Below are positions 1 through 64,000 of a stretch of DNA of 64,000 bases, piece by piece. A program made the position numbers and the translations under genes. The stretch lies in assembly GCA_964360965.1 (NCBI GenBank), contig CAYHYM010000001.1, positions 8,878 through 72,877 of the forward strand. The letters run 5' to 3'. Each line of letters opens with the position of its first letter. Positions within the stretch are counted from its first letter, which is position 1. The notes below the pieces were generated by a model that had not been told where the DNA came from, made no database searches, and saw nothing but the letters and a program-made list of their open reading frames with translations. Source of the DNA: an uncultured Gammaproteobacteria bacterium. GTDB taxonomy: Bacteria; Patescibacteriota; Microgenomatia; Daviesbacterales; UBA10151.

Positions 1-740
1 TTGATGAGATGCCAAAAGGCAGACCTCAAATAAAAACTTTTCTGGTCCCGGAGAAAAAAAGAGCGGACGGATACAAATTTATAGAAAAAAAGATCAAGAT
101 GGGTGATCAGGCCTACATCATCACTCCTTTGATTGAGCCGTCGGAGACACTGACCACAGTAAAGGCAGCCAAGATAGAATTCGTGCGGCTAAAAAAGATT
201 TTTCCTACTCTTACTTTGGGCCTTTTACATGGCAGGATGAAAGCCAAAGATAAAGAACAAGTTCTTAAAGACTTCCGATCTGGCCACATCCACATTTTAG
301 TGTCCACCTCAGTTGTTGAGGTTGGCATGGATATCCCCAATGCCACCATTATGGTAATTGAAGGCGCTGAAAGATTTGGTTTGGCTCAACTTCATCAATT
401 AAGAGGCAGAATTGGTAGAGGCACAAAAACCTCTTACTGCCTAGTCTACACATCCGGGGTGTCAACTGATGATAGGCGGCGGCTAAAATATTTGGAAACC
501 ACCTTTGATGGGCTGAAATTGGCTGAGCTAGACTTAAAAATTCGCGGCTCCGGGGAAATTTTTGGCACCAGACAATCCGGCAGGTTTGAATTCAAAATTG
601 CCTCTTTATCCAATTTGATAATGGTAGAAAAAACCAAAGCTGCTGCCCAAAAGTTACTTTCAGACAATCCTTCTCTTGACAAACATCCGCAAATAAAGAG
701 AAAATTGGAACAACTTGCGTCAAATGTGATGCCGGATTGA
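1..740 (+). CDS. recG: ATP-dependent DNA helicase RecG, C-terminal part (5' end outside window)
   Basis: Frame is open from the window start. Helicase C-terminal motifs present: HGRMKAKDKEQV, ILVSTSVVEVGMDIPNATIMVIEGAERFGLAQLHQLRGRIGRG. Confidence 0.8.
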   Translation, partial: DEMPKGRPQIKTFLVPEKKRADGYKFIEKKIKMGDQAYIITPLIEPSETLTTVKAAKIEFVRLKKIFPTLTLGLLHGRMKAKDKEQVLKDFRSGHIHILVSTSVVEVGMDIPNATIMVIEGAERFGLAQLHQLRGRIGRGTKTSYCLVYTSGVSTDDRRRLKYLETTFDGLKLAELDLKIRGSGEIFGTRQSGRFEFKIASLSNLIMVEKTKAAAQKLLSDNPSLDKHPQIKRKLEQLASNVMPD

Positions 741-775
741 CGCTTTGCGTCATCCCGCACTTGACAAAGGAAGCT

Positions 776-976
776 ATGCCTGGAGAACCAAAAAAAAGAC
801 ATTCAAAGAGTCGAAAGAGAATAAGAAGGGCTGCCATAAAACTGGTGGCAGCTTCTTTAATCGTCTGTAAAAATTGCGGCCAAAAAAGTCTGCCTCACAT
901 GGTTTGTAAAGAATGTGGATTTTATGGTGGGAAAGCTGTTATCAAAAAAAAGATATCCGTCACTAAAGTAAAGTAA
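776..976 (+). CDS. rpmF: 50S ribosomal protein L32
   Basis: PKKRHSKSRKRIRR N-terminus and CxxC...CxxC zinc ribbon. AGGAAG RBS lies 6 nt before the internal ATG; the ORF-track start at 737 is likely too early. Confidence 0.8.
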   Translation: MPGEPKKRHSKSRKRIRRAAIKLVAASLIVCKNCGQKSLPHMVCKECGFYGGKAVIKKKISVTKVK

Positions 977-1341
977 TGAAGACAGCCAGGGATCCCAGAC
1001 ATCTAAAACGCATCCATCTGATAAAACAACTTTTTTCCTGGGATTTTAACCAACAGGGGGAAGCTGGAGGACAAATTAAAGATATTACCAGACACTTAAA
1101 AAAAATAGACCACCTCATTTTGGAATCAGCCCCTCAAAGACCGCTAAAACAGATCAATAAAATAGATCTGGCTATCTTGCGTCTGGCTATTTTTGAGTTA
1201 ATAATTAAAAAAAATACCCCCATAAAAGTGGTGGTGGATGAAGCGGTTGAACTGGGAAAACAATTTGGATCAGCTGCCTCCAGCTCATTTGTCAACGGGG
1301 TATTGGGAACTTTAATAGAAAAGGAAGACATAAAAACTTGA
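976..1341 (+). CDS. nusB: transcription antitermination factor NusB
   Basis: NusB-like pattern AILRLAIFELI...VVVDEAVELGKQFG...FVNGVL. ATG overlaps the rpmF stop. Confidence 0.75.
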   Translation: MKTARDPRHLKRIHLIKQLFSWDFNQQGEAGGQIKDITRHLKKIDHLILESAPQRPLKQINKIDLAILRLAIFELIIKKNTPIKVVVDEAVELGKQFGSAASSSFVNGVLGTLIEKEDIKT

Positions 1342-1577
1342 ATCAAATAAACGAGGCTGAAATTATTAAAACTATAGCCGATCATCTGGGTGTGTCTTGG
1401 GAAGACATCAGCCGCAGCACCAATCTTTCGGATGATCTAACCTTGGGACAAATAGAGCTAAATGATCTACTACTGGCTCTTTCTCAAAAATTTAACGTGG
1501 AATTTGATCCGCAAGATCTGGAAGATTTGCAGACTGTTGATGACCTGATAGTTTTGGTGGAGGATAACTTATTGTGA
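1338..1577 (+). CDS. acyl carrier protein-like small acidic protein lacking the canonical DSL serine
   Basis: Helix II aligns to ACP (ELNDLLLALSQKF vs TVELVMALEEEF). The phosphopantetheine serine position reads Q (DLTLGQIE vs DLGADSLD). Position immediately upstream of rnc matches the Firmicutes acpP-rnc synteny. Confidence 0.55.
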   Translation: MNQINEAEIIKTIADHLGVSWEDISRSTNLSDDLTLGQIELNDLLLALSQKFNVEFDPQDLEDLQTVDDLIVLVEDNLL

Positions 1578-2257
1578 GAAATAACAATCTGCAAAATCTG
1601 CAACAACTTTTGGGAATAAATTTTAAAAATTTATATCTTTTACAAACAGCCTTTATTCACCGCTCATTCCTCAATGAAGTTAAGAGTAATCTTTCATCAA
1701 ATGAAAGAATGGAATTTTTGGGGGATGCGGTGTTATCTTTTATCATCTCATCCTATCTTTTTAAAATAAGACCCAAGGATACCGAAGGGGATTTAACAAA
1801 TCTCCGCTCTTTTATTGTCAAAACAGACTCCCTGGCCAAAGCAGCCAGTAAGCTAAACTTGGGAGAGTACCTTAAATTGTCAAAAGGAGAGGAGTCCTCA
1901 GGAGGAAGAGCAAGTATTCAACTTTTGGCCAATACTTATGAGGCCCTGCTGGGAGCAGTTTATTTGGATGGGGGCCTGGAGATGGCCCAAAAAATGGTGG
2001 AAAGAACACTGCTGCCAAATTTTAGGGATGAGCTCAAAATTGGCCCGCCCAAAGATGCCAAATCTGCCCTGCAGGAGATAACCCAGGAGCGTTTTAAAAA
2101 ATCACCATACTATAAAATTTTAAAAACTTCCGGCCCTGACCATGCCAAAACTTTTATGGTGGGAGTTTATATTAATGGAAAAATGATGGGGCAGGGCCAG
2201 GGAACCTCCAAACAAGAGGGGGAGGATAAAGCAGCCCAGAAAGCTTTAAAAAATTAG
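1574..2257 (+). CDS. rnc: ribonuclease III
   Basis: RNase III signature ERMEFLGDAVL plus a C-terminal dsRBD. Non-ATG (GTG) start. Confidence 0.9.
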   Translation: MRNNNLQNLQQLLGINFKNLYLLQTAFIHRSFLNEVKSNLSSNERMEFLGDAVLSFIISSYLFKIRPKDTEGDLTNLRSFIVKTDSLAKAASKLNLGEYLKLSKGEESSGGRASIQLLANTYEALLGAVYLDGGLEMAQKMVERTLLPNFRDELKIGPPKDAKSALQEITQERFKKSPYYKILKTSGPDHAKTFMVGVYINGKMMGQGQGTSKQEGEDKAAQKALKN

Positions 2258-2275
2258 CTAAATAAATTTCCACCG

Positions 2276-2304
2276 TTGACGCATGAGTAACTTTCAGATA
2301 TACT
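2276..2304 (+). promoter_or_regulatory. sigma70-like promoter of rpsP (TTGACG -35, 17-nt spacer, TATACT -10), predicted leaderless transcript
   Basis: TTGACG at 2276-2281 and TATACT at 2299-2304. The ATG at 2312 is 7 nt after the -10 and has no Shine-Dalgarno sequence. Confidence 0.45.
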
Positions 2305-2311
2305 TAATCTC

Positions 2312-2734
2312 ATGCTTAAGATAAGACTAATGAGGATTGGAGCCAAAAAAAGGCCATTTTATAGGATAGTGGTGGTTGATTCACGGGCCAAAAGGACTGG
2401 GGGGTATATTGAGCTTTTGGGAACTTATAATCCATTAACCGAACCCAAAGAGATCAAATTAAAACAGGATCGGATTAACCATTGGCTAAAGCAAGGAGCC
2501 CAACCCTCAGATGGATTTTTAAGAATAACCGGTAAAGCACCTCAAAGACCTCCCAGAAAGCCTAAGAAGGAGAAAAAAGAAGAGTCTTCGGCTGTCAGTC
2601 CTCAGCCATCAGATAAAACAAAGGAAAAGCCACAAGATTCGGAAGAGACGGCGAAGTCAAGTGAGTCAGAAGCAACTGGTGAAGTTGAGAGTGCTCCTGA
2701 GACAAAGGAAAAAGACAATGAAAGACCTTCTTAA
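2312..2734 (+). CDS. rpsP: 30S ribosomal protein S16 with K/E/S-rich C-terminal extension
   Basis: [34 protein letters not shown] is a canonical S16 N-terminus. Confidence 0.85.
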
Positions 2735-3011
2735 TTATATTATTACCAATCTTGTTTCCAAACCTGAAGCTGTTGCTATTGAGGAACAAAAGGATAATGG
2801 CCAGGTTAATTTAAACCTATCAGTTGACCCCTCTGATATGGGCATGGTGATTGGCAAAGGGGGACAGACTATCAGGGCCATCCGCAAACTTTTGGCTGTC
2901 AGGGCCATAGCGGAAAATGTCATGGTAAATCTAAAATTAAATGAGCCTGTAGGAGCCCCACAAGAGATTGCCACCCTTCGAACCGCTCAGGGTAAACTGT
3001 CCTCGCAATGA
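2718..3011 (+). CDS. KH-domain RNA-binding protein (YlqC/UPF0109-like)
   Basis: [21 protein letters not shown] loop. Conserved position between rpsP and trmD. Internal ATG start chosen. Confidence 0.65.
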
Positions 3012-3015
3012 CGTC

Positions 3016-3735
3016 ATGAAAATTTCCATCATCACCCTTTTTTCAGAAGTTTTTGAGCCCATTTTAAACTCTTCCATTTTAAAACGAGCACAAAAAAAGG
3101 GCTTGGTGGAATTTGAACTTATTAACCTCCGTGACTTTGGAGAAGGAAAACACAAAGTGGTTGATGATCGACCATATGGTGGAGGAGCGGGCATGGTACT
3201 CAGAACTGACATTTTGGCTAAAGCTGTAAAATCGTTAGATCGTTTTGTCATTCATTCGTCAAACGAAAATGCGAAAAAGCGATATAAACGACAATTAATT
3301 TTAACTTCAGCATCAGGTAAACCTTATAAGCAGGAAATAGCCAGGAAACTTTCTCAACTCGATCATCTAATCATAGTCTGTGGCCATTATGAAGGAGTGG
3401 ACCAAAGATTTATAGAAAAGTACGTTGATAGGGAAATAAGTATCGGGGATTATATTTTAACAGGAGGTGAGATTCCCGCCATGGTCATTGTGGATTCCAT
3501 AGTCAGACTGATCCCGGGAGTCCTGGAAAAGAAAGAAGCAACAGTTAATGAATCCTTTACAGAAAATATTCTAGAAGGACCCCAATATACAAGACCAGAA
3601 GAGTTTGAAGGATCAAAAGTCCCCAAAATCCTCCTTTCCGGGAATCATCAAGAAATAAAAAAATGGAGACAAGAACAAGCTATTAAAAAAACCAAAAAAA
3701 TAAGACCGGATTTATTACGAGATAAAAGTTCGTAG
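3016..3735 (+). CDS. trmD: tRNA (guanine37-N1)-methyltransferase
   Basis: MKISIITLFSEVFEP...DDRPYGGGAGMVL and LTGGEIPAMVIVDSIVRLIPGVL match TrmD. Confidence 0.85.
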   Translation: MKISIITLFSEVFEPILNSSILKRAQKKGLVEFELINLRDFGEGKHKVVDDRPYGGGAGMVLRTDILAKAVKSLDRFVIHSSNENAKKRYKRQLILTSASGKPYKQEIARKLSQLDHLIIVCGHYEGVDQRFIEKYVDREISIGDYILTGGEIPAMVIVDSIVRLIPGVLEKKEATVNESFTENILEGPQYTRPEEFEGSKVPKILLSGNHQEIKKWRQEQAIKKTKKIRPDLLRDKSS

Positions 3736-3743
3736 TGGACGAT

Positions 3744-4442
3744 TTACTCAAATGGATTAACTTTGCCTTTGGAGACAAAAGATGGTTGAGCGGCCACTGC
3801 CTGAGATGGAAAATTTACTTCCAAGTTGGTCAGAAACTCTTCATCTTTTTCTGTTAATTTTGGCAAAGGAGCATCCAGATCCCCCAAAGATGAAGGCAGT
3901 GGGGCATAAAAAATATCCACACTCAAGGATACTTGAGACACCCCGGAGGCCCTGGCAGTGGTGATCTCAATCCCGGAAACCTTCATCACACGGACAGAAT
4001 CCTCAATACCTGATAAAAGTTGAGGCATCAGCGCGGATGGCCCTGACAGCTCCAGTTTGGTGGTAAAATCAGGCACTGCCTGAGCTGTCTGGGGCAATAT
4101 TGCTACTTGAAAAGAAACCAGCGTAAAACCGTTTTTTAAAACAATATTCTGCAGCGCGCCAATGATTTGCGGCAGTTCTTTATCAACAGGCAGTGACAAT
4201 AGAGATAAACTTACTTTTTTGGACAGCTCATCTTGGTCAAAACCTGAAAGATCTTGCGCCTTAACTTCCAAAAGGTAAGATCCTTGGGAAAGATTGAGAA
4301 TTGTTTTATTATCCAAAAGATAGTTTTTAATTTGAGGGAAGATTACAAAAACTATCAAAATTACAGAAGAGAAAGCCACCAGCAGGGGGAAAACTATCAG
4401 TTTATATTTTTGATAAAAATTTATTAAGGGCAAAATATTCAT
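3744..4442 (-). CDS. pilO: type IV pilus assembly protein PilO-like
   Basis: Single N-terminal TM followed by a periplasmic-type domain. Last gene of the pilM-pilN-pilO run. Confidence 0.55.
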   Translation of the reverse strand: MNILPLINFYQKYKLIVFPLLVAFSSVILIVFVIFPQIKNYLLDNKTILNLSQGSYLLEVKAQDLSGFDQDELSKKVSLSLLSLPVDKELPQIIGALQNIVLKNGFTLVSFQVAILPQTAQAVPDFTTKLELSGPSALMPQLLSGIEDSVRVMKVSGIEITTARASGVSQVSLSVDIFYAPLPSSLGDLDAPLPKLTEKDEEFLTNLEVNFPSQAVAAQPSFVSKGKVNPFE

Positions 4443-4444
4443 TT

Positions 4445-4984
4445 TTATTTAATTTTTAAGTTTGTCCTATATACTCCGTCCCTGCCCCGGGACAGGTTTT
4501 CTATATCAACAGCCCCAATTTTACCTTCGTTTATCTGCGGGTCTACCAGATCTCTCAAAAATAAATCCAGGGATAAATAATCAGCAGTGATGGCGGATAA
4601 ATTGACATTACCGGCCCGATCAGCCCCAAAAGAATTAACAATAATGGAGGGGGGGATAATGGCGGATATTAAATTAAAAAGCTGGGACTGTTTGGAAGGG
4701 TTAGATTTAATCTGTCTAATATTTGTAACCCTTGATTTTAAAACTTGCAGTTTTGCCTCCTGATCTTTAAGCTCAGACACTTTCCCTTGAGCTTGTTCAA
4801 ATTTTTCCCTCGCCAGCGTCAGATTTTGGCTTTGCAGAATCCTTAAAGCAAAAACTGTGGATGACAAAAAAGTTAAAATCACCATGACTGCAATAGACAA
4901 AACGCGGATTTTGTAAAACTTTTGTCCTTGTTTTTGAGCAAGGTTCACCTCCGGGGGTAATAAATTAATAGTGATTTTTTCCAT
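4445..4984 (-). CDS. pilN: type IV pilus assembly protein PilN
   Basis: INLLPPE motif, one TM, coiled coil. Immediately follows pilM. Confidence 0.65.
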   Translation of the reverse strand: MEKITINLLPPEVNLAQKQGQKFYKIRVLSIAVMVILTFLSSTVFALRILQSQNLTLAREKFEQAQGKVSELKDQEAKLQVLKSRVTNIRQIKSNPSKQSQLFNLISAIIPPSIIVNSFGADRAGNVNLSAITADYLSLDLFLRDLVDPQINEGKIGAVDIENLSRGRDGVYRTNLKIK

Positions 4985-6022
4985 TTATTCCTCTCTCAGC
5001 GCCAAACCAACTGCCACAGAGTAGAGCGGAGCCTCCTGGGACAGTTTAGAAACTAAAGATTTATCCTTTTGGATTAAATACCAGGGATCTGCCTCCTGCA
5101 CCTCCAGCCCCAGACTGTGGGCCAGGTAAATTACCAGTCCCGGCATTTTGGCTCCTCCTCCTGAGAGCACCACTCTTTTGAGCCTGTTTTGGGGATGTTT
5201 GACCTCATAAGATTGAATTACTCTTTTGATCTCCTCCAAAATTACATCCACCACAGGTTTTAAGGCTGCAAAAACCTTACCTTCCAACTGATCCTCAACC
5301 AGTCCGTAAACCTTTTTATATTCTTCTGCTTGCAAGAGCTCAAAATTAAAATTTTTGGAAAGGGAACGGGTCAGGGCCAATCCGCCTGTAGAGATGGAAC
5401 GGGTCAGCAGGATCAGCCCTTTTGATATAGCAACCAAATCAGTGGTGGTGGCGCCCATTTGAATAATTAAAGTATTAGGGGAAAAGGGATTATTGCCAAC
5501 CAGGGAGCGGGCTGCCGCAATTACCTCTGTTTCCAAAACTCTGGGAGTAAGTCCTGCCATATTAAGAACTTTAATATATTTTTGGATGACATTTTTGGGT
5601 GAGGCCACCACAAAAACGACAGTTCTCCCTTTTTTATCTTTCTCATCTGCTCGGGAGAGCATCTGCCAGTATAAATTAACCTCTGATGAGGGCATGGGAA
5701 TAAATTCCTCCGAAGCAAAGCGGATGGCAGAAGACAGTTCAGAATCGGAAAGATAGGGCAAATCATCTATCACTCTGGTAAAAACCCGCGACTCAGGAAG
5801 TGCTGCTACCACTTCTCTTTCTTCAATTCTGGCAGCCTCCATCAGCTTTTTAATAGCCACAGCCACTTGCTCAAGCTCTATATCAGAATCAGACAGCATG
5901 CCGGGCGAAGGCGCAGGAATTGCCCCCAAAGACACCAACCTAAACTGGTTATCTTTCTTGGATAAAACCACCACTTTAACTGAAGAGAACCCAATATCCA
6001 GTCCTACAGAAATTTTGGCCAT
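4985..6022 (-). CDS. pilM: type IV pilus assembly ATPase-like protein PilM
   Basis: Actin-like fold with SVGLDIGFSSVKVVVL N-terminus. ATG at 6022 is preferred over the TTG at 6043 used by the ORF track. Confidence 0.8.
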   Translation of the reverse strand: MAKISVGLDIGFSSVKVVVLSKKDNQFRLVSLGAIPAPSPGMLSDSDIELEQVAVAIKKLMEAARIEEREVVAALPESRVFTRVIDDLPYLSDSELSSAIRFASEEFIPMPSSEVNLYWQMLSRADEKDKKGRTVVFVVASPKNVIQKYIKVLNMAGLTPRVLETEVIAAARSLVGNNPFSPNTLIIQMGATTTDLVAISKGLILLTRSISTGGLALTRSLSKNFNFELLQAEEYKKVYGLVEDQLEGKVFAALKPVVDVILEEIKRVIQSYEVKHPQNRLKRVVLSGGGAKMPGLVIYLAHSLGLEVQEADPWYLIQKDKSLVSKLSQEAPLYSVAVGLALREE

Positions 6023-6030
6023 ATCTTCAT

Positions 6031-6058
6031 TGTCAATTGTCAATTGTCAATTGTCAAT
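6031..6058. repeat. perfect tandem heptamer (TGTCAAT)x4 filling the spacer between the upstream stop and the pilM start
   Basis: Four exact head-to-tail copies. On the coding (minus) strand they read ATTGACA x4, giving overlapping TTGACA hexamers. Confidence 0.9.
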
Positions 6059-7860
6059 TATTTGACTTGGTATGTTCCTTTAACCAGAGTATAAGACCCT
6101 CCCGGACCTGATGTAAACAGGATGGAGGATAAACCTGTTTCATAATCTATTATTGACTCATTGGTTATTTTTATTTTCCAGGCTGTTATCTCTTTAAATT
6201 GGTTATTATTACCCGGATCAATAATTCCTTTGTCCGCATAAAATACTCCGCTATTGCCTACATTGCCAATGGTGATGGCACTATTGTTATTGGTTCTTGA
6301 ATCATAAGTAGACAAAAGTACCAGTATACTGTTTCCTTCACCCGTACCCAAGAGTTTATTTTGATTACCCATGATAGCCTTTCCATTAGTTCCATCAGTC
6401 CCTAAAACTATTATCCCGGAACCAGTCCCATAAGAGGAATCTAGTATAAACCTATTCTCATTACCCATGGTAATATCTCCTGCTATCCATATCGGAGTTT
6501 TTACCTTAATGATGCACTGATTGCCCAAAGTCAGGTTGCCGCTAAATTTACCCGGGCCCCAGGCAGTTTGTGAACCGCAAACAGGTTGCGAAAGGGAGCC
6601 TGCAGCTACCGCCTCATTTTTCCATCCTGTTATATTAGCTTCGGATATAGGGAAGGTTTTGGGAGGGGGGTCTTCCGATCCAGGATGACAGTGTGAATTG
6701 GGACAAGCACTACCTGAAACAGTTGAATTAGTAATAGTCTGATAATAAGCATCTTTATCTATAATCAATCTGTCTATTGTATTTGCATGAGCATCACCGT
6801 TAACCCTAGTATTATTTCCTGAAAGCAGGGAATTGGTAGTTCCGCCCATATAAGCCTTAAAGCTTAGGTCTCCGGAAAAGGAATTCCAGCTAGGATTAGC
6901 AGCACTCCAGTTAGGTGACCATTTAGGTTGACCATTGTTGTAGCTTTGAGCCAAGTCATTTTGCCATGACCAGTAATTATTATTATCAGAGGAAGTATCG
7001 ACCATAATCCAATAAGAAATGTCTGCGGAGAGTGTGGGATTTGTGGAAAAGGTCACATCTATCCATCCGTATTCAGTTATCACCAAGCTGCTTGAAAGAG
7101 TTCCTGTAGCAAATACCTCATTTTTTTTAGGCTGTCCGCTATCGTCACCCAAAATTCTGACAGTTACATCCGGAGGATTACCGAATTTTTTTAACTTGAG
7201 AGAGACTTTTCTTATTTTATTTGTCACTTGTGGCCTAAAGCTTTGAGCAATATCCAATCTGTTTTGACTGTCAATTGTTTTCCCAAATAAATAGTCTACA
7301 CAATTTGATCCTTCACAATCTGTCTGCTGATCGGCAGTCGGAGGAACACCTGCTGCCACCCATGCATCACCGGTGATAATATTACCATTACCCATAATGA
7401 TACTGCCGTTTGAATAAATCGAACCTTTAATTGTATTTTCATTACCAAGCTGTAATCCTCCTTCTCCCACCTGTATACCGTAAATAAAGGCCGCCCCAAC
7501 TCCTTTGGAAGTCTCTATCCTTAAGGTCTTTTTAACCTTGGGGGAAGTTTTATTGGGGATGTATCCGGTGGAGGTGATAACTTTGGTGGCTACATCTTTA
7601 GTGGTAATAACAACAGCATATGATCCGTCTGATAAAGCTGTCTCTGTCTCACCTGAATAACTGCCGCCGGTTTTATTAAGTGATACCAAAGCCTTATCCA
7701 CTCCGGCTTCAGCCAGACCAAGGGCTTTTTCCGATCTGGTTGAGTAAACGGCATTTTGCCAATATACTTGAGCCCCTCCTATGATCACCAAGGTCAATAC
7801 CAGCATCACCCCCACCACAATCAGCACTATGGGAAAAATCTGACCCCTTGAACTAATCAT
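6058..7860 (-). CDS. large pilus-associated protein with PilX-N-like N-terminus and beta-helix-like Gly/Asn repeats (putative tip adhesin)
   Basis: N-terminal hydrophobic segment IFPIVLIVVGVMLVLTLVIIGGAQVYW plus ALGLAEAGVDKAL as in the PilX N domain. Repeated IMGNGNIITGD, ITMGNENRF and IMGNQNKLLG motifs. Confidence 0.5.
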   Translation of the reverse strand: MISSRGQIFPIVLIVVGVMLVLTLVIIGGAQVYWQNAVYSTRSEKALGLAEAGVDKALVSLNKTGGSYSGETETALSDGSYAVVITTKDVATKVITSTGYIPNKTSPKVKKTLRIETSKGVGAAFIYGIQVGEGGLQLGNENTIKGSIYSNGSIIMGNGNIITGDAWVAAGVPPTADQQTDCEGSNCVDYLFGKTIDSQNRLDIAQSFRPQVTNKIRKVSLKLKKFGNPPDVTVRILGDDSGQPKKNEVFATGTLSSSLVITEYGWIDVTFSTNPTLSADISYWIMVDTSSDNNNYWSWQNDLAQSYNNGQPKWSPNWSAANPSWNSFSGDLSFKAYMGGTTNSLLSGNNTRVNGDAHANTIDRLIIDKDAYYQTITNSTVSGSACPNSHCHPGSEDPPPKTFPISEANITGWKNEAVAAGSLSQPVCGSQTAWGPGKFSGNLTLGNQCIIKVKTPIWIAGDITMGNENRFILDSSYGTGSGIIVLGTDGTNGKAIMGNQNKLLGTGEGNSILVLLSTYDSRTNNNSAITIGNVGNSGVFYADKGIIDPGNNNQFKEITAWKIKITNESIIDYETGLSSILFTSGPGGSYTLVKGTYQVK

Positions 7861-8413
7861 TTCTCAAATTTGCCTCTGATGTGGCCACATTTGTCTCCTC
7901 TTCTCTGCCTGTTTTTTGTTTTAACCTTAAGGTAATTTTGACTTTGACAGCAGAGGTGGGGGAAACTGCTATCCCCAAGGAGTCAAAATAGGCAAAATTA
8001 ACACTGTCCACATTCAGTGACAATATTTGATCCTGTGATTTTCTGCTACTTAAACTATCGGGGAAAAGCTTAAAAATTAGTTTGTCTGAATCTTTACTAA
8101 AAACCACGAAGTCAAAAGTATTTATTAAAACATTGTCAGAAGAATCAATGGAGGGAATTTTTAAAACCACTGTTGAAGAGGAAGAGGTGTAATCAGGGGA
8201 AATCACAGGATATCCGGATGCCACAGATTGGGCCTCCTTTAAAAACCCCCGGATTTTACTCAGAGTGTCATTGATTGATAAACCTTGAGAAACTTTTTGA
8301 GATTGATTATAGAAAACCCCGCTGCCTTGTACCAAAATCCCAAGCAGTAGCCCTCCCACTAAAACTGCCACCACTGAAGCGATGATGACCTCAGGCAGGG
8401 TAAAACCTCTCAC
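7853..8413 (-). CDS. minor type IV pilin (prepilin-type N-terminal cleavage/methylation)
   Basis: MRGFTLPEVIIASVVAVLVGG class III signal with G-F-T-L-x-E. Confidence 0.7.
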   Translation of the reverse strand: MRGFTLPEVIIASVVAVLVGGLLLGILVQGSGVFYNQSQKVSQGLSINDTLSKIRGFLKEAQSVASGYPVISPDYTSSSSTVVLKIPSIDSSDNVLINTFDFVVFSKDSDKLIFKLFPDSLSSRKSQDQILSLNVDSVNFAYFDSLGIAVSPTSAVKVKITLRLKQKTGREEETNVATSEANLRND

Positions 8414-8832
8414 AATCCTCCTTCTGAGATCAAAGTCTGCAATTTAACTTCTCTATCTTTACCTTCCTCTTTCCATTTCACAGATGCTATAACATTTTTG
8501 GCATTTTCAGAAAGGGTACAAACACTGGCAGGACAATTCTCCACCAGGGTTTTCCCCAAAGAAGAAGGTAGCAGATTTAACCTGGAATCTATAATATTAT
8601 TTTCACCGTCTGCCAAATTAATATAACCTGTGGTCCTTTTATCCTCCAAAGCTTTGCTGGCTATTTCCCGGGCCAAACTTTCATGTCGCGATCTTCCAAT
8701 CAGGTTAACAGAGGGGGGGATATTGGCAATCACCAGAATTAAAAAACCAACTGTGGCTATCACCAAAAGTATCTCCACCAGGGAAACACCTTTACTTTGA
8801 AATTTCTCCTGCTGAAAAAATGGCATAGTCAA
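8410..8832 (-). CDS. minor pilin / pseudopilin
   Basis: KGVSLVEILLVIATVGFLILV prepilin-like N-terminus. Confidence 0.65.
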   Translation of the reverse strand: MTMPFFQQEKFQSKGVSLVEILLVIATVGFLILVIANIPPSVNLIGRSRHESLAREIASKALEDKRTTGYINLADGENNIIDSRLNLLPSSLGKTLVENCPASVCTLSENAKNVIASVKWKEEGKDREVKLQTLISEGGL

Positions 8833-9673
8833 AATAAAGGGGGACTACTTTTTTTAATTCAAATATCTGAACTTTTCTTTGGACCTCACCTGAGACTCCG
8901 GTGGAGGTAAAAATCCTGGCCTGAGGAGGCAGTGAACACCCAGGATTACAGCTCCCCACAGGCGATACAGCCAAAGGTTGAGCGCTACTGTTATATAAAA
9001 ATCTGGTCCTTACCAGAATTAATTTTGGTAAACCACTGGCTGAATTTGGCAGGCTGGATAAGGTGATCTTGCATTTAAAAGGTCTGTCATTGGTACCTGC
9101 GGAAAAACTGGTGGTAATTTGGTAGTTGGTACACCCTCCACCGTAGTCCGCGGGAGCTTTAAAACCATTATCCCCTCTACCTCCAACACCTTCAACCGGG
9201 TCAATAAAAAACTTTTGAGCTTTGTAACCAAGCGCATCTTGATATACCACACTCACCTCCAGGGCTGGTTGTTCTCTGCCGGATGAGGCAGTTGTCCCCC
9301 AATAAAGATCAAGGCTGGTTTGAGTATAGTAATTTTTTAAACTATCCGGATCTGCCAGCCAAACATGAGCAATATCTTCTTTACCCAAGGGGGGATATTC
9401 TAAGGCTTGATTTTGGGCGGGAATGGAATTTTTGACAACTTGTTCGATCTTGGACTGGTTTCCCAATTCAATGGGGGAGGTGATACCAATATCTCCTTGT
9501 AGAGCTTTTTCAATACCCGCTTCTGCCGCAGAAAAGGCCCGGGATGATTGTTCTACTTTGGTGGCGGTTGAAACATCTACCAAACTTTTTTGCACTATTG
9601 AAAGACCGATGGCTAAAGCCATAGTCATAACCAGGATGAGGGTTAGTATTAACTGACCTTTTTGGTTGTTCAT
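8792..9673 (-). CDS. PilX-N-like minor pilin
   Basis: N-terminus QKGQLILTLILVMTMALAIGLSIV...AFSAAEAGIEKAL resembles the PilX N domain. Confidence 0.55.
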   Translation of the reverse strand: MNNQKGQLILTLILVMTMALAIGLSIVQKSLVDVSTATKVEQSSRAFSAAEAGIEKALQGDIGITSPIELGNQSKIEQVVKNSIPAQNQALEYPPLGKEDIAHVWLADPDSLKNYYTQTSLDLYWGTTASSGREQPALEVSVVYQDALGYKAQKFFIDPVEGVGGRGDNGFKAPADYGGGCTNYQITTSFSAGTNDRPFKCKITLSSLPNSASGLPKLILVRTRFLYNSSAQPLAVSPVGSCNPGCSLPPQARIFTSTGVSGEVQRKVQIFELKKVVPLYFDYAIFSAGEISK

Positions 9674-9693
9674 ATATTCACGTTATCATATGG

Positions 9694-10320
9694 TCACCGC
9701 AGTTGTATAGTTGTTTCAAATCTTACAGGATCAATCTGTCCAGCCACAGAGGGAAGAGCATTAACCGCCGGGGAAAGAGTAAAGTTAATTTTTACCCCAT
9801 CCTTAAACCCGGCTGACCGCTCTCTGGCAAAACTACCATTTATGGAAACTCCGCTTTGAGGATTTGTATCAGTTAAAACTAAAGCAGCCGGCATCGGATT
9901 ATCGCTTGTGCAAACTCTGTTAACAAAAACTGTATCTGTTTCTTCTTTACCGGTGGCTGGATCTAATTGTTTGACTGGATTATCTTGTTGGATTAAACCA
10001 TTGCTATTGGGAGCTGAAGGGGTAAAAGGAATAAATCTGTAGCGGGTATAGATGCCTTTACTGACTACTACCAAATTAGGGGAGGAGGCAGTGGTAGCAG
10101 GAGAAATAATCGCCGGACAAACTATATGATCTGCATTTCTAATCACACTGGTCATACTTTCCAAAACTGATTGCCCATTTTGTTTAATGGCAATTAAAAT
10201 TTGTGATTTGTTATTTCCCCGCAAACTGCCGGAGAATATAGCCAGCACTAAAACTCCCGCAATAGATAAAACCCCTATCACCACCAAAACTTCTGCTAAG
10301 GTAAAACCTCCCTTTTTCAT
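9694..10320 (-). CDS. minor type IV pilin
   Basis: MKKGGFTLAEVLVVIGVLSIAGVLV prepilin motif. Confidence 0.7.
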   Translation of the reverse strand: MKKGGFTLAEVLVVIGVLSIAGVLVLAIFSGSLRGNNKSQILIAIKQNGQSVLESMTSVIRNADHIVCPAIISPATTASSPNLVVVSKGIYTRYRFIPFTPSAPNSNGLIQQDNPVKQLDPATGKEETDTVFVNRVCTSDNPMPAALVLTDTNPQSGVSINGSFARERSAGFKDGVKINFTLSPAVNALPSVAGQIDPVRFETTIQLR

Positions 10321-10805
10321 ATTTTCCTCAAGATTGTGGTTAATCTGGACTCATGAGGACCGGAAACATCTGTCCAGGTTACCACCACCGTGATTTTCTT
10401 TTGATCCACTGCTGTATCTTCAATAAAAAACTGTCTTCTGAATCCTGCAGCAATAGTTTCTGAGTTAGCCGCAGTTGCATTTGTTAATACCCCAGATGCG
10501 TTAAAAAAGAAGTAGCAGCTACCTACAGGACAACTGGATTGGGTAGCAGGACAAGTGGGTGGAACGCTGGAACTACAGGCAGTAGAACTGGACCAAATTC
10601 CCGTTCCAGTGGTATCCCTATCTCTTAAACCTCTGACTTTCTCCAATCCCTGTTGTGCCAATTTTGTGGCCTGGGCTTGATTTTGAGAAAAGCTGGCATT
10701 TCGCAACGATGCAATAGTGGCAAAGGTTAAAGCAGCCACTACAATTATAATTACTGCAATCACCACCACCAATTCCATTAAACTCTGACCTTTTTCACTG
10801 AACAT
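10317..10805 (-). CDS. type IV pilin-like protein
   Basis: KGQSLMELVVVIAVIIIVVAAL prepilin-like N-terminus (Q instead of F at +1). Confidence 0.65.
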   Translation of the reverse strand: MFSEKGQSLMELVVVIAVIIIVVAALTFATIASLRNASFSQNQAQATKLAQQGLEKVRGLRDRDTTGTGIWSSSTACSSSVPPTCPATQSSCPVGSCYFFFNASGVLTNATAANSETIAAGFRRQFFIEDTAVDQKKITVVVTWTDVSGPHESRLTTILRKI

Positions 10806-11361
10806 CTATGGCTCCTCCTTGGGATATTGTAAAGCATGCTTTAGCATCATTTTTCTGATTCCTTAGTACTATCATCAAGGTTGAAGCGCTGGTAATACAA
10901 GAATCCCCACCGGCAAAACCCACATTCCCATTCAGAGCAGTAAAGTTCACAGTTAAAGGAGGGGGGAAGGTTGAACCATCCGGAGGGCAACTTGCATTAG
11001 GAACAGGTGAACATTGGATTGAAACTACCTCTGCACCTTCAAGAGTTTGTACTTTTTGTTCAGATTCTAGGGTTCCACAGGTTAATGATAGCTTAAGCTT
11101 ATTCCCATCAAACTTAACTGACCAAGGAACACCGCCTTGATTATTACATAGGACTCCGGCCGTGGCATTGGCTTGAGCCAGCCTTAAATAGGTCTGAATT
11201 TGACCAACAGCTTTGTTTAAAACCTGATCCTGGGTAAAATTCTTAAAGTTGGCAAAAACTACAATTCCCACCAGGGCAGTAATGGTAATCACCACCAAAA
11301 GTTCAACAAGGGTGAACCCGCTTCGACCTCGAAGCGAGGCGAGACCACGGACAGTTTGCAT
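10795..11361 (-). CDS. type IV pilin / pseudopilin (GspG-like)
   Basis: RSGFTLVELLVVITITALVGIVVFANF prepilin motif. Confidence 0.7.
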   Translation of the reverse strand: MQTVRGLASLRGRSGFTLVELLVVITITALVGIVVFANFKNFTQDQVLNKAVGQIQTYLRLAQANATAGVLCNNQGGVPWSVKFDGNKLKLSLTCGTLESEQKVQTLEGAEVVSIQCSPVPNASCPPDGSTFPPPLTVNFTALNGNVGFAGGDSCITSASTLMIVLRNQKNDAKACFTISQGGAIDVQ

Positions 11362-11406
11362 AATTTAAACGTACCATATTTCCTGGGCAACTACCAACTG
11401 GATTAC

Positions 11407-11423
11407 CCACACCCGGTGTGTAC
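11407..11423. repeat. REP-like near-palindrome CCACACCCGGTGTGTAC 3' of the RAYT gene
   Basis: ACACC/GGTGT arms around CGG. The same core recurs at 12138-12151 and 12161-12183. Confidence 0.6.
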
Positions 11424-11441
11424 AAGGTAGACACATCGGGG

Positions 11442-12119
11442 TTATTCTGCAATAAGATGTTTTATTTGATCTAATTTCCTCTGATAATCCATCTGGTCAA
11501 ATGTAAATTTTTTAAACTGATTCAATGAACGAAAATAGGCCAATAAGAACTTTTTATCCACAATGATATTCAATTTTTGTTTACCGAGGTATTCTGAAAA
11601 AGAGCACCATGGATAATTTTCCAACTCTTCAGGCTTTTTAATGATATAAGCAGTTAGGGGATTAAGATGAATGTAACGAGCTACATGAACTAATTGCTCA
11701 TCAGTCTCAATTCTAACTGCCTTAAATCTTGATTGGAAAAGTGACCCATTTCTATCATTTTTAGTATTAAAATATTTTGCATAGCTATTTTGAAAGTTTC
11801 TTGTAAAAGTGGTTATTCCGCCACTATTTATCTCCTTAATTAAAAAATGAATGTGATTTGGCATTAAACAATAAGCTAAAACTTGTATCAATCTTTTGCC
11901 AGTTTGCTCTAAACTTTTTAAAAACTTCGTCTTTTGGTCTTCAGCTAATCGATTAAAATGAGAGTAACGTAAAGTTAGTTTTTCAAATGTGTAAAAATAG
12001 AGTGTTTGAAGTGCTCTCTGATAATCCCTTTCATTGATAAAGATTGGCAGACGTGCCACACTCCGGTTGAAAATATGATAGATTTCACCTTCAACAATCG
12101 GTACTTTGCGGTAGGGCAT
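11442..12119 (-). CDS. REP-associated tyrosine transposase (RAYT, IS200/IS605-like Y1 HuH transposase)
   Basis: HuH motif LMPNHIHFLIK. Catalytic Tyr region ARYIHLNPL...YPWCSFSEY. 225 aa; a paralog lies at 41180-41848. Confidence 0.8.
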   Translation of the reverse strand: MPYRKVPIVEGEIYHIFNRSVARLPIFINERDYQRALQTLYFYTFEKLTLRYSHFNRLAEDQKTKFLKSLEQTGKRLIQVLAYCLMPNHIHFLIKEINSGGITTFTRNFQNSYAKYFNTKNDRNGSLFQSRFKAVRIETDEQLVHVARYIHLNPLTAYIIKKPEELENYPWCSFSEYLGKQKLNIIVDKKFLLAYFRSLNQFKKFTFDQMDYQRKLDQIKHLIAE

Positions 12120-12137
12120 TATTCCAGATTACGCTGT

Positions 12138-12183
12138 ACACCCCGGGGTGTCAAGCTACCACACACCCGGTGTAGATATCTAC
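12138..12183. repeat. REP-like palindromes 5' of the RAYT gene (ACACCCCGGGGTGT perfect 14-bp palindrome; ACACACCCGGTGTAGATATCTAC)
   Basis: Perfect palindrome at 12138-12151. A second ACACC/GGTGT unit follows, with a GTAGATATCTAC palindrome. Confidence 0.65.
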
Positions 12184-12680
12184 GGTCTGGTAAGCCCGTA
12201 GTTGAGGCGATTATCAGGGGGTGAGCTGCAGACTGGATCACTGACCTGACCGGCCCCTTTATTTTCTAATCTGGTGTACAAACAATAACAGATACAACCG
12301 GCAGGGTTAACTGCACTGCAGCTGCCACCTGGTTTACAATCTAATGTGCCAAAAGCCACGTAAGTATAATCCGGCTGGGGAACAGAATCATTAGGCACCC
12401 TGGTTAAATAGACAAACTTTTTACCGGCTGCATTAGTATAAGACAACTCACTGTCTGGTATAACACTAAAAGGGTAAAACTTTTGGTCAGCATGGTATTG
12501 TTGCAAACCGCTTTGGATGAATTTTAAATCTGACAGTCTTTTGCTATCTCTGGAGGCCTTATAAACTGCCTGATAAGTGGAAAAACCAAGCGCAGTTAAA
12601 ATGGCAATAATTGAGATGGCAATCAACAGTTCCACCAAGGTGAAACCTTTTTTAGAATTATCTATCCGGGGATGCTTCAT
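12180..12680 (-). CDS. type IV pilin (PilA-like)
   Basis: KKGFTLVELLIAISIIAILTALGFS prepilin motif. Internal ATG start chosen. Confidence 0.7.
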   Translation of the reverse strand: MKHPRIDNSKKGFTLVELLIAISIIAILTALGFSTYQAVYKASRDSKRLSDLKFIQSGLQQYHADQKFYPFSVIPDSELSYTNAAGKKFVYLTRVPNDSVPQPDYTYVAFGTLDCKPGGSCSAVNPAGCICYCLYTRLENKGAGQVSDPVCSSPPDNRLNYGLTRP

Positions 12681-13287
12681 AAATTTGATTTGAATAAGAG
12701 CCTCCAAAAGCTGCACACCAAATATCTGAAGCAGTAGACCTTAATGATGAATTGTATTTCCAGTTTTTAAGTCCGCATCTTTCAGAATCATTGGTATTTT
12801 CCAGCTGTGCTGTCAGGTCATAAGTTTGACCATCAGCAGTAACATTTCCATAAGTATAGGAATAATTTCCACCAACCCAAGGACCATTGGCATTATTGAT
12901 AGGGTCAATTGGTAGCCTGGGAGTAATACCACCATTGACTAAAGCAGGAATCCAACCCTCTCCTGTAGTACTGTAGACATAACAATTGGATCCGTAAGCA
13001 CAACTACCAGCAGTGGGATACTTACCAGCACCAGCACGATAAGCCTCCAAATAGGTATTGATTTTATTAAGATCAGCTTTTCTTTTAGCATCTCTGGCAT
13101 TTTTTTGAACACCTGAGTAGGCAGCTATACCTATCACAGAAAGAATACCAAGAATGGTAATAACAACCAGCAATTCAACCAGGGTGAAACCCTTCGACTC
13201 ACTATGCTCGCTCAGGGCAAGGCCACGTTTATCCTGAGCAAACCTGTACTGAGCGGAGTCGAAGTAGTCGAAGGAGGCAGATTTCAT
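12658..13287 (-). CDS. type IV pilin (PilA-like) with N-terminal extension derived from a palindromic repeat element
   Basis: SKGFTLVELLVVITILGILSVIGIAAYSGVQKNARDAKRKADL. The 32-aa leader MKSASFDYFDSAQYRFAQ... is encoded by the repeat at 13190-13274. Confidence 0.7.
   Translation of the reverse strand: MKSASFDYFDSAQYRFAQDKRGLALSEHSESKGFTLVELLVVITILGILSVIGIAAYSGVQKNARDAKRKADLNKINTYLEAYRAGAGKYPTAGSCAYGSNCYVYSTTGEGWIPALVNGGITPRLPIDPINNANGPWVGGNYSYTYGNVTADGQTYDLTAQLENTNDSERCGLKNWKYNSSLRSTASDIWCAAFGGSYSNQIYEASPDR
13190..13274. repeat. GTCGAAG/CTCAGTAC-family palindromic element (inverted CCTTCGACT ... AGTCGAAGG arms) embedded in-frame in the pilin 5' end
   Basis: Reverse complement matches 54391-54435 and 62450-62495 (GGTTCGAyTACTTCG...CTCAGTACAGGTAC). 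Confidence 0.6.
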
Positions 13288-13310
13288 ATTCTTGTTTAAT
13301 TATAACATAA

Positions 13311-13874
13311 TTAATCATCACTGGTAATTACATAAGCATTATCCCAGCCTGGTCCGGTTATAGCTGCCCCATTACAATCTTTGACTAATCTTAAGCCGTT
13401 ACGATTAGCATCATTTTTATTTTCCAAAAGAGCCACTAAAATAAAAAATTGTCCTTTTTTCGCAGCACAAAGCGCACTATGGTAACCTCTGTAGCCATAG
13501 TAGTAGCCTGTTTCTAAATTATTCCAGACCGTACCTGGTCCGCTGTTAAGAGGGTCTGTGGGCATCCGGCTGATATAACTACTATCCAAATTTTTCTGGG
13601 TGTCTGTACAACCTGCAAAATCCTCATCAGTAATCCAACTACCACCACTGGCAGAAGATTTCCAGACATTATCACCGGGACAAGGATAGCGGTTATTTTT
13701 TTGATAATACAACTCTAGAGCCACCTTTACAGCTCTTAAATCATCTTTTCTTTTAGCATCCCGGGCATTTTTTTGAACACCGGAGTAGGCAGTCAAACCC
13801 ACCACTGATAAAATAGCCAAAATAGTGATAACAACTAAAAGTTCAACGAGGGTGAAACCGGATCTTGGCCGCAT
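13311..13874 (-). CDS. type IV pilin (PilA-like paralog)
   Basis: RSGFTLVELLVVITILAILSVVGLTAYSGVQKNARDAKRKDDL. Confidence 0.75.
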   Translation of the reverse strand: MRPRSGFTLVELLVVITILAILSVVGLTAYSGVQKNARDAKRKDDLRAVKVALELYYQKNNRYPCPGDNVWKSSASGGSWITDEDFAGCTDTQKNLDSSYISRMPTDPLNSGPGTVWNNLETGYYYGYRGYHSALCAAKKGQFFILVALLENKNDANRNGLRLVKDCNGAAITGPGWDNAYVITSDD

Positions 13875-14275
13875 TATTGTTGGTTAGACTTACAAAAAGT
13901 GCCGGTAGAACTTTCAATGGTGGCGCAAACTTTGTAAGTTGCACCTGACGCACTTTCATTAGCAGCTCCACCGCTATAATCATAAGCAACATTAGTCAGG
14001 GGATCTCTGGGGATTGACTGGTTGCTAAACCATGTTGCCTGAAGTGCCGGATAATTTGGGGTAGTTTGACTGTAATGAACTTCCCAGGCTTTAGAAATGG
14101 CATCTACATCTCCTCTTCTTTGAGCATCTCTGGCATTTTTTTGAACACCAGTGAAGATGGTAATACCAATTACTGACAAAATGGCAATGATAGTAATAAC
14201 AACTAACAGCTCAACCAAAGTGAAACCAGATTTGTTTACACTAAAATTTATTGAAGTGGGCAGATACTTTTTCAC
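13874..14275 (-). CDS. type IV pilin (PilA-like paralog)
   Basis: KSGFTLVELLVVITIIAILSVIGITIFTGVQKNARDAQRRGDV. Confidence 0.75.
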   Translation of the reverse strand: MKKYLPTSINFSVNKSGFTLVELLVVITIIAILSVIGITIFTGVQKNARDAQRRGDVDAISKAWEVHYSQTTPNYPALQATWFSNQSIPRDPLTNVAYDYSGGAANESASGATYKVCATIESSTGTFCKSNQQ

Positions 14276-14309
14276 AATGATTTATCATTGCCATAATCTG
14301 GATTGATTG

Positions 14310-15164
14310 TCAAGGATTTAAGGTTAAATACCAATTCAAAATCAAATTTCCCCAAAAAAGAGCCACCAATGATCCTAAAACCAAAAACGGGCCAAAGGGC
14401 AGATTCTGTCCAAATTTCTTTTTACCCAAAATTATCAAAAATATGGCCACTGCCGCTCCTGTTAAAAATGATAAGAAAGTGGCCAAAACCGCATTGGGAA
14501 AACCCAATCCCAAACCCATAAAAGCCCCCAGCTTGACATCTCCTCCTCCCATGCCTTTACCGCGGGTAATGGTAATAAGGGCCAGGTAAAATCCTGCCAA
14601 AAAAAGTGCTGTCAATATTGAGAAAAAAAACTGCTCCAGCATTATCTGGGTATGTCTTATAAAATAAGGACTGTGAGGGGGAAGCAGCAGCCTTCCCACC
14701 AAAGATTGTGAAAGATAAAAATAAAGATAGCCAATCTTATATAAAGTAAGACTGATCAGCCATATTAGTAAAGTGACCATGGCAGGCCAAATTATCCGGT
14801 CAGGGATCAGCATTTTTTTAAAATCTGTTAAAAAAATTATGGTCAGAACTGTGATAAAGAATACTTTAAAAAAAAGCTCAAGAAGTTGAATTGGGGAGGG
14901 GAGCGAAGTCGAGGGAATGGAAGTTGAGAAAAGATAGGCTATCAAAAGACCTATCACAATCTCCATCCACAAATACTCAGTAGAAATCTTTTTATGGCAA
15001 TACCTGCATTTACCATAGAGAATTAGATAGGAAAAAATAGGAATAAGGTCATACCATCCAAGTTGATGTTTACATTTTGGACAGTACGACCTTCCCCAAA
15101 AAGACCGCTTTTGTAAACTGCGATCAGCCAAGGCTTTAACCAGACTCCCCAGAACAGCCCCCAC
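14310..15164 (-). CDS. pilD: prepilin peptidase (A24 family)
   Basis: N-terminal CPKC...CRYC zinc motif, polytopic membrane protein, GGGDVKLGAFMGLGLG catalytic region. Confidence 0.85.
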   Translation of the reverse strand: MGAVLGSLVKALADRSLQKRSFWGRSYCPKCKHQLGWYDLIPIFSYLILYGKCRYCHKKISTEYLWMEIVIGLLIAYLFSTSIPSTSLPSPIQLLELFFKVFFITVLTIIFLTDFKKMLIPDRIIWPAMVTLLIWLISLTLYKIGYLYFYLSQSLVGRLLLPPHSPYFIRHTQIMLEQFFFSILTALFLAGFYLALITITRGKGMGGGDVKLGAFMGLGLGFPNAVLATFLSFLTGAAVAIFLIILGKKKFGQNLPFGPFLVLGSLVALFWGNLILNWYLTLNP

Positions 15165-15178
15165 TATAAACCCTAAAA

Positions 15179-15727
15179 TTAGTATATACAGCTTCCTACT
15201 GATGCGGCATTGAGTGTCAATCCAGAACCCACCTCAAACTTATCAGTTTCATTACCTCCATCAGTTATCATCTTGCCGGACTGTTGAACTGATTCCAAAA
15301 CCGTATTTATTTCCCAACCAGTACCATTTGAACAGTAGGTGTAATGATAAGCTGTGGAGTTGGTAGGATCAACCGGTAAAGTTGGCACTGACACACTCTG
15401 TTGTGAAGAAAGGTCAACCTTAACCCAACCTGTTCCATTAGATGCTCTTGAACCTGTGCTTACACCACTGCAAGGGACTGTCAGATCCTTACACAAAATA
15501 GCGGCAGATGAAGACGTTGCTTCCTGAACTGCCACATTAATAGCCTGTTGCAAGTTGGCCAGATCTGTCAATCTGGCAGCATCCCGACCCCTTCTTGTTA
15601 ATTCCAAAGGATTAATAATAAGTACCACCACTGCTGCCAATATGGCAATAATGGCAATAACAACTAAAAGTTCCACCAAAGTGAAACCCTTTGATTCACT
15701 TCGTTTACTCAGGGCAGATTTACTCAA
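15179..15727 (-). CDS. type IV pilin (candidate major pilin, adjacent to pilC)
   Basis: MSKSALSKRSESKGFTLVELLVVIAIIAILAAV. The leader SESKGFTLVELL is shared with the 12658 pilin. Confidence 0.75.
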   Translation of the reverse strand: MSKSALSKRSESKGFTLVELLVVIAIIAILAAVVVLIINPLELTRRGRDAARLTDLANLQQAINVAVQEATSSSAAILCKDLTVPCSGVSTGSRASNGTGWVKVDLSSQQSVSVPTLPVDPTNSTAYHYTYCSNGTGWEINTVLESVQQSGKMITDGGNETDKFEVGSGLTLNAASVGSCIY

Positions 15728-15813
15728 ACTCTCTCACCTCCTCTCAAAAATCAAAATTTTACTAACCATATTATTGTATCCATAAAAAATAGTGTTAAGT
15801 CAAGATGGCAAAA

Positions 15814-17013
15814 TCAGAATGAAGTTGTCAGTTTATAAATGGGCAGGATGATGGATAAGACTAAAAAGCCTACGCCAATTCCCAAAACTATTAAGATAAT
15901 AGGTTCAATGGCCACAGTTAAATTTTTCACCAGATGGTCAGATTCTGATTCAAAATACTCTGATAATTTAAAAAAAATCTCATCCACCTTTCCTGTTTCT
16001 TCACCCACCTTAACCATCTGAGAAACAATTTTGGGGAAGATGGAAAGGGAGAGTAGTGAGGAAAATGGCATGCCCCTCTCTACCCCGGCATAGGATGATT
16101 TTAAGGCATTTCTAAAAACCTGATTTTCTGTCACCCCCCCTACAATATTGATAGCCTCAAGCAGAGGGATACCCGCTGAAACCAACAGGCCAAAAGTTCT
16201 GCTAAAGTTGGTCAGGGTGACATTGGTTATCACCTTTCCTATGATGGGAGTTTTAAGAAGCAGTCTGTCAAAGGCCAGTCCTCCGGCAGGGGTTTTCACC
16301 CATCTTTTCAAAACTGCCACAGTAATCCCCAAAATAATAATCATCAGCCACCAGAAATTAACAAACAAATCAGAGGTGGCAATCAGAATTTTGGTGGGAA
16401 GAGGCAAATCCAAAGTTGAATCACGATACAAAGATGTCAGCTTGGGAATCACAAATATCATCATGATGATGATAACCGCCATCATCATGGTAATAACCAC
16501 TATAGGATAAATTATGGCCCCCTTTACCCGGGCCCGAAATTCCCTTTCTTTTTCCAAAGAATCTGCCATCCTAAGGAATACCTCATCTAACTTTCCCGAG
16601 GCCTCGCCACTTTTGACCAGATTGACATATAGAATAGGAAAGACCTCTGTATGGCGACTCATTGCCTCTGCCAAACTCAAACCTCCTTTAATATCATGGG
16701 AAACCTCTGCTAAAACTTGCTTTAGGCCTTTGTTTTCCTGCTGTTCTTCCAAAATATCAATGGCCTCTGACAAAACCAAACCGGCAGAAATCATGGTGGC
16801 GAGCTGCCTGGTGATGGTGACCAGTTCAGAAAAACCGACCTTATTTAAAAACTTATCCAAAAGATAGACGGATTTTTTTTTAACAGTCACATCTGTCACC
16901 ACCAAACCTCTTTTTCTAAGGATCAAAGCAGCCAAACGAACATCACCGGCCTCGATTTCCCCTTTGTGTTCCTGACCATTTAAGTCTTTTGCCTTGTATA
17001 AAAAGTTAGCCAT
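15814..17013 (-). CDS. pilC: type IV pilus inner-membrane platform protein PilC
   Basis: Two GspF/PilC-type repeats, three TM segments, about 400 aa. Confidence 0.85.
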   Translation of the reverse strand: MANFLYKAKDLNGQEHKGEIEAGDVRLAALILRKRGLVVTDVTVKKKSVYLLDKFLNKVGFSELVTITRQLATMISAGLVLSEAIDILEEQQENKGLKQVLAEVSHDIKGGLSLAEAMSRHTEVFPILYVNLVKSGEASGKLDEVFLRMADSLEKEREFRARVKGAIIYPIVVITMMMAVIIIMMIFVIPKLTSLYRDSTLDLPLPTKILIATSDLFVNFWWLMIIILGITVAVLKRWVKTPAGGLAFDRLLLKTPIIGKVITNVTLTNFSRTFGLLVSAGIPLLEAINIVGGVTENQVFRNALKSSYAGVERGMPFSSLLSLSIFPKIVSQMVKVGEETGKVDEIFFKLSEYFESESDHLVKNLTVAIEPIILIVLGIGVGFLVLSIILPIYKLTTSF

Positions 17014-18067
17014 GGGACGTAAGTAATTTAGTCAAAAGCTCAGGTCTGATGGCAAATCGCAGGGCCACATCGGCTGAGATTTTACCAGCCTTAACCAAAG
17101 AGTTAAGCGATGTTTCCAGATTCATCATCCCCAGTTCGGCTGATGTTTGTATTAAATTATCAATCATATGGGTTTTTGCCTCCCTAATCATTGATCTGAC
17201 CGCAGCATTGGCAAAAAGAATCTCTTGAGCCAAAATCCTGCCCGGAGTCAAGGTTGGCACCAGCCGCAAGCATAAAATAGCCTCCAAAGTAGATGCCAGC
17301 TGCATCCTGATCTGTAGCTGCTGAGTTTGAGGAAAAACATCAATGATACGATCCACTGATTGGGCGGCAGAATTGGTATGTAAGGTGGCAAAAACCAGAT
17401 GCCCTGTTTCTGCGATGGTCATGGCAGAGGAAATGGTTTCCAAATCCCTCATCTCGCCAATTAACACCACATCCGGATCCTCTCGCAGAGCCGCGCGAAG
17501 CGCTCCAGCCCAGGACTTGGTATCATTGTACATCTCCCGCTGAGAAATTAGAGATTTGCCCTTTGGATAAACATATTCAATGGGGTCCTCAATAGTAATA
17601 ATGTGGGCAGCCCTATTTTGATTGATGGAATTTATAAAAGAGGCCAGAGCTGTTGATTTGCCATGGCCTGTTGGGCCGGTGATTAAAATAAAACCCTGGC
17701 GCAGCTCCGTCAGTTTTTCCACCACCTGAGGAAATCCCAATTCGGAGATGGCCGGAATTTTAAAAGGGATCAGGCGAAAAGATGCTGCCAGGTTTCCTTT
17801 TTGACGATAGATGTTAACCCGAAATCTGCCTTTTCCTTCAAAATCTATTGAGAAGTCAAGTTCCAGGTTTTGGGAGAAAGTTTGCTTTTGGGTCTCTGAC
17901 AAAATTGGGGTTAAAAAGCTGACCATCTCAGACGGAGCGATTACCTCTTCCCCTGGTATAGGGAAAAGCTCACCATGAACCCTTAAAATAGGAGGAAAAC
18001 CTACGGAAAGATGCAAATCTGAAGCTCCCCTGGCAATGGTTGTTTCCATTAGTTGTTGAATAGTCAT
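17006..18067 (-). CDS. pilT: twitching-motility retraction ATPase PilT
   Basis: Walker A GPTGHGKST. PilT-type HTNSAAQSVDRIIDVF. 353 aa. Confidence 0.85.
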   Translation of the reverse strand: MTIQQLMETTIARGASDLHLSVGFPPILRVHGELFPIPGEEVIAPSEMVSFLTPILSETQKQTFSQNLELDFSIDFEGKGRFRVNIYRQKGNLAASFRLIPFKIPAISELGFPQVVEKLTELRQGFILITGPTGHGKSTALASFINSINQNRAAHIITIEDPIEYVYPKGKSLISQREMYNDTKSWAGALRAALREDPDVVLIGEMRDLETISSAMTIAETGHLVFATLHTNSAAQSVDRIIDVFPQTQQLQIRMQLASTLEAILCLRLVPTLTPGRILAQEILFANAAVRSMIREAKTHMIDNLIQTSAELGMMNLETSLNSLVKAGKISADVALRFAIRPELLTKLLTSHG

Positions 18068-18075
18068 ATTTTTTC

Positions 18076-19788
18076 TTAATCCTGTGCGACTCTTAGCACC
18101 TCTTCCATGGTGGTAATTCCTTCCAAAACCTTTAAATATCCATCCTGTTTCATGGTGACCATGCCATCCTCAACACCCTGGCGTTCAATGTCTTGTGAGG
18201 AGGCATGCTCCAAAATTTTCCGGGAAATTTTTTCTGTTACCAGCAGCACTTCAAAAATACCGATTCTGCCCAGATATCCCATCTGAGCGCAATCTTGACA
18301 GCCTTGCGTTTTATAAAGTTTGATCTGACCATTTTTGGGCAGCAAGTTTCCCAAAACAGCTTTGATATTTTCCCAAACCTCAGGAGGAGCATCATATAAA
18401 ACTTTACATTTGGGACAAAGTTTTCTGACCACTCGTTGCCCCATCACTGCATTTAGGGCTGATGCCAAAAGAAACGGCTCCACCCCCATATCCAACAGCC
18501 TGGGAGCTGCGCCTGAAGAGGAATTGGTATGAACTGTGGAAAAAACCTGATGGCCGGTCAAGGCTGCCTGGATGGCCAGTTCAGCAGTTTCTGTATCTCT
18601 GATCTCACCCACCATCATTATATTGGGATCCTGACGCAAAAATGAACGCAGGGCTGAGGCAAAAGTTAAGCCTATTTGGGGATTGACCTGAACCTGATTA
18701 ACTCCGGGAATTTCATACTCAACCGGATCTTCAATGGTTAGGATATTAACTTTGGTGGTGGAAACTTTGGTCAGGATGGAGTAGAGGGTGGTGGTTTTGC
18801 CTGAACCTGTTGGTCCGCAGATTAAGATGATGCCATGAGGGCGAAGCAGCTGGGACCCTAAATTATTCAAAGACGAACCCCTCAGCCCCAGCTCCAGCAG
18901 GGTGGGGGCGCCTCCTGATTTAGGCAGTAGCCTCATCACCACTTTTTCCCCAAAAATGGTCGGCACTGTGGAGATACGTAGGTCAACTTCCTTCCCTTGA
19001 TAATCAAAAGAGAACCTGCCATCCTGCGGCAGCCTTTTTTCATCAATTTTTAAAACAGCCAGAATTTTAACCCTGGAGATCAGGGCATCATGTACCCCTT
19101 TGGGCAGAATTATTTTTTCCGACAGCACACCGTCAATTCTATAGCGGACCCGGGTTTTGTCTTCCTGTGGTTCAATATGGATGTCGGAAGCGCGGGTTTT
19201 GATGGCATATTCTAAAAGTTGATTGATGATATTGGCCACAGGCGCCTCGCGGATCACCTCAGGCGCCTCTTGAGCTTCCTCTTGCGGTTTAACCGAGGCC
19301 ACCTCTTTTAGGGCAGATGTCACCTCGGTAGTTAAACTTTGGGCATACTGGTTGGAAATGGCCTTTAAAATATCTGAAGTTAAGCCCAAAAAAGGCCTGA
19401 TCCTCATGCCTGATTTTTTCTCAATAAATTGGATCACCTGTATATCTAAAGGGTCTGCCATGGCCACCAGCAGTTGCCCATCTTTTTGGTCAAAAGCGAT
19501 CAGGATATAGCGGCGGGCCACTGCCTCAGGGATTAAATTTAGGATATTGGAAGCAATGGCCTGATCTTCCAGTAAGATATAGGGAACATTTAAAATTTGA
19601 GCTTTGGCCTGGGTTAGTTTATCAACAGGCACAAAATTATGTTCAAGAATTATTTTTTCGCTATTTTGGCCGGTGTTGATGCTTTCCAGCTTAATGGAAG
19701 AGAGTTGATCAGGAGTCAGAAGCCCCTGTTTAAATAGGATGTCCTCAATTAAAACATTATTTGATGAAGACTGGGCAGCCTGATCCAT
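18076..19788 (-). CDS. pilB: type IV pilus assembly ATPase PilB (GspE family)
   Basis: N-terminal GspII-like domain, Walker A GPTGSGKTTT, tetracysteine CPKC...CQDC. Confidence 0.85.
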   Translation of the reverse strand: MDQAAQSSSNNVLIEDILFKQGLLTPDQLSSIKLESINTGQNSEKIILEHNFVPVDKLTQAKAQILNVPYILLEDQAIASNILNLIPEAVARRYILIAFDQKDGQLLVAMADPLDIQVIQFIEKKSGMRIRPFLGLTSDILKAISNQYAQSLTTEVTSALKEVASVKPQEEAQEAPEVIREAPVANIINQLLEYAIKTRASDIHIEPQEDKTRVRYRIDGVLSEKIILPKGVHDALISRVKILAVLKIDEKRLPQDGRFSFDYQGKEVDLRISTVPTIFGEKVVMRLLPKSGGAPTLLELGLRGSSLNNLGSQLLRPHGIILICGPTGSGKTTTLYSILTKVSTTKVNILTIEDPVEYEIPGVNQVQVNPQIGLTFASALRSFLRQDPNIMMVGEIRDTETAELAIQAALTGHQVFSTVHTNSSSGAAPRLLDMGVEPFLLASALNAVMGQRVVRKLCPKCKVLYDAPPEVWENIKAVLGNLLPKNGQIKLYKTQGCQDCAQMGYLGRIGIFEVLLVTEKISRKILEHASSQDIERQGVEDGMVTMKQDGYLKVLEGITTMEEVLRVAQD

Positions 19789-19957
19789 ATATCTTTATTA
19801 TGGGCAAAATAACAGGGTGGTGTCAATCCCGATTAAATCAGGATCAATGCTTCACCCGGGATATTGCTTACATCAGGTTATTTATGTTAAAAATCATCCT
19901 GTGATATCCAAGCTTTTGATATCCCCATCTATTAAGGCAATAAGGGCAGAGGTTGAC

Positions 19958-20572
19958 ACCATGCTGACTCAAGCGGGTCTTAAAAAAACCCATCCAGATG
20001 TTTTATATTTCGAACGCAGTGAGAAGTTAGGCATTGGTGAAGCCAGAAAAATCAAAAACCATTTTTCCCATAAACCATTTCAGGCCAAGGGTAAAGCCGT
20101 AGTTTTGGAAGATGCAGGCATTTTAACTCCTGAGGCCCAAAATGCCCTGTTAAAAACTTTAGAGGAACCACCTGCTGACGCCCTGATAATTTTGGCAGCT
20201 TCATCAGACGCTCAATTTTTACCCACCATTTTATCCCGCTGCCAGATAATTAATCTTGAAGGTAGAAAGTATAACAATTATAACAACTATAAAAATTATA
20301 CTAAAGATCTCGAGGCTTTGTTAAAAGCAGATATCCCAGAAAGGTTTGAATATATTGAAAAACTAAAGGACAGGGGAGAATTTTTAAAATTTTTAATTCA
20401 AGCTTTCCGTCAACAACTACTACAGTCTACGCACGCCAAGTCTGACTTGGCGAGGCTGGAAATACAGAATTTCCTGAAGGAGCTTTTGCAGGCCGAGCAG
20501 TGGGCAAAACAAAATGTCAATATCCGGGCCATTTTGGAATATTTAATGCTGGTTATGCCCCAAAAATTGTGA
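19958..20572 (+). CDS. holB: DNA polymerase III delta-prime subunit-like (short form lacking P-loop region)
   Basis: THPDVLYFE...GKAVVLEDAGILTPEAQNALLKTLEEPPADALIILAASSDAQFLPTILSRCQII. Later ATG chosen because the track start at 19817 is 28 bp from the divergent pilB start. Confidence 0.55.
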   Translation, partial: TMLTQAGLKKTHPDVLYFERSEKLGIGEARKIKNHFSHKPFQAKGKAVVLEDAGILTPEAQNALLKTLEEPPADALIILAASSDAQFLPTILSRCQIINLEGRKYNNYNNYKNYTKDLEALLKADIPERFEYIEKLKDRGEFLKFLIQAFRQQLLQSTHAKSDLARLEIQNFLKELLQAEQWAKQNVNIRAILEYLMLVMPQKL

Positions 20573-20580
20573 TAAAATGA

Positions 20581-22566
<1,986 letters not shown>

Positions 22567-22620
22567 TGGATTTTGCTAACGCGGCACTGAGCGTAGTCGA
22601 AAGGCAATAGAGGTTTATGT

Positions 22621-23259
22621 ATGAAAAATTATTCCCCAATTTTATTTGAGGCCTATGATAAGTTTATGCTCTCCCTGGGGGGCAAAAAGATTCCCACTCC
22701 ATACAGGATAAATATTCCATATCAGAGCGATAGAAAAAAATATGGTAAATCTGATCCTGATACTTTAACAACAGATACCAGAAGGTTGGTCGTAGAGCGG
22801 AATTTTGATTTAAATAAAGCAACTGAGCAAGAAATAAGAAGTTTCATGGAAAAAAATATGCTGGGGATTGACTGTTCCGGATTTGTCTATCATCTGCTGG
22901 ATTATTTATTAAGACATACCAACAAGGGAGGCATGGAAAATATCGGTTTTCCTCCTGCCCAAAGAACCAATGTTTGGCTGTTAACTTCCAAGGAGTTCAC
23001 CATTCCTGTTGATGATCTAACCCATGCTTTGGCAGGGGATTTGATAAAATTAAACAGTGGGCAGGATCTTTTGCACTGCCTGATTGTTTTGGATCACCAA
23101 AATAGTATGATCACCTATACTCACTCTAGTAGATTTAACAAACCCAGTGGTATCCAAATTGGTAAAATAACTGAGGGAAAATTCCCAGATGATTTACAAG
23201 TTTTTTCCTATAATCCCAACAAGGGGGATGGCATTAGAAGGCTCAAAATGCTAAAATAG
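22621..23259 (+). CDS. NlpC/P60 (C40)-like cysteine peptidase domain protein
   Basis: GIDCSGFVYHLL resembles the C40 catalytic Cys motif, with a downstream His region. Confidence 0.45.
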   Translation: MKNYSPILFEAYDKFMLSLGGKKIPTPYRINIPYQSDRKKYGKSDPDTLTTDTRRLVVERNFDLNKATEQEIRSFMEKNMLGIDCSGFVYHLLDYLLRHTNKGGMENIGFPPAQRTNVWLLTSKEFTIPVDDLTHALAGDLIKLNSGQDLLHCLIVLDHQNSMITYTHSSRFNKPSGIQIGKITEGKFPDDLQVFSYNPNKGDGIRRLKMLK

Positions 23260-23263
23260 CTCA

Positions 23264-23902
23264 ATGGTAATTGAAAAAACGCCAGAAACTATGCCTACTT
23301 TGACTGTTCCTTATATCTCACAGAAAGATGATGAAACCAGCAATAGATATGGTAGAAGAGGGTGTGGATTAACGGCTTTGAGAATGGTGCTATCTTATTA
23401 TGGTAAGGATCTGGGCATGGAGGAACTAGACCAGCTAGTAGTAGAGACCCACGCTTATCAGCCAATGGAAGGCAAGGAGGAAATAGGCGGTTGGATTCAT
23501 GCAGGTATGACCAACATAGCTAGAAAAGTAGGACTCAGAGGATATAGAATCCATTATGGGATGCTTACTGAGCAAGATTTAATTAACTCTAAAGCTGTAT
23601 TTGAGGAAGAAGGAATGGGTGAGGAAGAGTTTAAGGACTTTAGTGAGAGCTTTGACCAAGCCAGAACAGAAGGTCCCATGTCTGATCTCTATCGTTTAAT
23701 TGATAAGGGCATTCCAGTGATTGCTTCAATGAAAAAATCTTATGCTAAAACTCTAGCTTCTCATATGATAGTTTTAATGGGCTATGGGGGTGATGAGTTA
23801 GTGGTTAATGACCCTTGGGAATTTGGACCAAATTATAAAGTTTCAGTTGATGAATTTAAGAAGCATTGGACTAATAGGGTAATCGTTATAAGCACTCCGT
23901 AG
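23264..23902 (+). CDS. peptidase C39-like (papain-fold) domain protein
   Basis: RRGCGLTALRMVLSYYG resembles the C39_2 catalytic Cys motif (CGPTSLAMVLSYYG-type). Confidence 0.5.
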   Translation: MVIEKTPETMPTLTVPYISQKDDETSNRYGRRGCGLTALRMVLSYYGKDLGMEELDQLVVETHAYQPMEGKEEIGGWIHAGMTNIARKVGLRGYRIHYGMLTEQDLINSKAVFEEEGMGEEEFKDFSESFDQARTEGPMSDLYRLIDKGIPVIASMKKSYAKTLASHMIVLMGYGGDELVVNDPWEFGPNYKVSVDEFKKHWTNRVIVISTP

Positions 23903-23951
23903 CCCATAGTTTGAATTACTGGACAAGTTGTGATATGATTATTTTAATAAT

Positions 23952-24503
23952 ATGTCAGAAAGAGATAGTGAACCTTTGCCCTCAGGGCAAAGATTTTTAG
24001 ACAACAAATGGACCAGAACAGCTGCAGCTGTTCTGGGTATTCCAACTGCAATATCACCTATAGCTTGTGCACCCCAGGCTGCAGAAGTCAGACCCGCCAG
24101 CGCCAGCGAGTTAGAAAGTGGTCTAAGGATTCCTTATCCTGACTACCAAATAACTTTACCTGAAGGTTGGGTTAAAGGAGATGGATTTTACATTGGTCAT
24201 GGTCATATCTTCTTTACTACGGAAAGACCAGTACCATCAGAAGTTGTTGGAAAAATAACTTTAGGTCGAACTAGCTCTCCAGAAGAAGAAGCCAAAAGAG
24301 TTCGTTCTACCTTAAGTGAACAAGTTCAAGTGGTTAGAGAGGATGAATTAAATATTGAGTACCTAATGGATGGTGATTTAACCTTACTAAGATTTAAAAA
24401 CGATAATAAAGGTCAAGTAATAATTATTGAAGTCTTGATTCCTAATGGTTTGGCAACTGTCTATCAAAAAGAGGCTCTAGAGTTTATAAACGCTATTCAC
24501 TAA
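23952..24503 (+). CDS. hypothetical protein (possible lipoprotein)
   Basis: N-terminal hydrophobic stretch with IAC lipobox-like site. No recognisable domain. Confidence 0.3.
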   Translation: MSERDSEPLPSGQRFLDNKWTRTAAAVLGIPTAISPIACAPQAAEVRPASASELESGLRIPYPDYQITLPEGWVKGDGFYIGHGHIFFTTERPVPSEVVGKITLGRTSSPEEEAKRVRSTLSEQVQVVREDELNIEYLMDGDLTLLRFKNDNKGQVIIIEVLIPNGLATVYQKEALEFINAIH

Positions 24504-24572
24504 CCCCTAAAAGCCTTGCGTTACCACCTTCAAACCAAGTATAATTAGAGTGGCTACAAAGCCATTTTTTTA

Positions 24573-27104
24573 ATGAACATTGGTAAAATTCAACCGGCTC
24601 CCATAATTGAAGAGATGCAGCGGTCCTATTTGGACTATGCTATGTCCGTCATAGTCTCTCGGGCCTTACCTGATGTCAGAGACGGCCTAAAACCGGTGCA
24701 GCGACGCATTATCTATGCTATGCATGAGCAAGGATTGCACCATACCTCAAGATATCAAAAGTCTGCAGCAGTTGTTGGTGAAGTTTTAAAGAATTTTCAT
24801 CCCCACGGAGATACCCCTGTCTATGAAGCCATGGTGAGAATGGCCCAAAATTTTTCCATGAGATATATGCTGGTTGACGGCCAAGGAAATTTTGGCTCCA
24901 TTGATGGAGATTCACCGGCAGCCATGCGATATACTGAGGTAAAATTATCCTCAATATCAGAAGAATTACTGCGTGATATCAACAAAAACACTGTTGATTT
25001 TACGGATAATTATTCAGGAACAACTCAAGAGCCCGTCCTGTTGCCATCCGTTATACCCAATCTGCTGCTTAATGGAGCCTCAGGTATAGCTGTTGGCATG
25101 GCCACCCAAATTCCACCCCATAATTTGGGGGAAGTATGTGATGCCTTGGTCTATATGATAGAACACCCAACCAGAACTGTCATTGCGACCCCGAATGAAA
25201 CAAGGGGGGATAACAATATATTTTCCTCTGATGCCACTGTTGAAAATTTAGTCCAGTTCATCAAAGGTCCGGATTTCCCCACAGGCGCTGCTATTTTTGA
25301 TCAAACAGAAATTATGGCAGCTTATGCAACTGGTAAAGGCAGGATTGTCATGCGCGCCAGAGCAGAAGTTGAGGAGACAGAGGCGGGCTCGCCTCGCTCC
25401 GCGGGCGGAGCGGGAAAAATGCAAATCATAGTCACGGAAATCCCATATCAGGTTAATAAATCCACTCTTATCTCAAGGATGGCCGAGCTGGTCAAAGATA
25501 AAAAAATAGAGGGGATTGCGGATTTGCGCGATGAGTCTGACAGAACACAGATGGTGCGAATTGTGATCGATCTGAAAAGAGACGGGAAACCCCAATCAGT
25601 TCTAAATAATTTATACAAACATACTACTATGCAGTCTGTTTTTAATGTCAATATAGTAGGCCTTCTTGATGGAGTGCCGCATCTTTTAAACCTAAAACAA
25701 ATTCTGCAGGAGTTTGTCAACCACCGCCAGAGGATTGTCAAAAGACGTTCCGAATTTGAACTGGCTGAGGCTAAAGCCAGGGAACACATCCTGCTGGGAC
25801 TGACAATTGCCGTTGATCAAATAGACGATGTCATTGAAACAATTAAAAAGAGCAAAGACGTTGAGATGGCCAAAGTTAATTTAATGGCCAAATTTAAACT
25901 AACAGAGATTCAATCGGTGGCTATTTTGGATATGCAGCTGCGGCGTTTGGCAGCATTGGAAAGGCAAAAAATTGAGGATGAGCTAAAAATGGTTAAAGAA
26001 ACCATCGCCTATCTTGAGAATCTGCTGATCTCGCCTGAAAAAATCTTAAGAGTTATAAAAGATGAGCTGGTAAAAATTAAGCAAAAATATGCAGACCCGC
26101 GACGCACCAAAGTTTACAAACAAAAAGTGGGGGAATTTAATGAGGAAGATCTGGTAGCCAATGAGGTGACAATTGTCACCATTACAGAAGGAGGTTATAT
26201 CAAACGTCAGTCTCCCGCCTCTTTCAGGACTCAGGCCAGGGGAGGAAAAGGGGTTTTGGGCATTTCCACCAAAGAAGAAGATGCGGTTTCCCATATTTTT
26301 TATACCCAGACTCACGATAATATTTTATTTTTTACCAGTATTGGAAAAGTTTATCAGGTTAAAGTTTGGGATATCCCGGAAACACAACGGGCTGCCAGGG
26401 GCCAAGCTGTGGTTAATTTAATAAATATTGAGCAAAGGGAAAAAGTCACTGCTGTTTTAACCAGAAGAGAGAAAGGAGAGGCGGCCAAATACTTCTTTAT
26501 GTGTACCTCCCGTGGTACTGTCAAAAAAACCGCTCTTTCAGAGTATGCCCATATTAGAAAGAACGGGTTGTTGGCCATAAAACTGGGAGCGGGTGATAAC
26601 CTGGGCTGGGTTTACCCAACAACAGGATTAGATGATGTGATAATTGTGTCCCAAAAAGGCAAATCTATCAGATTTTCTGAAAAGGGGGTTAAGCCAACAC
26701 ACAGGGATACTTCAGGCGTCAGGGGTATCAGACTTACAAAAGATGATCAGGTGGTATCTTTAAATATTATTGGGGATGGACAGGGAGAGCTGCTGGTTAT
26801 TATGGAAAACGGTTTGGGTAAAAAGACCAATATTTCATCCTGGAAAAGACAAGGCAGAGGAGGACAGGGAGTGAAGGCTGCCCAGGTTACTGCCAAAACA
26901 GGGAATATTGTCACAGCATCTTTAGTTGATAAAACCATGGATACGCTGATTTTAACATCAACCAAAGGCCAACTGATAAAAATGGACCTTAAACAGGTGC
27001 CAACGCTGCAAAGACAAACTCAGGGAGTAATTTTGATGAGAGCAAAAGACGGGGAAAAAGTGGCAGCAGCCACAGTGGTATCATCCAAGGAGAAGGTAGA
27101 ATGA
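24573..27104 (+). CDS. gyrA: DNA gyrase subunit A
   Basis: [16 protein letters not shown], active-site region AAMRYTE, C-terminal beta-pinwheel repeats. 843 aa. Confidence 0.95.
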
Positions 27105-27310
27105 AAAAAGAAAAGTTTATATCTAATATAGCTATTATTTATTTTTTTGCAGGTTTTGTTTTTGCCATAATTTTTGCCTTTTATTATCATTGGCCGGCTC
27201 TGTCATTTTTATCCCCAGGATTTTTTGTGGTGGCATTTTCCTGGCCCCTGCAGATTGGAGGATTTGGGGGAGACCTGATAAATTATGGCCTGTCAGGTAA
27301 ACCAATTTGA
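27101..27310 (+). CDS. small hypothetical membrane protein
   Basis: Two hydrophobic helices. Start overlaps the gyrA stop. Confidence 0.25.
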
Positions 27311-27332
27311 ATATTGATCAATGACCAACCTC

Positions 27333-27626
27333 CTATTTGCTGCCCAGAAACTTTTGAGCAAAATCATTTAAAAAATTTGATCCCCGGGAAATAACAAATC
27401 CTGACAAAAAAGTATCCACAAAAGGAATACTGCTTTCAATTCCCAAAATAAGGGAGAAAAAATTAATATGATAGGCAAATGCTAAAAACATCCCTGTTCC
27501 CAAACAGAAAAGGGGTAGATAGGGCTTCAAGGTAGTCACATTACCAAAAATATACTCCACGACAGCCTCATTGATGGCAGTAAATATAAAAACCGTGGCC
27601 AAGGGTGATAAATTTAATCCTTCCAA
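27333..27626 (-). CDS. small hypothetical membrane protein (3 predicted TM) downstream of the amidase
   Basis: Hydrophobic 97-aa ORF directly following the amidase gene on the same strand. Confidence 0.3.
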   Translation of the reverse strand: MEGLNLSPLATVFIFTAINEAVVEYIFGNVTTLKPYLPLFCLGTGMFLAFAYHINFFSLILGIESSIPFVDTFLSGFVISRGSNFLNDFAQKFLGSK

Positions 27627-27627
27627 T

Positions 27628-28569
27628 TTAGAAAGTTACCTTCCTGGCAGGAAAAAGCAGTTTATAAATTGAGATTATAACATCAATTAAAGTAAAGGTG
27701 GAATCAGGGTGTTCTTTTTGGGGCAGCGCTACCAGCGGAGGTTCTTTTAAAGAAGCCTTAAAGGCTAAAATCTGGGCCTCCAAGTTTTCTATCTGGCTTT
27801 TTTGGGAATCAATAATGGCCTGCATGCTTGATATTTGATTTTGTAAATTTTGCCCCTCTTTTCCCATTTTTAAAAGGGACTGATGTTCATCTGAGCTTAC
27901 CATGGTTAAAAGTACTTGTTCTAATCTGGCAGGGGAGTTGGTGTGAGCCGAAAGTCCAGCTTGATCCGGCTCTCTGCCTAAAACAGTTCTATAATAGCTC
28001 GCGATTACATCGCGTCGCTCTTGTAGCTGCCTTTCATCCATACCACTCACAATCATCTGTTTCCAGTTTAACCAGCCATCACCCGGACAGGCTGTTGATT
28101 GACCGGGCAGTTCTTTGTGGCCTTTGATACTATCCCAAGAAATAAAGCCCACTAGATCCCCAAAATTATTAATAAAAAAATCACAAAGTTTTCTGGCTGA
28201 GTCAAGCTGATCAGCAGTTGGAATTTTACCTGCCATAAAATTACCAATTAAACAAATGCCAATCACTTGATCATTTAAATTGGCCACATTGGCCCGGGCA
28301 GTTGATAAATCACCCACATAATAAACCGTGCCATCTTTACCGATTAAAAAATGATAGCCAATTCCACCCCAGCCATTTGTTTGGATATGAAAACGGGCAA
28401 TATCCAAAGGAGTTTGACTGTCCAAGGCAGCAGTGTGGTGGATGGCCAGGTATTTAACCTGAGAAGGTGTCCTGGTCCAGCTCCAATTATAGGCATCACC
28501 GGGCAGAGTATCTCTTAAATCTATAAATTTATTACCTAAAGAGGGAATGGTTAAATCAATCCTGGCCAC
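27628..28569 (-). CDS. N-acetylmuramoyl-L-alanine amidase (Amidase_2/PGRP domain) with coiled-coil and hydrophobic C-terminus
   Basis: AIHHTAALDSQTPLDIARFHIQTNGWGGIGYHFLIGKDG...GICLIGNF matches the PGRP amidase_2 signature. Confidence 0.75.
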   Translation of the reverse strand: MARIDLTIPSLGNKFIDLRDTLPGDAYNWSWTRTPSQVKYLAIHHTAALDSQTPLDIARFHIQTNGWGGIGYHFLIGKDGTVYYVGDLSTARANVANLNDQVIGICLIGNFMAGKIPTADQLDSARKLCDFFINNFGDLVGFISWDSIKGHKELPGQSTACPGDGWLNWKQMIVSGMDERQLQERRDVIASYYRTVLGREPDQAGLSAHTNSPARLEQVLLTMVSSDEHQSLLKMGKEGQNLQNQISSMQAIIDSQKSQIENLEAQILAFKASLKEPPLVALPQKEHPDSTFTLIDVIISIYKLLFPARKVTF

Positions 28570-28608
28570 GTTGTGGCTATACTAACAAAGACCAATTTCT
28601 CTTGTCAA

Positions 28609-29529
28609 TCAACGATTATTCCCCGAATGAAATGCCTTATGCACATCCTTTAGATGAGCATTGGTGACATGGGTGTATATTTGGGTGGTTTGGATGTTGG
28701 AGTGACCTAACATTTCCTGCACTGAGCGGATATCGGCTCCATTTATCAGTAAATCCGTGGCAAAAGAATGCCTTAAGGTATGGGGGGTGGCTTTGACAGG
28801 AAGACCTAAAGCTTTAACATATTTTTCCACAATTCGCTCAATTGAGCGGGAAGTAAGCCTCATAGCCTCACCGCTGTTTTGGGCATCTATCTTACCCTGA
28901 TACCTGATAAAAAGAGGCTTGAGGGTATCTTTTCTTGCCATCAAGTATTTTTCCAAAAACTCAACTGCAGAATCAGATAAAAAAACTATCCTTTCTTTTC
29001 CACCTTTACCAACAACTCCAAACTCGCGTCTGTTAAGATTTATGGTGTCCCTGTTTAAAGAAGCCAGTTCAGAAACCCGCAGTCCTGTTGAAAAAAGCGT
29101 CTCCAGAATGGCCCTATCCCTTATGCCATCTTTTCTAGATGTATTCGGAGCATCAAGCAGTTGCTTAAGCGAAGCATCATCCAAAATCTTCAAAGGCCTT
29201 GGTTCTGCCTCTCCCAGTTCCACTTTTTCAGGGGATAAAGTTTGGATATCTTGGCGGGCTAAATATCTTAAAAATGCCCGCAGAGCTATCATAAAATAGT
29301 TTTGGGTGACTCTTTTTAAGGATCTTTTGGTCTTTGGATCCTGAAATCTTGCCAGATACAACCTGTATTTTCTGACCAAATTCAAATCTATATCTTTGGG
29401 ATCAATATCATTCGAAAACTGCAAAAATCGTTTTAGATAATGATCGTAGTTTTTAATGGTTAACTGAGAGGCATTCCTCTCCAGCTCCAGATATTCTAAG
29501 AAATCAGTAATTAAGGCAGATAGGTTCAT
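28609..29529 (-). CDS. xerC: tyrosine site-specific recombinase XerC/XerD-like
   Basis: R..HxxR..Y catalytic region HTLRHSFATDLLINGADIRSVQEMLGHSNIQTTQIYTHV. ATG overlaps the upstream gene stop as ATGA (29527-29531). Confidence 0.8.
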   Translation of the reverse strand: MNLSALITDFLEYLELERNASQLTIKNYDHYLKRFLQFSNDIDPKDIDLNLVRKYRLYLARFQDPKTKRSLKRVTQNYFMIALRAFLRYLARQDIQTLSPEKVELGEAEPRPLKILDDASLKQLLDAPNTSRKDGIRDRAILETLFSTGLRVSELASLNRDTINLNRREFGVVGKGGKERIVFLSDSAVEFLEKYLMARKDTLKPLFIRYQGKIDAQNSGEAMRLTSRSIERIVEKYVKALGLPVKATPHTLRHSFATDLLINGADIRSVQEMLGHSNIQTTQIYTHVTNAHLKDVHKAFHSGNNR

Positions 29530-30236
29530 CACAAAAGTGCCAGGCCTAAAATTCCCAGGATGGTTAAGATTGAACCTACTATGGCCAGGGCAAAGGTAAA
29601 CTGCTCTGTTCCTGCCGGGGGAAGAGCCTTTGGCGGCCCAACATAGGGAGCAGTAGTCCCTGAGGGTGTGGCCACACCAACACCAACTCCTGCTCCGGGC
29701 GCGCCAGCAGCGCAAGTGCCAGTCCCTATAGTATAATTTCCATTAACCACTGAGTTTAACACATCAGCCACTATATCCCCCCTTTGCACCACATTAGAAT
29801 CTGAAGTTTTACTTTTATCATTGGAGTCAAAGTCAAATTTAATCTGACTGGCGCCAGTTGGAGCATCATCTTTAACTTTAAACTTAATGCTGGCCAAAGT
29901 TCCAGAACCCAAAAAACCAGTCGTGACAGAGGCCAAGCCTGAAATGGAAACTTTACCGTTGGACTCATCAATGCTATTTCCCGGGTAATCTGCATAAATT
30001 GATCCCACTGACATGGATGAAGCGCTAAACCTGGAAGTATCATATAAAACTATGGCATCAGTGCCATCAGTTTGAACCCCGCCAGTATTTAAAACAATAT
30101 CCAATGAGAAGGTACAGCTTTTATTAAAGGTACCCGAGGAAGGGGACAAAGACAGGGTGGCAGTCTGGGCAAAGGCAACCGGGCTTAATATAATTGTTAT
30201 AAAAATTATAAAAATTATAATTACTATAGTCTTCAT
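29529..30236 (-). CDS. secreted cohesin-like domain protein with C-terminal LPPAG-TM anchor-like tail
   Basis: Signal peptide. Cohesin-like beta-sandwich segment ...AIVLYDTSRF...GTLASIKFKVKDDAPTG. C-terminus KALPPAGTEQFTFALAIVGSILTILGILGLALL. Confidence 0.5.
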   Translation of the reverse strand: MKTIVIIIFIIFITIILSPVAFAQTATLSLSPSSGTFNKSCTFSLDIVLNTGGVQTDGTDAIVLYDTSRFSASSMSVGSIYADYPGNSIDESNGKVSISGLASVTTGFLGSGTLASIKFKVKDDAPTGASQIKFDFDSNDKSKTSDSNVVQRGDIVADVLNSVVNGNYTIGTGTCAAGAPGAGVGVGVATPSGTTAPYVGPPKALPPAGTEQFTFALAIVGSILTILGILGLALL

Positions 30237-30787
30237 GGCAGAATATTTATCTCCAACTGATTAACTTTTTCCAAAATATCTGCTCCAGTGCCTGTTTCAG
30301 TCACATTAGTGTCCCCGGTTTTACCTGGGGTAAAGTCCAATGAAACTTTGGTTAATCCTACAGCTTTGGCCACAAATGTTACTGCAGCAAACTGACCCTC
30401 CGGTATAACTCCGCCTTGCTGGGTGGTAATACCGGAGACAGATACTCTTCCCAAAGTCGCGTCAACCTTATTTTGCGGATAATCGGAAAAAATGGTCCCC
30501 AATACTGTTGGCTGGGCTGTTAATAGTTTTGGGTCATAGGTAATTATCAAGTCCACCCCATCAACTTTTTTGGCCGAGGCGACATTTATAGTAACCAAAA
30601 TTCTCTCCCTCACCCTAAGCTGACTTTTATCAGCGGAGAGGCTGATGGAGGTTTGACTTGTAACAGGTACGGCAACAGTTGATGGAGGAGTTGGTTTAAC
30701 CAAAGACCATCCGGCCCACAAAACTTCTGCCAAAATTACCATACCCAGCACTATAAAAATGTTTCTTTTCACCAGATATTTTTGCAT
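30233..30787 (-). CDS. secreted cohesin-like domain protein
   Basis: Signal/anchor. Cohesin-like ...VDGVDLIITYDPKLLTA...QFAAVTFVAKAVGLTKVSLDF (compare FRYDPNVLEI and VFAKIRATVKS in clostridial cohesins). Confidence 0.5.
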   Translation of the reverse strand: MQKYLVKRNIFIVLGMVILAEVLWAGWSLVKPTPPSTVAVPVTSQTSISLSADKSQLRVRERILVTINVASAKKVDGVDLIITYDPKLLTAQPTVLGTIFSDYPQNKVDATLGRVSVSGITTQQGGVIPEGQFAAVTFVAKAVGLTKVSLDFTPGKTGDTNVTETGTGADILEKVNQLEINILP

Positions 30788-30806
30788 ACCTTTAGATTAA
30801 ACTTTC

Positions 30807-31109
30807 TCAACTGCCGAAGTCAAGGGCGGGCAGTTGAATTAAAGTCGCACCGGGTGAGGGGGAAGGTGATGGACTAACTTGTGCTGACGGAGAAGAGGAG
30901 GGGGCTGTTTCCTTGGTAATTTTTAATTTTACATTAGAGTTGGTAGTTTCTGTGATGACCTGACCTGTATCATTCACAAATTCCACCTTGGGGATAAAGG
31001 CTGCCCGAGGCCTAAAAATTTGGGTCTGACGTACCAAATACAAAGTAGCCGGAATAGCCACCAAGATAATTACAAAGCCTATTAAAATTAATGTTTGTCT
31101 TTTAGTCAT
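30807..31109 (-). CDS. truncated 5' paralog (100 aa) of the 31143-32411 gene; leader plus Pro-Ser linker only
   Basis: First 67 aa nearly identical to the next gene. Contains a 76-nt tract 100% identical to 32215-32291. Confidence 0.4.
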   Translation of the reverse strand: MTKRQTLILIGFVIILVAIPATLYLVRQTQIFRPRAAFIPKVEFVNDTGQVITETTNSNVKLKITKETAPSSSPSAQVSPSPSPSPGATLIQLPALDFGS

Positions 31110-31142
31110 TAACTTACCCCCTTATAGATTAACCGACTCTTT

Positions 31143-32411
31143 CTACAGTGTCAACCTTTTACTTGTTCTCATCACATTATCAAAGTCTCCATGGATATCC
31201 CACCAATTTCTCAATTTTTTACCCTGATATGTTTTAGTGTTATTTTTTCCCGGCATGTTTTGCAGCATCCAAATTTGATAATTCAGTGCAGAGTTATTAT
31301 TTATCGGATCTATATCCTGACAACCCCAAATTTGACAACTAATATCTGTCAGCTGACCTAAAGTATCCGGATTCCAATCCAGACAATCAGATTTTTGGGG
31401 GGTTGGATTATTCCTGTCATATTCTGATCTGGCATTTGGTGGATTGTGCGCTGAACCGCACCTGCCATTCACCCCCAAAGTCTGCGGGAAATTTGGTCCC
31501 TGGAATTTATCTCTGTATAAACTTTTATCAACAGCATCAATTTCTGCCTCTATTTGATGTCCCCAAGACTCCAAAGCTTCTGCAGTAAACCTTTGATAAT
31601 TAAATGTGTACACACGATAAGTATTTGCACAAATTGGCATATCATTCTCTCCGCCGCTATTTGAGATATCCCCAAACGGCCCTGACATTTTTGATTCATA
31701 AATATCAAGATAGGGGTGACTGTCTGCTTTTGGCGAACCCTGATAACCCCAAAGCCATACCTCTTTTACCCCCTTACTGTCAACATAGTCGCAAATGTTG
31801 TGAGTTTGCATGATGCCCCGGTAGTCAGGGTAGGTTGGTTTATCCAACCGGGCTTTAATCGGTACTGCCTGCAGGTATTCTTTGGTATCAACGATTGTAT
31901 AACGGAGAACCGGTTTTGCATTCGGATCTTTATATCCCAAATATGTGCTGGCTTTCTCCAAAGATATTTTGAGCTGGCTGGTCACATCATCAGTTCTTTT
32001 TTTGATCAGTTCATATGAATCACCAATATCTCCTGTCACAGTAATATCAATACACTGCTGTTGGGGATTTAAGGAACAGGGAACAGAAGGAAAATATTTA
32101 ATCAGCAACACATTTATATTAAAACTTGTATCCAAGCCTGGTTGGAAAGTTGGAGAAGGGGATGGAGATGAAATTTGTGTGGGAGAAGGACTAGGAAAAG
32201 TTGTCACTGCTTCTTTGGTAATTTTTAATTTTACATTAGAGTTGGTAGTTTCTGTGATGACCTGACCTGTATCATTCACAAATTCCACCTTTGGAATAAA
32301 AGCTGCTCTGGGTTTAAAAATCTGAGTCTGCCTGACCAGATACATGGTGGCAGGAATGGAAATAAGAATAATGACGAAGCCTATGAGAATAAGTATTTGT
32401 TTTTTCGTCAC
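31143..32411 (-). CDS. secreted protein: conserved leader, Pro-Ser linker, C-terminal Cys-containing domain of unknown function
   Basis: Leader MTKKQILILIGFVIILISIPATMYLVRQTQIFKPRAA, linker SPSPTQISSPSPSPT, then a 300-aa domain with no assignable family. Confidence 0.5.
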   Translation of the reverse strand: MTKKQILILIGFVIILISIPATMYLVRQTQIFKPRAAFIPKVEFVNDTGQVITETTNSNVKLKITKEAVTTFPSPSPTQISSPSPSPTFQPGLDTSFNINVLLIKYFPSVPCSLNPQQQCIDITVTGDIGDSYELIKKRTDDVTSQLKISLEKASTYLGYKDPNAKPVLRYTIVDTKEYLQAVPIKARLDKPTYPDYRGIMQTHNICDYVDSKGVKEVWLWGYQGSPKADSHPYLDIYESKMSGPFGDISNSGGENDMPICANTYRVYTFNYQRFTAEALESWGHQIEAEIDAVDKSLYRDKFQGPNFPQTLGVNGRCGSAHNPPNARSEYDRNNPTPQKSDCLDWNPDTLGQLTDISCQIWGCQDIDPINNNSALNYQIWMLQNMPGKNNTKTYQGKKLRNWWDIHGDFDNVMRTSKRLTL

Positions 32412-32428
32412 TTTTCACTTTTCCCTTA

Positions 32429-34306
32429 TCACTTTAACAATATGCTGGCCGTTTGAGGAGGTATTGGTCCCCAAGCGCCACTTTCAAAAAACTGCACATA
32501 CGCTGACTTTAATCCTGGTCCACCTGTTAAAGTCAGATCCAAAGTGAAAACTGTTGCTGTACCCATATCACTTTGGGCTAAAACAGTGGCAAAATTAGGA
32601 TCAAAGGAAACCCTGAAAGGCAGCAGGCCTGAAGGCACAGCAGAGGCGGTGGCTGTGGGGGAGGCTGAAGAAGTTGCCACCGGCGAGGCAGATGCAGTTG
32701 CCACAGGTGATGCGGCAGGACCACCTACAGGGGGTTCTTTTGGTAGAGGGGGAGAGAACTGCTCATCAGATTGGTTGATATTCTGCCTCATACAGGCATA
32801 ATCAATGGAATTAATCCTGCCATCCCCATTAAAATCACCTGTTTTGACCACGTCTTTTACCAAACTCCACTGGCGGGTTAATTCTGCCCGATCAAAAGCA
32901 TTTATTTTTCCATCAGCCTTGATGGCTGGAGCAATATCACCAACCAGCAAAGTTACAGCCTCCAAATTCTTGGTACCGGTTTTGGTTTCAAATTCCACTT
33001 TTTTAGAGAGGGTATTGGGTGCTTTAATAACCAGGGCATACTTTTTATTTTTCTCCAGCTTTGGTGTAAAACCTGTCACTTTGCCATCTTTGTCCAGTTT
33101 GACTGTTTGTTCCAGAACCGGCTCCGGGTTTTCCGACTCGGCGCTGACCAGTACATTGGCAAAAATCTTCACTAACACATTATCCACTGCCAAATTCCCG
33201 CCAGCGCTCTTACATTGGGTTAGAGCGGCAAAGGTGACAGTGGTAGTGCCCACCGAACAGTCGGCTCTGGCAGTTTTGCTGTCATCACGGGTCAGCTCCA
33301 CATCATTTTTGCCTTCCAATTTTTTATCCAAAATAGCTGTCACCACCCCTGTTGATTCATTCCAACTCAAAACTTCCGCATCAGTTCCACCCACCTTAAC
33401 TTTGCCTTTACCTTTGGGGCCAATATTGGTACCGGTGATGGTGATGCTGGTACCGGATCCGGAAATGGCATGAGTACAGCTGGCCTCAGAAATAGCAGGA
33501 TTGGGGATAAAGTTGATCATCCGATCTCTTCTTGAAATAACACCAGTATTTGATATAAAGAGGGCATGAATAGTATTTCTGCCAGGTTTGGTTAAGGTAT
33601 GGGGTATCAGCTTGGGATGAGTATCATAAAGTTGAGCGCCTTTATCTGCGCAAGAGGTAGCAGTAATTGGCCCTTTATCAGATATAAAGAAACAGGCAGT
33701 AGAAACAGGTGGAGTTGGGGATGGTGATGGGCTAGGTGATGGACTGGGACTTGGTGAAGGTGAAGGAGACGGTGAAGGAGACGGAGCCTGGTTGACTGTC
33801 AGGGCAGAAGGGGAAACAGACAGGGTTTCCAATGATAAATCTGATTTAACATTTTTCAGCAAGGAGGTATTCAGTATATCAATGCCATACTGATTGGGGG
33901 ATTGGGATGTAAACACAAGTTCTACAAACGAGGTAGTAACTGCCGCAGGCAATGTAAAGCTGGCTGCGGTGTCCAATTCTCCAACCAGTTTAATCTGGCC
34001 GTTTAAATTGATCTGGGCCAGATTTTGGTCTCCATCGCCCTCCAATACATCAGATTTTTTGCCAACTTTGTAGGTAATGCTTTTCAGCTTAGCCTTAACT
34101 GGATCAAATTTAACATTAATTTGATACATCCTTATCTTTAAGGCGGCAGTTGAAGTAAGCTGAGCATTGACTGTGAAATCCTGCCCTGCCGGCGCTACCA
34201 AGGCAGGCGGATTAAATGAGGAAGAAACTGTCTGGCCAAATGCGGCCCTGGGCAAGCCTAGTGTAGCAAGTAACAATAAAATAATAACAGTAAATTTTCT
34301 TTTCAT
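32429..34306 (-). CDS. large secreted protein with cohesin-like modules, (SP)n linker, Ig-like region and dockerin-like repeat
   Basis: Signal peptide ending PRAAFGQ. (SP)x20 linker. Dockerin-like loop DFNGDGRINSIDYACM plus KADGKINAFDRAEL. Confidence 0.55.
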   Translation of the reverse strand: MKRKFTVIILLLLATLGLPRAAFGQTVSSSFNPPALVAPAGQDFTVNAQLTSTAALKIRMYQINVKFDPVKAKLKSITYKVGKKSDVLEGDGDQNLAQINLNGQIKLVGELDTAASFTLPAAVTTSFVELVFTSQSPNQYGIDILNTSLLKNVKSDLSLETLSVSPSALTVNQAPSPSPSPSPSPSPSPSPSPSPSPTPPVSTACFFISDKGPITATSCADKGAQLYDTHPKLIPHTLTKPGRNTIHALFISNTGVISRRDRMINFIPNPAISEASCTHAISGSGTSITITGTNIGPKGKGKVKVGGTDAEVLSWNESTGVVTAILDKKLEGKNDVELTRDDSKTARADCSVGTTTVTFAALTQCKSAGGNLAVDNVLVKIFANVLVSAESENPEPVLEQTVKLDKDGKVTGFTPKLEKNKKYALVIKAPNTLSKKVEFETKTGTKNLEAVTLLVGDIAPAIKADGKINAFDRAELTRQWSLVKDVVKTGDFNGDGRINSIDYACMRQNINQSDEQFSPPLPKEPPVGGPAASPVATASASPVATSSASPTATASAVPSGLLPFRVSFDPNFATVLAQSDMGTATVFTLDLTLTGGPGLKSAYVQFFESGAWGPIPPQTASILLK

Positions 34307-34311
34307 ACTTT

Positions 34312-35238
34312 TTAACGCTTCCAGATATTCAAATCATCAGCGTCTATTTGACCGTCACCGTCAAAATCAGGGTTAACAGAGACAGGTATTTTACCTAAGT
34401 TTACCGCAGTCAGCCAGTAAAGATAATCATTTTCATCTTTCACTCCGTTACCATCAGCATCACCTAGGGTTCTTGATGGTCTGTTGCACCAGCTATTTTT
34501 ATCCTGGGTAGAGGGCACAATGTTGTAGATAGTTGCCGGAAGAGAACATTGTATCGGACCGCTTCCAGGAGGTAGTCCGTAATCTACCCCTGTCAGTTTG
34601 GTAAACTGGCAAGGAGAGGAGCAGCTGTTATCGGCTTGACACCCACATCCTGTCACAGGCGGGAGCGGAGAAGGCGAAGGAGAAACAGCAGGCCCTGTCA
34701 CCATATATCTCCCTTCAATGTTTTCTGCAGTTATTAAAGTTGTTTCCGCTCCGGAGGCCACCAGTTCAAAGGCAGGGGCAAACCTGACAGTTGATACCCC
34801 TCCTGCCCTGGCCTTAAACTTGAGCGTTCCCAAAATCAGAACTCCTGAAGAGATGGGATCTTTCGACTTTCTTACAGCAGTAAAGCGGAACTGGCCCAAG
34901 GGATCATCCACAGTATTTCTTAAAGTGTCAAAACTTGAAAGAGCAGGGTCAAATGTGACAAGCTGTAAGATATTTGTGTTGTAGGCAAGCTGTATGTTTA
35001 CTCCGGTAATATCCTGGTTTCGTGCATTCATCTTCAGCTGCACCTCAAATTCTTCTCCCGTATTTTTGCTGGATTCAGCAGGAGAGAGAGACAGTGTTAC
35101 TGCGCCAGTAGGCACCGCAGCCCTACTTCTTAGGTCCTGAATCTGCCTGACCAGATATAAAGTTACTGGTATGGCCACAATCAGAATAGCCACTACCATA
35201 AACGGTATAATTTTTATCAATTTATCTCTATCTATCAT
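34312..35238 (-). CDS. cohesin-like + Pro-Ser linker + type I dockerin protein
   Basis: Leader ...VTLYLVRQIQDLRSRAA. Cohesin-like core. C-terminal dockerin pair DADGNGVKDENDYLYWL and DFDGDGQIDADDLNIWK, with Ca-loop D/N at positions 1, 3, 5, 9, 12. Confidence 0.6.
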   Translation of the reverse strand: MIDRDKLIKIIPFMVVAILIVAIPVTLYLVRQIQDLRSRAAVPTGAVTLSLSPAESSKNTGEEFEVQLKMNARNQDITGVNIQLAYNTNILQLVTFDPALSSFDTLRNTVDDPLGQFRFTAVRKSKDPISSGVLILGTLKFKARAGGVSTVRFAPAFELVASGAETTLITAENIEGRYMVTGPAVSPSPSPLPPVTGCGCQADNSCSSPCQFTKLTGVDYGLPPGSGPIQCSLPATIYNIVPSTQDKNSWCNRPSRTLGDADGNGVKDENDYLYWLTAVNLGKIPVSVNPDFDGDGQIDADDLNIWKR

Positions 35239-36809
35239 AGGTAACCATTTTTCCAGATACTGAAATCCACGGTATTGATTGAGTCGTCGCAGTTGAAGTC
35301 TGCCTTTTTACTCTTGGTTAAGGAATGTAACTCCCTGAACCAGATGTTAAAGTCTGAAAGATCCACATCACCATCTTTGTCAGCATCACCCTGGGAGGGG
35401 ACACAAACCGCTGGTGTTGGGGAAGGGGAAGGAGAGGGAGAAGGGGAGGGGGAAACTGTAGGTTGAGGAGCTACACAAAAACCTCTATTTGGTTGATTGG
35501 CTTCACAAACAGGTTTTTGGGGGTCAACACAAAAAGAAGCATCTGTTTGACATTGACTGCCATGACATATCAGACAATCCCTAGCCTTGGAGGCTGAGAC
35601 GCATTGGGCATCAATACATTTATCTTTAAATTCCCTAAAATCAATTGACACCTTTCTTCTACATCTGTCATCCTCATCATCTTTGGTGGCTGCAAAATTA
35701 TCACAATTAGGATCTTCTGTCTGTGTTTTGGGGTTATTTCTACAAACTCCACACTGGCCAAAGTTATAGGTATTTAGGATGGGGGTAGTGGTAGTTACAC
35801 AGGCAAAACAAGATTGGCCTGAAACAGCACAAGTCAGCTGGCTGGCTGGAACCCCTTGATAAGCCGGGGTATCAGAAGATGAAAGGCAACCAATAGTACC
35901 GGCTGGTTGGCACTGATATGTCCTTTCAGCTCCAAAAAGATTGCCTGCGGATACTCCCACAGGACAAGTGGGAACACCTAGGGCCCCACCGGGTAGGGTG
36001 GTAAAAACAATCAGACTAAGGTTACACTGCCCACCAAATTCCTGACTTTTATCATTAAACATTCTCCACCTGAAGGGATATGTCCCAGCAGTTGTGGGCC
36101 CAATTGTGACATTAAAGTCCTTTTGATTGCCTGGTTCAATTGTGCTACCTACACTAATATTGGTTTTATCTGGCTTGAATGCCAACTCAGCACCTGAACC
36201 ACCAGTGAATCTTAAGGAATAATTTGATTGCCAGTTGTTAGTAACACCCCCAGTAGGGTCTTGAGTATTTCTTAAAATCATGGTGATGTTATAAGATTTG
36301 TTAATCACAACAATACCAGGGTGTTTATCATAAGGTTGGCCATCAATGGTGACGTCTGTACAGTCTGCCCTGTCTGCACCACCCACACCTACATTGCCAG
36401 ATGAAGGTGAAGGTGGAGGTGGTGGTGGTGAGGCTGCAGCGGGACACTGCTTTGGTTCTGTACAACTGGAAGCATCACACTGCGGTTGATCACCTGGATC
36501 ATTAGGATCGGCCACACCGTCACTATTGATGTCCAGGGTGTTATCCGTATAAGTGGCAAAAGCCGTTAGATAACAACCGTTGGCATCTACAGATCCACAA
36601 CTACCAACCGGCTGACCAACTTGTGGCTGGTTTGGCCTATTACACGGGAAAAGACCATCTGGGGCAGGACTCATAATCTCTGCTGCCTTTGATTTAAGTT
36701 GAGTTTGTTGTTGGACCAGTCTTACTCCCACCAGAAGCCCCACAGCCAAAACCCCCAAAATCAACAGGGCAATGATATTTCTTTTAGATAATAATTTTGT
36801 TGCTTCCAT
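35235..36809 (-). CDS. Cys-rich secreted protein with Pro-Ser linker and C-terminal dockerin
   Basis: Leader ...VRLVQQQTQLKSKAA. PPPPPPSPSS and PSPSPSPSPSPTP linkers. Dockerin pair DADKDGDVDLSDFNIWF and DFNCDDSINTVDFSIWK. Confidence 0.55.
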   Translation of the reverse strand: MEATKLLSKRNIIALLILGVLAVGLLVGVRLVQQQTQLKSKAAEIMSPAPDGLFPCNRPNQPQVGQPVGSCGSVDANGCYLTAFATYTDNTLDINSDGVADPNDPGDQPQCDASSCTEPKQCPAAASPPPPPPSPSSGNVGVGGADRADCTDVTIDGQPYDKHPGIVVINKSYNITMILRNTQDPTGGVTNNWQSNYSLRFTGGSGAELAFKPDKTNISVGSTIEPGNQKDFNVTIGPTTAGTYPFRWRMFNDKSQEFGGQCNLSLIVFTTLPGGALGVPTCPVGVSAGNLFGAERTYQCQPAGTIGCLSSSDTPAYQGVPASQLTCAVSGQSCFACVTTTTPILNTYNFGQCGVCRNNPKTQTEDPNCDNFAATKDDEDDRCRRKVSIDFREFKDKCIDAQCVSASKARDCLICHGSQCQTDASFCVDPQKPVCEANQPNRGFCVAPQPTVSPSPSPSPSPSPTPAVCVPSQGDADKDGDVDLSDFNIWFRELHSLTKSKKADFNCDDSINTVDFSIWKNGYL

Positions 36810-36812
36810 ATT

Positions 36813-37211
36813 TTATATTCCAGGTGATGGTGATGGACTAGGTGATGGACTGGGACTTGGTGAAGGTGAAGGGCTTGGACTGGGGCTGGGAGACAGTGAT
36901 GGAGAGGGGGATGGGGATGGTGGGAGTGGCAAATTAATTCCTTCCTCAGATTTTAAGAAAGGTGAATCCAACACCACATTTATTTCAGAATCTGTAGATG
37001 TACATTCACCAACAGCCGGACAATTAACACCTGATTTTCCTTCTATTGCTCTAAAGGAGATCGGATCACCACCGGCTGCTTTGGATTTTAATTGCTGTTG
37101 GGTTTGGACCAGTTTAATCCCCAAAGGAATGGCCACAATCATAATGGCCAAAATCAAAAATGAAATGATGTTCTTCCTGGAAAAAAGACTGTTGTCTGAA
37201 GAATAATCCAT
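36813..37211 (-). CDS. short leader + (PS)n-only protein (possible truncated paralog)
   Basis: Leader ...GIKLVQTQQQLKSKAA, then (SP)x18 to the stop. The plus-strand ORF 36772-37206 is its antisense image. Confidence 0.4.
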   Translation of the reverse strand: MDYSSDNSLFSRKNIISFLILAIMIVAIPLGIKLVQTQQQLKSKAAGGDPISFRAIEGKSGVNCPAVGECTSTDSEINVVLDSPFLKSEEGINLPLPPSPSPSPSLSPSPSPSPSPSPSPSPSPSPSPSPGI

Positions 37212-37244
37212 TACCCTTACTCTAAAGCAAAAGATTGAAGTTTG

Positions 37245-38720
37245 TCAATCTGTTTTTAACTTGGTCAAATCTACAATCACAAAATCATGGGTCTGATGGA
37301 TAATCTTATATTTTTCCATGACTTGCTTTGTCTGATCATCAAGAGCCACAGACACATAATGGGTGGCCCCCAGCTTAATCAGCTCGGTCACACTCAGGTA
37401 AACAGAAGACCAGCCAGGTCGATCCAGCTGGTATAAAAAAGCGGTATTTCTCTCAAATGGAGCAATCACCCTGGCTTCTTTGGGTAAAATTTCTCTGGCC
37501 ACATCTCCAGCTTTCATAATCTCACCATGATTAATCTGATAAAAACCCCTCACCTGATACCAGCCAAAAGCAAAGGTTAGAGCAATCAAAGCTAAGGTAG
37601 CAGGAATGGTGATCCAGGCAGTCAACCATCTGCCGGAGGCAAAAATTAGAAAATCTACTGAGCGGGCCATAAACACAGCCAAAATCGGCACCAGGGGAAT
37701 CTGATAATAATCATGTTCCACATTGCCGCGAGCCAAAATCAGCACATATAAACTTAAACCCAGCAGCCACCAGTGGAAAAACCAGGTTTGACCTTGTTTC
37801 GGCTTCAAAAATACTCCCAGGGTAGCCAGGAAAAAACCAGCCACAGTTAAAATTTCCCTGCCCAGTCTTTCTGCAATAATCCAATGTAAGAAAGCTCCTT
37901 TGTAGCGGATGTTGTCACCATTAAAAAGCCAGGCGGCAGAAGGGATGCCTTCAGGATATTGCAGCATCCATAAACGCCATGATAACAGAGGTACAGTGGT
38001 CAAAGCAACCAGCAGATACAGCTTAAGGTTAGTCAGGGCCCGCAATCCCCGGTAATGGAAAGATAAATATGCCATCGGCATCAATAGATAAAGCGTGTAT
38101 GGTTTGGTGAGAATGGCCACATTCAAAAACAACACAGTCAAAACAAAAAAAAACCAGGTTTCTTTTTCCAAAAACCTGATAAAAAAATAAAGGGCTGACA
38201 AAGAGGCAAAGATCATCATCGGCTCCGGCATAAACACTCTGGAGAAATAAATATTATACGGTAAAAAGGCCAAAAAGAGAGCTGAGATAAGAGCAACCCT
38301 GATCCCTAAAAATTTTTTGACCAGAAGATAAAGGAGAATAATTGACAAAAGTGAGAAAACAACTGACATTTGCCGGCCATAGATTACCTCCACCTGTCCC
38401 ATGATCAGATATACCACTGCCACCAGACCGCTATAGATGGGAAATTCCACAAAGCGGAAACGCTGCGGGTTGGGACGGGAATCGTGGGTAACAGGAGCCA
38501 TGTCATCATATTTAGGATGCAAAAAATCAAAGCCTTCTTTGATAAAATTTCTGGACACAGCTGCCGTGTCAACCTGCCTCCAGGAATGCCAGTCACCCAG
38601 GGGAATGTTGATCCGGTACTGGCGGATCCAAAAGGCCCCAATTAAAATGATTATCAAAAAGAGCAGGGGACTGGAAAAAACCTTTTTAAGTACCATAAAG
38701 CCATTATAGCAGCAAGACAA
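37245..38720 (-). CDS. GT-C fold glycosyltransferase (PMT_2 / ArnT-like, family 39/83-type), polytopic
   Basis: About 12 TM helices. First extracytoplasmic loop carries acidic YDD...PQRFRFVEFPIYSG. Topology and size typical of protein O-mannosyl/ArnT-like transferases. Confidence 0.55.
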   Translation of the reverse strand: MSCCYNGFMVLKKVFSSPLLFLIIILIGAFWIRQYRINIPLGDWHSWRQVDTAAVSRNFIKEGFDFLHPKYDDMAPVTHDSRPNPQRFRFVEFPIYSGLVAVVYLIMGQVEVIYGRQMSVVFSLLSIILLYLLVKKFLGIRVALISALFLAFLPYNIYFSRVFMPEPMMIFASLSALYFFIRFLEKETWFFFVLTVLFLNVAILTKPYTLYLLMPMAYLSFHYRGLRALTNLKLYLLVALTTVPLLSWRLWMLQYPEGIPSAAWLFNGDNIRYKGAFLHWIIAERLGREILTVAGFFLATLGVFLKPKQGQTWFFHWWLLGLSLYVLILARGNVEHDYYQIPLVPILAVFMARSVDFLIFASGRWLTAWITIPATLALIALTFAFGWYQVRGFYQINHGEIMKAGDVAREILPKEARVIAPFERNTAFLYQLDRPGWSSVYLSVTELIKLGATHYVSVALDDQTKQVMEKYKIIHQTHDFVIVDLTKLKTD

Positions 38721-39788
38721 ATTAGACAGTATCTTGCAAAATCATACATTAAACAAAAACGCCGTAATTAATATTGTCCGACAAGGACCAGTATATCTGT
38801 GAGTCAGTATATCAGTGTTTCAGTGGATTAAAAATATTTGATAATTTGATAATATGGAAGTGTGATAAAAGATGTGAATATAAACTTTTGTCAAAAAGAA
38901 TAAACTCCTTGCACAAATACTGGCGCTTTTAACACCGATACACAGATATACTGAAAGATACACTGAAACTCCGAGCCCCTAGAAGGGCCTAAAAACGGCT
39001 GGTTAGGGGAGGGCCGCTATCTGCCATCATCTAGTTTAGGCTGTCAGGAAGGGCCAAATTGGTAGTTAGTAGTTTGTAGTTGGTAGTTGGTAGAAAACAG
39101 CAAATTTTTGAAGGGAAATATGAGAAATTAGGCACACAAAAATGCTTGATAAAAAACTTATGCCTTTTATAATTAAATTTATCCTGAGCAAGCCTGAAGG
39201 ACTCCTCCCTAATCCCACTTCTCTGACATCGCATAACCATGATTGTCCGACATTATTATATTTGGGGAAGAATGCGGAAAAGAGAGAATAGCCTTGGTCT
39301 TCTGATACGTGAGTAAAGAATCTCTAGATTACTCTCATGATCCTTCGCTAACGCTTGGGATGACAACTAGAAGAGCACCTCTCCTCCAAGAGGCTTCGGG
39401 TATTCTATGTAAGAAAGAATAAGCAATTATATGCACTAACTGACAGATTACTTTTAATCTTCAAGCGTCCATCCTTTTGCCGTAGGCAAAAGTGTACAGA
39501 GCTAATAACGAGAGTAAGATCGTGTGAGTCCTTAGAGTACGGAGTGCTATTGTGACAACGATCACAATAGTAGCGCAGTACTCGGGGGCTCGTAGTGCAC
39601 GAACATCGTGAGAGCACGAAGAGACCCATAGTTTTCCACATTTGAACTTGGCAAATATATAAAACTATATCACCTATAGTTTTCACGAAATATCTCATAA
39701 TTTTTCACAGTTCGACTTCGCTCACTGCAGGCACTCCTCTACTTCCAATTTGTCTTAACAATCCAATTCTCCATTGTCAATTGATTCT

Positions 39789-40598
39789 CTATCCTATCCA
39801 GGAAGTTGTTAAAAATGCTACCATAAAAACAGCCATCCCAATAATCAGGTATTCCCATATTACTCTCCTATTCAACCTGTTTTTTAACCATCCTGTCAAA
39901 AGTCCCAGTAAAACATACATGGAAGAAGAAACAGCCAGGGAAAACATCGGGGCTTTGATCGGCCAAAAGGAAAAAGCTAAAGCCAGCTCCCCCAAAACCA
40001 AACTTAAAATAAATGTCTGTCCCAAAATTGCAGTCCCCATACTATCCTCCATCTCCTGAGCCCAAATAAATTGCATGATCAGGGGAAAGCTGATCACAAA
40101 AACAAATCCTCCATTTGCCCAAAATGGCAAATTAAAAGCAGCCAGTACATTTATGATAAAAAAAGCAGTTATCAGGGTAAATAAAAAATTGGCTGTTGAA
40201 GCAGCGCGGTACAAAGGTATGGTCCTTAATGATGCCACATTAAAGACATTTTGAGAAAGCAGAAGTAAATAAAAAGTCAGACCAAAAAAAAGTCCTACAG
40301 GCAGCCTAGTAAGCCAGCGCACAGGCAGTAAGAAATAAAAGGAGGCCACAGCCAAAGCATAAAGCGTGGGCAAGATCAAAAGTACCACTGCTTTGATGGG
40401 ACTTAGTCCCTCCCAAAGAGCCCACAAAGACAAAAAATAAGCGCTGAGCGCAAGTCCTGCTATAAAGCGAAATCTTAAGTCAAAATCAACCAGTTGGGTG
40501 GAAAAAAGGCCCAAAGTTAAAAGTATGGAAGATATGATAATTTTCTGACGTTTGGTTAAATTTAGATTCATTTTGCTGCCATCTTCAACACATGACAA
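39789..40598 (-). CDS. hypothetical polytopic membrane protein
   Basis: Seven or more hydrophobic helices. No recognisable family. Confidence 0.35.
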   Translation of the reverse strand: MSCVEDGSKMNLNLTKRQKIIISSILLTLGLFSTQLVDFDLRFRFIAGLALSAYFLSLWALWEGLSPIKAVVLLILPTLYALAVASFYFLLPVRWLTRLPVGLFFGLTFYLLLLSQNVFNVASLRTIPLYRAASTANFLFTLITAFFIINVLAAFNLPFWANGGFVFVISFPLIMQFIWAQEMEDSMGTAILGQTFILSLVLGELALAFSFWPIKAPMFSLAVSSSMYVLLGLLTGWLKNRLNRRVIWEYLIIGMAVFMVAFLTTSWIG

Positions 40599-41101
40599 AT
40601 GGCAATGGCCAAGGCATCTGTGGCATCATCCAAATGTCCGCCGCGCCATGTGACTTTTAGCTTCCTTCTCTTTCTTCCGTTACTCCCCAGAAACTTCCTT
40701 ACCCCATCATGGACTTGGGTCTTATCTGCCCTGCCTGATCCTGCCACCATCAGCTTCACCTGAAGTCCGGTATAATCTTGAATGGGAACCCTATGCTCTG
40801 CTGCAGCCAGCATGATCACTCCCCTAGCTTGACCTACCATGATGGCAGTTCTGGTATTGGCCCCAAAAAATAACATCTCGGAAACCATCTGATCCGGCTT
40901 GTATTGTTTTATTATTTTGGTCAGCTCTGAATGAATCATATGCAGTCTATCCTGCATTAATCTTTCTTTGGGGGTGTATATATTGCCATAAGTTATAAGT
41001 TCAATTCCATATTCAAATTCCCTACCCAAAATATCATCAGGAACCTTAATTACCCCATATCCGGTTGTAGCTGTTCCAGGATCAATGCCTAGTATTATCA
41101 T
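40568..41101 (-). CDS. ruvC: crossover junction endodeoxyribonuclease RuvC
   Basis: MIILGIDPGTATTGYGVI. RNase H-like fold with conserved D/E/D/D positions. Confidence 0.8.
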   Translation of the reverse strand: MIILGIDPGTATTGYGVIKVPDDILGREFEYGIELITYGNIYTPKERLMQDRLHMIHSELTKIIKQYKPDQMVSEMLFFGANTRTAIMVGQARGVIMLAAAEHRVPIQDYTGLQVKLMVAGSGRADKTQVHDGVRKFLGSNGRKRRKLKVTWRGGHLDDATDALAIAICHVLKMAAK

Positions 41102-41143
41102 AACAGTTTTCCAATTCTAACACAGCCATTCATTAGTAGTTTA

Positions 41144-41159
41144 GACACCTGGGGGGTGG
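41144..41159. repeat. REP-like element GACACCTGGGGGGTGG 3' of RAYT-2 (inverted partner at 41889-41904)
   Basis: The 14-mer ACACCTGGGGGGTG occurs here and as a reverse complement at 41889-41904. The pair brackets only the RAYT gene. Confidence 0.65.
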
Positions 41160-41179
41160 ATTAGGCAGGCATGTAGGGA

Positions 41180-41848
41180 TTATTCCAAAATAAGATGTTC
41201 AATCAGTTTTAATTTTCTTTGATAGTCAGCTTGATCAAATACAAAATGTTTATATTTTTCCCTGCTTCCAAACATATCCAACACTAAATTTGGTTCTAAA
41301 AAACCATCATTACCAGTAAGATAATTTGAAAAGGATGACCACGGATACTTTTCTAATTCACCAACAGTTCTAACTATAAAATTTGTATAAGGATTTAGGT
41401 GTATATATCTTGAAACATGAATAAACTGTTCATCAGTCTCTATCCTCTTGGCTTTAAATTGATCTAAAAATAAGGAGCCGTCCCGTTCATTCCTGGTATT
41501 ATGATAACGAGTATAACTATTTTGGAAATTACCTATAAATTTTGAAATACCATCCTCCATTTTCTGCTTTAACAAGAAATGAAAATGATTGGGCATTAAA
41601 CAAAAACAAATAATATCAACTAATTTTTCTGCCTGGTTCGTAATTTTGGTAATCTCTTTTTGTTTATCTTGTTCCAACTCCAAAAATTTAGATAATCTAA
41701 TAGGTGGGCTTGAAACTCTATAAAATTCAATTGCCAAAATTGCCCTTTGGTATTCTTTTTTTGTGGTAAAGGTGGGTTGCTTATTTATACCTCTGTTGTA
41801 AACATGGTAGATCTCATCCGTTACAAGTGGAATTTTTCTACCTGGCAT
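41180..41848 (-). CDS. REP-associated tyrosine transposase (RAYT) paralog
   Basis: HuH motif LMPNHFHFLLK. Tyr region SRYIHLNPYTNFIV...YPWSSFSNY. About 50% identical to the 11442 copy. Confidence 0.8.
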   Translation of the reverse strand: MPGRKIPLVTDEIYHVYNRGINKQPTFTTKKEYQRAILAIEFYRVSSPPIRLSKFLELEQDKQKEITKITNQAEKLVDIICFCLMPNHFHFLLKQKMEDGISKFIGNFQNSYTRYHNTRNERDGSLFLDQFKAKRIETDEQFIHVSRYIHLNPYTNFIVRTVGELEKYPWSSFSNYLTGNDGFLEPNLVLDMFGSREKYKHFVFDQADYQRKLKLIEHLILE

Positions 41849-41870
41849 AAAGTCATAATAGATTAATTAT

Positions 41871-41930
41871 CCCTGGGTGTCAACCTGAGACACCCCCCAG
41901 GTGTTTATAGGTGTTTATACAGGTGTTTAT
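41871..41930. repeat. REP-like hairpin (GGGTGTC aacctga GACACCC) plus three tandem AGGTGTTTAT decamers 5' of RAYT-2
   Basis: Seen directly: CCCTGGGTGTCAACCTGAGACACCCCCCAGGTGTTTATAGGTGTTTATACAGGTGTTTAT. Confidence 0.7.
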
Positions 41931-42518
41931 ATCCACTGAATGGACACTCTCCGGATTCCCTATAACCATTTTGATATCGGCAGGTAGTTCAATCTCATGA
42001 TGGTAAAATCCATCAACCACGCTTTTACCAATTTTCATACTAATAGGAGTTTTATAGTCTCTAATAATGGGAACCCCCACGTTGTCTCCTTCTCTAAAAA
42101 AGCTTCTCCACTCTGGTTTACCGACGTCAGCAGGATAAAAATATTTGAACCTTGCCTTAGCTGCTTCAACATCTACCTGACAATCTGAATCAAAAGTCAT
42201 ACCATTAACACTTACTCTAAGTTTTAATTCAGATAAACACTGGGTTAACTGCATAAACCATGGTTCAGACACTACAGCTTTTAAATTTATATCAGGCCAA
42301 TCCCAACCGTCTTTATTGTGATCTTCTCCAAATCTTACTGATATCAATGCCTGTCTTGAAGGTAACTCCACCTGTCTCACTTCTCCGTTAAATTCCCCGT
42401 CAAAAATATACTTTTTAAGTTGAAAAGCATGAACAACAGAATCACCTGACTGGTAAACTAATCTTCCATTAGTAAAAGGTTCAAATTGTTGATCAAATTT
42501 TCTAGTTTCAATATCCAT
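41880..42518 (-). CDS. hypothetical protein
   Basis: 212-aa ORF. No recognisable domain. Confidence 0.35.
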   Translation of the reverse strand: MDIETRKFDQQFEPFTNGRLVYQSGDSVVHAFQLKKYIFDGEFNGEVRQVELPSRQALISVRFGEDHNKDGWDWPDINLKAVVSEPWFMQLTQCLSELKLRVSVNGMTFDSDCQVDVEAAKARFKYFYPADVGKPEWRSFFREGDNVGVPIIRDYKTPISMKIGKSVVDGFYHHEIELPADIKMVIGNPESVHSVDINTCINTYKHLGGVSG

Positions 42519-42526
42519 AATTTGCC

Positions 42527-43387
42527 TTAAGTAGCCTCTCTTAAAATTTCCTCAGCTATATCAAAATTTGCGTAAACTTTTTGTACATCATCCAACTCCT
42601 CTATTTTTCGGGCAAAATCCAGTACTTTTTTGGCAGTTTCCTTATCTTTTATTTCCATCAAGGTATTAGGTTTATAAACAATTTCAGCCTGCTCTACCCC
42701 ATACCCTACTTGAGTAATTTTTGTACTCATAGTATTTAACTGGGAGCTTTCTACATATACTAAATATCCTCGCTTTTCTTGAGCGTCAGCGAAATCCCTT
42801 CGGGTCTGAGCTCTTCGAGTCCGAGCCTCAGAGTCGAGGACCTCAGGGTCGAAGACCTGAGCGAAGTCGAAGGATTCCACATCCTCCGCTCCCAAATCTA
42901 TTAACTCCAACATTTCCTGTTCTCTGTCATCCTCCTTTTCGGGGGCCCGCTGTCCCCTAACTTTTATCTCCCCAATTCTATCAAACATATAAGCCACACT
43001 TCCCTGCCCAGCCAAAGAACCACCTGCTCTTTCAAATAAATTCTTCACTTCCTGTAAGGTCCTCAGTTTATTATCTGTCATCCCCTCCACTAAAAAGGCC
43101 ACTTTCCCCGGCCCAAAACCCTCATACGTGACTTCTTCAATACTTTGACCGGGTAATTTACCCAAACCCCTGTCAATGGCCCGTTGCACGTTCTCCTTGG
43201 GCATATTAACAGCTTTTGCCTCATCCATGACTACCCTCAAACGAGGATTAGACTCCGAATCACCGGATCCCCCCATTTTAGCAGCAATAGTGATGGCATT
43301 AGCTACTTTAGTAAAGGTCTGTCCCCTCTTTATATCCGCAGCCCCTTTTTGCCTTTTTATCGTCGACCATTTGGAATGTCCGCTCAT
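42527..43387 (-). CDS. yebC: YebC/PmpR-family DNA-binding regulator with in-frame repeat-derived insertion
   Basis: MSGHSKWSTIKRQKGAADIKRGQ YebC N-terminus. About 100 nt of GTCGAAG/CTCAG repeat encode DVESFDFAQVFDPEVLDSEARTRRAQTRRDFADAQEK. Confidence 0.8.
   Translation of the reverse strand: MSGHSKWSTIKRQKGAADIKRGQTFTKVANAITIAAKMGGSGDSESNPRLRVVMDEAKAVNMPKENVQRAIDRGLGKLPGQSIEEVTYEGFGPGKVAFLVEGMTDNKLRTLQEVKNLFERAGGSLAGQGSVAYMFDRIGEIKVRGQRAPEKEDDREQEMLELIDLGAEDVESFDFAQVFDPEVLDSEARTRRAQTRRDFADAQEKRGYLVYVESSQLNTMSTKITQVGYGVEQAEIVYKPNTLMEIKDKETAKKVLDFARKIEELDDVQKVYANFDIAEEILREAT
42776..42876. repeat. GTCGAAG/CTCAG-family repeat tract inside the yebC coding sequence
   Basis: TTCGACTTCGCTCA 14-mer shared with 39711-39731. 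GTCGAAGACCTG 12-mer shared with 53975-53990. Confidence 0.55.
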
Positions 43388-43619
43388 GCAAGATATTTTA
43401 ACACAGCCTGAGAATATATGTTTTTAAAGTAAGGGTATAGTTTAATGGATAGATCTACCCCACTTGCTACAACTAAACCTTCTCTTGGTGTTTCTGATGC
43501 CATATTTTTATGAGCAGAATAATAAGACGAGTATACAACTACAAACCCATCTTTGCAAATACCAACAAAAATACGAAACATTGACAAGTTTACTTCCCAC
43601 ACCTTATACTTTTTCTTTG

Positions 43620-44318
43620 ATGGATTCACAACTTGCCATTTCAGCTGCTTTGGAAGGCCGTTTTTCCGAGGCTTTAAAATTAAACCAGCATATCTTAAAA
43701 GATGATCCTAAAAATGTAGATGCCCTAAATCGGTTGGCCAGAGCCTATTTTGAACTGGGAAAACTTATCCTTGCCAAAAAATACTACAATCATGTATTAG
43801 AAATTGACTCCTATAACCCTATTGCCCAAAAAAATTTAAAGATTATTAAAGCCTTCAAAGGCAAAAAAGTAAATGGCATACCAGTTATGCAGCGTATTCA
43901 ACCTGCCCTTTTCCTGCAAGAACCAGGTAAAACAAAGGTGGTAGAAGTTATGAAAGTGGCTGAACCCAATAAATTATCCCAACTTTTCCCCGGACAGAGC
44001 GTCAAAATTGTACTTAAAAAAAGAACCATCACTGTGGTTGACCAAAATGATGTTTATTTGGGGGTTTTGCCTGATGATTTAGCCTATCATTTGATCAGAC
44101 TTTGCAGGGGGGGCAACAAATTTCAAGTTTATGTTAAATCTGTCAGAGTTAATGGATTATCACTGATTTTAAAAGAGGTGTTCCGCAGCAAAAGATTTAA
44201 AAACCAACCGTCTTTTTTGCCTGCCAAGGTTTATCATCATCAAGATATCATCAGCCTTCCTGCAAAAGGGGAAAGTATTGATTTAACCTCAGATGATGAA
44301 GAAGAGGGAACTAGTTAA
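43620..44318 (+). CDS. TPR-repeat protein
   Basis: TPR motifs ALKLNQHILKDDPKNVDALNRLARAYFELGKLILAKKYYNHVLEID. Internal ATG start chosen. Confidence 0.5.
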   Translation: MDSQLAISAALEGRFSEALKLNQHILKDDPKNVDALNRLARAYFELGKLILAKKYYNHVLEIDSYNPIAQKNLKIIKAFKGKKVNGIPVMQRIQPALFLQEPGKTKVVEVMKVAEPNKLSQLFPGQSVKIVLKKRTITVVDQNDVYLGVLPDDLAYHLIRLCRGGNKFQVYVKSVRVNGLSLILKEVFRSKRFKNQPSFLPAKVYHHQDIISLPAKGESIDLTSDDEEEGTS

Positions 44319-45225
44319 TTTTTTGGGCAAAGTCTTCTCCTATAAAAATATTAACCTCGGCCCTTGATTCATATTTTTCATCTTTCATTTCAGAGGATGA
44401 GAAAACCTGCATCAGCCTTTTTCGGGTTTGAGAGGGAGGTGCTGATAAAGTGGAGTGTTTTTGTTTAAATGAGGCATTTGAAGAAATTATGACATTTCCT
44501 CCCATATTGGAAATGATCCTGGACACTTTTTGGGCAATGCCCGGGAGATCCGTGGCATTATAAACCCCAATTGTTAAACCCTCAGACAAAATGGCATCTT
44601 CGGAAAAATTCCCTGTCTCAACTATTTTATCCTCTCTTATTCCTATCAACCCTAAGGCAAATCGCCAAAACTCAAACAAGGTGATATTTGTTTTTGAGGA
44701 AAGCAGAAGTGATATCAAATCCAGAGGAGATGAACGCAGCTGCAAGATTAAATCTTTAGCCCTGGTATTTTTAAAAGAACCCCCGGGTTCCCAATATCCA
44801 TCAAGGGGAATCTCCAGATGTGAAGAAAAAGAGTTTACCAAAAATGAGTCTCCTGCTTTAGGATTCTCATTTTCACCCAAATCAAAGATTGACCTTGCCT
44901 GCCATTCTCCAAATCCTCCCGGAACATTAATATAAACCTCATCCCCAACTTCTAAAAGGACCAAAGTTTTCTCTTTGGGATTATAGGATAAAACTGATAA
45001 ACCGGCAGATTTAACCACCAGATTAATATTAAATGCTCCGTCCCAAAGATAATTTTTGGAAATGGTGGTTTCTTTATTTAGCGGAGCAGATATGAAATGG
45101 ACAAAACGCACTCCATTACCCACCATAATTACCAAAATAAGTATGACCAGCGCCCACAGGGCAATTTTGACCTTTTGTTTTGTTTTTTTATGTGACTCAA
45201 AAATTTTCCAGCCCATTTTTTTCAT
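44311..45225 (-). CDS. LytR-CpsA-Psr (LCP)-family-like protein
   Basis: N-terminal TM, then an LCP-like core (AFNINLVVKSAGLSVLSYNP...LLEVGDEVYINVPGGFGE). Confidence 0.4.
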   Translation of the reverse strand: MKKMGWKIFESHKKTKQKVKIALWALVILILVIMVGNGVRFVHFISAPLNKETTISKNYLWDGAFNINLVVKSAGLSVLSYNPKEKTLVLLEVGDEVYINVPGGFGEWQARSIFDLGENENPKAGDSFLVNSFSSHLEIPLDGYWEPGGSFKNTRAKDLILQLRSSPLDLISLLLSSKTNITLFEFWRFALGLIGIREDKIVETGNFSEDAILSEGLTIGVYNATDLPGIAQKVSRIISNMGGNVIISSNASFKQKHSTLSAPPSQTRKRLMQVFSSSEMKDEKYESRAEVNIFIGEDFAQKIN

Positions 45226-45298
45226 TGTATAAACAAACCTCTTGACCATGCAAGTTTTTATAGTGTAAACTAACCTTTAAAGGGGGTGATAATAATTT

Positions 45299-45571
45299 AT
45301 GGATGATCAAAATACAGTACCGTCTACTGCGGCGCCAGCGCCAACCTGCACCAGCTGTGGCATGGCCACATCAGGTTATAAATGCGCTGTTTGCGGTGAA
45401 GAATCAGCTGCCCATGATCAAGCTCATGCTTGCGGTGGAGAAAATTGCCAGCCAAAATGTGAGGGCTGTGGACAAGCTGACAGCAAATGTACTTGTCAGC
45501 AACCTCAAACTCCATCATCAGGCCCAACTCCTCCACCTGTGGACACTGGAGCAGCGCCACCTGCAATGTAA
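45299..45571 (+). CDS. small Cys-rich (12 Cys/90 aa) Pro-rich protein, possible metal-binding
   Basis: AGGGGG RBS 11 nt upstream. CTSCG...CAVCGEE...HACGGENCQPKCEGCGQADSKCTCQQ. Confidence 0.4.
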   Translation: MDDQNTVPSTAAPAPTCTSCGMATSGYKCAVCGEESAAHDQAHACGGENCQPKCEGCGQADSKCTCQQPQTPSSGPTPPPVDTGAAPPAM

Positions 45572-45591
45572 AGTTTAAACCTCAATTAAAC

Positions 45592-45636
45592 CACCTTCCA
45601 GGATGGTGTCTGCCGACAGATGATTCCTGGAAGGTG
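45592..45636. terminator. perfect 12-bp-stem hairpin between convergent genes (candidate bidirectional terminator)
   Basis: CACCTTCCAGGA ... TCCTGGAAGGTG, with an inner TCTG-CCGA-CAGA stem. No strong U-tract. Confidence 0.4.
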
Positions 45637-45644
45637 ACATGACA

Positions 45645-47354
45645 TTATTCCCAGGCCAGAGTTTTTCTGGATAGTCTGGCCAGTTCAATTTTGGCCCTGC
45701 CTTTAAAATATCCTCCCTCTTTTAAATGCTGACGCAGTTTTTCCGCCAAAAAATCCCCAGCCAAAATTTCCGGCACAATCACAAAATCAGCTCCCTTTTT
45801 ATACAAAATTTTGGCATCAAGAGGAGTTTCTGCCCGGACAACAACAGGTACCCTGATATGTCTTGAGCGGACCTCTTCCAAAAGAGTAAGATTATCCTCC
45901 ACACCCGGGGCTGTCGATATAATCATCCTGGCCTCTTTTAAAAATAAGGCATCTAAAACTTCAGGATCACTCATGTCCCCATAAATAACTTTCACTCCCA
46001 TCTTTTGTAAATCCTCTATCTGGGTGGGGTTAAAATCCAAAACAATATGCCCTATCCTTTCCTTTTTTAAAAATTTGATAATCTCTCCCCCCACCCGGTG
46101 TCCTCCAATTACCACCACATGACCGCGTAAATTTTCACCAATCCTTACTCTTTCCAAAAAATGATGGTAGTTTTTCCTCTCAAAAAAAGTAAAAAGAGAG
46201 GACAAATGTTTATAAATTACACTTGAGTGTGAGATTAAAATGGATGAGATAATCATCGAGGCCACCCCTGTGAGAGCTATTACTGTCAACGCAGCAGTTG
46301 AAGCAACCCCCATCTTCACCCCCACCAAAATTACAATCAAAGAAAACTCAGACACCTGAGAAAGGTTAATGGAAGTTTGGAATAGAGTATGTTTGCGAAA
46401 TCCAAAAATACCCAAAATCAGCATAAAAAGAACAGGCTTTATCAAAACAGCATAACTTACAAACAACAAAACCGTTGGTAAAACTTCTCTAATTTGAGAA
46501 AAATTAACCTGGGTGCCAAGATAGACAAAAAAGAGGGTGATAAAAAAATCTCTTAAGGGTTTAACTTTGCCTTGAATTTGAAAATGATAAGGCGAGGCAG
46601 CCAAAGCCACTCCTGCCAAAAATGCCCCTATCATCACGGAAAAACCCAAAAAAATAGAAAATGACACAAAAATAAAACACCAGGAAAGAGCTGTTAAAAA
46701 TAGCAGTTCTCCTGATTTGGCCACAGCGGAAAAAACAGCCGTCAGCAGATAACGATTAAGTAAAAATGCCGATCCAAAAAGTAGCAAAACCTTGGCCACA
46801 AAGGTAATTACAGGAATAGTCTGCTGCAATCCCAATCCCAAAAAAGAGGGAGAAACAGTTAAGGCCAAAAGCACCAGCACTGCCAGCAAATCTTCCAAAA
46901 TAAGTATCCCCAAAGCCAGTTTTCCATATAAAGAGGTTAAATCTTTTTTATCAAGCAGCAGTTTGACTACCACGATGGTGGATGAAAAAGACAATCCTAA
47001 CCCCAAATACCAGGATTCAGCATCAGAAAAGCCAAAGTTTTTTGCCAGAGACGATCCTAAAATTGTGGTTATGATAATCTGGAAAAGAGCCGATACAATA
47101 ATGGGCTTGCCTAAATTTTTTACCTCTCTTAAATCAAGCTCCATGCCCACCAGAAAAAGCACAAAAGCTATTCCAATCTCCGGTAAAAAAGATAAAGCTT
47201 GTGAGCCTTGAAAATCAAATAAGGTAGAAGAAGCAAGAATCAATCCTCCAAAAAGATAGGCTACCAAAAGCGGCAGGCTAAATTTATGGGTTACAAAACC
47301 CAAAACTGATGATAAACCTAATATGATAGCCAGTTGTATGAAAATGTTATCCAT
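45645..47354 (-). CDS. monovalent cation:proton antiporter-2 (Kef-type) with C-terminal RCK/TrkA-N domain
   Basis: About 12 TM helices. C-terminal Rossmann GHVVVIGGHRVGGEIIKFLKKERIGHIVLDFNP. Confidence 0.75.
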   Translation of the reverse strand: MDNIFIQLAIILGLSSVLGFVTHKFSLPLLVAYLFGGLILASSTLFDFQGSQALSFLPEIGIAFVLFLVGMELDLREVKNLGKPIIVSALFQIIITTILGSSLAKNFGFSDAESWYLGLGLSFSSTIVVVKLLLDKKDLTSLYGKLALGILILEDLLAVLVLLALTVSPSFLGLGLQQTIPVITFVAKVLLLFGSAFLLNRYLLTAVFSAVAKSGELLFLTALSWCFIFVSFSIFLGFSVMIGAFLAGVALAASPYHFQIQGKVKPLRDFFITLFFVYLGTQVNFSQIREVLPTVLLFVSYAVLIKPVLFMLILGIFGFRKHTLFQTSINLSQVSEFSLIVILVGVKMGVASTAALTVIALTGVASMIISSILISHSSVIYKHLSSLFTFFERKNYHHFLERVRIGENLRGHVVVIGGHRVGGEIIKFLKKERIGHIVLDFNPTQIEDLQKMGVKVIYGDMSDPEVLDALFLKEARMIISTAPGVEDNLTLLEEVRSRHIRVPVVVRAETPLDAKILYKKGADFVIVPEILAGDFLAEKLRQHLKEGGYFKGRAKIELARLSRKTLAWE

Positions 47355-47419
47355 ATTTTTTTGGACTAATTCGGTACATATCTTGACTTGTTAATTTAGT
47401 ATGTCTGCCGAATTGTCCA

Positions 47420-48205
47420 TTACGAACTTTCTTCTTTTAAATAAGTTAACGCAATTTTTAAATCATCTGGCAATGGGCTTTCCACCTCCATCCATTCCCC
47501 ACTCACTGGATGATAAAATCCAATCTTTTTAGCATGTAAAAACTGTCTATGTACCCATCTGTGATCAAGCCTCACCATCTTACGGCCGACATATTTCTCG
47601 TCCGCCACTATTGGGTGTCCCGTATATTTTAAATGTACCCTAATTTGATGTGTCCGTCCAGTTTTTGGTCTTACGACCAAAAAAGTAAACAGGTTATAGT
47701 GAATAGTTGACAGTTTTCTGAATTGTATTTTGTTGAAATCATTAAAAATTGTTTGTAACTTGGTTATTGGTAATTGGTAATTACCTATAGGTTCGTACTC
47801 TGTCACAGCCTGTCGTGCCTCCAGTGCCTCCAGGGGGACGCCTTGGAGGCTTGCAGTGAATTTTTCTCTTTTAAATGGATTCCTGGCAATGGCAGCATCA
47901 ATTACTCCACCCTGTTCAATTCTTCCATGCACCAAGGCTAAATATTCTTTTTTAGTTTTTCTTTCTTTAAATTGGGCTTGTAAATTTTCTAAAGCTTGTT
48001 GAGTTTTAGCTACCAACAAAACTCCCGAGGTATCTTTATCTAATCTATGAACTGCCCCACCTCTCTCAAGGTTAATACCATGCTCTTTCTGTAAAATCTC
48101 TGCAAGTGTCACTTCTTTTTGAGTCTCAGATGGAGTGACAACTAAACCAGGTGGTTTATCTACTACCAGAAGAGAATTATCTTGATATATAATCTTTAAA
48201 GCCAT
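47420..48205 (-). CDS. RluA-family pseudouridine synthase
   Basis: Catalytic HRLDKDTSGVLLVAKT motif. Confidence 0.8.
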   Translation of the reverse strand: MALKIIYQDNSLLVVDKPPGLVVTPSETQKEVTLAEILQKEHGINLERGGAVHRLDKDTSGVLLVAKTQQALENLQAQFKERKTKKEYLALVHGRIEQGGVIDAAIARNPFKREKFTASLQGVPLEALEARQAVTEYEPIGNYQLPITKLQTIFNDFNKIQFRKLSTIHYNLFTFLVVRPKTGRTHQIRVHLKYTGHPIVADEKYVGRKMVRLDHRWVHRQFLHAKKIGFYHPVSGEWMEVESPLPDDLKIALTYLKEESS

Positions 48206-48208
48206 ACC

Positions 48209-48586
48209 TTAAGATTTCTGTAGGTAGGAGTGTATTTCAGATAAAACCTGGTCAGGATTTAGAGCAGATTTGATCAGATATCCTGAGGCTCCCAGGTCAG
48301 AGCACTGCTTTATCACACCATCTTGTCCCAGATTTGTTAAAATGACAATCTGACCATTATTTTGTTTTGGGGGAGTTATTTTTAAATCTCGCAAAATTTG
48401 CAGTCCGTCTTTTTTGGGCAGCATAATATCCAAAAGCACTAGATTATACCCACCCTGGGAAATTTTTTGTAAAGCCACTTCCCCGTCTGCAGCCACATCA
48501 ACCAGATATCCTTCCCCCTGCAGCAGTTCCTGATAAAATTCCCGCAAGAATTGATCATCCTCAACAATTAAAATTTTTTCTTTCAT
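48209..48586 (-). CDS. stand-alone response-regulator receiver domain protein
   Basis: KILIVEDD...VLLDIMLPKKDG...K CheY-like phosphoacceptor fold. Confidence 0.8.
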   Translation of the reverse strand: MKEKILIVEDDQFLREFYQELLQGEGYLVDVAADGEVALQKISQGGYNLVLLDIMLPKKDGLQILRDLKITPPKQNNGQIVILTNLGQDGVIKQCSDLGASGYLIKSALNPDQVLSEIHSYLQKS

Positions 48587-48665
48587 AAATTATAATGATT
48601 ATAACGCATCGCGTTACAAGAAGCGATGCGATGTAATCGCAGAGCGATTATAACAGTTATAAAAA

Positions 48666-50138
48666 TTACAAAGCAACTGGTTCCAATCCTCTAACCTCTT
48701 CTTTGGGCTTGATATGATATTTTTCAGATTGATCAAGCACATCAGCGCTGGCCACAGGCAAAGAAAAAGTAAAAGTGGCGCCCTTACCCAAACCATCTGA
48801 GAAGGCCCAAATCCTGCCATGCATGAGATTTACCAAACTTTTGCAAATATAAAGTCCCAAACCTGTTCCGCCTGATGTTCCCATGGCTACATAGGAGTTA
48901 TCCAACCTGCCAAATTTGGTAAAAAGTTGTCCCAAATCCTCTTTGGCAATGCCTGAGCCTGAGTCTTTAACTGAAGTTTCAATAATCTGCCCGTCACCAA
49001 AAAATGAGATGCTAATTTTGCCTCCTGAGGGGGTAAATTTTAAAGAGTTTCCCAGCAGATTCAAAAGCACCTGATGCACTTTATTACGATCGGCAAATAT
49101 TTTTGGTATTGGGGTGCTCAAAATTTCAATTGTAATATTTCTCTCCTGGGCTCTGGGTTTTACCTCTTCCATCACCTCATTTACTAAAATGACCATATCA
49201 TACTCTTGCGGGTTTATCTCTATCCTACCCGCTTCAATCCTGGAAATGTTTAACATGTCAGAAACCAGATTAATCAATCTTTCTGTTGAAATCAAGGTCC
49301 TCTGAAGGTATTTTTTTAATTTTTCTGTTAAGGGAATATCAGGTCTGTTTAAGGCCATCCAGATATAGGAACGAATCGCTGTCATGGGTGTTCTTAGCTC
49401 GTGAGAAGTAACAGAAACAAAATCATCTTTTAGTTGATCTAACTGTTGAAGTCTGGTATTTGCAGTAACCAGTTGTCGACTAGTATCTTTTAGATTCTGA
49501 TAAAGAAAGGCGTTATCAAGTGCTCTAGAGACTTCCGCAGTAAACTCTTCCATAATAAGAATTTCTAAAGCTGACAGTTTTTCTTTCTCTTTGGTAGATG
49601 AGTATTCTAAGATTCCTACCACCTCACCTCTTATTAATATTGGGTAAAGAAAAATGCTTTTTAGTCTCCATAATCTTTGAATTTTAGCTGATATTTCTGA
49701 AGGCAAAACTCCTTTTTGAATATCATATAAATTTCTAGTATGTAGAGGCGTTTTATCTAGGACTACTTTGGTGAATAAGTTCTCTGTATTGGAAAGTGGA
49801 ACGATCTGTTCTTTAAATTTTACTGGCAACATATCATGTAAAGTCTGGGTCGAGTCTGAATCTAGAGATATAGCAATTCGTTTTATTATTTGAGCTTCCT
49901 TATCAACTAGCGCAAGGATAGCAAAAGTAAATCCCAGCTCTTTGTGAATTACTTCTACTATACCTTGGTATAAAGATTCAATTTCCGGGCTAGAAATTAC
50001 TAACTTATCTAAGCTTCTTAAAGCTTTTAAAAGCCTATTCTGAGAAGATAATTGAGAATATTTTGAAGCAATAATTCTTATACCCACTAGAGCGGAAATG
50101 ATGATTGTTATAATGATGAACAGAGCAGGTATTACCAC
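48666..50138 (-). CDS. sensor histidine kinase (TM, GAF-like, HisKA, HATPase_c)
   Basis: H-box HELRTPMTAIRSY. N, G1, G2 boxes LGNSLKFT and GTGLGLYICKSLV. Confidence 0.8.
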   Translation of the reverse strand: MVIPALFIIITIIISALVGIRIIASKYSQLSSQNRLLKALRSLDKLVISSPEIESLYQGIVEVIHKELGFTFAILALVDKEAQIIKRIAISLDSDSTQTLHDMLPVKFKEQIVPLSNTENLFTKVVLDKTPLHTRNLYDIQKGVLPSEISAKIQRLWRLKSIFLYPILIRGEVVGILEYSSTKEKEKLSALEILIMEEFTAEVSRALDNAFLYQNLKDTSRQLVTANTRLQQLDQLKDDFVSVTSHELRTPMTAIRSYIWMALNRPDIPLTEKLKKYLQRTLISTERLINLVSDMLNISRIEAGRIEINPQEYDMVILVNEVMEEVKPRAQERNITIEILSTPIPKIFADRNKVHQVLLNLLGNSLKFTPSGGKISISFFGDGQIIETSVKDSGSGIAKEDLGQLFTKFGRLDNSYVAMGTSGGTGLGLYICKSLVNLMHGRIWAFSDGLGKGATFTFSLPVASADVLDQSEKYHIKPKEEVRGLEPVAL

Positions 50139-50152
50139 ACAATTAGTATAAC

Positions 50153-51076
50153 CTATTTTGTTAAGCGTCTTTTTATAAAACCAACTATGTTTTCAGCATG
50201 AGCTTCTTTATTTACATGATTAGGTTTATTTAAGTCAGGAAAAAACCTCCTAAAACTTAAAGGGTGTTGATTTCCCCATCGCATTAATTTTGGCTGTTCT
50301 CCTGTTAAATCAATTACGGTCGAAGAAGCTGCTGCATCAATTTTAGGAGATTTTGGGGGAATTTTGTTAAATACCACAAAACCATCCACTCTTGATCCTA
50401 TCTCTTCATATAATTGGTGCTGGGCTGCTACAGAATAAACATTTTTCCCCGTAGGATTGGCTGAAGTTCCCGCTACGACTTTACCATATCTTGTGGATAG
50501 CTCCCATAAAGTATTATTATAGCTATCATTAGGATCCTGCCAATCACTTGCTCCTAAAACAAGTACAGTCCTACCAAATGGTTTGGCATCTGTTACCTGA
50601 ATAGGTAAAGAATCTTGAGCCATTAGAAGTAGCCCTACTGAATTATTTTCAAAAAGTAATCCTATTACTTGATTTAAATGGTCTTTGGTAGGATTACTAA
50701 TATCTAATAATCTTCTTGCTGCTTCAACTAGCGGTTTTGATTCTTCCGTTTTAGCCACATAATGAGTTGACTCTGGCAAACACCCAATACCTAATACTTG
50801 GCGTTGAGGTCTACCTTTAATTTCATTGAGTGCAGCTGTTGCTAAGGGATTATCAAAAACACCTACCAAAATCATAATCCTCCTACTTTCTGCCCCCCAA
50901 GGCATAACCACTACTCCCCCTGCAGCAATTAAAGCTGCAACCTCTTTTGCATCTTCTTGCCCAGGATGAAAGATTTTACCTCGTCTGCCATCTTTTCTCC
51001 TTTGAGCAATGTATTCTTTGTTTACCTCTAAACTAGCTAAAGCTGCAGGGGCTAGCTTTCGACCAATTTGAACCAT
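50153..51076 (-). CDS. L-threonylcarbamoyladenylate synthase-like (Sua5/YrdC/TsaC family)
   Basis: EIKGRPQRQVLGI, VVAGTSANPTGK and STVIDLT match YrdC-domain motifs. Confidence 0.55.
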   Translation of the reverse strand: MVQIGRKLAPAALASLEVNKEYIAQRRKDGRRGKIFHPGQEDAKEVAALIAAGGVVVMPWGAESRRIMILVGVFDNPLATAALNEIKGRPQRQVLGIGCLPESTHYVAKTEESKPLVEAARRLLDISNPTKDHLNQVIGLLFENNSVGLLLMAQDSLPIQVTDAKPFGRTVLVLGASDWQDPNDSYNNTLWELSTRYGKVVAGTSANPTGKNVYSVAAQHQLYEEIGSRVDGFVVFNKIPPKSPKIDAAASSTVIDLTGEQPKLMRWGNQHPLSFRRFFPDLNKPNHVNKEAHAENIVGFIKRRLTK

Positions 51077-51156
51077 AGTTAAATTTTACAACAAAATCTG
51101 TATTTGACAAAATTTGCTATGTATGCCCATTATAGTATTAGAGGGGGTGATAAAAA

Positions 51157-51486
51157 TTGGATTTATTATGGTATTTTCTGGCAGGATTTTTTCATTTCAA
51201 TGCCCTGCCCCATCTTTTTAAAGGCATCACCGGACAGACTCACATGACTCCTTTTGCCAGGGTGTCATCACCGGTGGTAAATGTGATATGGGCCTTTGTC
51301 AGTTTCGGGATGGCAGCTTTTATTTTGGGAATGGTCACAGGTAAAGGAGGTTTGGTGCTACCCTGGGATGCCAATCTGATGGATCTGAATTTGTTGGCCT
51401 ATTTTGGGGGAGCTTTGGTAGTGGCTTTGTATCTGGCCTGGTTTTGGTCTAATCCCAAAGCCAGACTGCCCTGGCAGACTGACTGA
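51157..51486 (+). CDS. small hypothetical membrane protein
   Basis: GGGGGTGATAA RBS-like sequence upstream. Three hydrophobic helices. Confidence 0.3.
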   Translation: MDLLWYFLAGFFHFNALPHLFKGITGQTHMTPFARVSSPVVNVIWAFVSFGMAAFILGMVTGKGGLVLPWDANLMDLNLLAYFGGALVVALYLAWFWSNPKARLPWQTD

Positions 51487-51502
51487 TTGGTGAACAATCC
51501 TT

Positions 51503-51862
51503 CTATTTTGACATTTTCTTAGAACAAGAAAGGCACAAAGTAGCTGTGGGCATGGCCAGCAGCCTGGCTGTTTCAATATGCTTGGGGCATTTTAAACAAT
51601 GGCCATAAGTGCCATTTTTAATCCTGAAAAGTGCCTCTTTTACATCCTGGGCAAAAGTTTTAAGACCTGCTACCAAAGCAATAGTTCTCAAATGAGCCTG
51701 AGCCAAAAAAGACTCTGTCCCCAACTCAGTGGTTTCGGCAACAGAGGGAAGCTTAAGCGGATCCTCTTTTTCCACGGTTTGCAAGTTTTTCCTGACCTCC
51801 TTTTGACGGGCCAACAGCATTCTTTTAATATTATTTAAAGTTTTTTGGGGTAGTTCTAACAT
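51503..51862 (-). CDS. DksA/TraR-family C4 zinc-finger protein
   Basis: C-terminal CLKCPKHIETARLLAMPTATLCLSC four-Cys motif after a coiled-coil region. Confidence 0.55.
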   Translation of the reverse strand: MLELPQKTLNNIKRMLLARQKEVRKNLQTVEKEDPLKLPSVAETTELGTESFLAQAHLRTIALVAGLKTFAQDVKEALFRIKNGTYGHCLKCPKHIETARLLAMPTATLCLSCSKKMSK

Positions 51863-52733
51863 TGAACCTCCTCAATATTTTAGTCAAACTCCTGATATTC
51901 CAAAAAATAGCAACTGTTTGATTATACCATTTTTTCTGCAAACCCTTTAAAAACCGCTGCCTCTTTTCCCGGCTGGTAAAGATTTCTTTTAACAAAGCAG
52001 CCAGATTTTTAACATCTTCTATTGGTGTTTTCCTGGCAATTTTATAAAACAAAAAAATTGCCAACAAAACAAGTACCAAAGATAAAAAATGTCCGCTACT
52101 CTGCCTAAAAAAATCCATGATAAATTTGGTTCCTCCTATAAAAATTAGTACTAAACTGGCAATTTTGCCCGGAGGATGAAATTGGACGGCTTTTGGCCAA
52201 ATCTTTATCAGTATTATTAAAAAAATCACAGCTTCAAAAAGCTGTACCGGCAGCCTTTTGCCTATCAAACCAACCATGGGAGTGGCAAAAAAAAGGTCGC
52301 TTTGAATCCCTGCCCCGCATCCTCCCAAGAAACAGCCTATATTACCCCAAAAAAGCCCACCCAAAAAACCAACAGATGAAATGTCTAAAACTTTCCCAAA
52401 ATCGATCTTGATCATCCTGCATAAAAAAAACAGCGCTCCTGCTCCACCCCCAAAACCTCCCCAAAAAGAAAATCCCGGGTATTTGGTAATCTGGATCATT
52501 TTTAGAAAATCTGCTTGAAAAAAATTTAAGTGTTCTATAATAAAAAATACTCTGGAAATAACAAGTCCTCCAAAAAAAGTCAGGATTAAAACGTCAAGCA
52601 TCTTTTCTTCATCCATATCCCAGGCTCGGGCCAGCCTCCAGATAAGGTAAGTTGAAAATAAAAATGCCACAGCTAAAAATAAGCCAAAAGAAGAAATGGT
52701 AATTGGGCCAATTGAAAAAAGCACCGGTAACAT
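51831..52733 (-). CDS. lgt: prolipoprotein diacylglyceryl transferase
   Basis: PVLFSIGPITISSFGLF N-terminus, GFSFWGGFGGG and FLGGLFWGNIGCFLGG Lgt-like motifs. Confidence 0.75.
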   Translation of the reverse strand: MLPVLFSIGPITISSFGLFLAVAFLFSTYLIWRLARAWDMDEEKMLDVLILTFFGGLVISRVFFIIEHLNFFQADFLKMIQITKYPGFSFWGGFGGGAGALFFLCRMIKIDFGKVLDISSVGFLGGLFWGNIGCFLGGCGAGIQSDLFFATPMVGLIGKRLPVQLFEAVIFLIILIKIWPKAVQFHPPGKIASLVLIFIGGTKFIMDFFRQSSGHFLSLVLVLLAIFLFYKIARKTPIEDVKNLAALLKEIFTSREKRQRFLKGLQKKWYNQTVAIFWNIRSLTKILRRFNVRTTPKNFK

Positions 52734-52820
52734 AAGTATTGTGGTAATAAAAGCCTACCATACAACCTAATTTGACGCAAATTTATCCTTTGTATTGACA
52801 AAGGTTGGTATACTATCTTA

Positions 52821-53264
52821 ATGACCGCTACAGCACATGCTTTAGTGGGAGGAGCAATTGCCGCATCTATTTCTAATCCCGCTGTTGCCCTTCCCTTAGC
52901 TTTCATCTCCCACCCCATTTTGGACATGATTCCTCACTGGGATCTAGGTGTAGGCTGGAGAAAGAAAAATAAAGTAACTCTATTTTTGGAATCTGTCTTG
53001 GATTTAATAATTGGAATAATTTTGGCCTATTTTATATTTGGTAAAAATGTTGATCCAATCTATTTTTTAGCTTGTATATTCTTTTCTGAAGTTTGGGATA
53101 TCCTGATGATGCCATACCTTCTTTTTGGCTGGAAGAACCCACCTTTCTCAACAACCTACAAATGGCAGCATAAAATTCAAACCAATATTAAACTTCCCTG
53201 GGGAATCTTAACTCAAGCAATCACCGTGGGAGGGGTGGTTTTTGCTTTAAGATTTGTCCACTAA
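52821..53264 (+). CDS. hypothetical membrane protein
   Basis: Four hydrophobic helices. No family assignable. Confidence 0.3.
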   Translation: MTATAHALVGGAIAASISNPAVALPLAFISHPILDMIPHWDLGVGWRKKNKVTLFLESVLDLIIGIILAYFIFGKNVDPIYFLACIFFSEVWDILMMPYLLFGWKNPPFSTTYKWQHKIQTNIKLPWGILTQAITVGGVVFALRFVH

Positions 53265-53832
53265 ACCTTTCTACATATTCCCCTGTTCTCGTGTCTATTT
53301 TTACTTTTTCCCCAACCTTAATAAACATGGGAACTTTGACCATCAGTCCATTATCCATGATGGCATCTTTGAAGACATTGGAAACTGTATTTCCCTTCTC
53401 CCCTGGTCCTGTTTCTGCTATTTCATATACCAGGCTCATGGGTAATTCCATTCCCAGAGCCTCTCCTTCTGATATTATTAAAATCACCTCTAGTCCGTCT
53501 TTTAAGTACTTTATCTGCTCACCTAACGCTTGTCCACCTAATGAGAACTGTTCAAAAGATACAGGATCCATGAAGTTAAATCCGCCAGCTGGCGGATCCC
53601 CATCTCTGTACAAAAACTGGGCCTTTTTCTTTTCTACATCAGCTTCATCTACTCTAGCTCCGGTAATAAAGGAGTTTTCTAAAACAGCCCCTGTACGTAT
53701 ATTCCTGACATTAAGCTTAATATTCCCGGATCCCCGCCCGGTTTTCATATGCTCATAGGTTAAAACCAGGAAAATATCTTTTCCCTCTTTAAAAAACGTC
53801 CCATTCCTTAACTCATTTACATTTAAAGCCAT
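53221..53832 (-). CDS. efp: elongation factor P
   Basis: MALNVNELRNGTFFKEGKDIFLVLTYEHMKTGRGSGNIKLNVRNIRTG. Internal ATG start chosen. Confidence 0.9.
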   Translation of the reverse strand: MALNVNELRNGTFFKEGKDIFLVLTYEHMKTGRGSGNIKLNVRNIRTGAVLENSFITGARVDEADVEKKKAQFLYRDGDPPAGGFNFMDPVSFEQFSLGGQALGEQIKYLKDGLEVILIISEGEALGMELPMSLVYEIAETGPGEKGNTVSNVFKDAIMDNGLMVKVPMFIKVGEKVKIDTRTGEYVERFSGQILKQKPPLPR

Positions 53833-54128
53833 ACACCCTCCTGTCATCCTGAACCCGCCACAGGCGGGTGAAGGATCTAATCTTTGGATTTTAGCATAAA
53901 CTTCCTTCCTATGTCATCCCGACGAATGTCGGGATCCATAAATAATGTGTTTAGTTGGATTCTCCTCGAGTCTGAGCGACCTCGGAGTCGAAGACCTGCA
54001 TTTGCAGGAATGACAGAAGAAAATCCTTAATTCCCTCTCTATCTCTTTTTAACCATTCCACATTGGAATGAACAAGTTTTCTCTTTCTTACCACGATCGG
54101 AGGATATTTGGTATAATTATTTTTTAGG

Positions 54129-54174
54129 CCGAGGTGTTTACACCGAGCTTGCCGAGGTGTTTACACCGAGCTTG
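54129..54174 (+). repeat. two tandem 23-bp copies of GCCGAGGTGTTTACACCGAGCTT immediately 5' of tRNA-Leu, duplicating the tRNA 5' nine bases
   Basis: Units at 54129-54151 and 54152-54174, with the tRNA beginning GCCGAGGTG at 54175. Each unit holds a GGTGT-TT-ACACC inverted repeat. Confidence 0.75.
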
Positions 54175-54257
54175 CCGAGGTGCTGGAATGGTAGACAGGC
54201 CAGTCTCAAAAACTGGTGATGGCAACATCATGAGGGTTCGACTCCCTCCCTCGGTAC
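54175..54257 (+). tRNA. tRNA-Leu (anticodon CAA), class II with long variable arm, no encoded CCA
   Basis: Hand-folded. Acceptor GCCGAGG/CCTCGGT, D arm CTGG-AATGGTAGA-CAG, anticodon stem CCAGT/ACTGG with loop CTCAAAA, 15-nt variable arm, T arm GAGGG-TTCGACT-CCCTC. Close to E. coli tRNA-Leu in architecture. Confidence 0.85.
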
Positions 54258-54382
54258 TCTGTGCGACTATATGACTTCGCTCGAACATATTTTACCAAAA
54301 ATTACTAACGCATTACTAGTCGGCGTCAACCTCAATCTCGTTTCCTACCTCATTACAAACTCCTACCTCAATCTTTCCATAC

Positions 54383-54500
54383 TTCGACTGGTTCGACTAC
54401 TTCGGTTACACTCAGTACAGGTACGCTCACCATAAATTCACTCACCACAAGTTCACTCAGGACAAGTCACTATCGCTTCCATGCTCAGGCTCGCACTTGT
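54383..54500. repeat. GTCGAAG/CTCAGTAC-family element downstream of tRNA-Leu
   Basis: TTCGACTGGTTCGACTACTTCGGTTACACTCAGTACAGGTACGCTCACCA is about 87% identical to 62450-62495, and the reverse complement matches 13235-13274. Confidence 0.55.
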
Positions 54501-54725
54501 GGGCCTTCACTCTCCTTACCTTAACTTTAATTTAATTCAAAGAGAAATTTTCGCCAGCATTTTGTCCTAACTATCTATTGTATTTATTTTGAGTAACTAA
54601 TTTACTTTAGAGTAAATATATTGTGCAATAGATATAAGTCTATGGAATTCCAGTCAACTACAGAACATTTTTAGGATCTAGTCCAAATTAGCATAATTTT
54701 TAATAAAATAGGATATAATCGGCAT

Positions 54726-55535
54726 ATGGGAATTGAAAACAGAAGCCATTTTGGCAGAGAAAGACTACGGATGCCAGATCGTGATTATAGCAGTCATGTT
54801 ATTGGTGATCGATGCCCGCTTTTAGGAGGACCTTCTGTTGAAGAAGATGTTGCAACCTTATGGAGAAACTTAAGATATGGTCGTTTTCTCAAAGAAGAAT
54901 TAAGAAAATTAAGGGAATATTTAAGTCTAAATTCGGGTTTGCCAGATAGTAGTGCTGACTTTAAAGCGGGAACTACTTTTGAGCCTGATGTCTACCCTCA
55001 TGGAACCATTATACTTGCAGGAAGAGAAGGAGACATATATATCACAACCAGAACCAGGGTTAGAAGGGAACCGTACAGGTCGCCTCTCCGAGGACCAGAC
55101 ATTGCTTCAGTTCTTTATGGAAGACCTGACTATTCAAAACCGGAATGGCAAGATAAAGGACTATGGTTAGAAAAAGAAGATTATAACGATAGGCGACTTT
55201 TCCGAGGCAACCATTTTGGAATTATTATTAGATTGCCAAATACTCCCCACAATCAAACAGTACTGCTACAAAATAGCTGGGAGGAAATTATGAAAGGCAA
55301 AGCGGACCTTAGATTTATTGAAGGTCAAGTGCCTATTAGTTCATGGAATCACTTAGTAACTTCGTATCTGGGGCCTGGATATAATCCTGATAAGAAAGTG
55401 TATACCCAAGATGATCTTTTCGATCGCTTTACTGGAATACAGATATTAGAGGTGGGAAAAGGTGTTAAAGAAGAAGTCAGAAGGCCCTTAGGAAGATTAT
55501 CTACCGCTATAAGACGGGCTTTGGGTTCTACATAG
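54726..55535 (+). CDS. hypothetical protein
   Basis: 269-aa ORF. No recognisable domain. Confidence 0.35.
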   Translation: MGIENRSHFGRERLRMPDRDYSSHVIGDRCPLLGGPSVEEDVATLWRNLRYGRFLKEELRKLREYLSLNSGLPDSSADFKAGTTFEPDVYPHGTIILAGREGDIYITTRTRVRREPYRSPLRGPDIASVLYGRPDYSKPEWQDKGLWLEKEDYNDRRLFRGNHFGIIIRLPNTPHNQTVLLQNSWEEIMKGKADLRFIEGQVPISSWNHLVTSYLGPGYNPDKKVYTQDDLFDRFTGIQILEVGKGVKEEVRRPLGRLSTAIRRALGST

Positions 55536-55543
55536 TACAATAA

Positions 55544-55882
55544 ATGAAAGAGGCTGGAGAGTTTCGAATATTCTGTCCTAAGGCTGAACAATTTATGCCT
55601 ATAAATGGTTCCTTTGAAGTTGACTTACCAGCTTTAGCCCGTGGAGAACAAATTTTTCTAGACTGTGACTATATGCGAGATGCTCAACCTGTCAGAGAAG
55701 GGAGATTTGGCTGTCTTAAAGTTAGTGCATCAGAAGTAAACCTTAATGATTTAATAACAGTTAATGGCAGTGTTAATGAAGAAAAAGGAACGCTTGATGC
55801 TCAGCTTAACTGTGGACATTGTGGGAATAATGTAGATCTATCATTTCCATATCAGGATGGTAATACCGATAGCCAGCAGTAA
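55544..55882 (+). CDS. hypothetical protein
   Basis: 112-aa ORF, 8 nt after the previous gene. Possible two-gene operon. Confidence 0.3.
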   Translation: MKEAGEFRIFCPKAEQFMPINGSFEVDLPALARGEQIFLDCDYMRDAQPVREGRFGCLKVSASEVNLNDLITVNGSVNEEKGTLDAQLNCGHCGNNVDLSFPYQDGNTDSQQ

Positions 55883-56265
55883 AATAATTATCAGAATCCA
55901 CCAAATATATTTTCTGGATGATTTTCTTTCCTCAATTGAAGAATAACTAAAAGGTTTCTTTTTCTCTTGCATTTTTAAAATCCATAATTTTTAGGTTAAT
56001 TTTAGCAGAAATTTAGATCAGAAGGTAGGGTAATTAGGGAGATTGGGGAGGTAAGGGAGATTGGCCCTCCTGCGCTGAAGCTTCGGTGGGTAAAGGTGAT
56101 TCAGGTTGTTGGGGTTGTTCAGGGAGATCAGGCGGATTAGATGGATCAGAAGGAGTAGAAGGAACAGAGTCTGATGATTGATTAGGGTCATCTGGCATAA
56201 ATTAAGTATACAACAAAACATTTCCTTCTTGACAAATATTATCAAACTAATATAATGATAATAGT

Positions 56266-56562
56266 ATGAACAGCACAATTTTACAAATCCCTGTTAATAA
56301 AAACCTTCGTGACCAAGCTGCTAGCAGAGCAGAAAGGATGGGTTTTTCTTCCCTTCAGGAGGTAGTCAGATTATTCTTAAATAAAATAGCCTTGGGAGAA
56401 ATTGATGTCAGCTTTGAGCCAACTGTGCAGTTATCCCCTAAGGCAATTAAAAGATATAACAAGATGATAGATGAGATTGAAGCTGGTAAAAATATTACTG
56501 GTCCCTTTACAGATGTAGGTGAAATGATGAAATATCTCCATGAAGGTAAAATTCCACGCTAA
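56266..56562 (+). CDS. RelB/DinJ-like antitoxin
   Basis: Small acidic protein with an RHH-like N-terminus. 3' end overlaps the toxin gene by 23 nt. Confidence 0.55.
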   Translation: MNSTILQIPVNKNLRDQAASRAERMGFSSLQEVVRLFLNKIALGEIDVSFEPTVQLSPKAIKRYNKMIDEIEAGKNITGPFTDVGEMMKYLHEGKIPR

Positions 56563-56806
56563 GTTTATTAAAAATTACCGAAAAAGAATTCTCAGTAATA
56601 AAAAACTTGATAATCAGGTCAAAATAAAAATTGAACAGTTTAAAATTAATCCTAATAATCCTATCTTAAAAGATCATAATTTAACTGGGACAAAGAAGGG
56701 ATTAAAAGCATTTTCACTTACTGGAGATATCAGAATAATTTATAGACCTTCTTCCGACAATGAAGTAGTTTTTATGGATATTGGATCACATAATCAAGTG
56801 TATTAA
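56540..56806 (+). CDS. RelE/ParE-family toxin (mRNA interferase)
   Basis: 88 aa: ...LKDHNLTGTKKGLKAFSLTGDIRIIYRPSSDNEVVFMDIGSHNQVY matches the RelE/YoeB family. Confidence 0.7.
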   Translation: MKVKFHAKFIKNYRKRILSNKKLDNQVKIKIEQFKINPNNPILKDHNLTGTKKGLKAFSLTGDIRIIYRPSSDNEVVFMDIGSHNQVY

Positions 56807-56811
56807 ATAAA

Positions 56812-57012
56812 TTATTTACTCCAGATTCCTCTTTTATTTTTCTTTGCTTCATCTTGGGCTACAAGTAATTCTTTCTGATATATCCAGGGTTTTTTGTGTC
56901 CCGCACCATACGGTACAGGACTATTTTGGTAGATAAGGGAGAAAGAAGTATTTTTAACATGAGGTAGGATATCTTCAAGTAAATTCTCTGAAACTGTAAT
57001 TAATTTAGACAT
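56812..57012 (-). pseudogene. chimeric remnant: repeated MSKLITVSENLLEDILPHVK module fused to a staphylococcal-nuclease-like C-terminal tail
   Basis: C-terminus KPWIYQKELLVAQDEAKKNKRGIWS resembles the end of SNase/thermonuclease. Too short for a functional SNase domain. Confidence 0.35.
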
Positions 57013-57063
57013 ATTTATTATATTACTCAATATTTAGTCTGATTTGCACTATTTATTCTCAAG

Positions 57064-57609
57064 TTGTATTATTCCATCATTATGGTAACTGAAGCTAGAC
57101 CATCAATAGAATTTTTTAGACAAAGCTTAACTCAGCAAAAGGATTTAGTGGTTGCGGGAGAGGTTAGCCGTTCAAGTGAGAACTGGGCAGAATGGAGAAT
57201 GGTTTTTGTAGCTCCAAAGAAACCTGCATATAGTCTAAGAGGAATTCAGGTTGTCTATAATAGATTCTTAAAGCAAGGTTTTAAAGTATGTAACAGCACA
57301 TATCAAGGTCAAGATTCTCTGCATTTGGGAGATATTGAATTTGATGAAGGTCAAATACCACAGGCAAGAAGATTACTTATATCTGTTTATCCAGATGAAG
57401 GTTTAGCAAGAGAAGCTTATGAGTGGGAGGCAGCATGGGTGGAAAGAGGATCTACATTTGAGCAGTTACGTGGGAAATATCGTGCAGAAGGAAGACAGGA
57501 GCCCTATGTGGGTTATGTTCCAAATGATGTTTTAAGAGAAAAATGGTTAAAACACCAAGTTAATCAGATTAAATCTGCTCTAACTTTTTGGAAGAGACCT
57601 GCAGCTTAA
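57064..57609 (+). CDS. hypothetical protein
   Basis: 181-aa ORF. No recognisable domain. Confidence 0.3.
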   Translation: MYYSIIMVTEARPSIEFFRQSLTQQKDLVVAGEVSRSSENWAEWRMVFVAPKKPAYSLRGIQVVYNRFLKQGFKVCNSTYQGQDSLHLGDIEFDEGQIPQARRLLISVYPDEGLAREAYEWEAAWVERGSTFEQLRGKYRAEGRQEPYVGYVPNDVLREKWLKHQVNQIKSALTFWKRPAA

Positions 57610-57687
57610 TATTCACTTCTTCAAAATAATCCCATAGTTTGATATATAGCTTCCTCTTGTATATAATCTCATTCAATAGTTAAACTT

Positions 57688-58890
57688 ATGGCCACTGAAC
57701 AAGGAATAATTAATTCTGGACAGGATTTTTTTAATTCACTTAGACTACGACATATTTATGGGGATCTGAATACAATTGAGGCTAAGATTAACAAGCGAAG
57801 CTTCTTGAGGTTAACTAATCCTGACCCAGACATTGTAGCAGCTGAAGCGGAAAGGATAATTCAAGCTGGACCACTCAGAGGCATTTCCTTTATTGAAGCA
57901 AATAAACAAGGTTACTTTGTTTATGAAGGTGCACCAGTTCCACTTGCTTGGTGGGCACCACATAGGTTCGAAAGACAGTTTCTTACCAGATTAGCTCATT
58001 CACTCACTGGTGAATTTCCTTTTATACTAGATGTTGCATGCGGAACTGGATTACTTGCTAAATTACTAGCAGCAGAAACAGATGCAAAAGTAGTTGGTTT
58101 AGATCCAGGAGAAATATTTAATGAGATGTCTGGTATTGATCGTTTACCAGATACTCCTGGCAATATATTGCTTAGAAAGAAAGATGTTTGGAAAGCAGTA
58201 AATACCTATGGTCCAAAGTATCCTTATCAATTAAACCGAGAAAGAAGAGAATTGTTAAAAAGACTAAAAAGGGAACCTGAAAAAGTATCTATTTTCTTAT
58301 CTCCAGAGTATCCTTACTCATCTTCTGCTAAAGAAGGGTTCAATCGACCCAATGAAGGAGTTGAGGAATTATCTGATGAAGTGAAAAGAATCCAGGAAAT
58401 AGCACCTCTTTACAAGGCTCCTTCCCCCATAGATTTAGTAATTTGCAGTTTTATGCCAGTTGGAGCTGATTTAACAGTACCTATCAGAGATGGCATTTAT
58501 CCTAAGGGTATTGTTTATGTTAGACAAATGCGTGGTGGGACCGGAACAGGTGATTATTTCTTATATGAATATCTAAATCCTGAAAGTTCTAAAAGATTAA
58601 GATACTCTCAGATAAGTTTTAATCCAGGTGAACATTACCAAGTAGTTGCCAGATGGCCAACCCCAAGTCAAAATAATTGGCATGCTAGTGAAACTAATAA
58701 ACTGCAAAGTCCTATGACTGCAGAAGTTGTGGTCCAACTGAGAAAGGATGTTGTTTTAGCCAAGACAGATAGGATCACTTGTCCAAGTTACCCTTGGGAT
58801 CAGGATATAGAAGATTTTCTTGGACAAGTATTGAGGAAGGAACTCTTTTTTGCTGGTATTGAACAAGCTACAAATTCCTTATTTGCTTAA
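57688..58890 (+). CDS. hypothetical protein with class I SAM-methyltransferase-like motif
   Basis: Motif I ILDVACGTGLLAKLLA followed by acidic VVGLDPGE. Confidence 0.45.
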   Translation: MATEQGIINSGQDFFNSLRLRHIYGDLNTIEAKINKRSFLRLTNPDPDIVAAEAERIIQAGPLRGISFIEANKQGYFVYEGAPVPLAWWAPHRFERQFLTRLAHSLTGEFPFILDVACGTGLLAKLLAAETDAKVVGLDPGEIFNEMSGIDRLPDTPGNILLRKKDVWKAVNTYGPKYPYQLNRERRELLKRLKREPEKVSIFLSPEYPYSSSAKEGFNRPNEGVEELSDEVKRIQEIAPLYKAPSPIDLVICSFMPVGADLTVPIRDGIYPKGIVYVRQMRGGTGTGDYFLYEYLNPESSKRLRYSQISFNPGEHYQVVARWPTPSQNNWHASETNKLQSPMTAEVVVQLRKDVVLAKTDRITCPSYPWDQDIEDFLGQVLRKELFFAGIEQATNSLFA

Positions 58891-58899
58891 TATTCACAA

Positions 58900-58949
58900 C
58901 TTCCACCCTTCGATACTTCGACAAGCTCAGTACTCAGGGTAAACCTGAA
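58900..58949. repeat. 50-bp deletion derivative of the 108-bp palindromic element at 60725-60832, 10 nt after a stop codon
   Basis: CTTCCACCCTTCGATACTTCGACAAG + CTCAGTACTCAGGGTAAACCTGAA; identical to the ends of the 60725 copy. Confidence 0.65.
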
Positions 58950-58977
58950 TTAGCTATTTTTGTGCTAGAATTGCTTT

Positions 58978-59349
58978 ATGGCTAAGAAAGTCATAAGCTA
59001 TGACCTTTTATTTGAAGTCAAAGATACTCTTGGTAGAAGGATACACACCACAAAAGATTACTGGCAGAAGATTAAAACCTTAAAGCATCGAGAATTAAAA
59101 TATGGTATTAATGAAGTTAAGACTACACTGACAAAACCAGATGAGATAAGAAGAAGTGTGACTGATTCTACTATTTTACTCTATGCACAAAGACAGCAAA
59201 ATTATGATATACTTATTGTGGCAGTTAAGGTTTTAAATGGTGAGGGTTTCTTAGTGACAGTTTATCAGACTAAGGATTATAAAAAGAAAGGAGAACTTAT
59301 ATGGCCAAAGCAAAAACAGAGGCTCGCCCTGAGCGAAGCCGAAGGGTAA
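58978..59349 (+). CDS. DUF4258-like putative toxin
   Basis: About 120 aa: HTTKDYWQKIKTLKHRELKY...ILLYAQRQQNYDILIVAVKV. Paired with a DUF2283-like gene. Confidence 0.45.
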   Translation: MAKKVISYDLLFEVKDTLGRRIHTTKDYWQKIKTLKHRELKYGINEVKTTLTKPDEIRRSVTDSTILLYAQRQQNYDILIVAVKVLNGEGFLVTVYQTKDYKKKGELIWPKQKQRLALSEAEG

Positions 59350-59588
59350 AAATTTATCTTGATCCTGTAGCAAATACCTTTAATATTTGGTGGGATGATC
59401 CTAAAAAGGCTTATTCCTCTGAAGAGGTAGATTCTCCAAACAGGAATGACGTAATTATTAAAGATAAACAAGGCAAACCAATTAGTTTGGAAGTGATTGG
59501 TATATTTCCAAGTGAACTAAATGTGGCAGAGAAGCTTAAAAGGACAATTGGAACTCCCAAAGAACCACTGCTTCTTCAATCAATTTAA
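59301..59588 (+). CDS. DUF2283-like small protein (putative cognate antitoxin)
   Basis: VKIYLDPVANTFNIWWDD...LEVIGIF resembles DUF2283. Overlaps the upstream gene. Confidence 0.5.
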   Translation: MAKAKTEARPERSRRVKIYLDPVANTFNIWWDDPKKAYSSEEVDSPNRNDVIIKDKQGKPISLEVIGIFPSELNVAEKLKRTIGTPKEPLLLQSI

Positions 59589-59746
59589 TCCTTAATCTTT
59601 TTCTCTAAAGGTGTTCCTTTAACATGAGGCAGGATATCTTTTAATAGATTCTCTGAGACTGTAATTAATTTGGGCATGACACAATTTTAGTCTATTAGAT
59701 CTGGACAAAATGATAAAGTTGTGTAAAATAAACTAAAGTTTAATTT

Positions 59747-60715
59747 ATGACTCAAGAAACAAGAGCAGCTTTACTATTCCCAGGTCAAGGATTACCTTCT
59801 AAAGATATTGTTGCATGTTATCAAAGACTCAATAGTATTGATTCTACTCATATACAACAAAGATTAGGACGAGCCCAAGATGCAATAAATAAAGTTCATG
59901 GAAGTGCTGCTTTTGATATTAATATTGCTTTGCAGGATGAAAAATCTCCAAGCTTTACTCAGACTTCTTTTGTACAACCTGTGGTTTATACCCTTAGCGT
60001 CCTTACCTCTGAAATTACTGATGCTCACGGTATTGCCAGAATTGCTCCCAGTTTTGTGGCTGGGCATAGTTTAGGTGAGTACTCTGCTCTAACCAGGGCC
60101 AAAGTCTTTGATTTTGAACAAGGAGTTGATCTTGTTACATACCGAGGTTTGGTAATGGAAGAGGCATGTCAGAAAACCAAAAGCGTTTTACTTAGAATCA
60201 GTGGGTTAGCAGAAGATAGAGTAAGGGAACTTTGTCAACCAGGAGGCACAAGAATTGCTGAAGTTGCTTTGATCAATGCTCCAACATTGATAGTGGTAGG
60301 TTGTGCAGCAGAAGCTGCAACTGAAGTAGATAGATTAGCCAAAGAAGCTGGAGCTAGAGGTGCAACTGATTTAGGAACAGCTGGGGCTTTTCATACCACA
60401 TTTATGGAAGAAGCAGCTGACAAATTGGATAAAAAACTATTTGAATATGACTTTAAACACCCAGAAATTCCAGTTGTAACTAATTTTACAGGAAAACCTA
60501 TATATCATAGTATGCAAGCACAAGATCATCTAATTCAAGGCATGATCAATCCAGTTCAGTGGGCTAAGGTATTAGAAACTTTACAGACATCAGGTGTCAC
60601 GGTTTTTGCTGAAGTTGGCCCTGGAACTTCACTGGCTGCTTTAAATAGGATTAACAATATTCCTGAGGATAGAACAATAAATGTTCTTAACTGGTTTGAA
60701 CCACGAGGTACTTAA
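59747..60715 (+). CDS. fabD: malonyl CoA-acyl carrier protein transacylase
   Basis: FPGQG, active-site GHSLGEYSALT, conserved R (TYRGL) and GAFHTTFMEEAADKL all match FabD. Confidence 0.8.
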   Translation: MTQETRAALLFPGQGLPSKDIVACYQRLNSIDSTHIQQRLGRAQDAINKVHGSAAFDINIALQDEKSPSFTQTSFVQPVVYTLSVLTSEITDAHGIARIAPSFVAGHSLGEYSALTRAKVFDFEQGVDLVTYRGLVMEEACQKTKSVLLRISGLAEDRVRELCQPGGTRIAEVALINAPTLIVVGCAAEAATEVDRLAKEAGARGATDLGTAGAFHTTFMEEAADKLDKKLFEYDFKHPEIPVVTNFTGKPIYHSMQAQDHLIQGMINPVQWAKVLETLQTSGVTVFAEVGPGTSLAALNRINNIPEDRTINVLNWFEPRGT

Positions 60716-60724
60716 TATGTACAG

Positions 60725-60832
60725 CTTCCACCCTTCGATACTTCGACAAGACTTCGACGGTGAGTCTTTCGACCCTGAGCTCAAGACCGAAGGGCTCAGT
60801 CGAACCGCTCAGTACTCAGGGTAAACCTGAAG
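60725..60832. repeat. 108-bp composite palindromic element (GTCGAAG/CTCAGTAC family) 10 nt after the fabD stop
   Basis: Internal inverted pairs TTCGACCCTGAGC/GCTCAGTCGAA and TCTTTCGACC/GACCGAAGGG. The ends are identical to the 58900 copy. Confidence 0.7.
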
Positions 60833-60979
60833 CTGTTATTAAAAAGAGATTAGAACCTACTTCATAATAAGCTGCTTCATTTCCTCCATCAGAATATGCT
60901 TTAGAGCCTAAAAATTTAAGTAGTTTGATATACAAAATATACCTTGTATTTTAACAATTAGGATAATAAGATAGATACC

Positions 60980-61336
60980 ATGGATGAAAGTAAACTTAAA
61001 ACAATAGTTGAAGAAGTGGTAAATAAAGCCGTGGATCCAATCAAAAAACAGCTTGAAGATCCTAAAACTGGTTTAGCAGCAATCAATAGAAGGCTTGATG
61101 GTGTAGGAGGACAGTTGAATGATCCAGATACAGGATTAAAAAGAATTAATGAGAGATTAGATGCTAATACAGCAGCAGTCGTGGAACTTGAGAGTACAAT
61201 AAAAGGCTACGCTGATTCATACCAGACAAATGATGCTAATATTAGGAAAGTGGAAAAAAGATTGGAAACTTTGGAAGAGGATGCAAGAGTAAATGTCCCT
61301 TCTGAGTTACAACTTGCTCCTCAATCTGACCTTTAA
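60980..61336 (+). CDS. hypothetical coiled-coil protein
   Basis: 118-aa ORF with repeated DP(K/D)TGL...IN(R/E)RLD heptad-like units. Confidence 0.3.
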   Translation: MDESKLKTIVEEVVNKAVDPIKKQLEDPKTGLAAINRRLDGVGGQLNDPDTGLKRINERLDANTAAVVELESTIKGYADSYQTNDANIRKVEKRLETLEEDARVNVPSELQLAPQSDL

Positions 61337-61350
61337 TGCAAAACCTTTCA

Positions 61351-62661
61351 TCAGTTGTGTTCAATATATGCTTTGTAGCCAACTAGCTTTTTGTTATCCC
61401 CAGAGCCAGAGTAGATATTTTTAACTCCGAAGGTTAAAAAGAGATCATCTTTGGAATAGGTAATGGTAGTACCAGTATTATCTTGGGAATTTAAAGTCTC
61501 TTTAAAGTTAGAATTGGTAAGTTGATTTGTATAGTAATCCAAAAAGGCTTGAGGAATTGATAATAATTGTTCAGATTCCAGATAAATACCTTCCTCCTCA
61601 ATTCTTCTTTTGCCTGAAGTAAAAAGTAATACCTTCTTTTGGGTTTTCTCCCATTTAATATCTGAGTAGAGTTTAGGGAGTCCCGTACCATTCGGTACAG
61701 GATTAAAAGTAGTAAGTCCGCCTGTTGGAGAAACAGGGCTAGGTGAAGGCGTAGTCTCAAAAGAGATAATCTCGGAGACCTCTATTAAATTAGGGGTGGG
61801 GGTTAAGTTGCCCTTAATTTGAACTTTCATGCCTTCAAAATCTGATAAGTTAACATTTTTTGATGCAGGGTTAAGGGTCCAGAGGGTTTTATTTTTATCA
61901 TTTGCTTGCAGGTAATATCCTGCTGAGGATTTTTGGATTATTCCCTGGGCAGTAATACCTCTGTGTAAGATGGGAGAGAAATTAGGGAATAGTTTACCAA
62001 GACCATAGTTTATACCTGATTTAAAACCTATCCCAAAACCTCCCAACCCCCCGCCCACTCCTGCCATGATAATAATTAAAGCTAAAACAGGGATTCTTAA
62101 GGTAATCATCTGTCTTTTGAGCAGTTTATTTAAAAAAGCTCTTAAATAAGTAACAGGATTAGTTAAGAAAAAACCAAACAAAGGAGGATCTTTTTTAGAA
62201 GAAGGTTGGGTATTTTGATTTATTTCTATAATGGGAGGAAGTCCCGCACCAGACGGTGCAGGATTAGGGGTATTTGGCTCGCCTGGTGGCGAAGCTGGGA
62301 CAGGAGGAGGGGTAGTCTGTTCAACCTTTTCTTCATGTTCAGGGATAAATCTTCCATGTTCATCTCTTTTTTGATGGGAAGCCACAGCAGAATGGACTAA
62401 GTTTTCTGAAACAGGATATTGAGGGTAATCAGGGATATTGGGAGAATTTGGTTCGATTACTTCGACTGTGCTCAGTACAGGTACACTCACCACAGGTGGG
62501 GTATTAGGGGCTGAAGGAGTAGGTGTTTGAGGAAAGGTTGGATTAACAGATTGTTGGTAGGGATTATCGGGATCTACAGGATTAGTATGAGGGTTAAAGT
62601 TTGACCCAAAAGAAGGAGGGGGATTATTTTGATCCGGAGGATCTTTAGGCAGATTATCCAT
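61351..62661 (-). CDS. hypothetical single-pass membrane protein with Pro-rich N-terminus
   Basis: Pro/Asn-rich N-terminal 170 aa, one TM, C-terminal domain. Carries an in-frame GTCGAAG-family repeat (62450-62499) encoding VPVLSTVEVIEPN. Confidence 0.4.
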   Translation of the reverse strand: MDNLPKDPPDQNNPPPSFGSNFNPHTNPVDPDNPYQQSVNPTFPQTPTPSAPNTPPVVSVPVLSTVEVIEPNSPNIPDYPQYPVSENLVHSAVASHQKRDEHGRFIPEHEEKVEQTTPPPVPASPPGEPNTPNPAPSGAGLPPIIEINQNTQPSSKKDPPLFGFFLTNPVTYLRAFLNKLLKRQMITLRIPVLALIIIMAGVGGGLGGFGIGFKSGINYGLGKLFPNFSPILHRGITAQGIIQKSSAGYYLQANDKNKTLWTLNPASKNVNLSDFEGMKVQIKGNLTPTPNLIEVSEIISFETTPSPSPVSPTGGLTTFNPVPNGTGLPKLYSDIKWEKTQKKVLLFTSGKRRIEEEGIYLESEQLLSIPQAFLDYYTNQLTNSNFKETLNSQDNTGTTITYSKDDLFLTFGVKNIYSGSGDNKKLVGYKAYIEHN

Positions 62662-62816
62662 GAAATTAGTATAGAACTAATTTGCAGATTAAAGCAATAA
62701 ATTGATTAGAGGGTGAGTTTAGGTGATGCAACTGTGTATATTGATAGGATATTAGTTTCTCCTAAAATTTTAAGCAGAACGTAAGAACGTAAATTTTAAA
62801 AATTGTACGTGGTCAA

Positions 62817-63353
62817 TTAAGGCTTCATTATGAAAGGCTCAAGGTCTTCTCTTTTTAAAAGAGTAGATTCTGAACAATTTGCTACCATAGCCACACTTGG
62901 CATGTGTGAGAAACCTACATATTCAACAAACTTACCTTTTTCTTTGGCTTTCTTAACTGCCGGAAGAAGATCTGTATCTGATGAAACTAAAGTAATATGG
63001 TCGCAAAGATTTTCATAGGTTGCGACCAAGATATCTACGGCTATATTGACATCTACTCCTTTCTCGTGCATTTTGCCTTTTGATTTTAATAAATATCCCA
63101 ATGAGTATCTGAATTTGTGCTTTTTTAAGTGTGCTAATAGCTTTTGTTGTTTGTCAAACAACCCTTGAACATGTTTTGTGCGATTAGTTCTGACTGCTCC
63201 CACATAATATATACACTCTACTAATTCTCCTTTTTTAGAAAGACTTTTGGCAAAAGAAGAAAAATTAAACGCTAACTCATTATGAAGTTTTAGATCTTTA
63301 AGCTTGAAGTAGAAGTTACTACCATCAATTAACACTATATAACGTTGTTTAGT
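62817..63353 (-). CDS. NYN/LabA-like (PIN-fold) domain protein
   Basis: VLIDGSNFYF...GVDVNIAVDIL...LVSSDTDLLPAV matches the NYN domain. Confidence 0.65.
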   Translation of the reverse strand, partial: TKQRYIVLIDGSNFYFKLKDLKLHNELAFNFSSFAKSLSKKGELVECIYYVGAVRTNRTKHVQGLFDKQQKLLAHLKKHKFRYSLGYLLKSKGKMHEKGVDVNIAVDILVATYENLCDHITLVSSDTDLLPAVKKAKEKGKFVEYVGFSHMPSVAMVANCSESTLLKREDLEPFIMKP

Positions 63354-63569
63354 CATTGAGACCAATTATATAGCAAAGCTTGGGATAAAAAAATCCTGCA
63401 AATGCCTTGCGGCCTTGCAGGAGAGTTAAGTAATTGTATACTAACAAAATATTGGCAATATGTCAAGAAAAAATTGTAGGTGAGCAGTTGGCAGTGAAAA
63501 CTTTATAGCAGAAACAAGAAGATATGTAAAGCAAATTGCATATAGGCTCGTAAATCACTATAATTGCAG

Positions 63570-64000
63570 CATGGCTATTGAAAGATTTATTAAAGGCAGA
63601 ATTATTGGCCCATATTTTGAAAGAGTAAGAAGGCAAAGGGAACAATCACAGCAACAGGTACAAGTGGAAACTGCTCGCGGAGAAATTAATGCTCTTTTAG
63701 AGGATATATTTCCCAATGACACTGTTAAGGAATATACATTCAAAGATCCTGATATAGATTGGCCTCAACAGCTACCTTCATTAGTAAACTTACACCCAGA
63801 AATTACTGATAAGGATTTAATATCAATCTCAGTTGATAGAGAATACTTAGGATGTCCCACTCTGCATATTAGTATGTATTTTGGGTATTTTACAGATCCG
63901 CCTTATTATACAGTAACATCCTTGTTAGACAACAATCTTAGCAGTATTGAGGTTTATTCTGTAGCGACTACTGGAGATGCAATGACCCAAAGGTATAATA
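63570..64000 (+). CDS. hypothetical protein, 5' part (runs off window end)
   Basis: ATG at 63570. Frame is open through position 64000 (about 143 codons). Confidence 0.35.

Follow-up and report, generated by a model that had tools for sequence, protein, structure and literature searches.

Introduction

The recombinase XerS of streptococci and lactococci has been described as forming, together with its target difSL, one module (PMC5357621), and XerA is a recombinase that acts alone, on a site of 28 bp (PMC5357621). For the candidate phyla, Smyshlyaev et al. (bioRxiv 10.1101/542381) report a “Cand” subgroup of simple tyrosine recombinases, which lies near Xer and occurs in candidate phyla only; the passages found on it by keyword mention no target site. 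No description of a dif-like site of candidate-phyla bacteria was found in the searchable literature.

Here, we analyse a window of 64,000 nt, to which all coordinates refer, from a genome of Candidatus Daviesbacteria (CPR/Patescibacteria), in which a cohesin gene is followed by a recombinase, an amidase and a small membrane protein, in the order and at the coordinates given by the original prediction. The related loci used for comparison are xer-centred stretches of at most 20 kb from other genomes, and the dif sequences of E. coli, B. subtilis and Frankia were taken from PMC3025954. In our reading, which we consider probable, the recombinase is the housekeeping Xer of Candidatus Daviesbacteria, provided with a 28-bp target site, and the amidase and the 97-aa membrane protein form a separate, phage-type unit. 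This locus offers a testable chromosome-dimer resolution site for the candidate-phyla bacteria, which are largely uncultured; in the adjacency of the recombinase to surface genes itself there is little at stake, as the enzyme looks ordinary.

The Recombinase Gene

The gene xer (28609..29529, minus strand; ATG at 29529-29527, stop codon at 28611-28609) encodes a 306-aa Xer-type tyrosine recombinase, identified by Pfam and NCBIfam matches, alignment and synteny. Its product contains the domains Phage_integrase (PF00589, E=2e-43) and SAM-like N-domain (PF02899, E=2e-12), its nearest solved relative is E. coli XerD (E=4e-38), and in a full-length alignment with XerD (1a0p) the six catalytic residues (R, K, H-x-x-R, H and Y) are all kept. 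When compared with the NCBIfam models, the protein scores 246 bits with XerC (cutoff 335) and 243 bits with XerD (cutoff 330), under the cutoff in both cases, 130 bits with XerS, and 223 bits with XerA, which is the sole Xer equivalog cutoff that is passed (220). The recombinase probably belongs to the Xer-like group reported from candidate phyla only.

Orthologues of xer are found in the same syntenic position in 57 related loci, with 60-85% identity (median 78%), and Xer is better conserved than GyrA in 38 of 42 of them. The gene is in place and syntenic both with and without the amidase and its 97-aa neighbour, and the same gene backbone is present in three loci devoid of cohesin genes (L030, L053 and L054). 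Judging from these comparisons, xer behaves as a core, vertically inherited Xer, and the earlier view that this is not a simple housekeeping xerC finds no support in them. The most likely function is that of an ordinary chromosome-dimer resolvase, not of a switch for surface variation. It is the only tyrosine recombinase gene in the window, where no gene for a partner recombinase was found; a second Xer-like paralogue, xer2, is present in 12 related loci.

The Surface-Protein Cluster and its Junction With xer

The gene preceding xer, coh235 (29529..30236, minus strand; Pfam Cohesin, E=1e-7), closes a cluster of surface-protein genes; its 235-aa product has a hydrophobic signal at the N-terminus and, at the C-terminus, an LPPAG motif with a hydrophobic tail behind it. 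In 46 loci, the gene immediately preceding xer is a homologue of coh235 (median identity 53%). The remaining block (30233..38720, minus strand), delimited by ORF calls, domain matches and comparison of loci, contains cohesin, dockerin and TIG-domain proteins, proteins with Ser/Pro linkers, and gt491, a 491-aa multi-pass membrane protein that is found at its position only in this genome.

The two genes had been thought to be coupled through an ATGA overlap; the minus strand instead reads ...TTG TGA TG AAC..., so that coh235 stops and xer starts within the sequence TGATG (29527..29531, minus strand, read as 29531-29527), one base being common to both codons. Such an overlap is not unusual in this window: of 58 pairs of co-directional neighbours in the raw ORF calls, 14 overlap and a further 16 are separated by 0-20 nt. 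Across 47 related loci the junction before xer ranges from -4 to +133 nt (7 at 0 or below, 27 at 1-30 nt), and a true ATGA is present in four of them. The overlap of xer with the last surface gene reflects the tight gene packing of a very small genome. In this genome, xer would probably be expressed by read-through from the cluster, with which it is presumably co-transcribed, and re-initiation at TGATG.

A recombinase adjoining, and probably co-transcribed with, paralogous surface genes, in a linkage that is conserved across Daviesbacteria, recalls the phase variation of the vsp/vpma type, in which the enzyme would invert or shuffle surface genes to vary the cell surface. The structure of the cluster makes this explanation very improbable. 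All its genes are on the minus strand, and inverted repeats are no better than expected by chance (at most 29 nt, 76%). The cluster had been described as a recombining family with identical tracts; in fact, its longest repeat is 204 nt with 82% identity (30905-31108 versus 32207-32410), short of identity, and the others are low-complexity stretches in the Ser/Pro linkers and short segments of 60-80% identity over shared N-terminal regions. Furthermore, a position-weight scan from 29.5 to 38.7 kb found no Xer-type sites inside the cluster, repeated or inverted, the best match being -14 bits against 24 bits for the site located outside it and described below. The relatives show a fixed rather than a variable gene order, with coh625-coh184-coh235-xer constant in about 45 species-level loci, and lineages without the cluster have an xer orthologous to this recombinase. 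The antigenic variation initially proposed is therefore not borne out, and there is no evidence that the recombinase acts on the surface genes.

An integron-like cassette array was also considered and rejected, as the cluster, with intergenic gaps from -4 to 35 nt, contains no attC-type imperfect inverted repeats.

A Candidate dif-Type Site Upstream of xer

A candidate dif-type core site with 11-6-11 layout, ATGTCGGACAA TCATGG TTATGCGATGT (39226..39253, minus strand), is present in a gene-free gap of 1.07 kb that follows ruvC. The site lies 9.7 kb upstream of xer, at the far end of the surface block, and nothing else in the 64 kb scores high in a position-weight scan, in which it reaches 24 bits against -3.1 for the next distinct match and at most -0.7 in shuffled sequences. 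In about 25 related loci the full site occurs in one copy per locus, always upstream of xer and in constant orientation. The consensus of 144 copies of this 28-bp palindrome is ATGTCGCACAAT ATAT CTTTTGCGACGT. The consensus of the Daviesbacteria sites shares with E. coli dif the 11-6-11 layout and 16 of 18 core positions, the core being also similar to the dif of B. subtilis and Frankia; the copy in the window, with its variant centre TCATGG, matches E. coli dif at just 11 of the 18. Both arms are near-identical inverted copies of the XerC-type arm, which suggests the action of one recombinase and not of two.

The association of the site with xer extends beyond Daviesbacteria. In a random set of 120 metagenome contigs with the site, an orthologue of xer from other Patescibacteria (49-56% identity) follows downstream in the same orientation in 12, at a distance of 70-1300 bp in 11 contigs and of 5.5 kb in one, and in several contigs yebC, ruvC or a membrane-protein gene is found upstream of the site. 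When genes are present on both sides (57 metagenome contigs), the flanks are convergent in 39 cases, co-directional in 14 and divergent in 4, and this prevalence of convergent flanks is as expected for a terminus site. In the window, the genes flanking the site are co-directional, the nearest point of convergence (27.3 kb) is 12 kb off, and GC skew tracks the gene strand throughout the 64 kb. In CP066688.1 (820,589 bp), the only one of the loci to come from a complete chromosome, the position of the site is about 665 kb, which would not be opposite the origin if the record begins there. A position at the terminus may be supposed from the single copy per locus and the convergent flanks, and Xer may be supposed to act on this sequence.

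More than 120 viral contigs carry the palindrome as well, immediately behind terS (small terminase subunit) and 0.1-1.3 kb ahead of terL (large subunit), and within the flank covered a recombinase gene accompanies it in only two of 80 viral loci. In this setting the palindrome may have a packaging or regulatory role. The sequence could thus be no recombination site at all, but an operator or promoter for xer and its neighbours, or a phage packaging or regulatory signal found also in chromosomes, the true dif being elsewhere. The position in viral genomes and the scarcity of recombinase genes beside it there are in line with this possibility, as are left-arm copies found 8-150 nt upstream of xer in distant lineages with no full site within 10 kb, and a TTGACA-like box following several of the half-sites. 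We nevertheless judge it unlikely, as there is a single full copy per locus with no regulon-like spread, the majority of the metagenome copies lie between convergent gene ends, where there is nothing to control, and both the 11-6-11 geometry and the core agree with canonical dif. A terminator hairpin is likewise a poor fit, because the sequence is conserved across contigs of 27-68% G+C. If confirmed, the occurrence of the site in viral contigs would point to phages borrowing the recombinase of the host.

Half-Sites and the Interval Between Site and xer

A half-site consisting of the left arm only, TGTCGGACAATAT (38771..38783, minus strand, exact match), is located 470 bp downstream from the full site, shortly before the first gene of the cluster, so that the surface block is placed between the half-site and xer. 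In 1.47 Mb of xer-centred loci, where 11 occurrences would be expected, its core, GTCGNACAAT, is found 97 times, and 93 of these copies are on the strand of xer. The non-coding block between full site and half-site (38784..39225, minus strand) includes islands conserved at the DNA level, with 70-85% identity in more than 20 loci (blastn), and has no match in Rfam. In 11 related loci, xer2 and only the left arm of the site are found at the corresponding spot, which implies that their resolution site must be elsewhere or asymmetric. The lineages with left-arm copies close upstream of xer and no nearby full site are L047, L049, L050, L058, L061-63, L068 and L071.

It can be asked whether Xer has a double role, resolving dimers and also inserting or excising the surface block (and xer2) by recombining the full site with half-sites in direct repeat; on this view, the stretch from the site to xer would serve as a landing pad, like that of elements integrating at dif by means of the host Xer. 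The content of the interval is indeed variable, as it is empty in L030, holds cohesin genes in Daviesbacteria and unrelated genes in L217 and L053-55, and gt491 is unique to this genome. The half-sites are directly oriented and located at block boundaries, 7-9 nt before the ATG of xer in L003, L016 and L052 and 36-41 nt before it in L008, L020 and L030, and the full site is carried by many viral contigs too. On the other hand, half-sites with no right arm are ill suited to recombination, the end of the block next to xer carries no site in the window, the order of the three genes beside xer is kept in about 45 species, and no alternative arrangement was seen among the loci compared. The half-sites may instead be promoters or operators, the TACAAT of the motif ending 7 nt before the ATG of xer in L003 and L052. 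On balance, such a double role seems quite improbable.

The Amidase and the 97-aa Membrane Protein

The amidase gene (27628..28569, minus strand) starts with GTG, 39 bp (28608-28570) after xer, as had been reported, and encodes a 313-aa N-acetylmuramoyl-L-alanine amidase of the PGRP/T7-lysozyme type (Pfam Amidase_2, E=2e-19). The closest solved relatives are PGRPs and phage endolysins, with which the H..H..C zinc-ligand motifs align, and the protein also matches endolysin PHROGs. The N-terminus is hydrophilic and has no signal, as far as a Kyte-Doolittle plot can tell, and beyond the catalytic domain there are a weak DUF4214 match, a coiled coil and a short hydrophobic C-terminal tail; in four loci where the catalytic domain is lost, the coiled coil and tail persist as a separate ORF of 85-100 aa. 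The gap between xer and the amidase is filled by a promoter-like site (28579..28608, minus strand), recognized by consensus scan only and composed of TTGACA, 18 nt and TAGTAT preceded by TG, whose -10 element ends 9 nt ahead of the GTG.

The amidase stop codon (27630-27628) is 1 nt from the TTG start of tm97 (27333..27626, minus strand), which encodes a 97-aa holin-like membrane protein, recognized by its match to phrog_20258 and by its viral gene neighbourhood. Of the three transmembrane segments formerly attributed to it, two correspond to clear hydrophobic stretches and the third is weaker, so that by hydropathy the count is approximate. The only family match, phrog_20258, is shared by all 14 members of the tm97 family (best E=6e-8) and carries no assigned function. 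No Pfam or NCBIfam family and no significant Pfam holin or XhlA match was found, and marginal matches concern Phage_holin_5_2 (one of 14 members, E=0.016) and the holin family phrog_1129 (two of 14). A tblastn search of GenBank phages gave no match to tm97; in the IMG/VR contigs L081, L082 and L083, homologues of 96, 97 and 125 aa come directly after endolysin-type genes of three different catalytic types. This holin-like family is thereby given a lysis-cassette context.

On the other side, gyrA and a conserved 69-aa membrane ORF (24573..27310, plus strand; ORF calls and locus comparison) converge on xer and form the far boundary of a variable gap, which contains the amidase and tm97 in the window and measures from 78 bp to 9.7 kb in relatives, where a P-type ATPase, an AP endonuclease and a PF04020 membrane protein are also found. 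Among 47 related loci, the amidase occurs in 11 and tm97 in 14, always on the gyrA side of the gap; the amidase is directly beside xer only in the window and in L021, and otherwise is 0.5-5.5 kb away or absent.

The whole block, with recombinase, amidase and small membrane protein, could be a decayed prophage whose integrase is the recombinase. Besides the endolysin matches of the amidase and the relatives of tm97 in phage lysis cassettes, the xer product itself matches phage integrase PHROGs. Against this, the recombinase is present in 57 of 57 related loci, regardless of a pair that is far more sporadic, the amidase follows it immediately in only one other locus, it is better conserved than GyrA, and no tRNA gene, no direct-repeat attachment sites and no further phage genes are found near the block, the neighbours being gyrA and the surface genes. 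We find this explanation scarcely credible. Of the proposal of a phage-derived remnant with an endolysin/holin-like pair, only the pair survives, on the basis of the endolysin PHROGs and the viral contigs, and the recombinase, core and syntenic also where the pair is missing, does not belong to it.

Proposed Mechanism and Evolution of the Locus

In the housekeeping reading, which we prefer, Xer monomers would attach to the 28-bp site (39226-39253) at its two inverted 11-bp arms, pair the two copies of the site carried by a dimeric chromosome and swap strands across the 6-bp centre; this exchange would turn the dimer back into monomers before division. The ancestral order was presumably yebC-ruvC-membrane protein-[site]-xer, up to the point of transcriptional convergence with gyrA, an order still observed in other Patescibacteria and in one close relative, L030. 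In Daviesbacteria, a surface-gene block read in the same direction would have come to fill the interval between site and xer, making xer its last, tightly packed gene. The amidase and tm97 would be a separate unit with its own promoter-like site, putatively a phage-type wall hydrolase with its membrane partner, which some Daviesbacteria retain in the variable gap separating xer from gyrA.

A wider scenario, tentative and in our opinion doubtful as a whole, can be drawn by joining these observations. The palindrome would be the dif of Patescibacteria and part of an ancestral single-Xer module; many tailed phages of these bacteria would rely on the Xer of their host for integration or for the resolution of their genomes; and in Daviesbacteria the surface cluster and, in some species, xer2 would have come to occupy a landing pad between site and xer, the presence of xer2 going together with the loss of the right arm of the site.

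Comparison With Known Systems

Phage lysis cassettes combine an endolysin with a holin, as in xhlA-xhlB-xlyA of the B. subtilis element PBSX. The pair described here resembles them in that a signal-less Amidase_2 enzyme is found beside a small multi-pass membrane protein, and the coiled coil and hydrophobic tail of the amidase resemble XhlA in architecture only; unlike in such cassettes, the pair is chromosomal, located in at least 11 species on the side of the gap facing gyrA, and other phage genes are absent. With the vsp/vpma/mba loci of Mycoplasma, the locus shares an Xer-like gene beside a family of surface-protein genes, but not the repeated inverted sites and the mixed gene orientations.

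As regards the single-recombinase systems, the protein passes the NCBIfam cutoff for the XerA of archaea by a small margin (223 versus 220), although the lineage is bacterial and the absolute scores for XerC and XerD are higher. The XerS/difSL module of streptococci and lactococci is comparable to the arrangement in other Patescibacteria, in which the palindrome lies 70-1300 bp upstream of xer in fixed orientation. In this window, by contrast, gene and site are not side by side, but 9.7 kb apart with the surface cluster between them; difSL is of 31 bp with an 11-bp centre, whereas in the candidate site the centre is of 6 bp and the core resembles canonical dif; and the protein scores 130 bits against XerS and about 245 bits against XerC/XerD. 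Taxonomy and scores of the protein fit the description of the “Cand” subgroup.

The system differs from XerC/XerD-dif in that the curated cutoffs are not reached, the arms are near-identical and both of XerC type, and the 64-kb window has no partner gene. It is like XerC/XerD-dif in the closeness of the protein to XerD, in the catalytic residues, in a Daviesbacteria consensus that agrees at 16 of 18 core positions, and in the 11-6-11 layout of the site.

The recombinase gene and its setting

The gene xer (28609-29529, minus strand) was identified as an ORF and by domain match, and encodes a tyrosine recombinase of 306 aa consisting of a phage-integrase catalytic domain and a SAM-like N-domain. 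Its alignment with E. coli XerD extends over the whole protein, and the residues Arg, Lys, His-x-x-Arg, His and Tyr are all present. It scores about 245 bits against each of the XerC and XerD models, under both cutoffs, and just exceeds the cutoff of XerA; a subgroup of tyrosine recombinases near Xer, named ‘Cand’ and found only in candidate phyla, is described in a preprint (10.1101/542381). Among genome loci, those nearest to the window carry the name Candidatus Daviesbacteria, which belongs to the Microgenomates within the candidate phyla radiation. An orthologue occupies the same position in 57 related loci, with a median identity of 78%, and in 38 of 42 loci GyrA is less conserved than the recombinase.

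The conserved backbone of these loci comprises yebC, ruvC, the gene of a 269-aa membrane protein, xer, a variable gap and, convergently, a small ORF with gyrA. In Daviesbacteria, surface-protein genes fill the interval from the membrane-protein gene to xer, and the xer-proximal trio coh625, coh184 and coh235 has a constant order in about 45 loci; the same backbone occurs without cohesin genes in L030, which is closely related by Xer and GyrA, and in L053 and L054, which are more distant. No literature linking Daviesbacteria with cohesins was found.

In the window, coh235 (29529-30236, minus strand; ORF and domain match), encoding a cohesin-domain protein of 235 aa, precedes xer, which is followed after 39 bp by the gene of a 313-aa amidase (27628-28569, minus strand) and, one base further, by tm97 (27333-27626, minus strand), encoding a hydrophobic protein of 97 aa. 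This minus-strand block converges with plus-strand gyrA and a small conserved ORF. In the original prediction, coh235 and xer were translationally coupled through an ATGA overlap. The two genes do overlap, but by one shared base (TGATG, in TTG TGA TG AAC) and not by a four-base ATGA. The overlap is compatible with coupling, but it is not unusual, since tight packing is the rule in the window: of 58 co-directional neighbour pairs, 14 overlap and a further 16 lie at most 20 nt apart (raw ORF calls). Across 47 related loci the spacing at this junction ranges from –4 to +133 nt.

A dif-like palindrome upstream of xer

Counting the short words common to the loci, with conserved genes left out, revealed a palindrome whose window copy, ATGTCGGACAA TCATGG TTATGCGATGT, was located by k-mer comparison and position-weight matrix at 39253-39226 on the minus strand, in a gene-free gap of 1.07 kb past the membrane-protein gene. 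With a matrix built from 144 copies it is the sole strong match in 64 kb (24 bits, versus –3.1 for the next distinct match and at most –0.7 in shuffles). A window scan with known dif sequences at 68% identity or more gave no match, being too strict because the window copy has a variant centre. Copies of the palindrome can be written as GTCGNACAAT-N5-TTNTNCGAC. All related loci that span the gap and lack a second Xer-like gene contain one copy each, which without exception precedes xer and keeps the same orientation. It is 735 bp from xer in L030, and in the complete chromosome CP066688.1 (820,589 bp) the palindrome lies near 664,920 and xer at 669,937-670,872. No paper with this sequence in a relevant context was found in the searchable literature.

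The gap itself (38721-39788) is free of genes though the genome is otherwise compact, and contains blocks conserved at the DNA level in more than 20 loci (approximately 39741-39611 and 39270-38960). A 97-aa ORF within it (39405-39698) has no relatives at the protein level, and a structured RNA was discarded as Rfam gave no match in the gap. An ORF of the Y1 (IS200-like) transposase type lies at 41180-41848 on the minus strand and is bordered on its two sides by an inverted repeat of 43 nt (41142-41184 and 41865-41907); ORFs related to it sit between xer and gyrA in L013, L025 and L032. The palindrome was also considered as a REP/RAYT hairpin, which was rejected because the inverted repeat bordering this transposase is a different one.

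Half-sites and a second Xer-like gene

Taken alone, the left arm (GTCGNACAAT, usually with AT after it) is present in 97 copies where 11 are expected in 1.47 Mb of xer-centred loci, and 93 of these copies share the strand of xer. The window half-site (38783-38771, minus strand) is 470 bp from the full palindrome, just before the first cluster gene. Half-sites are found 7-9 nt from the xer ATG in L003, L016 and L052, 36-41 nt from it in L008, L020 and L030, and 8-150 nt upstream of xer in nine distant lineages; they may be operators, promoters or relics. For the motif TGTCGNACAATAT, a promoter or operator of local effect is a rival explanation; a role as general promoter of leaderless mRNAs was rejected, as there are only 2-3 copies per 20-kb locus, nearly all in the ruvC-xer interval.

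A second Xer-like gene, xer2, is present in 12 related loci (L005, L007, L009, L014, L015, L022, L025, L027, L041, L051, L056 and L057; for example L009:2050-3048) and absent from the window. Its product (about 330 aa) has the full set of catalytic residues and is about 33% identical to that of xer; the gene is placed between the ruvC-side membrane-protein gene and the surface cluster. At the palindrome position, loci with xer2 have the left arm only, whereas those without it have the full palindrome; this partition is perfect (11 loci versus 23), with the two states interleaved on the Xer and GyrA trees. Insertion of xer2 into the palindrome does not explain this pattern, since xer2 lies about 240 nt past the conserved block that follows the palindrome and no right arm is found nearby.

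The surface cluster

The block had been likened to the vsp/vpma-type antigenic variation loci of Mollicutes, in which xer would act on a recombining family of surface-protein genes with identical tracts. The defining features of such loci are all absent: the genes of the cluster all share one strand, inverted repeats do not exceed chance level (at most 29 nt at 76% complementarity) and the matrix scan for Xer-type core sites within the cluster gave no match, the best score being about –14 bits. Nor do identical tracts occur, as the longest direct repeat in the cluster is 204 nt long at 82% identity, the other repeats being low-complexity Ser/Pro linkers and short segments of 60-80% identity over shared N-terminal regions. 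An integron was likewise rejected: attC sites were not found in the cluster, and there is no space for them.

In several proteins of the cluster (29529-37211), a membrane helix at the N terminus precedes LV(R/Q)QTQ..(K/R)(S/P)(K/R)AA, and the coh235 protein ends in LPPAGTEQ and a hydrophobic tail, resembling a sorting signal. At 38711-38703 there is TGCTATAAT, followed after 6 nt by ATG 38696; gt491, the gene of a 491-aa multi-pass membrane protein, may start at this ATG as a leaderless mRNA, instead of at TTG 38720. None of the related loci has a counterpart of gt491 at the same position. Elsewhere in the window (11265-15688), a 55-nt segment is present six times, at 67-85% identity to the reference copy. 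The segment encodes pilin N-termini of the GFTLVELLVV type, pointing to a minus-strand array of type IV pilin-like paralogues.

The amidase and its probable membrane partner

A PGRP/T7-lysozyme-type enzyme with aligned zinc-ligand motifs, the amidase matches endolysin families and has a C-terminal coiled coil with a short hydrophobic tail and no N-terminal signal. The tm97 protein matched no Pfam or NCBIfam family, and all of its 14 relatives match phrog_20258. In three viral contigs, tm97 homologues (96, 97 and 125 aa) lie directly 3′ of endolysin-type genes that represent three catalytic types, namely PG_binding (L081), CHAP (L082) and an Rv2525c-like glycosidase (L083); tblastn against GenBank phages gave no match, the homologues being found only in IMG/VR contigs. 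Endolysin matches and viral lysis contexts thus mark the pair, on sequence grounds, as a phage-type lysis module retained in the chromosome. The amidase would cut peptidoglycan once its membrane partner gives access to the wall, probably as a unit separate from xer; in the window, a promoter-like site occupies the 39 bp between xer and the amidase.

The gap between xer and gyrA varies from 78 bp to 9.7 kb in relatives, and the pair is placed towards its gyrA end; of 47 loci, 11 have the amidase and 14 have tm97. Other occupants of the gap are Y1 transposases or genes for a P-type ATPase, an AP endonuclease or a PF04020 membrane protein. The window and L021 are the only cases in which the amidase is directly 3′ of xer. 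The catalytic domain has been lost in four loci, in which the coiled coil and tail are kept as an ORF of 85-100 aa immediately before the 97-aa gene (L012:8906-9184, L015:14306-14608, L022:14374-14655 and L041:13713-13970). In L005 (11392-12165), the amidase and the C-terminal end of the 97-aa protein are apparently fused. The alternative reading of the block as a phage-derived remnant with an endolysin/holin-like pair is borne out for the pair but not for the recombinase; the pair is no evidence for a phage origin of xer.

Distribution of the palindrome and proposed mechanism

The same 24-nt palindrome occurs in a sample of more than 120 IMG/VR contigs of 27-60% G+C, usually just past terS, the gene of the small terminase subunit, and 0.1-1.3 kb ahead of terL, that of the large one (for example L140:3701-3724, L145:2374-2397, L118:4539-4562 and L111:3338-3361, among L084-L163); in L111 its neighbours are the genes of a tyrosine recombinase and of a small HTH protein. 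It may be that phages make use of the host’s Xer, or that the palindrome serves some other purpose in them. None of the stored viral stretches holds both tm97 and the palindrome.

Public metagenomes yielded at least 120 contigs with the palindrome; in this as in the viral sample, contigs of related lineages are non-independent observations. Among the matches listed, 12 of 120 contigs contain, downstream and with matching orientation, an xer orthologue of Patescibacteria (49-56% identity); it is 5.5 kb away in L217 and 70-1300 bp away in the other 11, and several of these contigs have yebC, ruvC or a membrane-protein gene upstream of the palindrome. A second recurrent context, in many of the listed contigs L204-L323, is past murG and an FtsQ-like or M23-peptidase gene; here the palindrome lies 300-500 nt past the 3′ end, the M23-peptidase being of coiled-coil type (for example L263, L269 and L307). 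Where genes of at least 100 aa stand on either side (57 contigs among the matches listed), they are convergent in 39, co-directional in 14 and divergent in four, with a median gap of about 530 bp. This pattern fits a terminus-located resolution site where genes follow the direction of replication, and does not fit a promoter or operator. An SOS/LexA box is opposed by the convergent-gene setting and the single copy per locus, and a terminator hairpin by a sequence too conserved across contigs of 27-68% G+C.

The gene xer is presumably expressed together with the co-directional surface block, as its last member, and the recombinase would most likely bind both arms of the 28-bp palindrome and resolve chromosome dimers there, at a site that would lie in the terminus region. 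The palindrome was compared with E. coli dif (GGTGCGCATAATGTATATTATGTTAAAT; PMC3025954): the window’s own copy is identical to it at only 11 of 18 core positions, while the Daviesbacteria consensus, ATGTCGCACAA TGTATC TTATGCGACGT, has the same 11-6-11 layout and is identical at 16 of the 18.

What the first reader, a model, noticed from the sequence alone, without database searches (positions are those of the whole stretch)
29529..38720. Cohesin-dockerin style surface-protein cluster (9 paralogous secreted proteins + GT-C glycosyltransferase)
Nine consecutive minus-strand genes encode secreted or anchored proteins. Their modules recombine like a cellulosome-type assembly. Four proteins carry cohesin-like beta-sandwich segments (29529, 30233, 32429, 34312), with ITYDPKLL and FAAVTFVAKAVG echoing clostridial cohesin FRYDPNVL and VFAKIRATVKS. 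Three carry textbook type-I dockerin duplicated Ca loops, with D/N at positions 1, 3, 5, 9 and 12: DADGNGVKDEND / DFDGDGQIDADD (34312), DADKDGDVDLSD / DFNCDDSINTVD (35235), DFNGDGRINSID (32429). The modules are joined by long (SP)n linkers. No glycoside hydrolase domain is recognisable, so this looks like a non-cellulolytic cell-surface scaffold. In a streamlined, probably episymbiotic genome it is a candidate host- or partner-attachment apparatus. The 34312 protein carries both cohesin and dockerin, so the system could self-assemble.
Basis: partly seen in the sequence, partly recalled or inferred. Interest (0 to 1): 0.8.

Follow-up and report, generated by a model that had tools for sequence, protein, structure and literature searches.

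The report
Cohesin-dockerin surface cluster in groundwater CPR bacterium
A tiny groundwater bacterium carries a tight operon of secreted proteins built from cohesin and dockerin "plug-and-socket" modules with no cellulose-degrading enzymes, so it most likely docks its own secreted proteins onto its cell surface; the modules are real, but this kind of system has already been reported in this bacterial group.

Summary
Nine tightly packed minus-strand genes (29529-38720) encode eight secreted or anchored proteins plus a GT-C (PMT_2) glycosyltransferase. The title's "nine plus GT-C" is off by one.

Cohesin and dockerin modules:
- Cohesin passes Pfam's threshold in three proteins and is weak in a fourth.
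- Foldseek on the model of the 34312 protein returns cohesins as its top 26 hits.
- All three dockerins are supported, with unequal strength.
- All six calcium-loop motif matches in the window fall in these three proteins.
- No glycoside hydrolase or carbohydrate-binding module was found.

New here:
- Related groundwater contigs repeat the gene order: dockerin cargo, cohesin-dockerin adaptor, N-anchored cohesin, then signal-peptide cohesin ending in LPxxG plus a hydrophobic tail (sortase-like).
- A related contig fuses the 35235 and 32429 proteins exactly at their (SP)n linkers, which shows linker-mediated module shuffling.
- The 31143 protein carries an unannotated, highly conserved domain with a weakly adamalysin-like fold and an invariant HxxE...H signature. 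Relatives carry dockerins, and one sits among dockerin-tagged proteases.

Cohesin and dockerin proteins are already reported in Microgenomates, there read as cellulosomes. I file this as a new member of a known kind. Physical pairing and the host-attachment role remain untested.

The parts
37245..38720 (-). g9: polytopic GT-C glycosyltransferase of the PMT_2/ArnT/Agl23 type. It is the first gene of the block. The true start is probably the ATG at residue 9.
   Evidence: Pfam PMT_2 51.4 bits and PMT 32.2 bits. NCBIfam Agl23-like 43.3 bits, below its cutoff. Multiple hydrophobic segments. No homologue lies next to any other fetched cluster.
38789..38974 (.). Candidate promoter and operator upstream of g9. 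Copies of CAGTATATC(A/T)GTG in direct and inverted orientation flank a sigma-70-like site (TTCACA-18-TATTAT, 38878-38849, minus strand).
   Evidence: Repeats. Four of the six window matches to the motif cluster here, against 1.7 expected window-wide. Promoter-like site. This is consensus-level evidence only.
36813..37211 (-). g8: 132-aa protein with the shared leader, a small Cys-containing segment and an (SP)n tail. It is a paralogue of the N-terminus of g7.
   Evidence: BLASTP against g7: 34% over 136 aa, E 2.6e-16. It is conserved as a separate ORF in L050 at 66% identity.
35235..36809 (-). g7: dockerin-bearing cargo. Order of parts: leader, Cys-rich region with one extra calcium-loop-like motif, Ig-like domain (residues 190-261), Cys-rich region, (SP)n linker (453-464), dockerin.
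   Evidence: Pfam N_BRCA1_IG 28.7 bits. Only one real homologue among 5.8 billion proteins, P0133.
35247..35390 (-). g7 dockerin (residues 474-521). Two calcium loops, DADKDGDVDLSD and DFNCDDSINTVD, each followed by D-F-x-I-W.
   Evidence: Dockerin_1 scores 21.5 bits in the whole protein and 26.0 bits as an isolated module, above the 22.9 threshold.
34312..35238 (-). g6: adaptor with leader, cohesin, short S/P linker, Cys-rich module and dockerin.
   Evidence: A g6-like gene followed by g5-like and g4-like genes in L053 shows synteny.
34684..35106 (-). g6 cohesin module (residues about 45-185).
   Evidence: Pfam Cohesin 25.9 bits, above threshold. Model strands span 48-181 with block pLDDT mostly about 60-90. 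Foldseek against the PDB gives cohesins as the top 26 hits.
34315..34650 (-). g6 Cys-rich module plus dockerin (residues 197-308). It behaves as a conserved mobile dyad, loosely comparable to X-dockerin units.
   Evidence: Forty-one invariant columns across five proteins that otherwise differ. P0124 scores Dockerin_1 28.3 bits and P0123 22.9 bits at the aligned position. PDB phmmer hit to dockerin-like repeats in 8x39 (deposited as 'Serine protease'), E 0.008. Nineteen metagenome loci carry the dyad.
32429..34306 (-). g5: adaptor with signal peptide, divergent cohesin (about residues 22-148), (SP)n linker (169-202), TIG/IPT domain (272-342), beta-rich region, dockerin (455-514), P/A-rich linker and a small C-terminal domain.
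   Evidence: Pfam Dockerin_1 34.8, TIG 25.3 and Cohesin 18.3 bits. The isolated dockerin scores 41 bits with two stretches. A cohesin HMM built without g5 scores it 26.8 bits. PDB hits to DocCel5 and CelS dockerins.
31143..32411 (-). g4: leader, a short conserved segment, an S/P linker and a conserved 330-aa domain with no Pfam or NCBIfam match (31146-32129). The domain is a putative metal-dependent hydrolase.
30807..31109 (-). g3: 100-aa protein with the leader, a short conserved segment and an S/P-rich tail. It duplicates the N-terminus of g4.
   Evidence: 82% identical to g4 residues 1-88. A 204-nt direct repeat at 82% identity. It is conserved as a stand-alone ORF in L050, where no g4 follows.
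30233..30787 (-). g2: anchor protein with an N-terminal transmembrane helix and one cohesin (Pfam match at residues 53-162; 30302-30631).
   Evidence: Pfam Cohesin 31.1 bits. Transmembrane segment. Orthologous 'g2-type' genes sit at the same position in L050, L054, L055, L056 and L060.
29529..30236 (-). g1: anchor protein with signal peptide, one cohesin, a G/A/P-rich linker, LPPAG (residues 205-209) and a C-terminal hydrophobic helix (213-235; sorting-signal region 29532-29624).
   Evidence: Pfam Cohesin 32.7 bits. C-terminal transmembrane segment. Six distinct g1-type cohesins end in LP(P/K/Q/T)(A/S)G plus a hydrophobic stretch.

Best explanation
This is a small, non-cellulolytic cohesin-dockerin surface-display system of a Microgenomates-type (CPR/Patescibacteria) groundwater bacterium, encoded as one operon.

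Shown:
- Four proteins carry one cohesin each, and three carry a C-terminal dockerin.
- Every protein has a secretion or anchor signal.
- The modules are joined by (SP)n linkers.
- The same gene order recurs in other groundwater contigs.

Inferred mechanism:
1. g1 and g2 are the cell-bound sockets. g1 is held by a C-terminal LPxxG-plus-hydrophobic signal, either as a sortase substrate or as a simple membrane anchor. g2 is held by an N-terminal transmembrane helix.
2. g5, g6 and g7 are exported. The leader shared by g6 and g7 (hydrophobic helix, then YLVxQxQxx[RK][SP][RK]A) is probably a long cleavable signal peptide cut after the Ala. g5 has a classical signal peptide instead.
3. Their calcium-dependent dockerins plug into cohesins. 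g5 and g6 also carry a cohesin, so they can extend the assembly by one or two tiers. g7, which is Ig-like and Cys-rich, is terminal cargo, possibly an adhesin.
4. g4 is a secreted or tethered putative metallohydrolase. Its orthologues elsewhere carry dockerins.

The net effect is that secreted proteins stay on the surface of a very small cell instead of diffusing away. The neighbouring GT-C may O-glycosylate the Ser/Pro linkers; that step is speculative. The (SP)n-coding repeats act as recombination points that reshuffle modules between genes.
For: Modules:
- Pfam Cohesin and Dockerin_1 hits.
- Cohesin fold for the g6 model.
- Calcium-loop motifs occur only in these three proteins in the window.
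- Custom HMMs find no other cohesin or dockerin in the 64 kb.

Genomic coupling:
- Scanning metagenomes with the g6 Cys-rich-plus-dockerin dyad gave 19 loci.
- The order dockerin cargo, cohesin-dockerin adaptor, N-anchored cohesin, signal-peptide cohesin recurs in L054, L055, L056 and L060. Variants occur in L066, L068 and L070. L053 is syntenic for g6-g5-g4.
- Pfam confirms the module calls in L054.
- L027 holds five dockerin proteins and three cohesin proteins, one carrying both modules, as near-consecutive plus-strand genes. L005 has a g4-type dockerin protein directly followed by a 178-aa cohesin protein.

Anchoring:
- Cohesin proteins in these clusters carry an N- or C-terminal transmembrane segment.
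- LPxxG plus a hydrophobic tail occurs in six distinct g1-type proteins.

Leader cleavage: in L054, L060 and L066 the g5-type adaptors have ...[KR]SKA|TGE exactly where window g5 has AFG|QTV, and the first cohesin strand follows in both. In the alignments the ...SRAA leader end of g6 falls next to the AFA|Q site of g1.

Shuffling:
- The L050 protein equals g7 residues 2-447 joined to g5 residues 201-624, with the junction in the (SP)n linkers.
- A 50-nt stretch is 96% identical between the g5 and g8 linkers.

Cargo type:
- Many g4-family relatives are fused to Dockerin_1.
- In L027 the g4-type dockerin protein sits among dockerin proteins carrying S8, M11/M12-like and M10 protease domains.

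Precedent: expressed cohesin and dockerin proteins were reported in Ca. Shapirobacterales.
Against:
- The g6 dockerin scores only 12.7 bits alone and is modelled at low confidence (block pLDDT about 56-66).
- The g5 cohesin is below Pfam's threshold.
- g1 has LPPAG rather than LPXTG and lacks a positively charged tail. No sortase gene was found among the roughly 60 window ORFs scanned.
- Leader cleavage is inferred from alignment only. If the leader stays uncleaved, g6 and g7 would be membrane-tethered and their dockerins would act in cis or between cells.
- g4 has no dockerin in this window.
- No homologue of the GT-C was found in any other fetched locus.
- Most cargo domains in related clusters have no recognisable function.
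Confidence: 0.65

Rival explanations
1. It is a genuine cellulosome, a polysaccharide-degrading complex. This is how cohesin and dockerin proteins of Microgenomates have been read in the literature.
For: Bell et al. describe expressed cohesin and dockerin proteins in Ca. [quoted passage not shown] They cite cellulosomes in Ca. Roizmanbacterium. Some g4-family relatives are fused to F5_F8_type_C or lectin-type modules that could bind glycans.
Against: - No glycoside hydrolase, CBM, polysaccharide lyase or carbohydrate esterase domain is found in any of the nine proteins.
- None is found in the cluster proteins scanned in L027, L005 and L054.
- Each protein has a single cohesin, so there is no multi-cohesin scaffoldin.
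- Where cargo is identifiable (L027), it is proteases.
Confidence: 0.06
2. The main job is attachment to a host or partner cell. The dockerin, Ig-like and Cys-rich proteins would bind host-surface structures in trans, and the cohesin-dockerin tiers would form an extensible tether.
For: - The organism is a CPR-type bacterium. The identical contigs come from samples labelled as a 0.1 um fraction.
- The window also holds a full type IV pilus operon.
- g7 has Ig-like and Cys-rich modules typical of adhesins, and g5 has a TIG/IPT domain.
- g6 and g7 have very few homologues, as expected for fast-evolving surface-contact proteins.
- A dockerin-domain protein is essential for epibiotic growth of the Saccharibacterium Southlakia.
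Against: - Nothing here identifies a host ligand.
- The conserved part of the operon is the pair of self-anchored cohesins, which points to cis display.
- The identifiable cargo in L027 is enzymatic.
- This rival is compatible with the best explanation. It concerns what the displayed cargo does.
Confidence: 0.2
3. The cohesin-like and dockerin-like modules do not pair with each other. The beta-sandwiches are generic surface domains, and the calcium loops only stabilise or bind carbohydrate. The cluster is then just a set of unrelated surface proteins.
For: - From my own knowledge (Peer et al. 2009), many non-cellulosomal cohesin- or dockerin-like modules have no known partner.
- Scores are modest, between 18 and 35 bits.
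- The g6 dockerin is weak on its own.
Against: - The two module types co-occur in the same operon in independent contigs, in a conserved order.
- Neither type occurs elsewhere in the 64-kb window.
- Two proteins carry both modules.
Confidence: 0.12

Closest known systems
Simple or anchoring cellulosome components of Firmicutes, for example the single-cohesin, sortase-anchored ScaE of Ruminococcus flavefaciens and Coh-Doc adaptor scaffoldins (from my own knowledge; structures 2zf9, 4iu3 and 5m2o appear)
   Same: - Cohesin beta-sandwich and type-I-like duplicated calcium-loop dockerins.
- Single-cohesin cell-anchoring proteins with an LPxTG-like C-terminal signal.
- Adaptor proteins carrying both a cohesin and a dockerin.
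- Ser/Pro/Thr-rich linkers.
- Genes clustered together.
   Different: - No glycoside hydrolases or CBMs, and no multi-cohesin primary scaffoldin.
- The host is a CPR bacterium.
- One anchor uses an N-terminal transmembrane helix.
- The cargo is orphan Cys-rich or Ig-like proteins and, in relatives, proteases.
- The sorting motif is LPxAG or LPxSG.
Non-cellulosomal cohesin-dockerin systems: the Peer et al. 2009 survey, Clostridium perfringens toxin/glycosidase complexes (cohesin-like modules 2vo8, 2jh2 and 2w1n), and the 'scaffoldin-containing' non-cellulolytic microbes of PMC11557425
   Same: The same module pair is used outside cellulose degradation. These systems have few cohesins and unusual dockerin fusions. 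Peptidase-like dockerin fusions are mentioned in PMC11557425.
   Different: - That survey does not mention Patescibacteria.
- Here there is a conserved four-gene order and a lineage-specific signal-peptide-like leader.
- A Cys-rich module is permanently attached to one dockerin type.
Cohesin and dockerin proteins reported in Microgenomates: Ca. Shapirobacterales (Bell et al., bioRxiv 10.1101/2021.08.21.457207, also PMC9123182) and Ca. Roizmanbacterium (Geesink et al. 2020, Environ Microbiol 22:726, cited there; the paper itself could not be read)
   Same: The same bacterial supergroup and the same habitat (groundwater). Cohesin and dockerin domains were detected, and the proteins were expressed in one case.
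   Different: Those reports interpret the proteins as cellulosomes for carbon degradation. The evidence here argues for a non-cellulolytic display system. It adds gene order, anchors, linker recombination and the g4 domain family.
Adamalysin/ADAM-type metzincin catalytic domains (for g4 only)
   Different: - There is no HExxH motif and no metzincin third-His signature.
- The invariant signature is H285-x-x-E288 ... C318-G-x-x-H322-x-P-P-N326.
- No sequence-level link to any PDB, Pfam or NCBIfam family was found.

Membership tests
Cohesin (Pfam PF00963) | Profile score at or above the gathering threshold (24.1 bits) | tested here: met
   g1 32.7, g2 31.1 and g6 25.9 bits. g5 scores 18.3 bits (E 0.0028), below threshold. 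A cohesin HMM built from related clusters without g5 scores it 26.8 bits, so three are clear and one is probable.
Cohesin (Pfam PF00963) | Flattened beta-sandwich (jelly-roll) fold of about 140 residues | tested here: met
   The g6 model has 12 strands between residues 48 and 181. The top 26 Foldseek PDB hits are cohesins, with E down to 1.6e-9 and target-normalised TM 0.66-0.79 for the best ranks. Only g6 was modelled.
Cohesin (Pfam PF00963) | Binds a dockerin | not testable with these tools
The only support is indirect: co-clustering of cohesin and dockerin genes.
Type I dockerin (Pfam PF00404) | Profile score at or above the gathering threshold (22.9 bits) | tested here: inconclusive
   - g5: 34.8 bits, or 41.0 bits isolated. 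Met.
- g7: 21.5 bits in the full protein, 26.0 bits isolated. Borderline met.
- g6: 12.7 bits. Not met alone, but aligned homologues P0124 (28.3) and P0123 (22.9) meet it.
Type I dockerin (Pfam PF00404) | Two repeated segments, each a 12-residue calcium loop with D/N at positions 1, 3, 5, 9 and 12, followed by a helix | tested here: met
   g6 and g7 each have two canonical loops. g5 has one canonical loop and one degenerate loop with an insertion (GDIAPAIKADGKINAFD), read from the sequence. The g6 model has helices at 269-280 and 300-307 after the loops, at low pLDDT.
Cellulosome | Dockerin-borne glycoside hydrolases or other CAZymes | tested here: not met
   No GH, CBM, PL or CE domain in any cluster protein, nor in the cluster proteins scanned in L027, L005 and L054.
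Cellulosome | Primary scaffoldin with several cohesins | tested here: not met
   Each of g1, g2, g5 and g6 has a single cohesin.
Sortase substrate (cell-wall sorting signal) | LPXTG-type motif, then a hydrophobic stretch, then a positively charged tail, with a sortase in the genome | tested here: inconclusive
   - g1 has LPPAG plus a 23-residue hydrophobic end and no charged tail.
- Relatives have LPKSG, LPQSG or LPTSG plus a hydrophobic stretch with an R or K near the end.
- No sortase was found among the window ORFs scanned. The rest of the genome was not available.
GT-C / PMT_2 glycosyltransferase (PF13231) | Profile score above threshold and polytopic membrane topology | tested here: met
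   PMT_2 scores 51.4 bits against a 26.1 threshold. Multiple hydrophobic segments. The acceptor substrate is unknown.
Zincin/metzincin metallopeptidase (for g4) | HExxH zinc-binding motif on the active-site helix | tested here: not met
   The family has H285-Q-I-E288 on helix 275-304. H285, E288 and H322 are each conserved in at least 246 of 249 members. There is no HExxH.
Zincin/metzincin metallopeptidase (for g4) | Catalytic-domain fold | tested here: inconclusive
   [not shown]

The most novel reading that the evidence does not exclude
Groundwater Microgenomates share a conserved cohesin-dockerin operon. It has two self-anchored cohesin sockets, one of them wall-linked through an LPxxG signal, a Coh-Doc adaptor, and interchangeable dockerin cargo. 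The operon would work as an extracellular degradative or attack platform rather than a cellulosome. It would dock proteases and a large, previously undescribed HxxE...H metallohydrolase family (about 1,500 cluster representatives, no Pfam entry) on the surface of an ultra-small cell, to harvest peptides or breach a host envelope. Ser-Pro linkers would drive rapid module exchange.
Probability: 0.3. Interest if true: 0.7.

Novelty: new member of a known kind. Interest (0 to 1): 0.45.

Why it matters
CPR bacteria are tiny and auxotrophic and mostly depend on other cells, yet little is known about how they organise their surface. A docking system that keeps secreted proteins on the cell would suit such an organism. 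In the only genetically tractable relative, a dockerin-domain protein is essential for epibiotic growth.

Three results have practical value.
- Published readings of CPR cohesin and dockerin genes as 'cellulosomes', and therefore as carbon-degradation potential, are probably wrong for clusters like this one. That affects metabolic inferences drawn from groundwater metagenomes.
- The conserved gene order, the LPxxG-ended cohesin and the shared leader give concrete, testable handles for working out cell-surface biogenesis in CPR.
- The g4 domain is a large, strongly conserved and entirely unannotated family with a plausible metal site. It is a good target for biochemical characterisation.

Tried and rejected
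- PDB sequence searches with g4, alone and as a family profile, found nothing usable.
- Foldseek against afdb50 was not installed. The PDB Foldseek run on g4 gave only weak hits.
- g7 and g6 have very few homologues (3 and 6 hits). The g6 alignment was therefore shallow and its model only moderate (pLDDT 63.6).
- I tested whether the GT-C belongs to the system by conservation. No g9 homologue occurs in any of the fetched loci, so its role stays speculative.
- I looked for a sortase, a dedicated signal peptidase or another processing enzyme among about 60 window ORFs. None was found. The only leader peptidase is the prepilin peptidase of the pilus operon.
- I considered that the shared leader is a type IV pilin-like signal. 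Many g4-family relatives start with QKG followed by a hydrophobic stretch. The window proteins lack the Gly, so I did not adopt this reading.
Taxonomy therefore rests on best hits to Daviesbacteria, Gottesmanbacteria and Microgenomates proteins.
- The Geesink et al. 2020 paper is not in the library.
- An Rfam search of the 1-kb gap upstream of g9 found nothing.
- The promoter and terminator scan found no internal terminators above chance.
- I considered g3 and g8 to be mere pseudogene remnants. I rejected this as the sole explanation, because both are kept as separate ORFs in L050.

Full report
**1. What is there**

Between 29529 and 38720 lie nine minus-strand genes separated by -4 to 33 nt. 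No terminator-like sites occur above chance. In order of transcription they are:
- g9, 37245-38720
- g8, 36813-37211
- g7, 35235-36809
- g6, 34312-35238
- g5, 32429-34306
- g4, 31143-32411
- g3, 30807-31109
- g2, 30233-30787
- g1, 29529-30236

g9 is a polytopic GT-C glycosyltransferase (PMT_2 51.4 bits). The other eight proteins all start with a signal peptide or a hydrophobic leader.

**2. Are the modules real?**

*Cohesin.*
- g1, g2 and g6 exceed Pfam's gathering score (32.7, 31.1 and 25.9 bits against 24.1). g5 scores 18.3 bits.
- g5 scores 26.8 bits against a cohesin HMM built from related clusters without g5.
- An AlphaFold model of g6 (mean pLDDT 63.6; most blocks of the sandwich about 60-90) has a beta-sandwich at residues 48-181.
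- The 26 best Foldseek PDB matches to that model are all cohesins. The best is CaCohA2 at E 1.6e-9, and target-normalised TM is 0.66-0.79 for the best ranks.

*Dockerin.*
- g5 scores 34.8 bits, or 41.0 bits as an isolated module, against a threshold of 22.9.
- g7 scores 21.5 bits in the whole protein and 26.0 bits isolated.
- g6 scores only 12.7 bits alone. Its C-terminal 114 residues align with 41 invariant columns to modules in four other proteins, and P0124 (28.3 bits) and P0123 (22.9 bits) meet the threshold there.
- PDB sequence searches hit solved dockerins or dockerin-like repeats: DocCel5 and CelS for g5, and 8x39 for g6.

*Chance.* The calcium-loop pattern occurs six times in all 249 six-frame ORFs of the window. 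All six are in g5, g6 and g7. Custom HMMs find no cohesin or dockerin anywhere else in the 64 kb.

*Cellulolytic parts.* No GH, CBM or lyase domain is present.

**3. Architecture**
- g1: signal peptide, cohesin, G/A/P linker, LPPAG, C-terminal hydrophobic helix.
- g2: N-terminal transmembrane helix, cohesin.
- g5: signal peptide, divergent cohesin, (SP)17 linker, TIG domain, beta-rich region, dockerin with a degenerate first loop, P/A linker, small C-terminal domain.
- g6: leader, cohesin, Cys-rich module, dockerin.
- g7: leader, Cys-rich region, Ig-like domain, Cys-rich region, (SP)n linker, dockerin.
- g4: leader, linker, a 330-aa domain with no family match.
- g3 and g8: short proteins that duplicate the N-termini of g4 (82% identity) and g7 (34%, E 2.6e-16).

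g3, g4, g6, g7 and g8 share a leader. It is a hydrophobic helix ending in YLV or KLV, followed by xQxQxx[RK][SP][RK]A. The motif occurs in no other ORF of the window. Variants occur on unrelated passenger domains in other CPR proteins.

**4. Related loci**

The window's proteins are found on contigs of ENA assemblies labelled Hain_H51_01um. The label suggests a 0.1 um filter fraction. Best hits point to the Microgenomates group: Daviesbacteria, Gottesmanbacteria and Microgenomates bacteria.

*(a) L050, a contig at 55-66% protein identity.* It carries a g8-like gene, one 891-aa protein, a g3-like gene, a g2-like gene, a g1-like gene and an XerC-like gene.
- The 891-aa protein equals g7 residues 2-447 joined to g5 residues 201-624.
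- The junction lies in the (SP)n linkers.
- Relative to L050, the window has the g7 dockerin, all of g6 and the g5 signal peptide and cohesin as extra material.
- g4 is absent from L050, while g3 stands alone there.
- A 50-nt stretch is 96% identical between the g5 and g8 linkers.

This is direct evidence that the Ser-Pro-coding repeats mediate module shuffling.

*(b) A metagenome scan with the g6 Cys-rich-plus-dockerin dyad* gave 19 loci from Hain-H41 and Hain-H43 assemblies and from several JGI metagenomes.
- L054, L055, L056 and L060 show the order dockerin cargo, g5-type adaptor, g2-type N-anchored cohesin (about 190 aa), g1-type signal-peptide cohesin (about 210 aa).
- L066, L068 and L070 show a variant of that order.
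- L053 is syntenic for g6-g5-g4.
- Pfam confirmed the module calls in L054.
- By my count, about nine of roughly 13 loci with enough flanking sequence have a cohesin gene within 10 kb of the dockerin.

*(c) Anchors.* The g1-type cohesins end in LPPAG, LPKSG, LPQSG or LPTSG followed by a hydrophobic stretch, often with an R or K near the end. This holds for six distinct proteins and resembles a sortase-type sorting signal. The other cohesin proteins carry N- or C-terminal transmembrane helices. In these clusters the cohesins are the cell-bound part and the dockerins ride on exported proteins.

*(d) Leader.* In L054, L060 and L066 the g5-type adaptors carry the leader ...[KR]SKA|TGE exactly where window g5 has a classical AFG|QTV site. 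The first cohesin strand follows in both. In the alignments the ...SRAA end of g6 falls next to the AFA|Q site of g1. I infer that the leader is a long cleavable signal peptide cut after the Ala.

**5. The g4 domain**

g4 has no Pfam, NCBIfam or PDB sequence match. It does have many relatives:
- 223 word-indexed homologues at 47-81% identity.
- 1548 cluster representatives at E<=1e-3, and 461 at E<=1e-30.
- Genome loci labelled Daviesbacteria, Saccharibacteria, Wildermuthbacteria and Ryanbacteria, and also Chloroflexi, Actinobacteria, Nitrososphaera and Polyangiales.

Relatives are fused to Dockerin_1, Big_7, F5_F8_type_C, PG_binding_1 and pilin-like N-termini.

There is no HExxH motif. Instead H285, E288, C318, H322, N326, Y331 and D411 are each conserved in at least 244 of 249 members, with H285-x-x-E288 on the long helix 275-304. 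I read this as a probable metal-dependent hydrolase of an undescribed family. It is not a member of any known peptidase family.

Context agrees with that reading.
- In L027 (a Patescibacteria MAG), a g4-type-Big_7-dockerin protein sits in a run of cohesin and dockerin genes. Its neighbours are S8 subtilase-dockerin, M11/M12-like-dockerin, CARDB-dockerin, M10 matrixin-dockerin, a Coh-Big_7-fn3-Doc adaptor, and two further proteins that the custom cohesin HMM detects and that end in a transmembrane segment.
- In L005 (a Microgenomates MAG), a g4-type protein in which the custom HMM finds a dockerin is directly followed by a 178-aa cohesin protein scoring Pfam Cohesin 41.4 bits.

In this window g4 has no dockerin.

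**6. Mechanism**

I commit to the following account, with confidence 0.65.
1. g1 and g2 are cell-bound sockets.
2. g5, g6 and g7 are exported and held by calcium-dependent dockerin-cohesin binding.
3. g5 and g6 add further cohesins and so build tiers.
4. g7 is terminal cargo, possibly an adhesin.
5. g4 is an accompanying secreted or tethered hydrolase.

*Shown:* the module identities, the secretion signals, the conserved gene order and the linker recombination.

*Inferred:* physical pairing and which socket takes which plug, leader cleavage, sortase processing, calcium dependence, and any O-glycosylation of the linkers by g9. The g9 link is the weakest, because no g9 homologue accompanies any other fetched cluster.

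The host-attachment idea is compatible with this account but untested.

**7. Comparison with what is known, and novelty**

Cohesin-dockerin pairs outside cellulosomes are known:
- the Peer et al. 2009 survey and the C. perfringens complexes (from my own knowledge);
- the non-cellulolytic 'scaffoldin-containing' microbes of PMC11557425.

Sortase-anchored single-cohesin proteins (ScaE) and Coh-Doc adaptors also exist in Firmicutes.

Cohesin and dockerin proteins have been reported, and found expressed, in Microgenomates from groundwater. There they were read as cellulosomes (Bell et al., which cite Geesink et al. 2020). A dockerin-domain protein is essential in the Saccharibacterium Southlakia (PMC10633639).

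The finding is therefore a new member of a known kind. What goes beyond the papers I could find is:
- the argument that this is not a cellulosome;
- the conserved gene order and anchor types;
- the shared leader;
- the demonstrated linker-mediated fusion;
- the g4 family.

**8. Scores**

Interest is 0.45. The finding is a correct and well-supported call, moderately surprising to a specialist, and it offers useful testable handles. It is not a new kind of system.

Noticed in passing
window 3744-19788 (minus strand): A complete type IV pilus operon. It has PilB-like and PilT-like ATPases (T2SSE), PilC (T2SSF), a prepilin peptidase A24 (14310-15164), about nine N_methyl pilin or pseudopilin genes, a PilX-like gene, PilM and PilO. 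It lies about 10 kb from the cohesin-dockerin cluster.
   Followed up: partly
window 31146-32129 (g4 residues 95-422); loci L002-L043: A large unannotated protein-domain family: 1548 cluster representatives and no Pfam, NCBIfam or PDB sequence match. It is conserved at roughly 40-65% identity across contigs labelled CPR, Chloroflexi, Actinobacteria, Nitrososphaera and Polyangiales. It has an invariant HxxE...CGxxHxPPN signature and a weakly adamalysin-like predicted fold.
   Followed up: yes
window N-termini of g3, g4, g6, g7 and g8 (e.g. 32301-32411, 35116-35238); P0123, P0126, P0134, L034, L054, L060, L066: A shared N-terminal leader: a hydrophobic helix ending in (G)(V/I)YLV, about 8-10 polar residues (xQxQ..), then [SP][KR]A. 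It sits on unrelated passenger domains in many CPR proteins. Many relatives begin with a pilin-like QKG(I/V/F)xH. No library family describes it. It is probably a long signal peptide.
   Followed up: partly
L050 2684-5359 compared with window 32429-36809: In a related contig one 891-aa protein equals g7 residues 2-447 joined to g5 residues 201-624. The junction is in the (SP)n linkers, and g6 and g4 are absent. In the window a 50-nt stretch of the g5 linker (33717-33766) is 96% identical to one in the g8 linker (36823-36872).
   Followed up: yes
L027 92-16337 (JACZRW010000011, Patescibacteria MAG B106T1L10): A cohesin-dockerin cluster whose cargo is proteases: S8 subtilase-Doc, M11/M12-like-Doc, CARDB-Doc, g4-type-Doc and M10 matrixin-Doc. 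It also has a Coh-Big_7-fn3-Doc adaptor and two proteins that the custom cohesin HMM detects and that end in a transmembrane segment.
   Followed up: partly
window 38789-38974: Copies of CAGTATATC(A/T)GTG in direct and inverted orientation flank a promoter-like site upstream of g9. Four of the six window matches cluster here. This may be an operator for the operon. It lies in a roughly 1-kb gap with no long ORF and no Rfam match, which also contains TTGGTAG heptamer repeats at 39059-39093.
   Followed up: partly
window 11442-12119 and 41180-41848 (minus strand): Two IS200-like Y1 transposase genes (Y1_Tnp, 225 and 222 aa). One lies inside the pilus operon and the other is 2.5 kb upstream of the cluster. 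They were not compared with each other.
   Followed up: no
window 27628-29529 (minus strand); L044, L050: Directly downstream of g1 lie an XerC/D-type tyrosine recombinase and an Amidase_2 peptidoglycan amidase with a DUF4214 segment. The recombinase overlaps the g1 stop by 1 nt. The longest-ORF start at 29715 is an artefact, since gene calls give 306 aa. The recombinase also follows the g1-like gene in L050.
   Followed up: partly
window 36495-36530 (g7 residues 94-105): An extra, isolated calcium-loop-like motif, DINSDGVADPND, lies in the N-terminal Cys-rich part of g7, outside the dockerin.
   Followed up: no
window 23264-23902 (plus strand): A stand-alone Peptidase_C39-like cysteine protease gene (68.3 bits) lies between gyrB and gyrA, flanked by two 183-212-aa ORFs with no family match.
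   Followed up: no

Follow-up and report, generated by a model that had tools for sequence, protein, structure and literature searches.

The window, a 64 kb stretch of DNA, contains five open reading frames on the minus strand, named here by their lower coordinate (30807, 31143, 34312, 35235 and 36813), each of which opens with the same type of N-terminal leader (Table 1). The five frames exist as first described. A six-frame regular-expression scan of the whole window detected the polar box of the leader only at their N-termini, and a leader HMM matched all five leaders with E-values of 1e-13 to 9e-20, confirming the shared leader proposed in the preliminary description.

Table 1. Leaders, leader genes and adjoining genes in the window (arrow, putative cut)
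Feature	Coordinates	Strand	Sequence and match
Leader, residues 1-36 of a 100-aa protein	31002..31109	-	MTKRQTLILIGFVIILVAIPATLYLVRQTQIFRPRA↓AFIPK; HMM E 3.5e-17
Small gene: leader, ~28-aa beta module (FIPKVEFVNDTGQVITETTNSNVKLKITKE), Pro/Ser tail	30807..31109	-	
Leader, residues 1-36 of the 422-aa protein 31143-32411	32304..32411	-	...IPATMYLVRQTQIFKPRA↓AFIPK; HMM E 5.2e-16
Cargo gene: leader, beta module, Pro/Ser linker, uncharacterised 320-aa domain (start ..DTSF/NINVLLIKYFP)	31143..32411	-	
Leader, residues 1-40 of the 308-aa cohesin protein 34312-35238	35119..35238	-	...VAIPVTLYLVRQIQDLRSRA↓AVPTGAVTLSLSP; HMM E 9.8e-14
Leader, residues 1-42 of the 524-aa Ig/dockerin protein 35235-36809	36684..36809	-	...LLVGVRLVQQQTQLKSKA↓AEIM; HMM E 7.4e-15
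Leader, residues 1-45 of the 132-aa protein 36813-37211	37077..37211	-	...VAIPLGIKLVQTQQQLKSKA↓AGGDPISF; HMM E 8.7e-20
Ordinary signal peptide; cohesin-like, TIG and dockerin domains	32429..34306	-	MKRKFTVIILLLLATLGLPRAAFG↓Q
Two cohesin proteins without the box	29529..30787	-	
PMT_2-type membrane glycosyltransferase adjoining the array	37245..38720	-	PF13231, E 1.8e-13
DUF5656-like polytopic membrane protein	39789..40598	-	Weak match, E 1.4e-4

Leader genes and their neighbours

A protein identical to the 30807 product is present in public data (P0024), and a conserved 85-aa orthologue (P0006) adjoins cohesin genes in 11 contigs. The first 68 codons of the 30807 gene form a 204-nt duplicate of 31143 with 82% DNA identity, and this duplication is recent. 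The leaders of 34312, 35235 and 36813 are only 25-48% identical to those of 30807 and 31143, with the identity at motif positions. The NCBI gene call for 31143 (P0166, 400 aa) begins at Met23, which hides the leader. The cargo domain of this protein was modelled by AF2 with a pLDDT of 97 and has 293 homologues bearing classical signal peptides, plain anchors or box leaders; a fold search with it returned no significant PDB match. The 34312 protein carries a Cohesin domain at residues 53-147, the 35235 protein N_BRCA1_IG and Dockerin_1 domains, and the 36813 protein a 2-Cys mini-module past the leader, followed by an (SP)n tail.

The intervening 32429 protein has a classical signal peptide, as first described, and its PRAAF string is real; however, its orthologue in the related locus L001 reads ..AVLA↓QSSAS, without PRAAF (MKFLKIIFLLFILLSSLAVKAVLAQSSAS), so the resemblance of this string to the box looks coincidental. 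Comparison with the same orthologue suggests AFG↓Q as the probable cleavage site of 32429. Two signal classes coexist in this one operon, that of 32429 and that of the box-leader genes. Of the two box-less cohesin proteins, 29529-30236 combines a classical signal peptide with an LPPAGTEQ motif and a TM segment at the C-terminus, and 30233-30787 bears a plain TM anchor at the N-terminus together with a Pro/Thr spacer; both are likely anchored receptors for dockerin cargo. The glycosyltransferase may O-glycosylate the (SP)n linkers. The DUF5656-like gene borders the leader-gene array at all syntenic Daviesbacteria loci (L001, L016, L019 and L036), and its product contains no His and no Cys. Elsewhere, the window encodes Lgt (51831-52733) and a complete type IV pilus operon, including PilD (14310-15164), with genuine pilins that read GFTLVELL.

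Architecture and distribution of the leader

The conserved unit proved to be an ungapped block of 34 residues (-34 to -1), K-K-N...A-I-P-x-G...L-V-x-Q-x-Q...(S/P)(K/R)A, which spans the n-region and in-membrane positions as well as the box. The conserved box of the preliminary description is real and forms one part of this larger conserved unit. The leader consists of a basic n-region, a hydrophobic helix of ~21 residues with A-I-P-x-G/T and, directly after it, the polar box, which in the five leaders reads (Y/R/K)LV(R/Q)Q(T/Q)Q(I/Q)(F/L)(K/R)(S/P)(K/R)A. This box had been placed 10-15 residues past the helix; instead it abuts the helix, beginning with the last helix residues (L-12 and V-11), and only the terminal Ala lies ~10 residues beyond the hydrophobic core. 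The core runs from -31 to -11, about 21 residues of fixed length. K/R was found at -34 and -33 in >95% of leaders, with a mean n-region net charge of +1.4, and the K-K-N residues, a small residue at -19, Pro at -17 and G/T at -15 were conserved as well. With 10 residues and a net charge of +2.7, the c-region is both long and strongly basic, which is unusual for a translocated segment. An AF2 model of the 36813 protein, of moderate confidence, placed a helix over residues 8-42, ending just before S-K-A.

We searched 1.84 billion representatives with the leader profile and obtained 1055 protein clusters (50% identity) at E<=1e-3. Among the matches listed, the leader was always N-terminal, on proteins of 49-1461 aa. 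An earlier profile search of a word-indexed database had returned only fragments of <=86 aa, which were informative on the motif, not on the cargo. The 78 long leader proteins carry at least 28 Pfam families, including dockerin, TIG, cohesin and subtilase, with Dockerin_1 on 22 and TIG on 11 of them; a further TM-like segment was present in only three, in none of them C-terminally. Co-oriented tandem arrays of leader genes were found in 28 groundwater metagenome loci, and leader genes also occur in the complete Daviesbacteria genome CP066688.1. A genome scan with a narrower leader pattern returned one locus, labelled "Gammaproteobacteria"; this label is contradicted by GyrA, which is 76-81% identical to that of named Daviesbacteria and identifies the source of the window as an uncultured groundwater member of Candidatus Daviesbacteria.

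We then compared leader and mature identities. Between 31143 and P0170 or P0182, the mature parts were 60-62% identical and the leaders 25-28%, whereas leaders of non-homologous proteins were 31-58% identical with mature parts that aligned at background level. These values bear on simple paralogy, in which the likeness of the leaders would stem from recent duplication of neighbouring genes without any signal-specific constraint. The 204-nt repeat common to 30807 and 31143 and the tandem arrays agree with such duplication, but the spread over 1055 clusters, the unrelated mature domains of 28 Pfam families and the leader-versus-mature identities refute it, and identity is concentrated at fixed motif positions; we regard paralogy as extremely improbable. 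The motif thus extends beyond recently duplicated genes. Judged from these alignments, the leader is a modular, portable cassette on many families, rather than the signal of one protein family as initially proposed, and the proposal of a lineage-specific N-terminal signal was supported, here for non-homologous extracellular proteins. Literature searches, including searches for the literal motif strings, found no paper on this leader.

Probable processing at the end of the leader

Position -1 was Ala in 165/165 sequences examined, a position at which the anchoring regular expression itself required Ala. Position -2 was K/R in 149 of the 165, and position -3 was Ser in 110, Pro in 46, Gly in eight and Thr in one (S/G-x-A at -3 to -1 in 72% of leaders, Pro at -3 in 28%). 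Information content was 3.8 bits at -1, ~1 bit at +1 and <0.5 bit by +3, an abrupt drop that is partly favoured by the end point of the search profile. Pro was absent from +1 (0/165) and +2 (0/165), against a background of 9.8% over +1 to +60, and the early mature region (+1 to +15) had a net charge of -1.1. Substrates of type I signal peptidase (SPase I) lack Pro at P1' and have a net-negative early mature region (PMC10269814).

Homologous cargo with different signals allowed the position of the Ala to be compared directly. In the alignment of the 31143 domain, the box Ala (..IFKSKA↓DVDPTDISY, ..SLKSKA↓SAAVGASGSY and ..NLWPRA↓TVDPTDTSY) coincided with the cut position of homologues bearing classical signal peptides (..SVQA↓ATTTNTSY, ..SSKA↓AVSTQTSY and ..AAA↓QTADPTQTSY). 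The cohesin paralogues again placed the Ala at the cut position (classical ..AFA↓QTA-TLSLSP versus box-type ..RSRA↓AVPTG-AVTLSLSP and ..QSRA↓DVD-SVTLSLSP). In two unrelated cargo families, the box Ala therefore takes the AxA-site position of ordinary signal peptides.

From these comparisons we favour, with modest confidence, a conserved secretion leader specific to Candidatus Daviesbacteria and related Microgenomates (CPR/Patescibacteria), which would be portable and Sec-type, with a long helical c-region, and would be cleaved after the Ala. The basic n-region (..F-S-K-K-N) and the 21-residue helix would insert N-in through the Sec pathway, and the polar box (Y-L-V-x-Q-x-Q-I-F/L-K) would prolong the helix ~10 residues beyond the membrane, as in the moderate-confidence AF2 model. 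At the helix end, (S/P/G)-(K/R)-Ala, a type I signal-peptidase-like enzyme may cut after the invariant Ala; the cut would free the cargo, and dockerin-bearing cargo could then be captured by the membrane-anchored cohesin proteins of the same operon. With a B. subtilis SipS sequence as the probe, neither the window nor 34 related loci (~288 kb in total) yielded an SPase I homologue.

An uncleaved type II signal-anchor is a serious, though less probable, alternative. Here the leader would stay in the membrane and the Q-rich basic box would be a conserved juxtamembrane stalk tethering surface proteins, perhaps with helix-helix association through A-I-P-x-G. The 21-residue core of fixed length, its Small-xxx-Small and Pro motif, the single continuous helix of the AF2 model and a box charge that could bind anionic lipid or wall polymers are all consistent with an anchor, and the ordinary cleavable signal peptides in the same operon suggest a different fate for the leader, although no difference in fate is known. 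Where homologues of this cargo carry plain TM anchors, 15-25 residues lie between the helix and the first domain, a total spacing similar to that of the leader proteins, so the comparison across cargo is compatible with an uncleaved anchor too; the argument for cleavage that plain-anchor homologues always have long linkers was likewise weakened, as some have only 15-20 residues. What argues against an anchor is the invariant Ala with a small residue at -3, the exclusion of Pro from +1 and +2 and the conservation drop exactly there, together with the match to classical cleavage sites in both cargo families. In addition, cohesin and catalytic domains begin 2-8 residues past the Ala, which without cleavage would hold them beneath the wall, and dockerins, typical of released subunits, are present on 22 of the 78 cargos.

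The fixed length, the Small-xxx-Small and Pro motif (A-I-P-x-G/T) and the conserved n-region far exceed generic Sec needs, which implies an additional specific interaction. By analogy with YSIRK or SipW-cognate signals, the putative partner may be, for example, a particular peptidase, a sorting site or a holdase. In a further reading, which we consider quite improbable, the leader would mark substrates for a dedicated enzyme of processing or sorting other than SPase. As an N-terminal mirror of sortase and exosortase signals, it would be cut either within the membrane, near A(-19)↓I-P, or behind the dibasic K-x-K/R. The conserved K-K-N, small -19, Pro -17 and G/T -15 positions are not recognised by generic SPase I, the architecture mirrors C-terminal sorting signals (basic tail, TM segment, signature motif), the DUF5656 membrane protein always flanks the arrays, and precedents exist in SipW for TasA (PMC10269814) and in myxosortase (PMC11980579). 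However, no candidate enzyme or other partner gene was found in the window or 34 related loci, and the neighbourhoods held no recurrent protease. DUF5656 is unlikely to be a protease because it lacks His and Cys, and its synteny is restricted to closely related genomes. A(-19)↓I-P formally fits the -3/-1 rule at a mid-membrane position, but a type I peptidase site accounts better than an intramembrane one for the small/basic/Ala pattern and the Pro exclusion. A Peptidase_C39_2 gene (23264-23902) was also considered as the partner and rejected; a double-glycine motif is missing from the leaders, and the arrays show no linkage to this gene.

A broader version, unlikely but less so, is that the leader tags substrates of an unrecognised dedicated N-terminal sorting system of Microgenomates, in which K-K-N, A-I-P-x-G and L-V-x-Q-x-Q-...-K-A would be recognised by a specific membrane enzyme or assembly site that processes or positions surface proteins by the dozen in each cell. 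If so, this system would be an N-terminal counterpart of the sortase and exosortase systems, and the tagged proteins would form a cohesin-dockerin apparatus for adhesion, through which these episymbiont-like bacteria may make contact with their hosts. Any dedicated partner would imply a new protein-sorting pathway.

CPR/Patescibacteria make up a large, almost uncultured share of bacterial diversity and presumably attach to host cells through their surface proteins. The leader HMM allows direct listing of the secreted and surface proteome in Daviesbacteria-type genomes, where many entries are otherwise "hypothetical" and some have mis-called starts, such as the shortened NCBI call for 31143, and the leader can be used in phylogenetic profiling to find the enzyme that reads the leader. 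Generic predictors trained on model organisms may misclassify a signal with such a long, basic, helical c-region as a membrane anchor. The locus also documents very different signal classes side by side in one operon.

Comparison with known signals

Pfam and NCBIfam signal models did not match the leader even at E<=10, including the TIGRFAM models for YSIRK-G/S and KxYKxGKxW, the SipW-cognate NCBIfam model and Tat models. The YSIRK-G/S and KxYKxGKxW motifs were absent from the leaders; no Cys occurs anywhere in the leader columns, as the lipobox L-x-x-Cys would need; and the n-region reads K-K-N or K-R-N in place of the Tat S/T-R-R-x-F-L-K. The leader is thus distinct from class III, YSIRK and lipobox signals, as the preliminary description held, and also from Tat and KxYKxGKxW signals, and it appears distinct from SipW-cognate signals.

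Class I Sec signals share with the leader a basic n-region, hydrophobic core and polar c-region, no Pro at +1, an acidic early mature region and, in homologous cargo, the Ala at the cleavage position. Most leaders, those with S/G-x-A, also agree with them in the small residues at -3 and -1. The leader differs in sequence conservation over all 34 ungapped positions, which ordinary signals lack, in a core of ~21 residues against the 7-15 of typical signal peptides, and in a helical, strongly basic c-region of 10 residues against 3-7. The Pro at -3 of over a quarter of leaders is a further difference; von Heijne's rule disfavours Pro there.

Type IV prepilins likewise conserve a hydrophobic helix, kinked by Pro, at the N-terminus, vary in their C-terminal part and are encoded by tandem genes, and the window encodes PilD. 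Processing of the leader as a class III, prepilin-like signal by this PilD is nevertheless very improbable, as the leader has no G↓F-x-x-x-E before the helix: no Gly (or Ala/Ser) precedes the helix, Asn or Gln occupies -32, Glu is missing from +5, and the prepilin N-terminal model found no match even at E<=10. Its conserved site lies after the helix, and the canonical pilins coexist with it in the window.

SipW-cognate signals (TasA/TapA of Bacillus, with a dedicated ER-type peptidase) are also a subclass with conserved residues at the cleavage site, and the general peptidase handles them poorly. TasA has an aromatic residue at P2' (PMC10269814), as does the AFIPK subfamily of the window. Unlike them, the leader has a far broader cargo range and shows no sequence similarity, and no SipW-like gene was present in the window or 34 loci. 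The YSIRK-G/S and KxYKxGKxW signals of Gram-positive surface proteins resemble the leader as lineage-restricted conserved motifs in otherwise Sec-type signals, which numerous unrelated surface proteins carry and which are believed to determine where, or by which route, secretion takes place, but their motifs lie only in the n/h region, whereas the leader is also conserved in the membrane core and the post-helix box.

The C-terminal sorting signals (LPXTG/sortase, PEP-CTERM/exosortase and MYXO-CTERM/myxosortase) combine, like the leader, a signature motif at the outer membrane face with a TM helix and a basic cytoplasmic stub, and they too serve dozens of diverse cargos per lineage from clustered genes. 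The leader differs in that no cognate enzyme was found in the window or 34 loci, in its N-terminal position with mirrored orientation, and in the predicted outcome, since its cleavage would release the cargo, not attach it.

The leader and its operon

Five genes of the surface-protein operon start with the leader pattern (features listed below). A leader HMM matched all five (E 1e-13 to 9e-20), confirming the common N-terminal pattern of the preliminary description; the box, however, directly continues the helix and does not lie 10-15 residues past it. A six-frame regex scan of the 64 kb detected no box beyond these five N-termini. A recent duplication of 204 nt (82% identity) links the 30807 and 31143 genes (named by start coordinate), and the remaining leaders are 25-48% identical, with identity clustered at motif positions. 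The NCBI gene call for 31143 (P0166, 400 aa) begins at internal Met23 (MYLVRQTQ...) and thereby drops the greater part of the leader, an example of how automatic annotation can conceal it.

Features of the window (↓, proposed cleavage site)
Coordinates	Strand	Feature
3744-19788	minus	type IV pilus operon: PilB, PilT, PilC, PilD, PilM/N/O-like genes
11442-12119		IS200/Y1-type transposase gene inserted among pilin genes
14310-15164	minus	PilD
22621-23902	plus	NlpC/P60-like gene paired with stand-alone Peptidase_C39_2 gene, between gyrB and gyrA
29529-30236	minus	cohesin protein, same operon; classical signal peptide
30233-30787		cohesin protein, same operon; plain N-terminal anchor
30807-37211	minus	surface-protein operon
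30807-31109	minus	leader MTKRQTLILIGFVIILVAIPATLYLVRQTQIFRPRA↓A
31143-32411	minus	leader MTKKQILILIGFVIILISIPATMYLVRQTQIFKPRA↓A
31146-32114	minus	31143 mature domain
32429-34306		dockerin protein, same operon; ordinary signal peptide
34312-35238	minus	leader MIDRDKLIKIIPFMVVAILIVAIPVTLYLVRQIQDLRSRA↓A
35235-36809	minus	dockerin protein, leader MEATKLLSKRNIIALLILGVLAVGLLVGVRLVQQQTQLKSKA↓A
36813-37211	minus	leader MDYSSDNSLFSRKNIISFLILAIMIVAIPLGIKLVQTQQQLKSKA↓A
37245-38720	minus	PMT_2 glycosyltransferase, polytopic
39789-40598	minus	DUF5656-like polytopic membrane protein, weak Pfam match
41180-41848		second transposase of the same type

Pfam searches revealed cohesin, dockerin, TIG and Ig-like domains in the cluster proteins, several of which contain long (Ser-Pro)n linkers. 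The PMT_2 gene adjoins the array, beside these linker proteins, and three related loci (L021, L030, L033) carry several large membrane glycosyltransferase/O-antigen-ligase-like genes upstream of the leader genes; together these neighbours suggest O-glycosylation of the linkers. Elsewhere the window encodes GyrB/GyrA, RuvC, Lgt and the pilus operon, which includes at least eight pilin-like genes with the canonical GFTLVELL motif.

When the terminal Ala is numbered -1, positions -34 to -1 align without gaps in 163 of 165 sequences. Information content was 3.8 bits at -1 but only 1.1 at +1, and it was under 0.5 by +3, a drop partly favoured by the end of the search profile, although the downstream sequences do belong to different families. 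Pro was absent at +1 and +2 (0/165 each) and present at +4 in 47/165, with a frequency of 9.8% over +1 to +60. The n-region carried a net charge of +1.4, the box one of +2.7 and the segment from +1 to +15 one of -1.1. AlphaFold2 predicted a single helix in the 36813 protein (residues 8 to 42), ending just before S-K-A, from a shallow alignment (mean pLDDT 61; TM part 79-85; box 62).

Residues of the leader (counts out of 163-165 sequences; the anchoring regex required Ala at -1)
Position	Residues
-37/-36	L/F
-35	S/T/N
-34	K120/R25
-33	K109/R48
-32	N98/Q33
-31 to -20	aliphatic core
-19	A130/S18/G14
-18	I132
-17	P158
-15	G73/T65/S14/A11
-13	Y87, or R/K/N
-12	L164
-11	V104/A40
-10	Q85/R59/K17
-7	Q145
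-6	I104/Q39
-5	L91/F66
-4	K116/R31
-3	S110/P46/G8
-2	K76/R73
-1	A165 (in register in every sequence)

Distribution, cargos and lineage

An exhaustive search of 1.84 billion cluster representatives with a 44-position leader profile retrieved 1055 proteins at E<=1e-3, of which 69 reached E<=1e-10. The match was N-terminal in 150 of the 150 matches listed (proteins of 49-1461 aa), and the motif was in register in 165/165 retrieved sequences. The 78 members that were 180 aa or longer contained 28 Pfam families, among them Dockerin_1 (22/78), TIG (11/78), cohesin (4/78), subtilase with an I9 propeptide, M64 peptidase, pectate-lyase-like, CBM and BNR domains. Non-homologous proteins shared 31-58% leader identity, and comparison of 31143 with the database proteins P0170 and P0182 showed 60-62% identity in the mature part and only 25-28% in the leader. 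The leader cassette is modular. The number of matches, the range of families and the leader identity among non-homologous proteins rule out local paralogy, and the lineage-specific signal proposed earlier extends far beyond five genes, as a leader used by CPR bacteria of the Daviesbacteria type.

Scanning metagenomes for TQIFKP[KR]A identified 28 loci, all from groundwater-type projects. Their leader genes lie in tandem and in one orientation, as many as seven of them in L009. The order RuvC - DUF5656 - leader genes - large protein - cohesin - cohesin - XerC ... GyrA was found in L001, L016, L019 and L036, the last from the complete Daviesbacteria genome CP066688.1; L035 and L037 contained its cohesin-cohesin-XerC-GyrA portion. 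The window GyrA shared 76-81% identity with many proteins that bear the name Candidatus Daviesbacteria, identifying the organism as a Daviesbacterium (Microgenomates group, CPR/Patescibacteria). A gene identical to one in the window was present on a Hainich groundwater 0.1-um-filter metagenome contig. L001 (CAYNFQ010000007.1), syntenic with the window, is titled "uncultured Gammaproteobacteria bacterium"; this label is probably wrong, the named relatives all being Daviesbacteria. GyrA P0332 was 80% identical to the window GyrA. Inteins (PF14890/PF14528) occur in some related Microgenomates GyrA of ~1260-1350 aa (P0312, P0371, P0393, P0405, P0407); the window GyrA has none.

In many proteins, including 36813 and 30807 and many profile matches, the leader is directly followed by a mini-module of ~30-40 aa and a Pro/Ser tail, and several genes encode nothing further. 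One form has two Cys (x-P-I-x-F-x-G-x-G-V-x-C-x(4-6)-C-T-T-T...I-E-L-E-L-T-S-P-F-G-P-P) and another is Cys-free (FIPKVEFVDxxGxxITETxxxNVKLxI); AlphaFold2 gave only a weak beta-hairpin (E62-66, E69-72). The 31143 mature domain matched no Pfam family and had more than 290 homologues in CPR, Saccharimonadales and Actinobacteria (e.g. Catenulispora). Its AlphaFold2 model (pLDDT 97.4) had no significant PDB match, the nearest being the catalytic domain of TACE/ADAM17 (E 0.014, TM 0.3). H186, Q187, E189, E191 and six Cys were invariant. This domain may represent an undescribed secreted hydrolase family.

Probable cleavage after the invariant alanine

The 31143 mature domain opens with a conserved (D)PTDTSY, and its homologues fall into three groups by N-terminus: those with classical signal peptides (..NSVQA↓ATTTNTSY, ..SSKA↓AVSTQTSY; actinobacterial ..AAA↓QTADPTQTSY), those with a plain anchor followed by a spacer of 15-100 residues, and those with a box leader immediately before the domain (..QKTQIFKSKA↓DVDPTDISY, ..QRQQSLKSKA↓SAAVGASGSY, ..AVNLWPRA↓TVDPTDTSY). 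When aligned, the box Ala occupied the position of the classical site. Among cohesin paralogues, the first beta-strand began 3-7 residues after classical sites (..VAFA↓QTA-TLSLSP, ..AYA↓QTA-SLSLSP) and the box Ala (..RSRA↓AVPTG-AVTLSLSP, ..QSRA↓DVD-SVTLSLSP, ..KPRA↓TGEVV-VFTLNP) alike. These two independent swap tests support the Ala as the cleavage site, and its coincidence with classical sites argues against an uncleaved anchor that stays in the membrane. We consider the latter less likely but a serious rival. Against cleavage stand a core as long as a TM helix, a c-region of unusual length and strong positive charge, Pro at -3 in 28% of leaders, and a similar total TM-to-domain spacing in plain-anchor homologues, which limits the weight of the swap tests. 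Of the SPase I substrate traits given in PMC10269814, the leaders show a P1' free of Pro and an acidic early mature region; as to small residues at -3 and -1, the -3 residue conforms in most leaders, Pro being the atypical exception, and Ala at -1 was required by the anchoring regex. On these alignments, we lean towards cleavage after the invariant Ala.

The scarcity of further TM-like segments, present in 3/78 cargos and C-terminal in none of those three, also favours cleavage. We propose that cleavage after the Ala would release the cargo, whose dockerins would then be captured by the operon's anchored cohesins; the many dockerin cargos and the anchored cohesins fit such release and capture. 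The 29529-30236 cohesin protein ends in LPPAGTEQ and a hydrophobic TM helix without a basic tail, with counterparts LPEAGSEQ in L001 (10850-11599) and LPPAGSET in L016 (~14536-15201 region). This LPxAG-type C-terminus is a conserved candidate sorting or anchoring signal; no sortase was identified near the LPxAG-type cohesin genes.

A putative partner and known signals

Generic Sec targeting does not need sequence conservation. The 34-residue ungapped block is kept across unrelated cargos, including F-S-K-K-N on the cytoplasmic side and, within the membrane, A-I-P-x-G/T, a Pro-containing Small-xxx-Small motif. Such conservation implies an additional specific interaction, in which the leader would engage a further partner. 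No SPase I homologue was found in the window or 34 related loci (~288 kb in total), and no protease recurred in leader-gene neighbourhoods. The DUF5656-like protein, whose gene flanks the array beside RuvC in the window, L001, L016, L019 and L036, is an unlikely protease, as it contains neither His nor Cys, and the synteny of its gene is limited to closely related genomes. The NlpC/P60-like and Peptidase_C39_2 pair recurs in L036, and no link between this pair and the leader was found. A dedicated sorting enzyme, if found, would be of high interest.

Leader-only queries gave no Pfam/NCBIfam match even at E<=10, the hits being chance TM similarities far below cut-offs, and searches of open-access literature, which covered the literal motif strings, turned up no description of the leader. 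The leaders contain none of the residues that define prepilin (G↓F..E), YSIRK, KxYKxGKxW, lipobox or Tat signals, in agreement with their earlier separation from known signal classes. A second conserved leader type, with a hydrophobic core and ..S(S)xFDFK(D/N)KLF(S/G)xLFPKP(S/P)SxA↓, directly precedes the 31143-type domain in P0175, P0179 and P0191 (the last named Daviesbacteria) and was not found in the window; leaders with a long c-region may thus fall into more than one class in this lineage. Judged from its sequence, the leader is an export signal specific to the lineage of Daviesbacteria-type CPR bacteria and covered by no earlier model, probably cut after the invariant Ala, with a dedicated partner still putative. 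Its N-terminal architecture mirrors that of C-terminal tripartite sorting signals. In function the leader comes closest to Sec signal peptides that carry a motif (YSIRK-G/S, KxYKxGKxW and the SipW-cognate TasA type), of which, by analogy, it is a form; TasA shares an aromatic P2' residue with the AFIPK subfamily of leaders, a residue that hampers LepB (PMC10269814).
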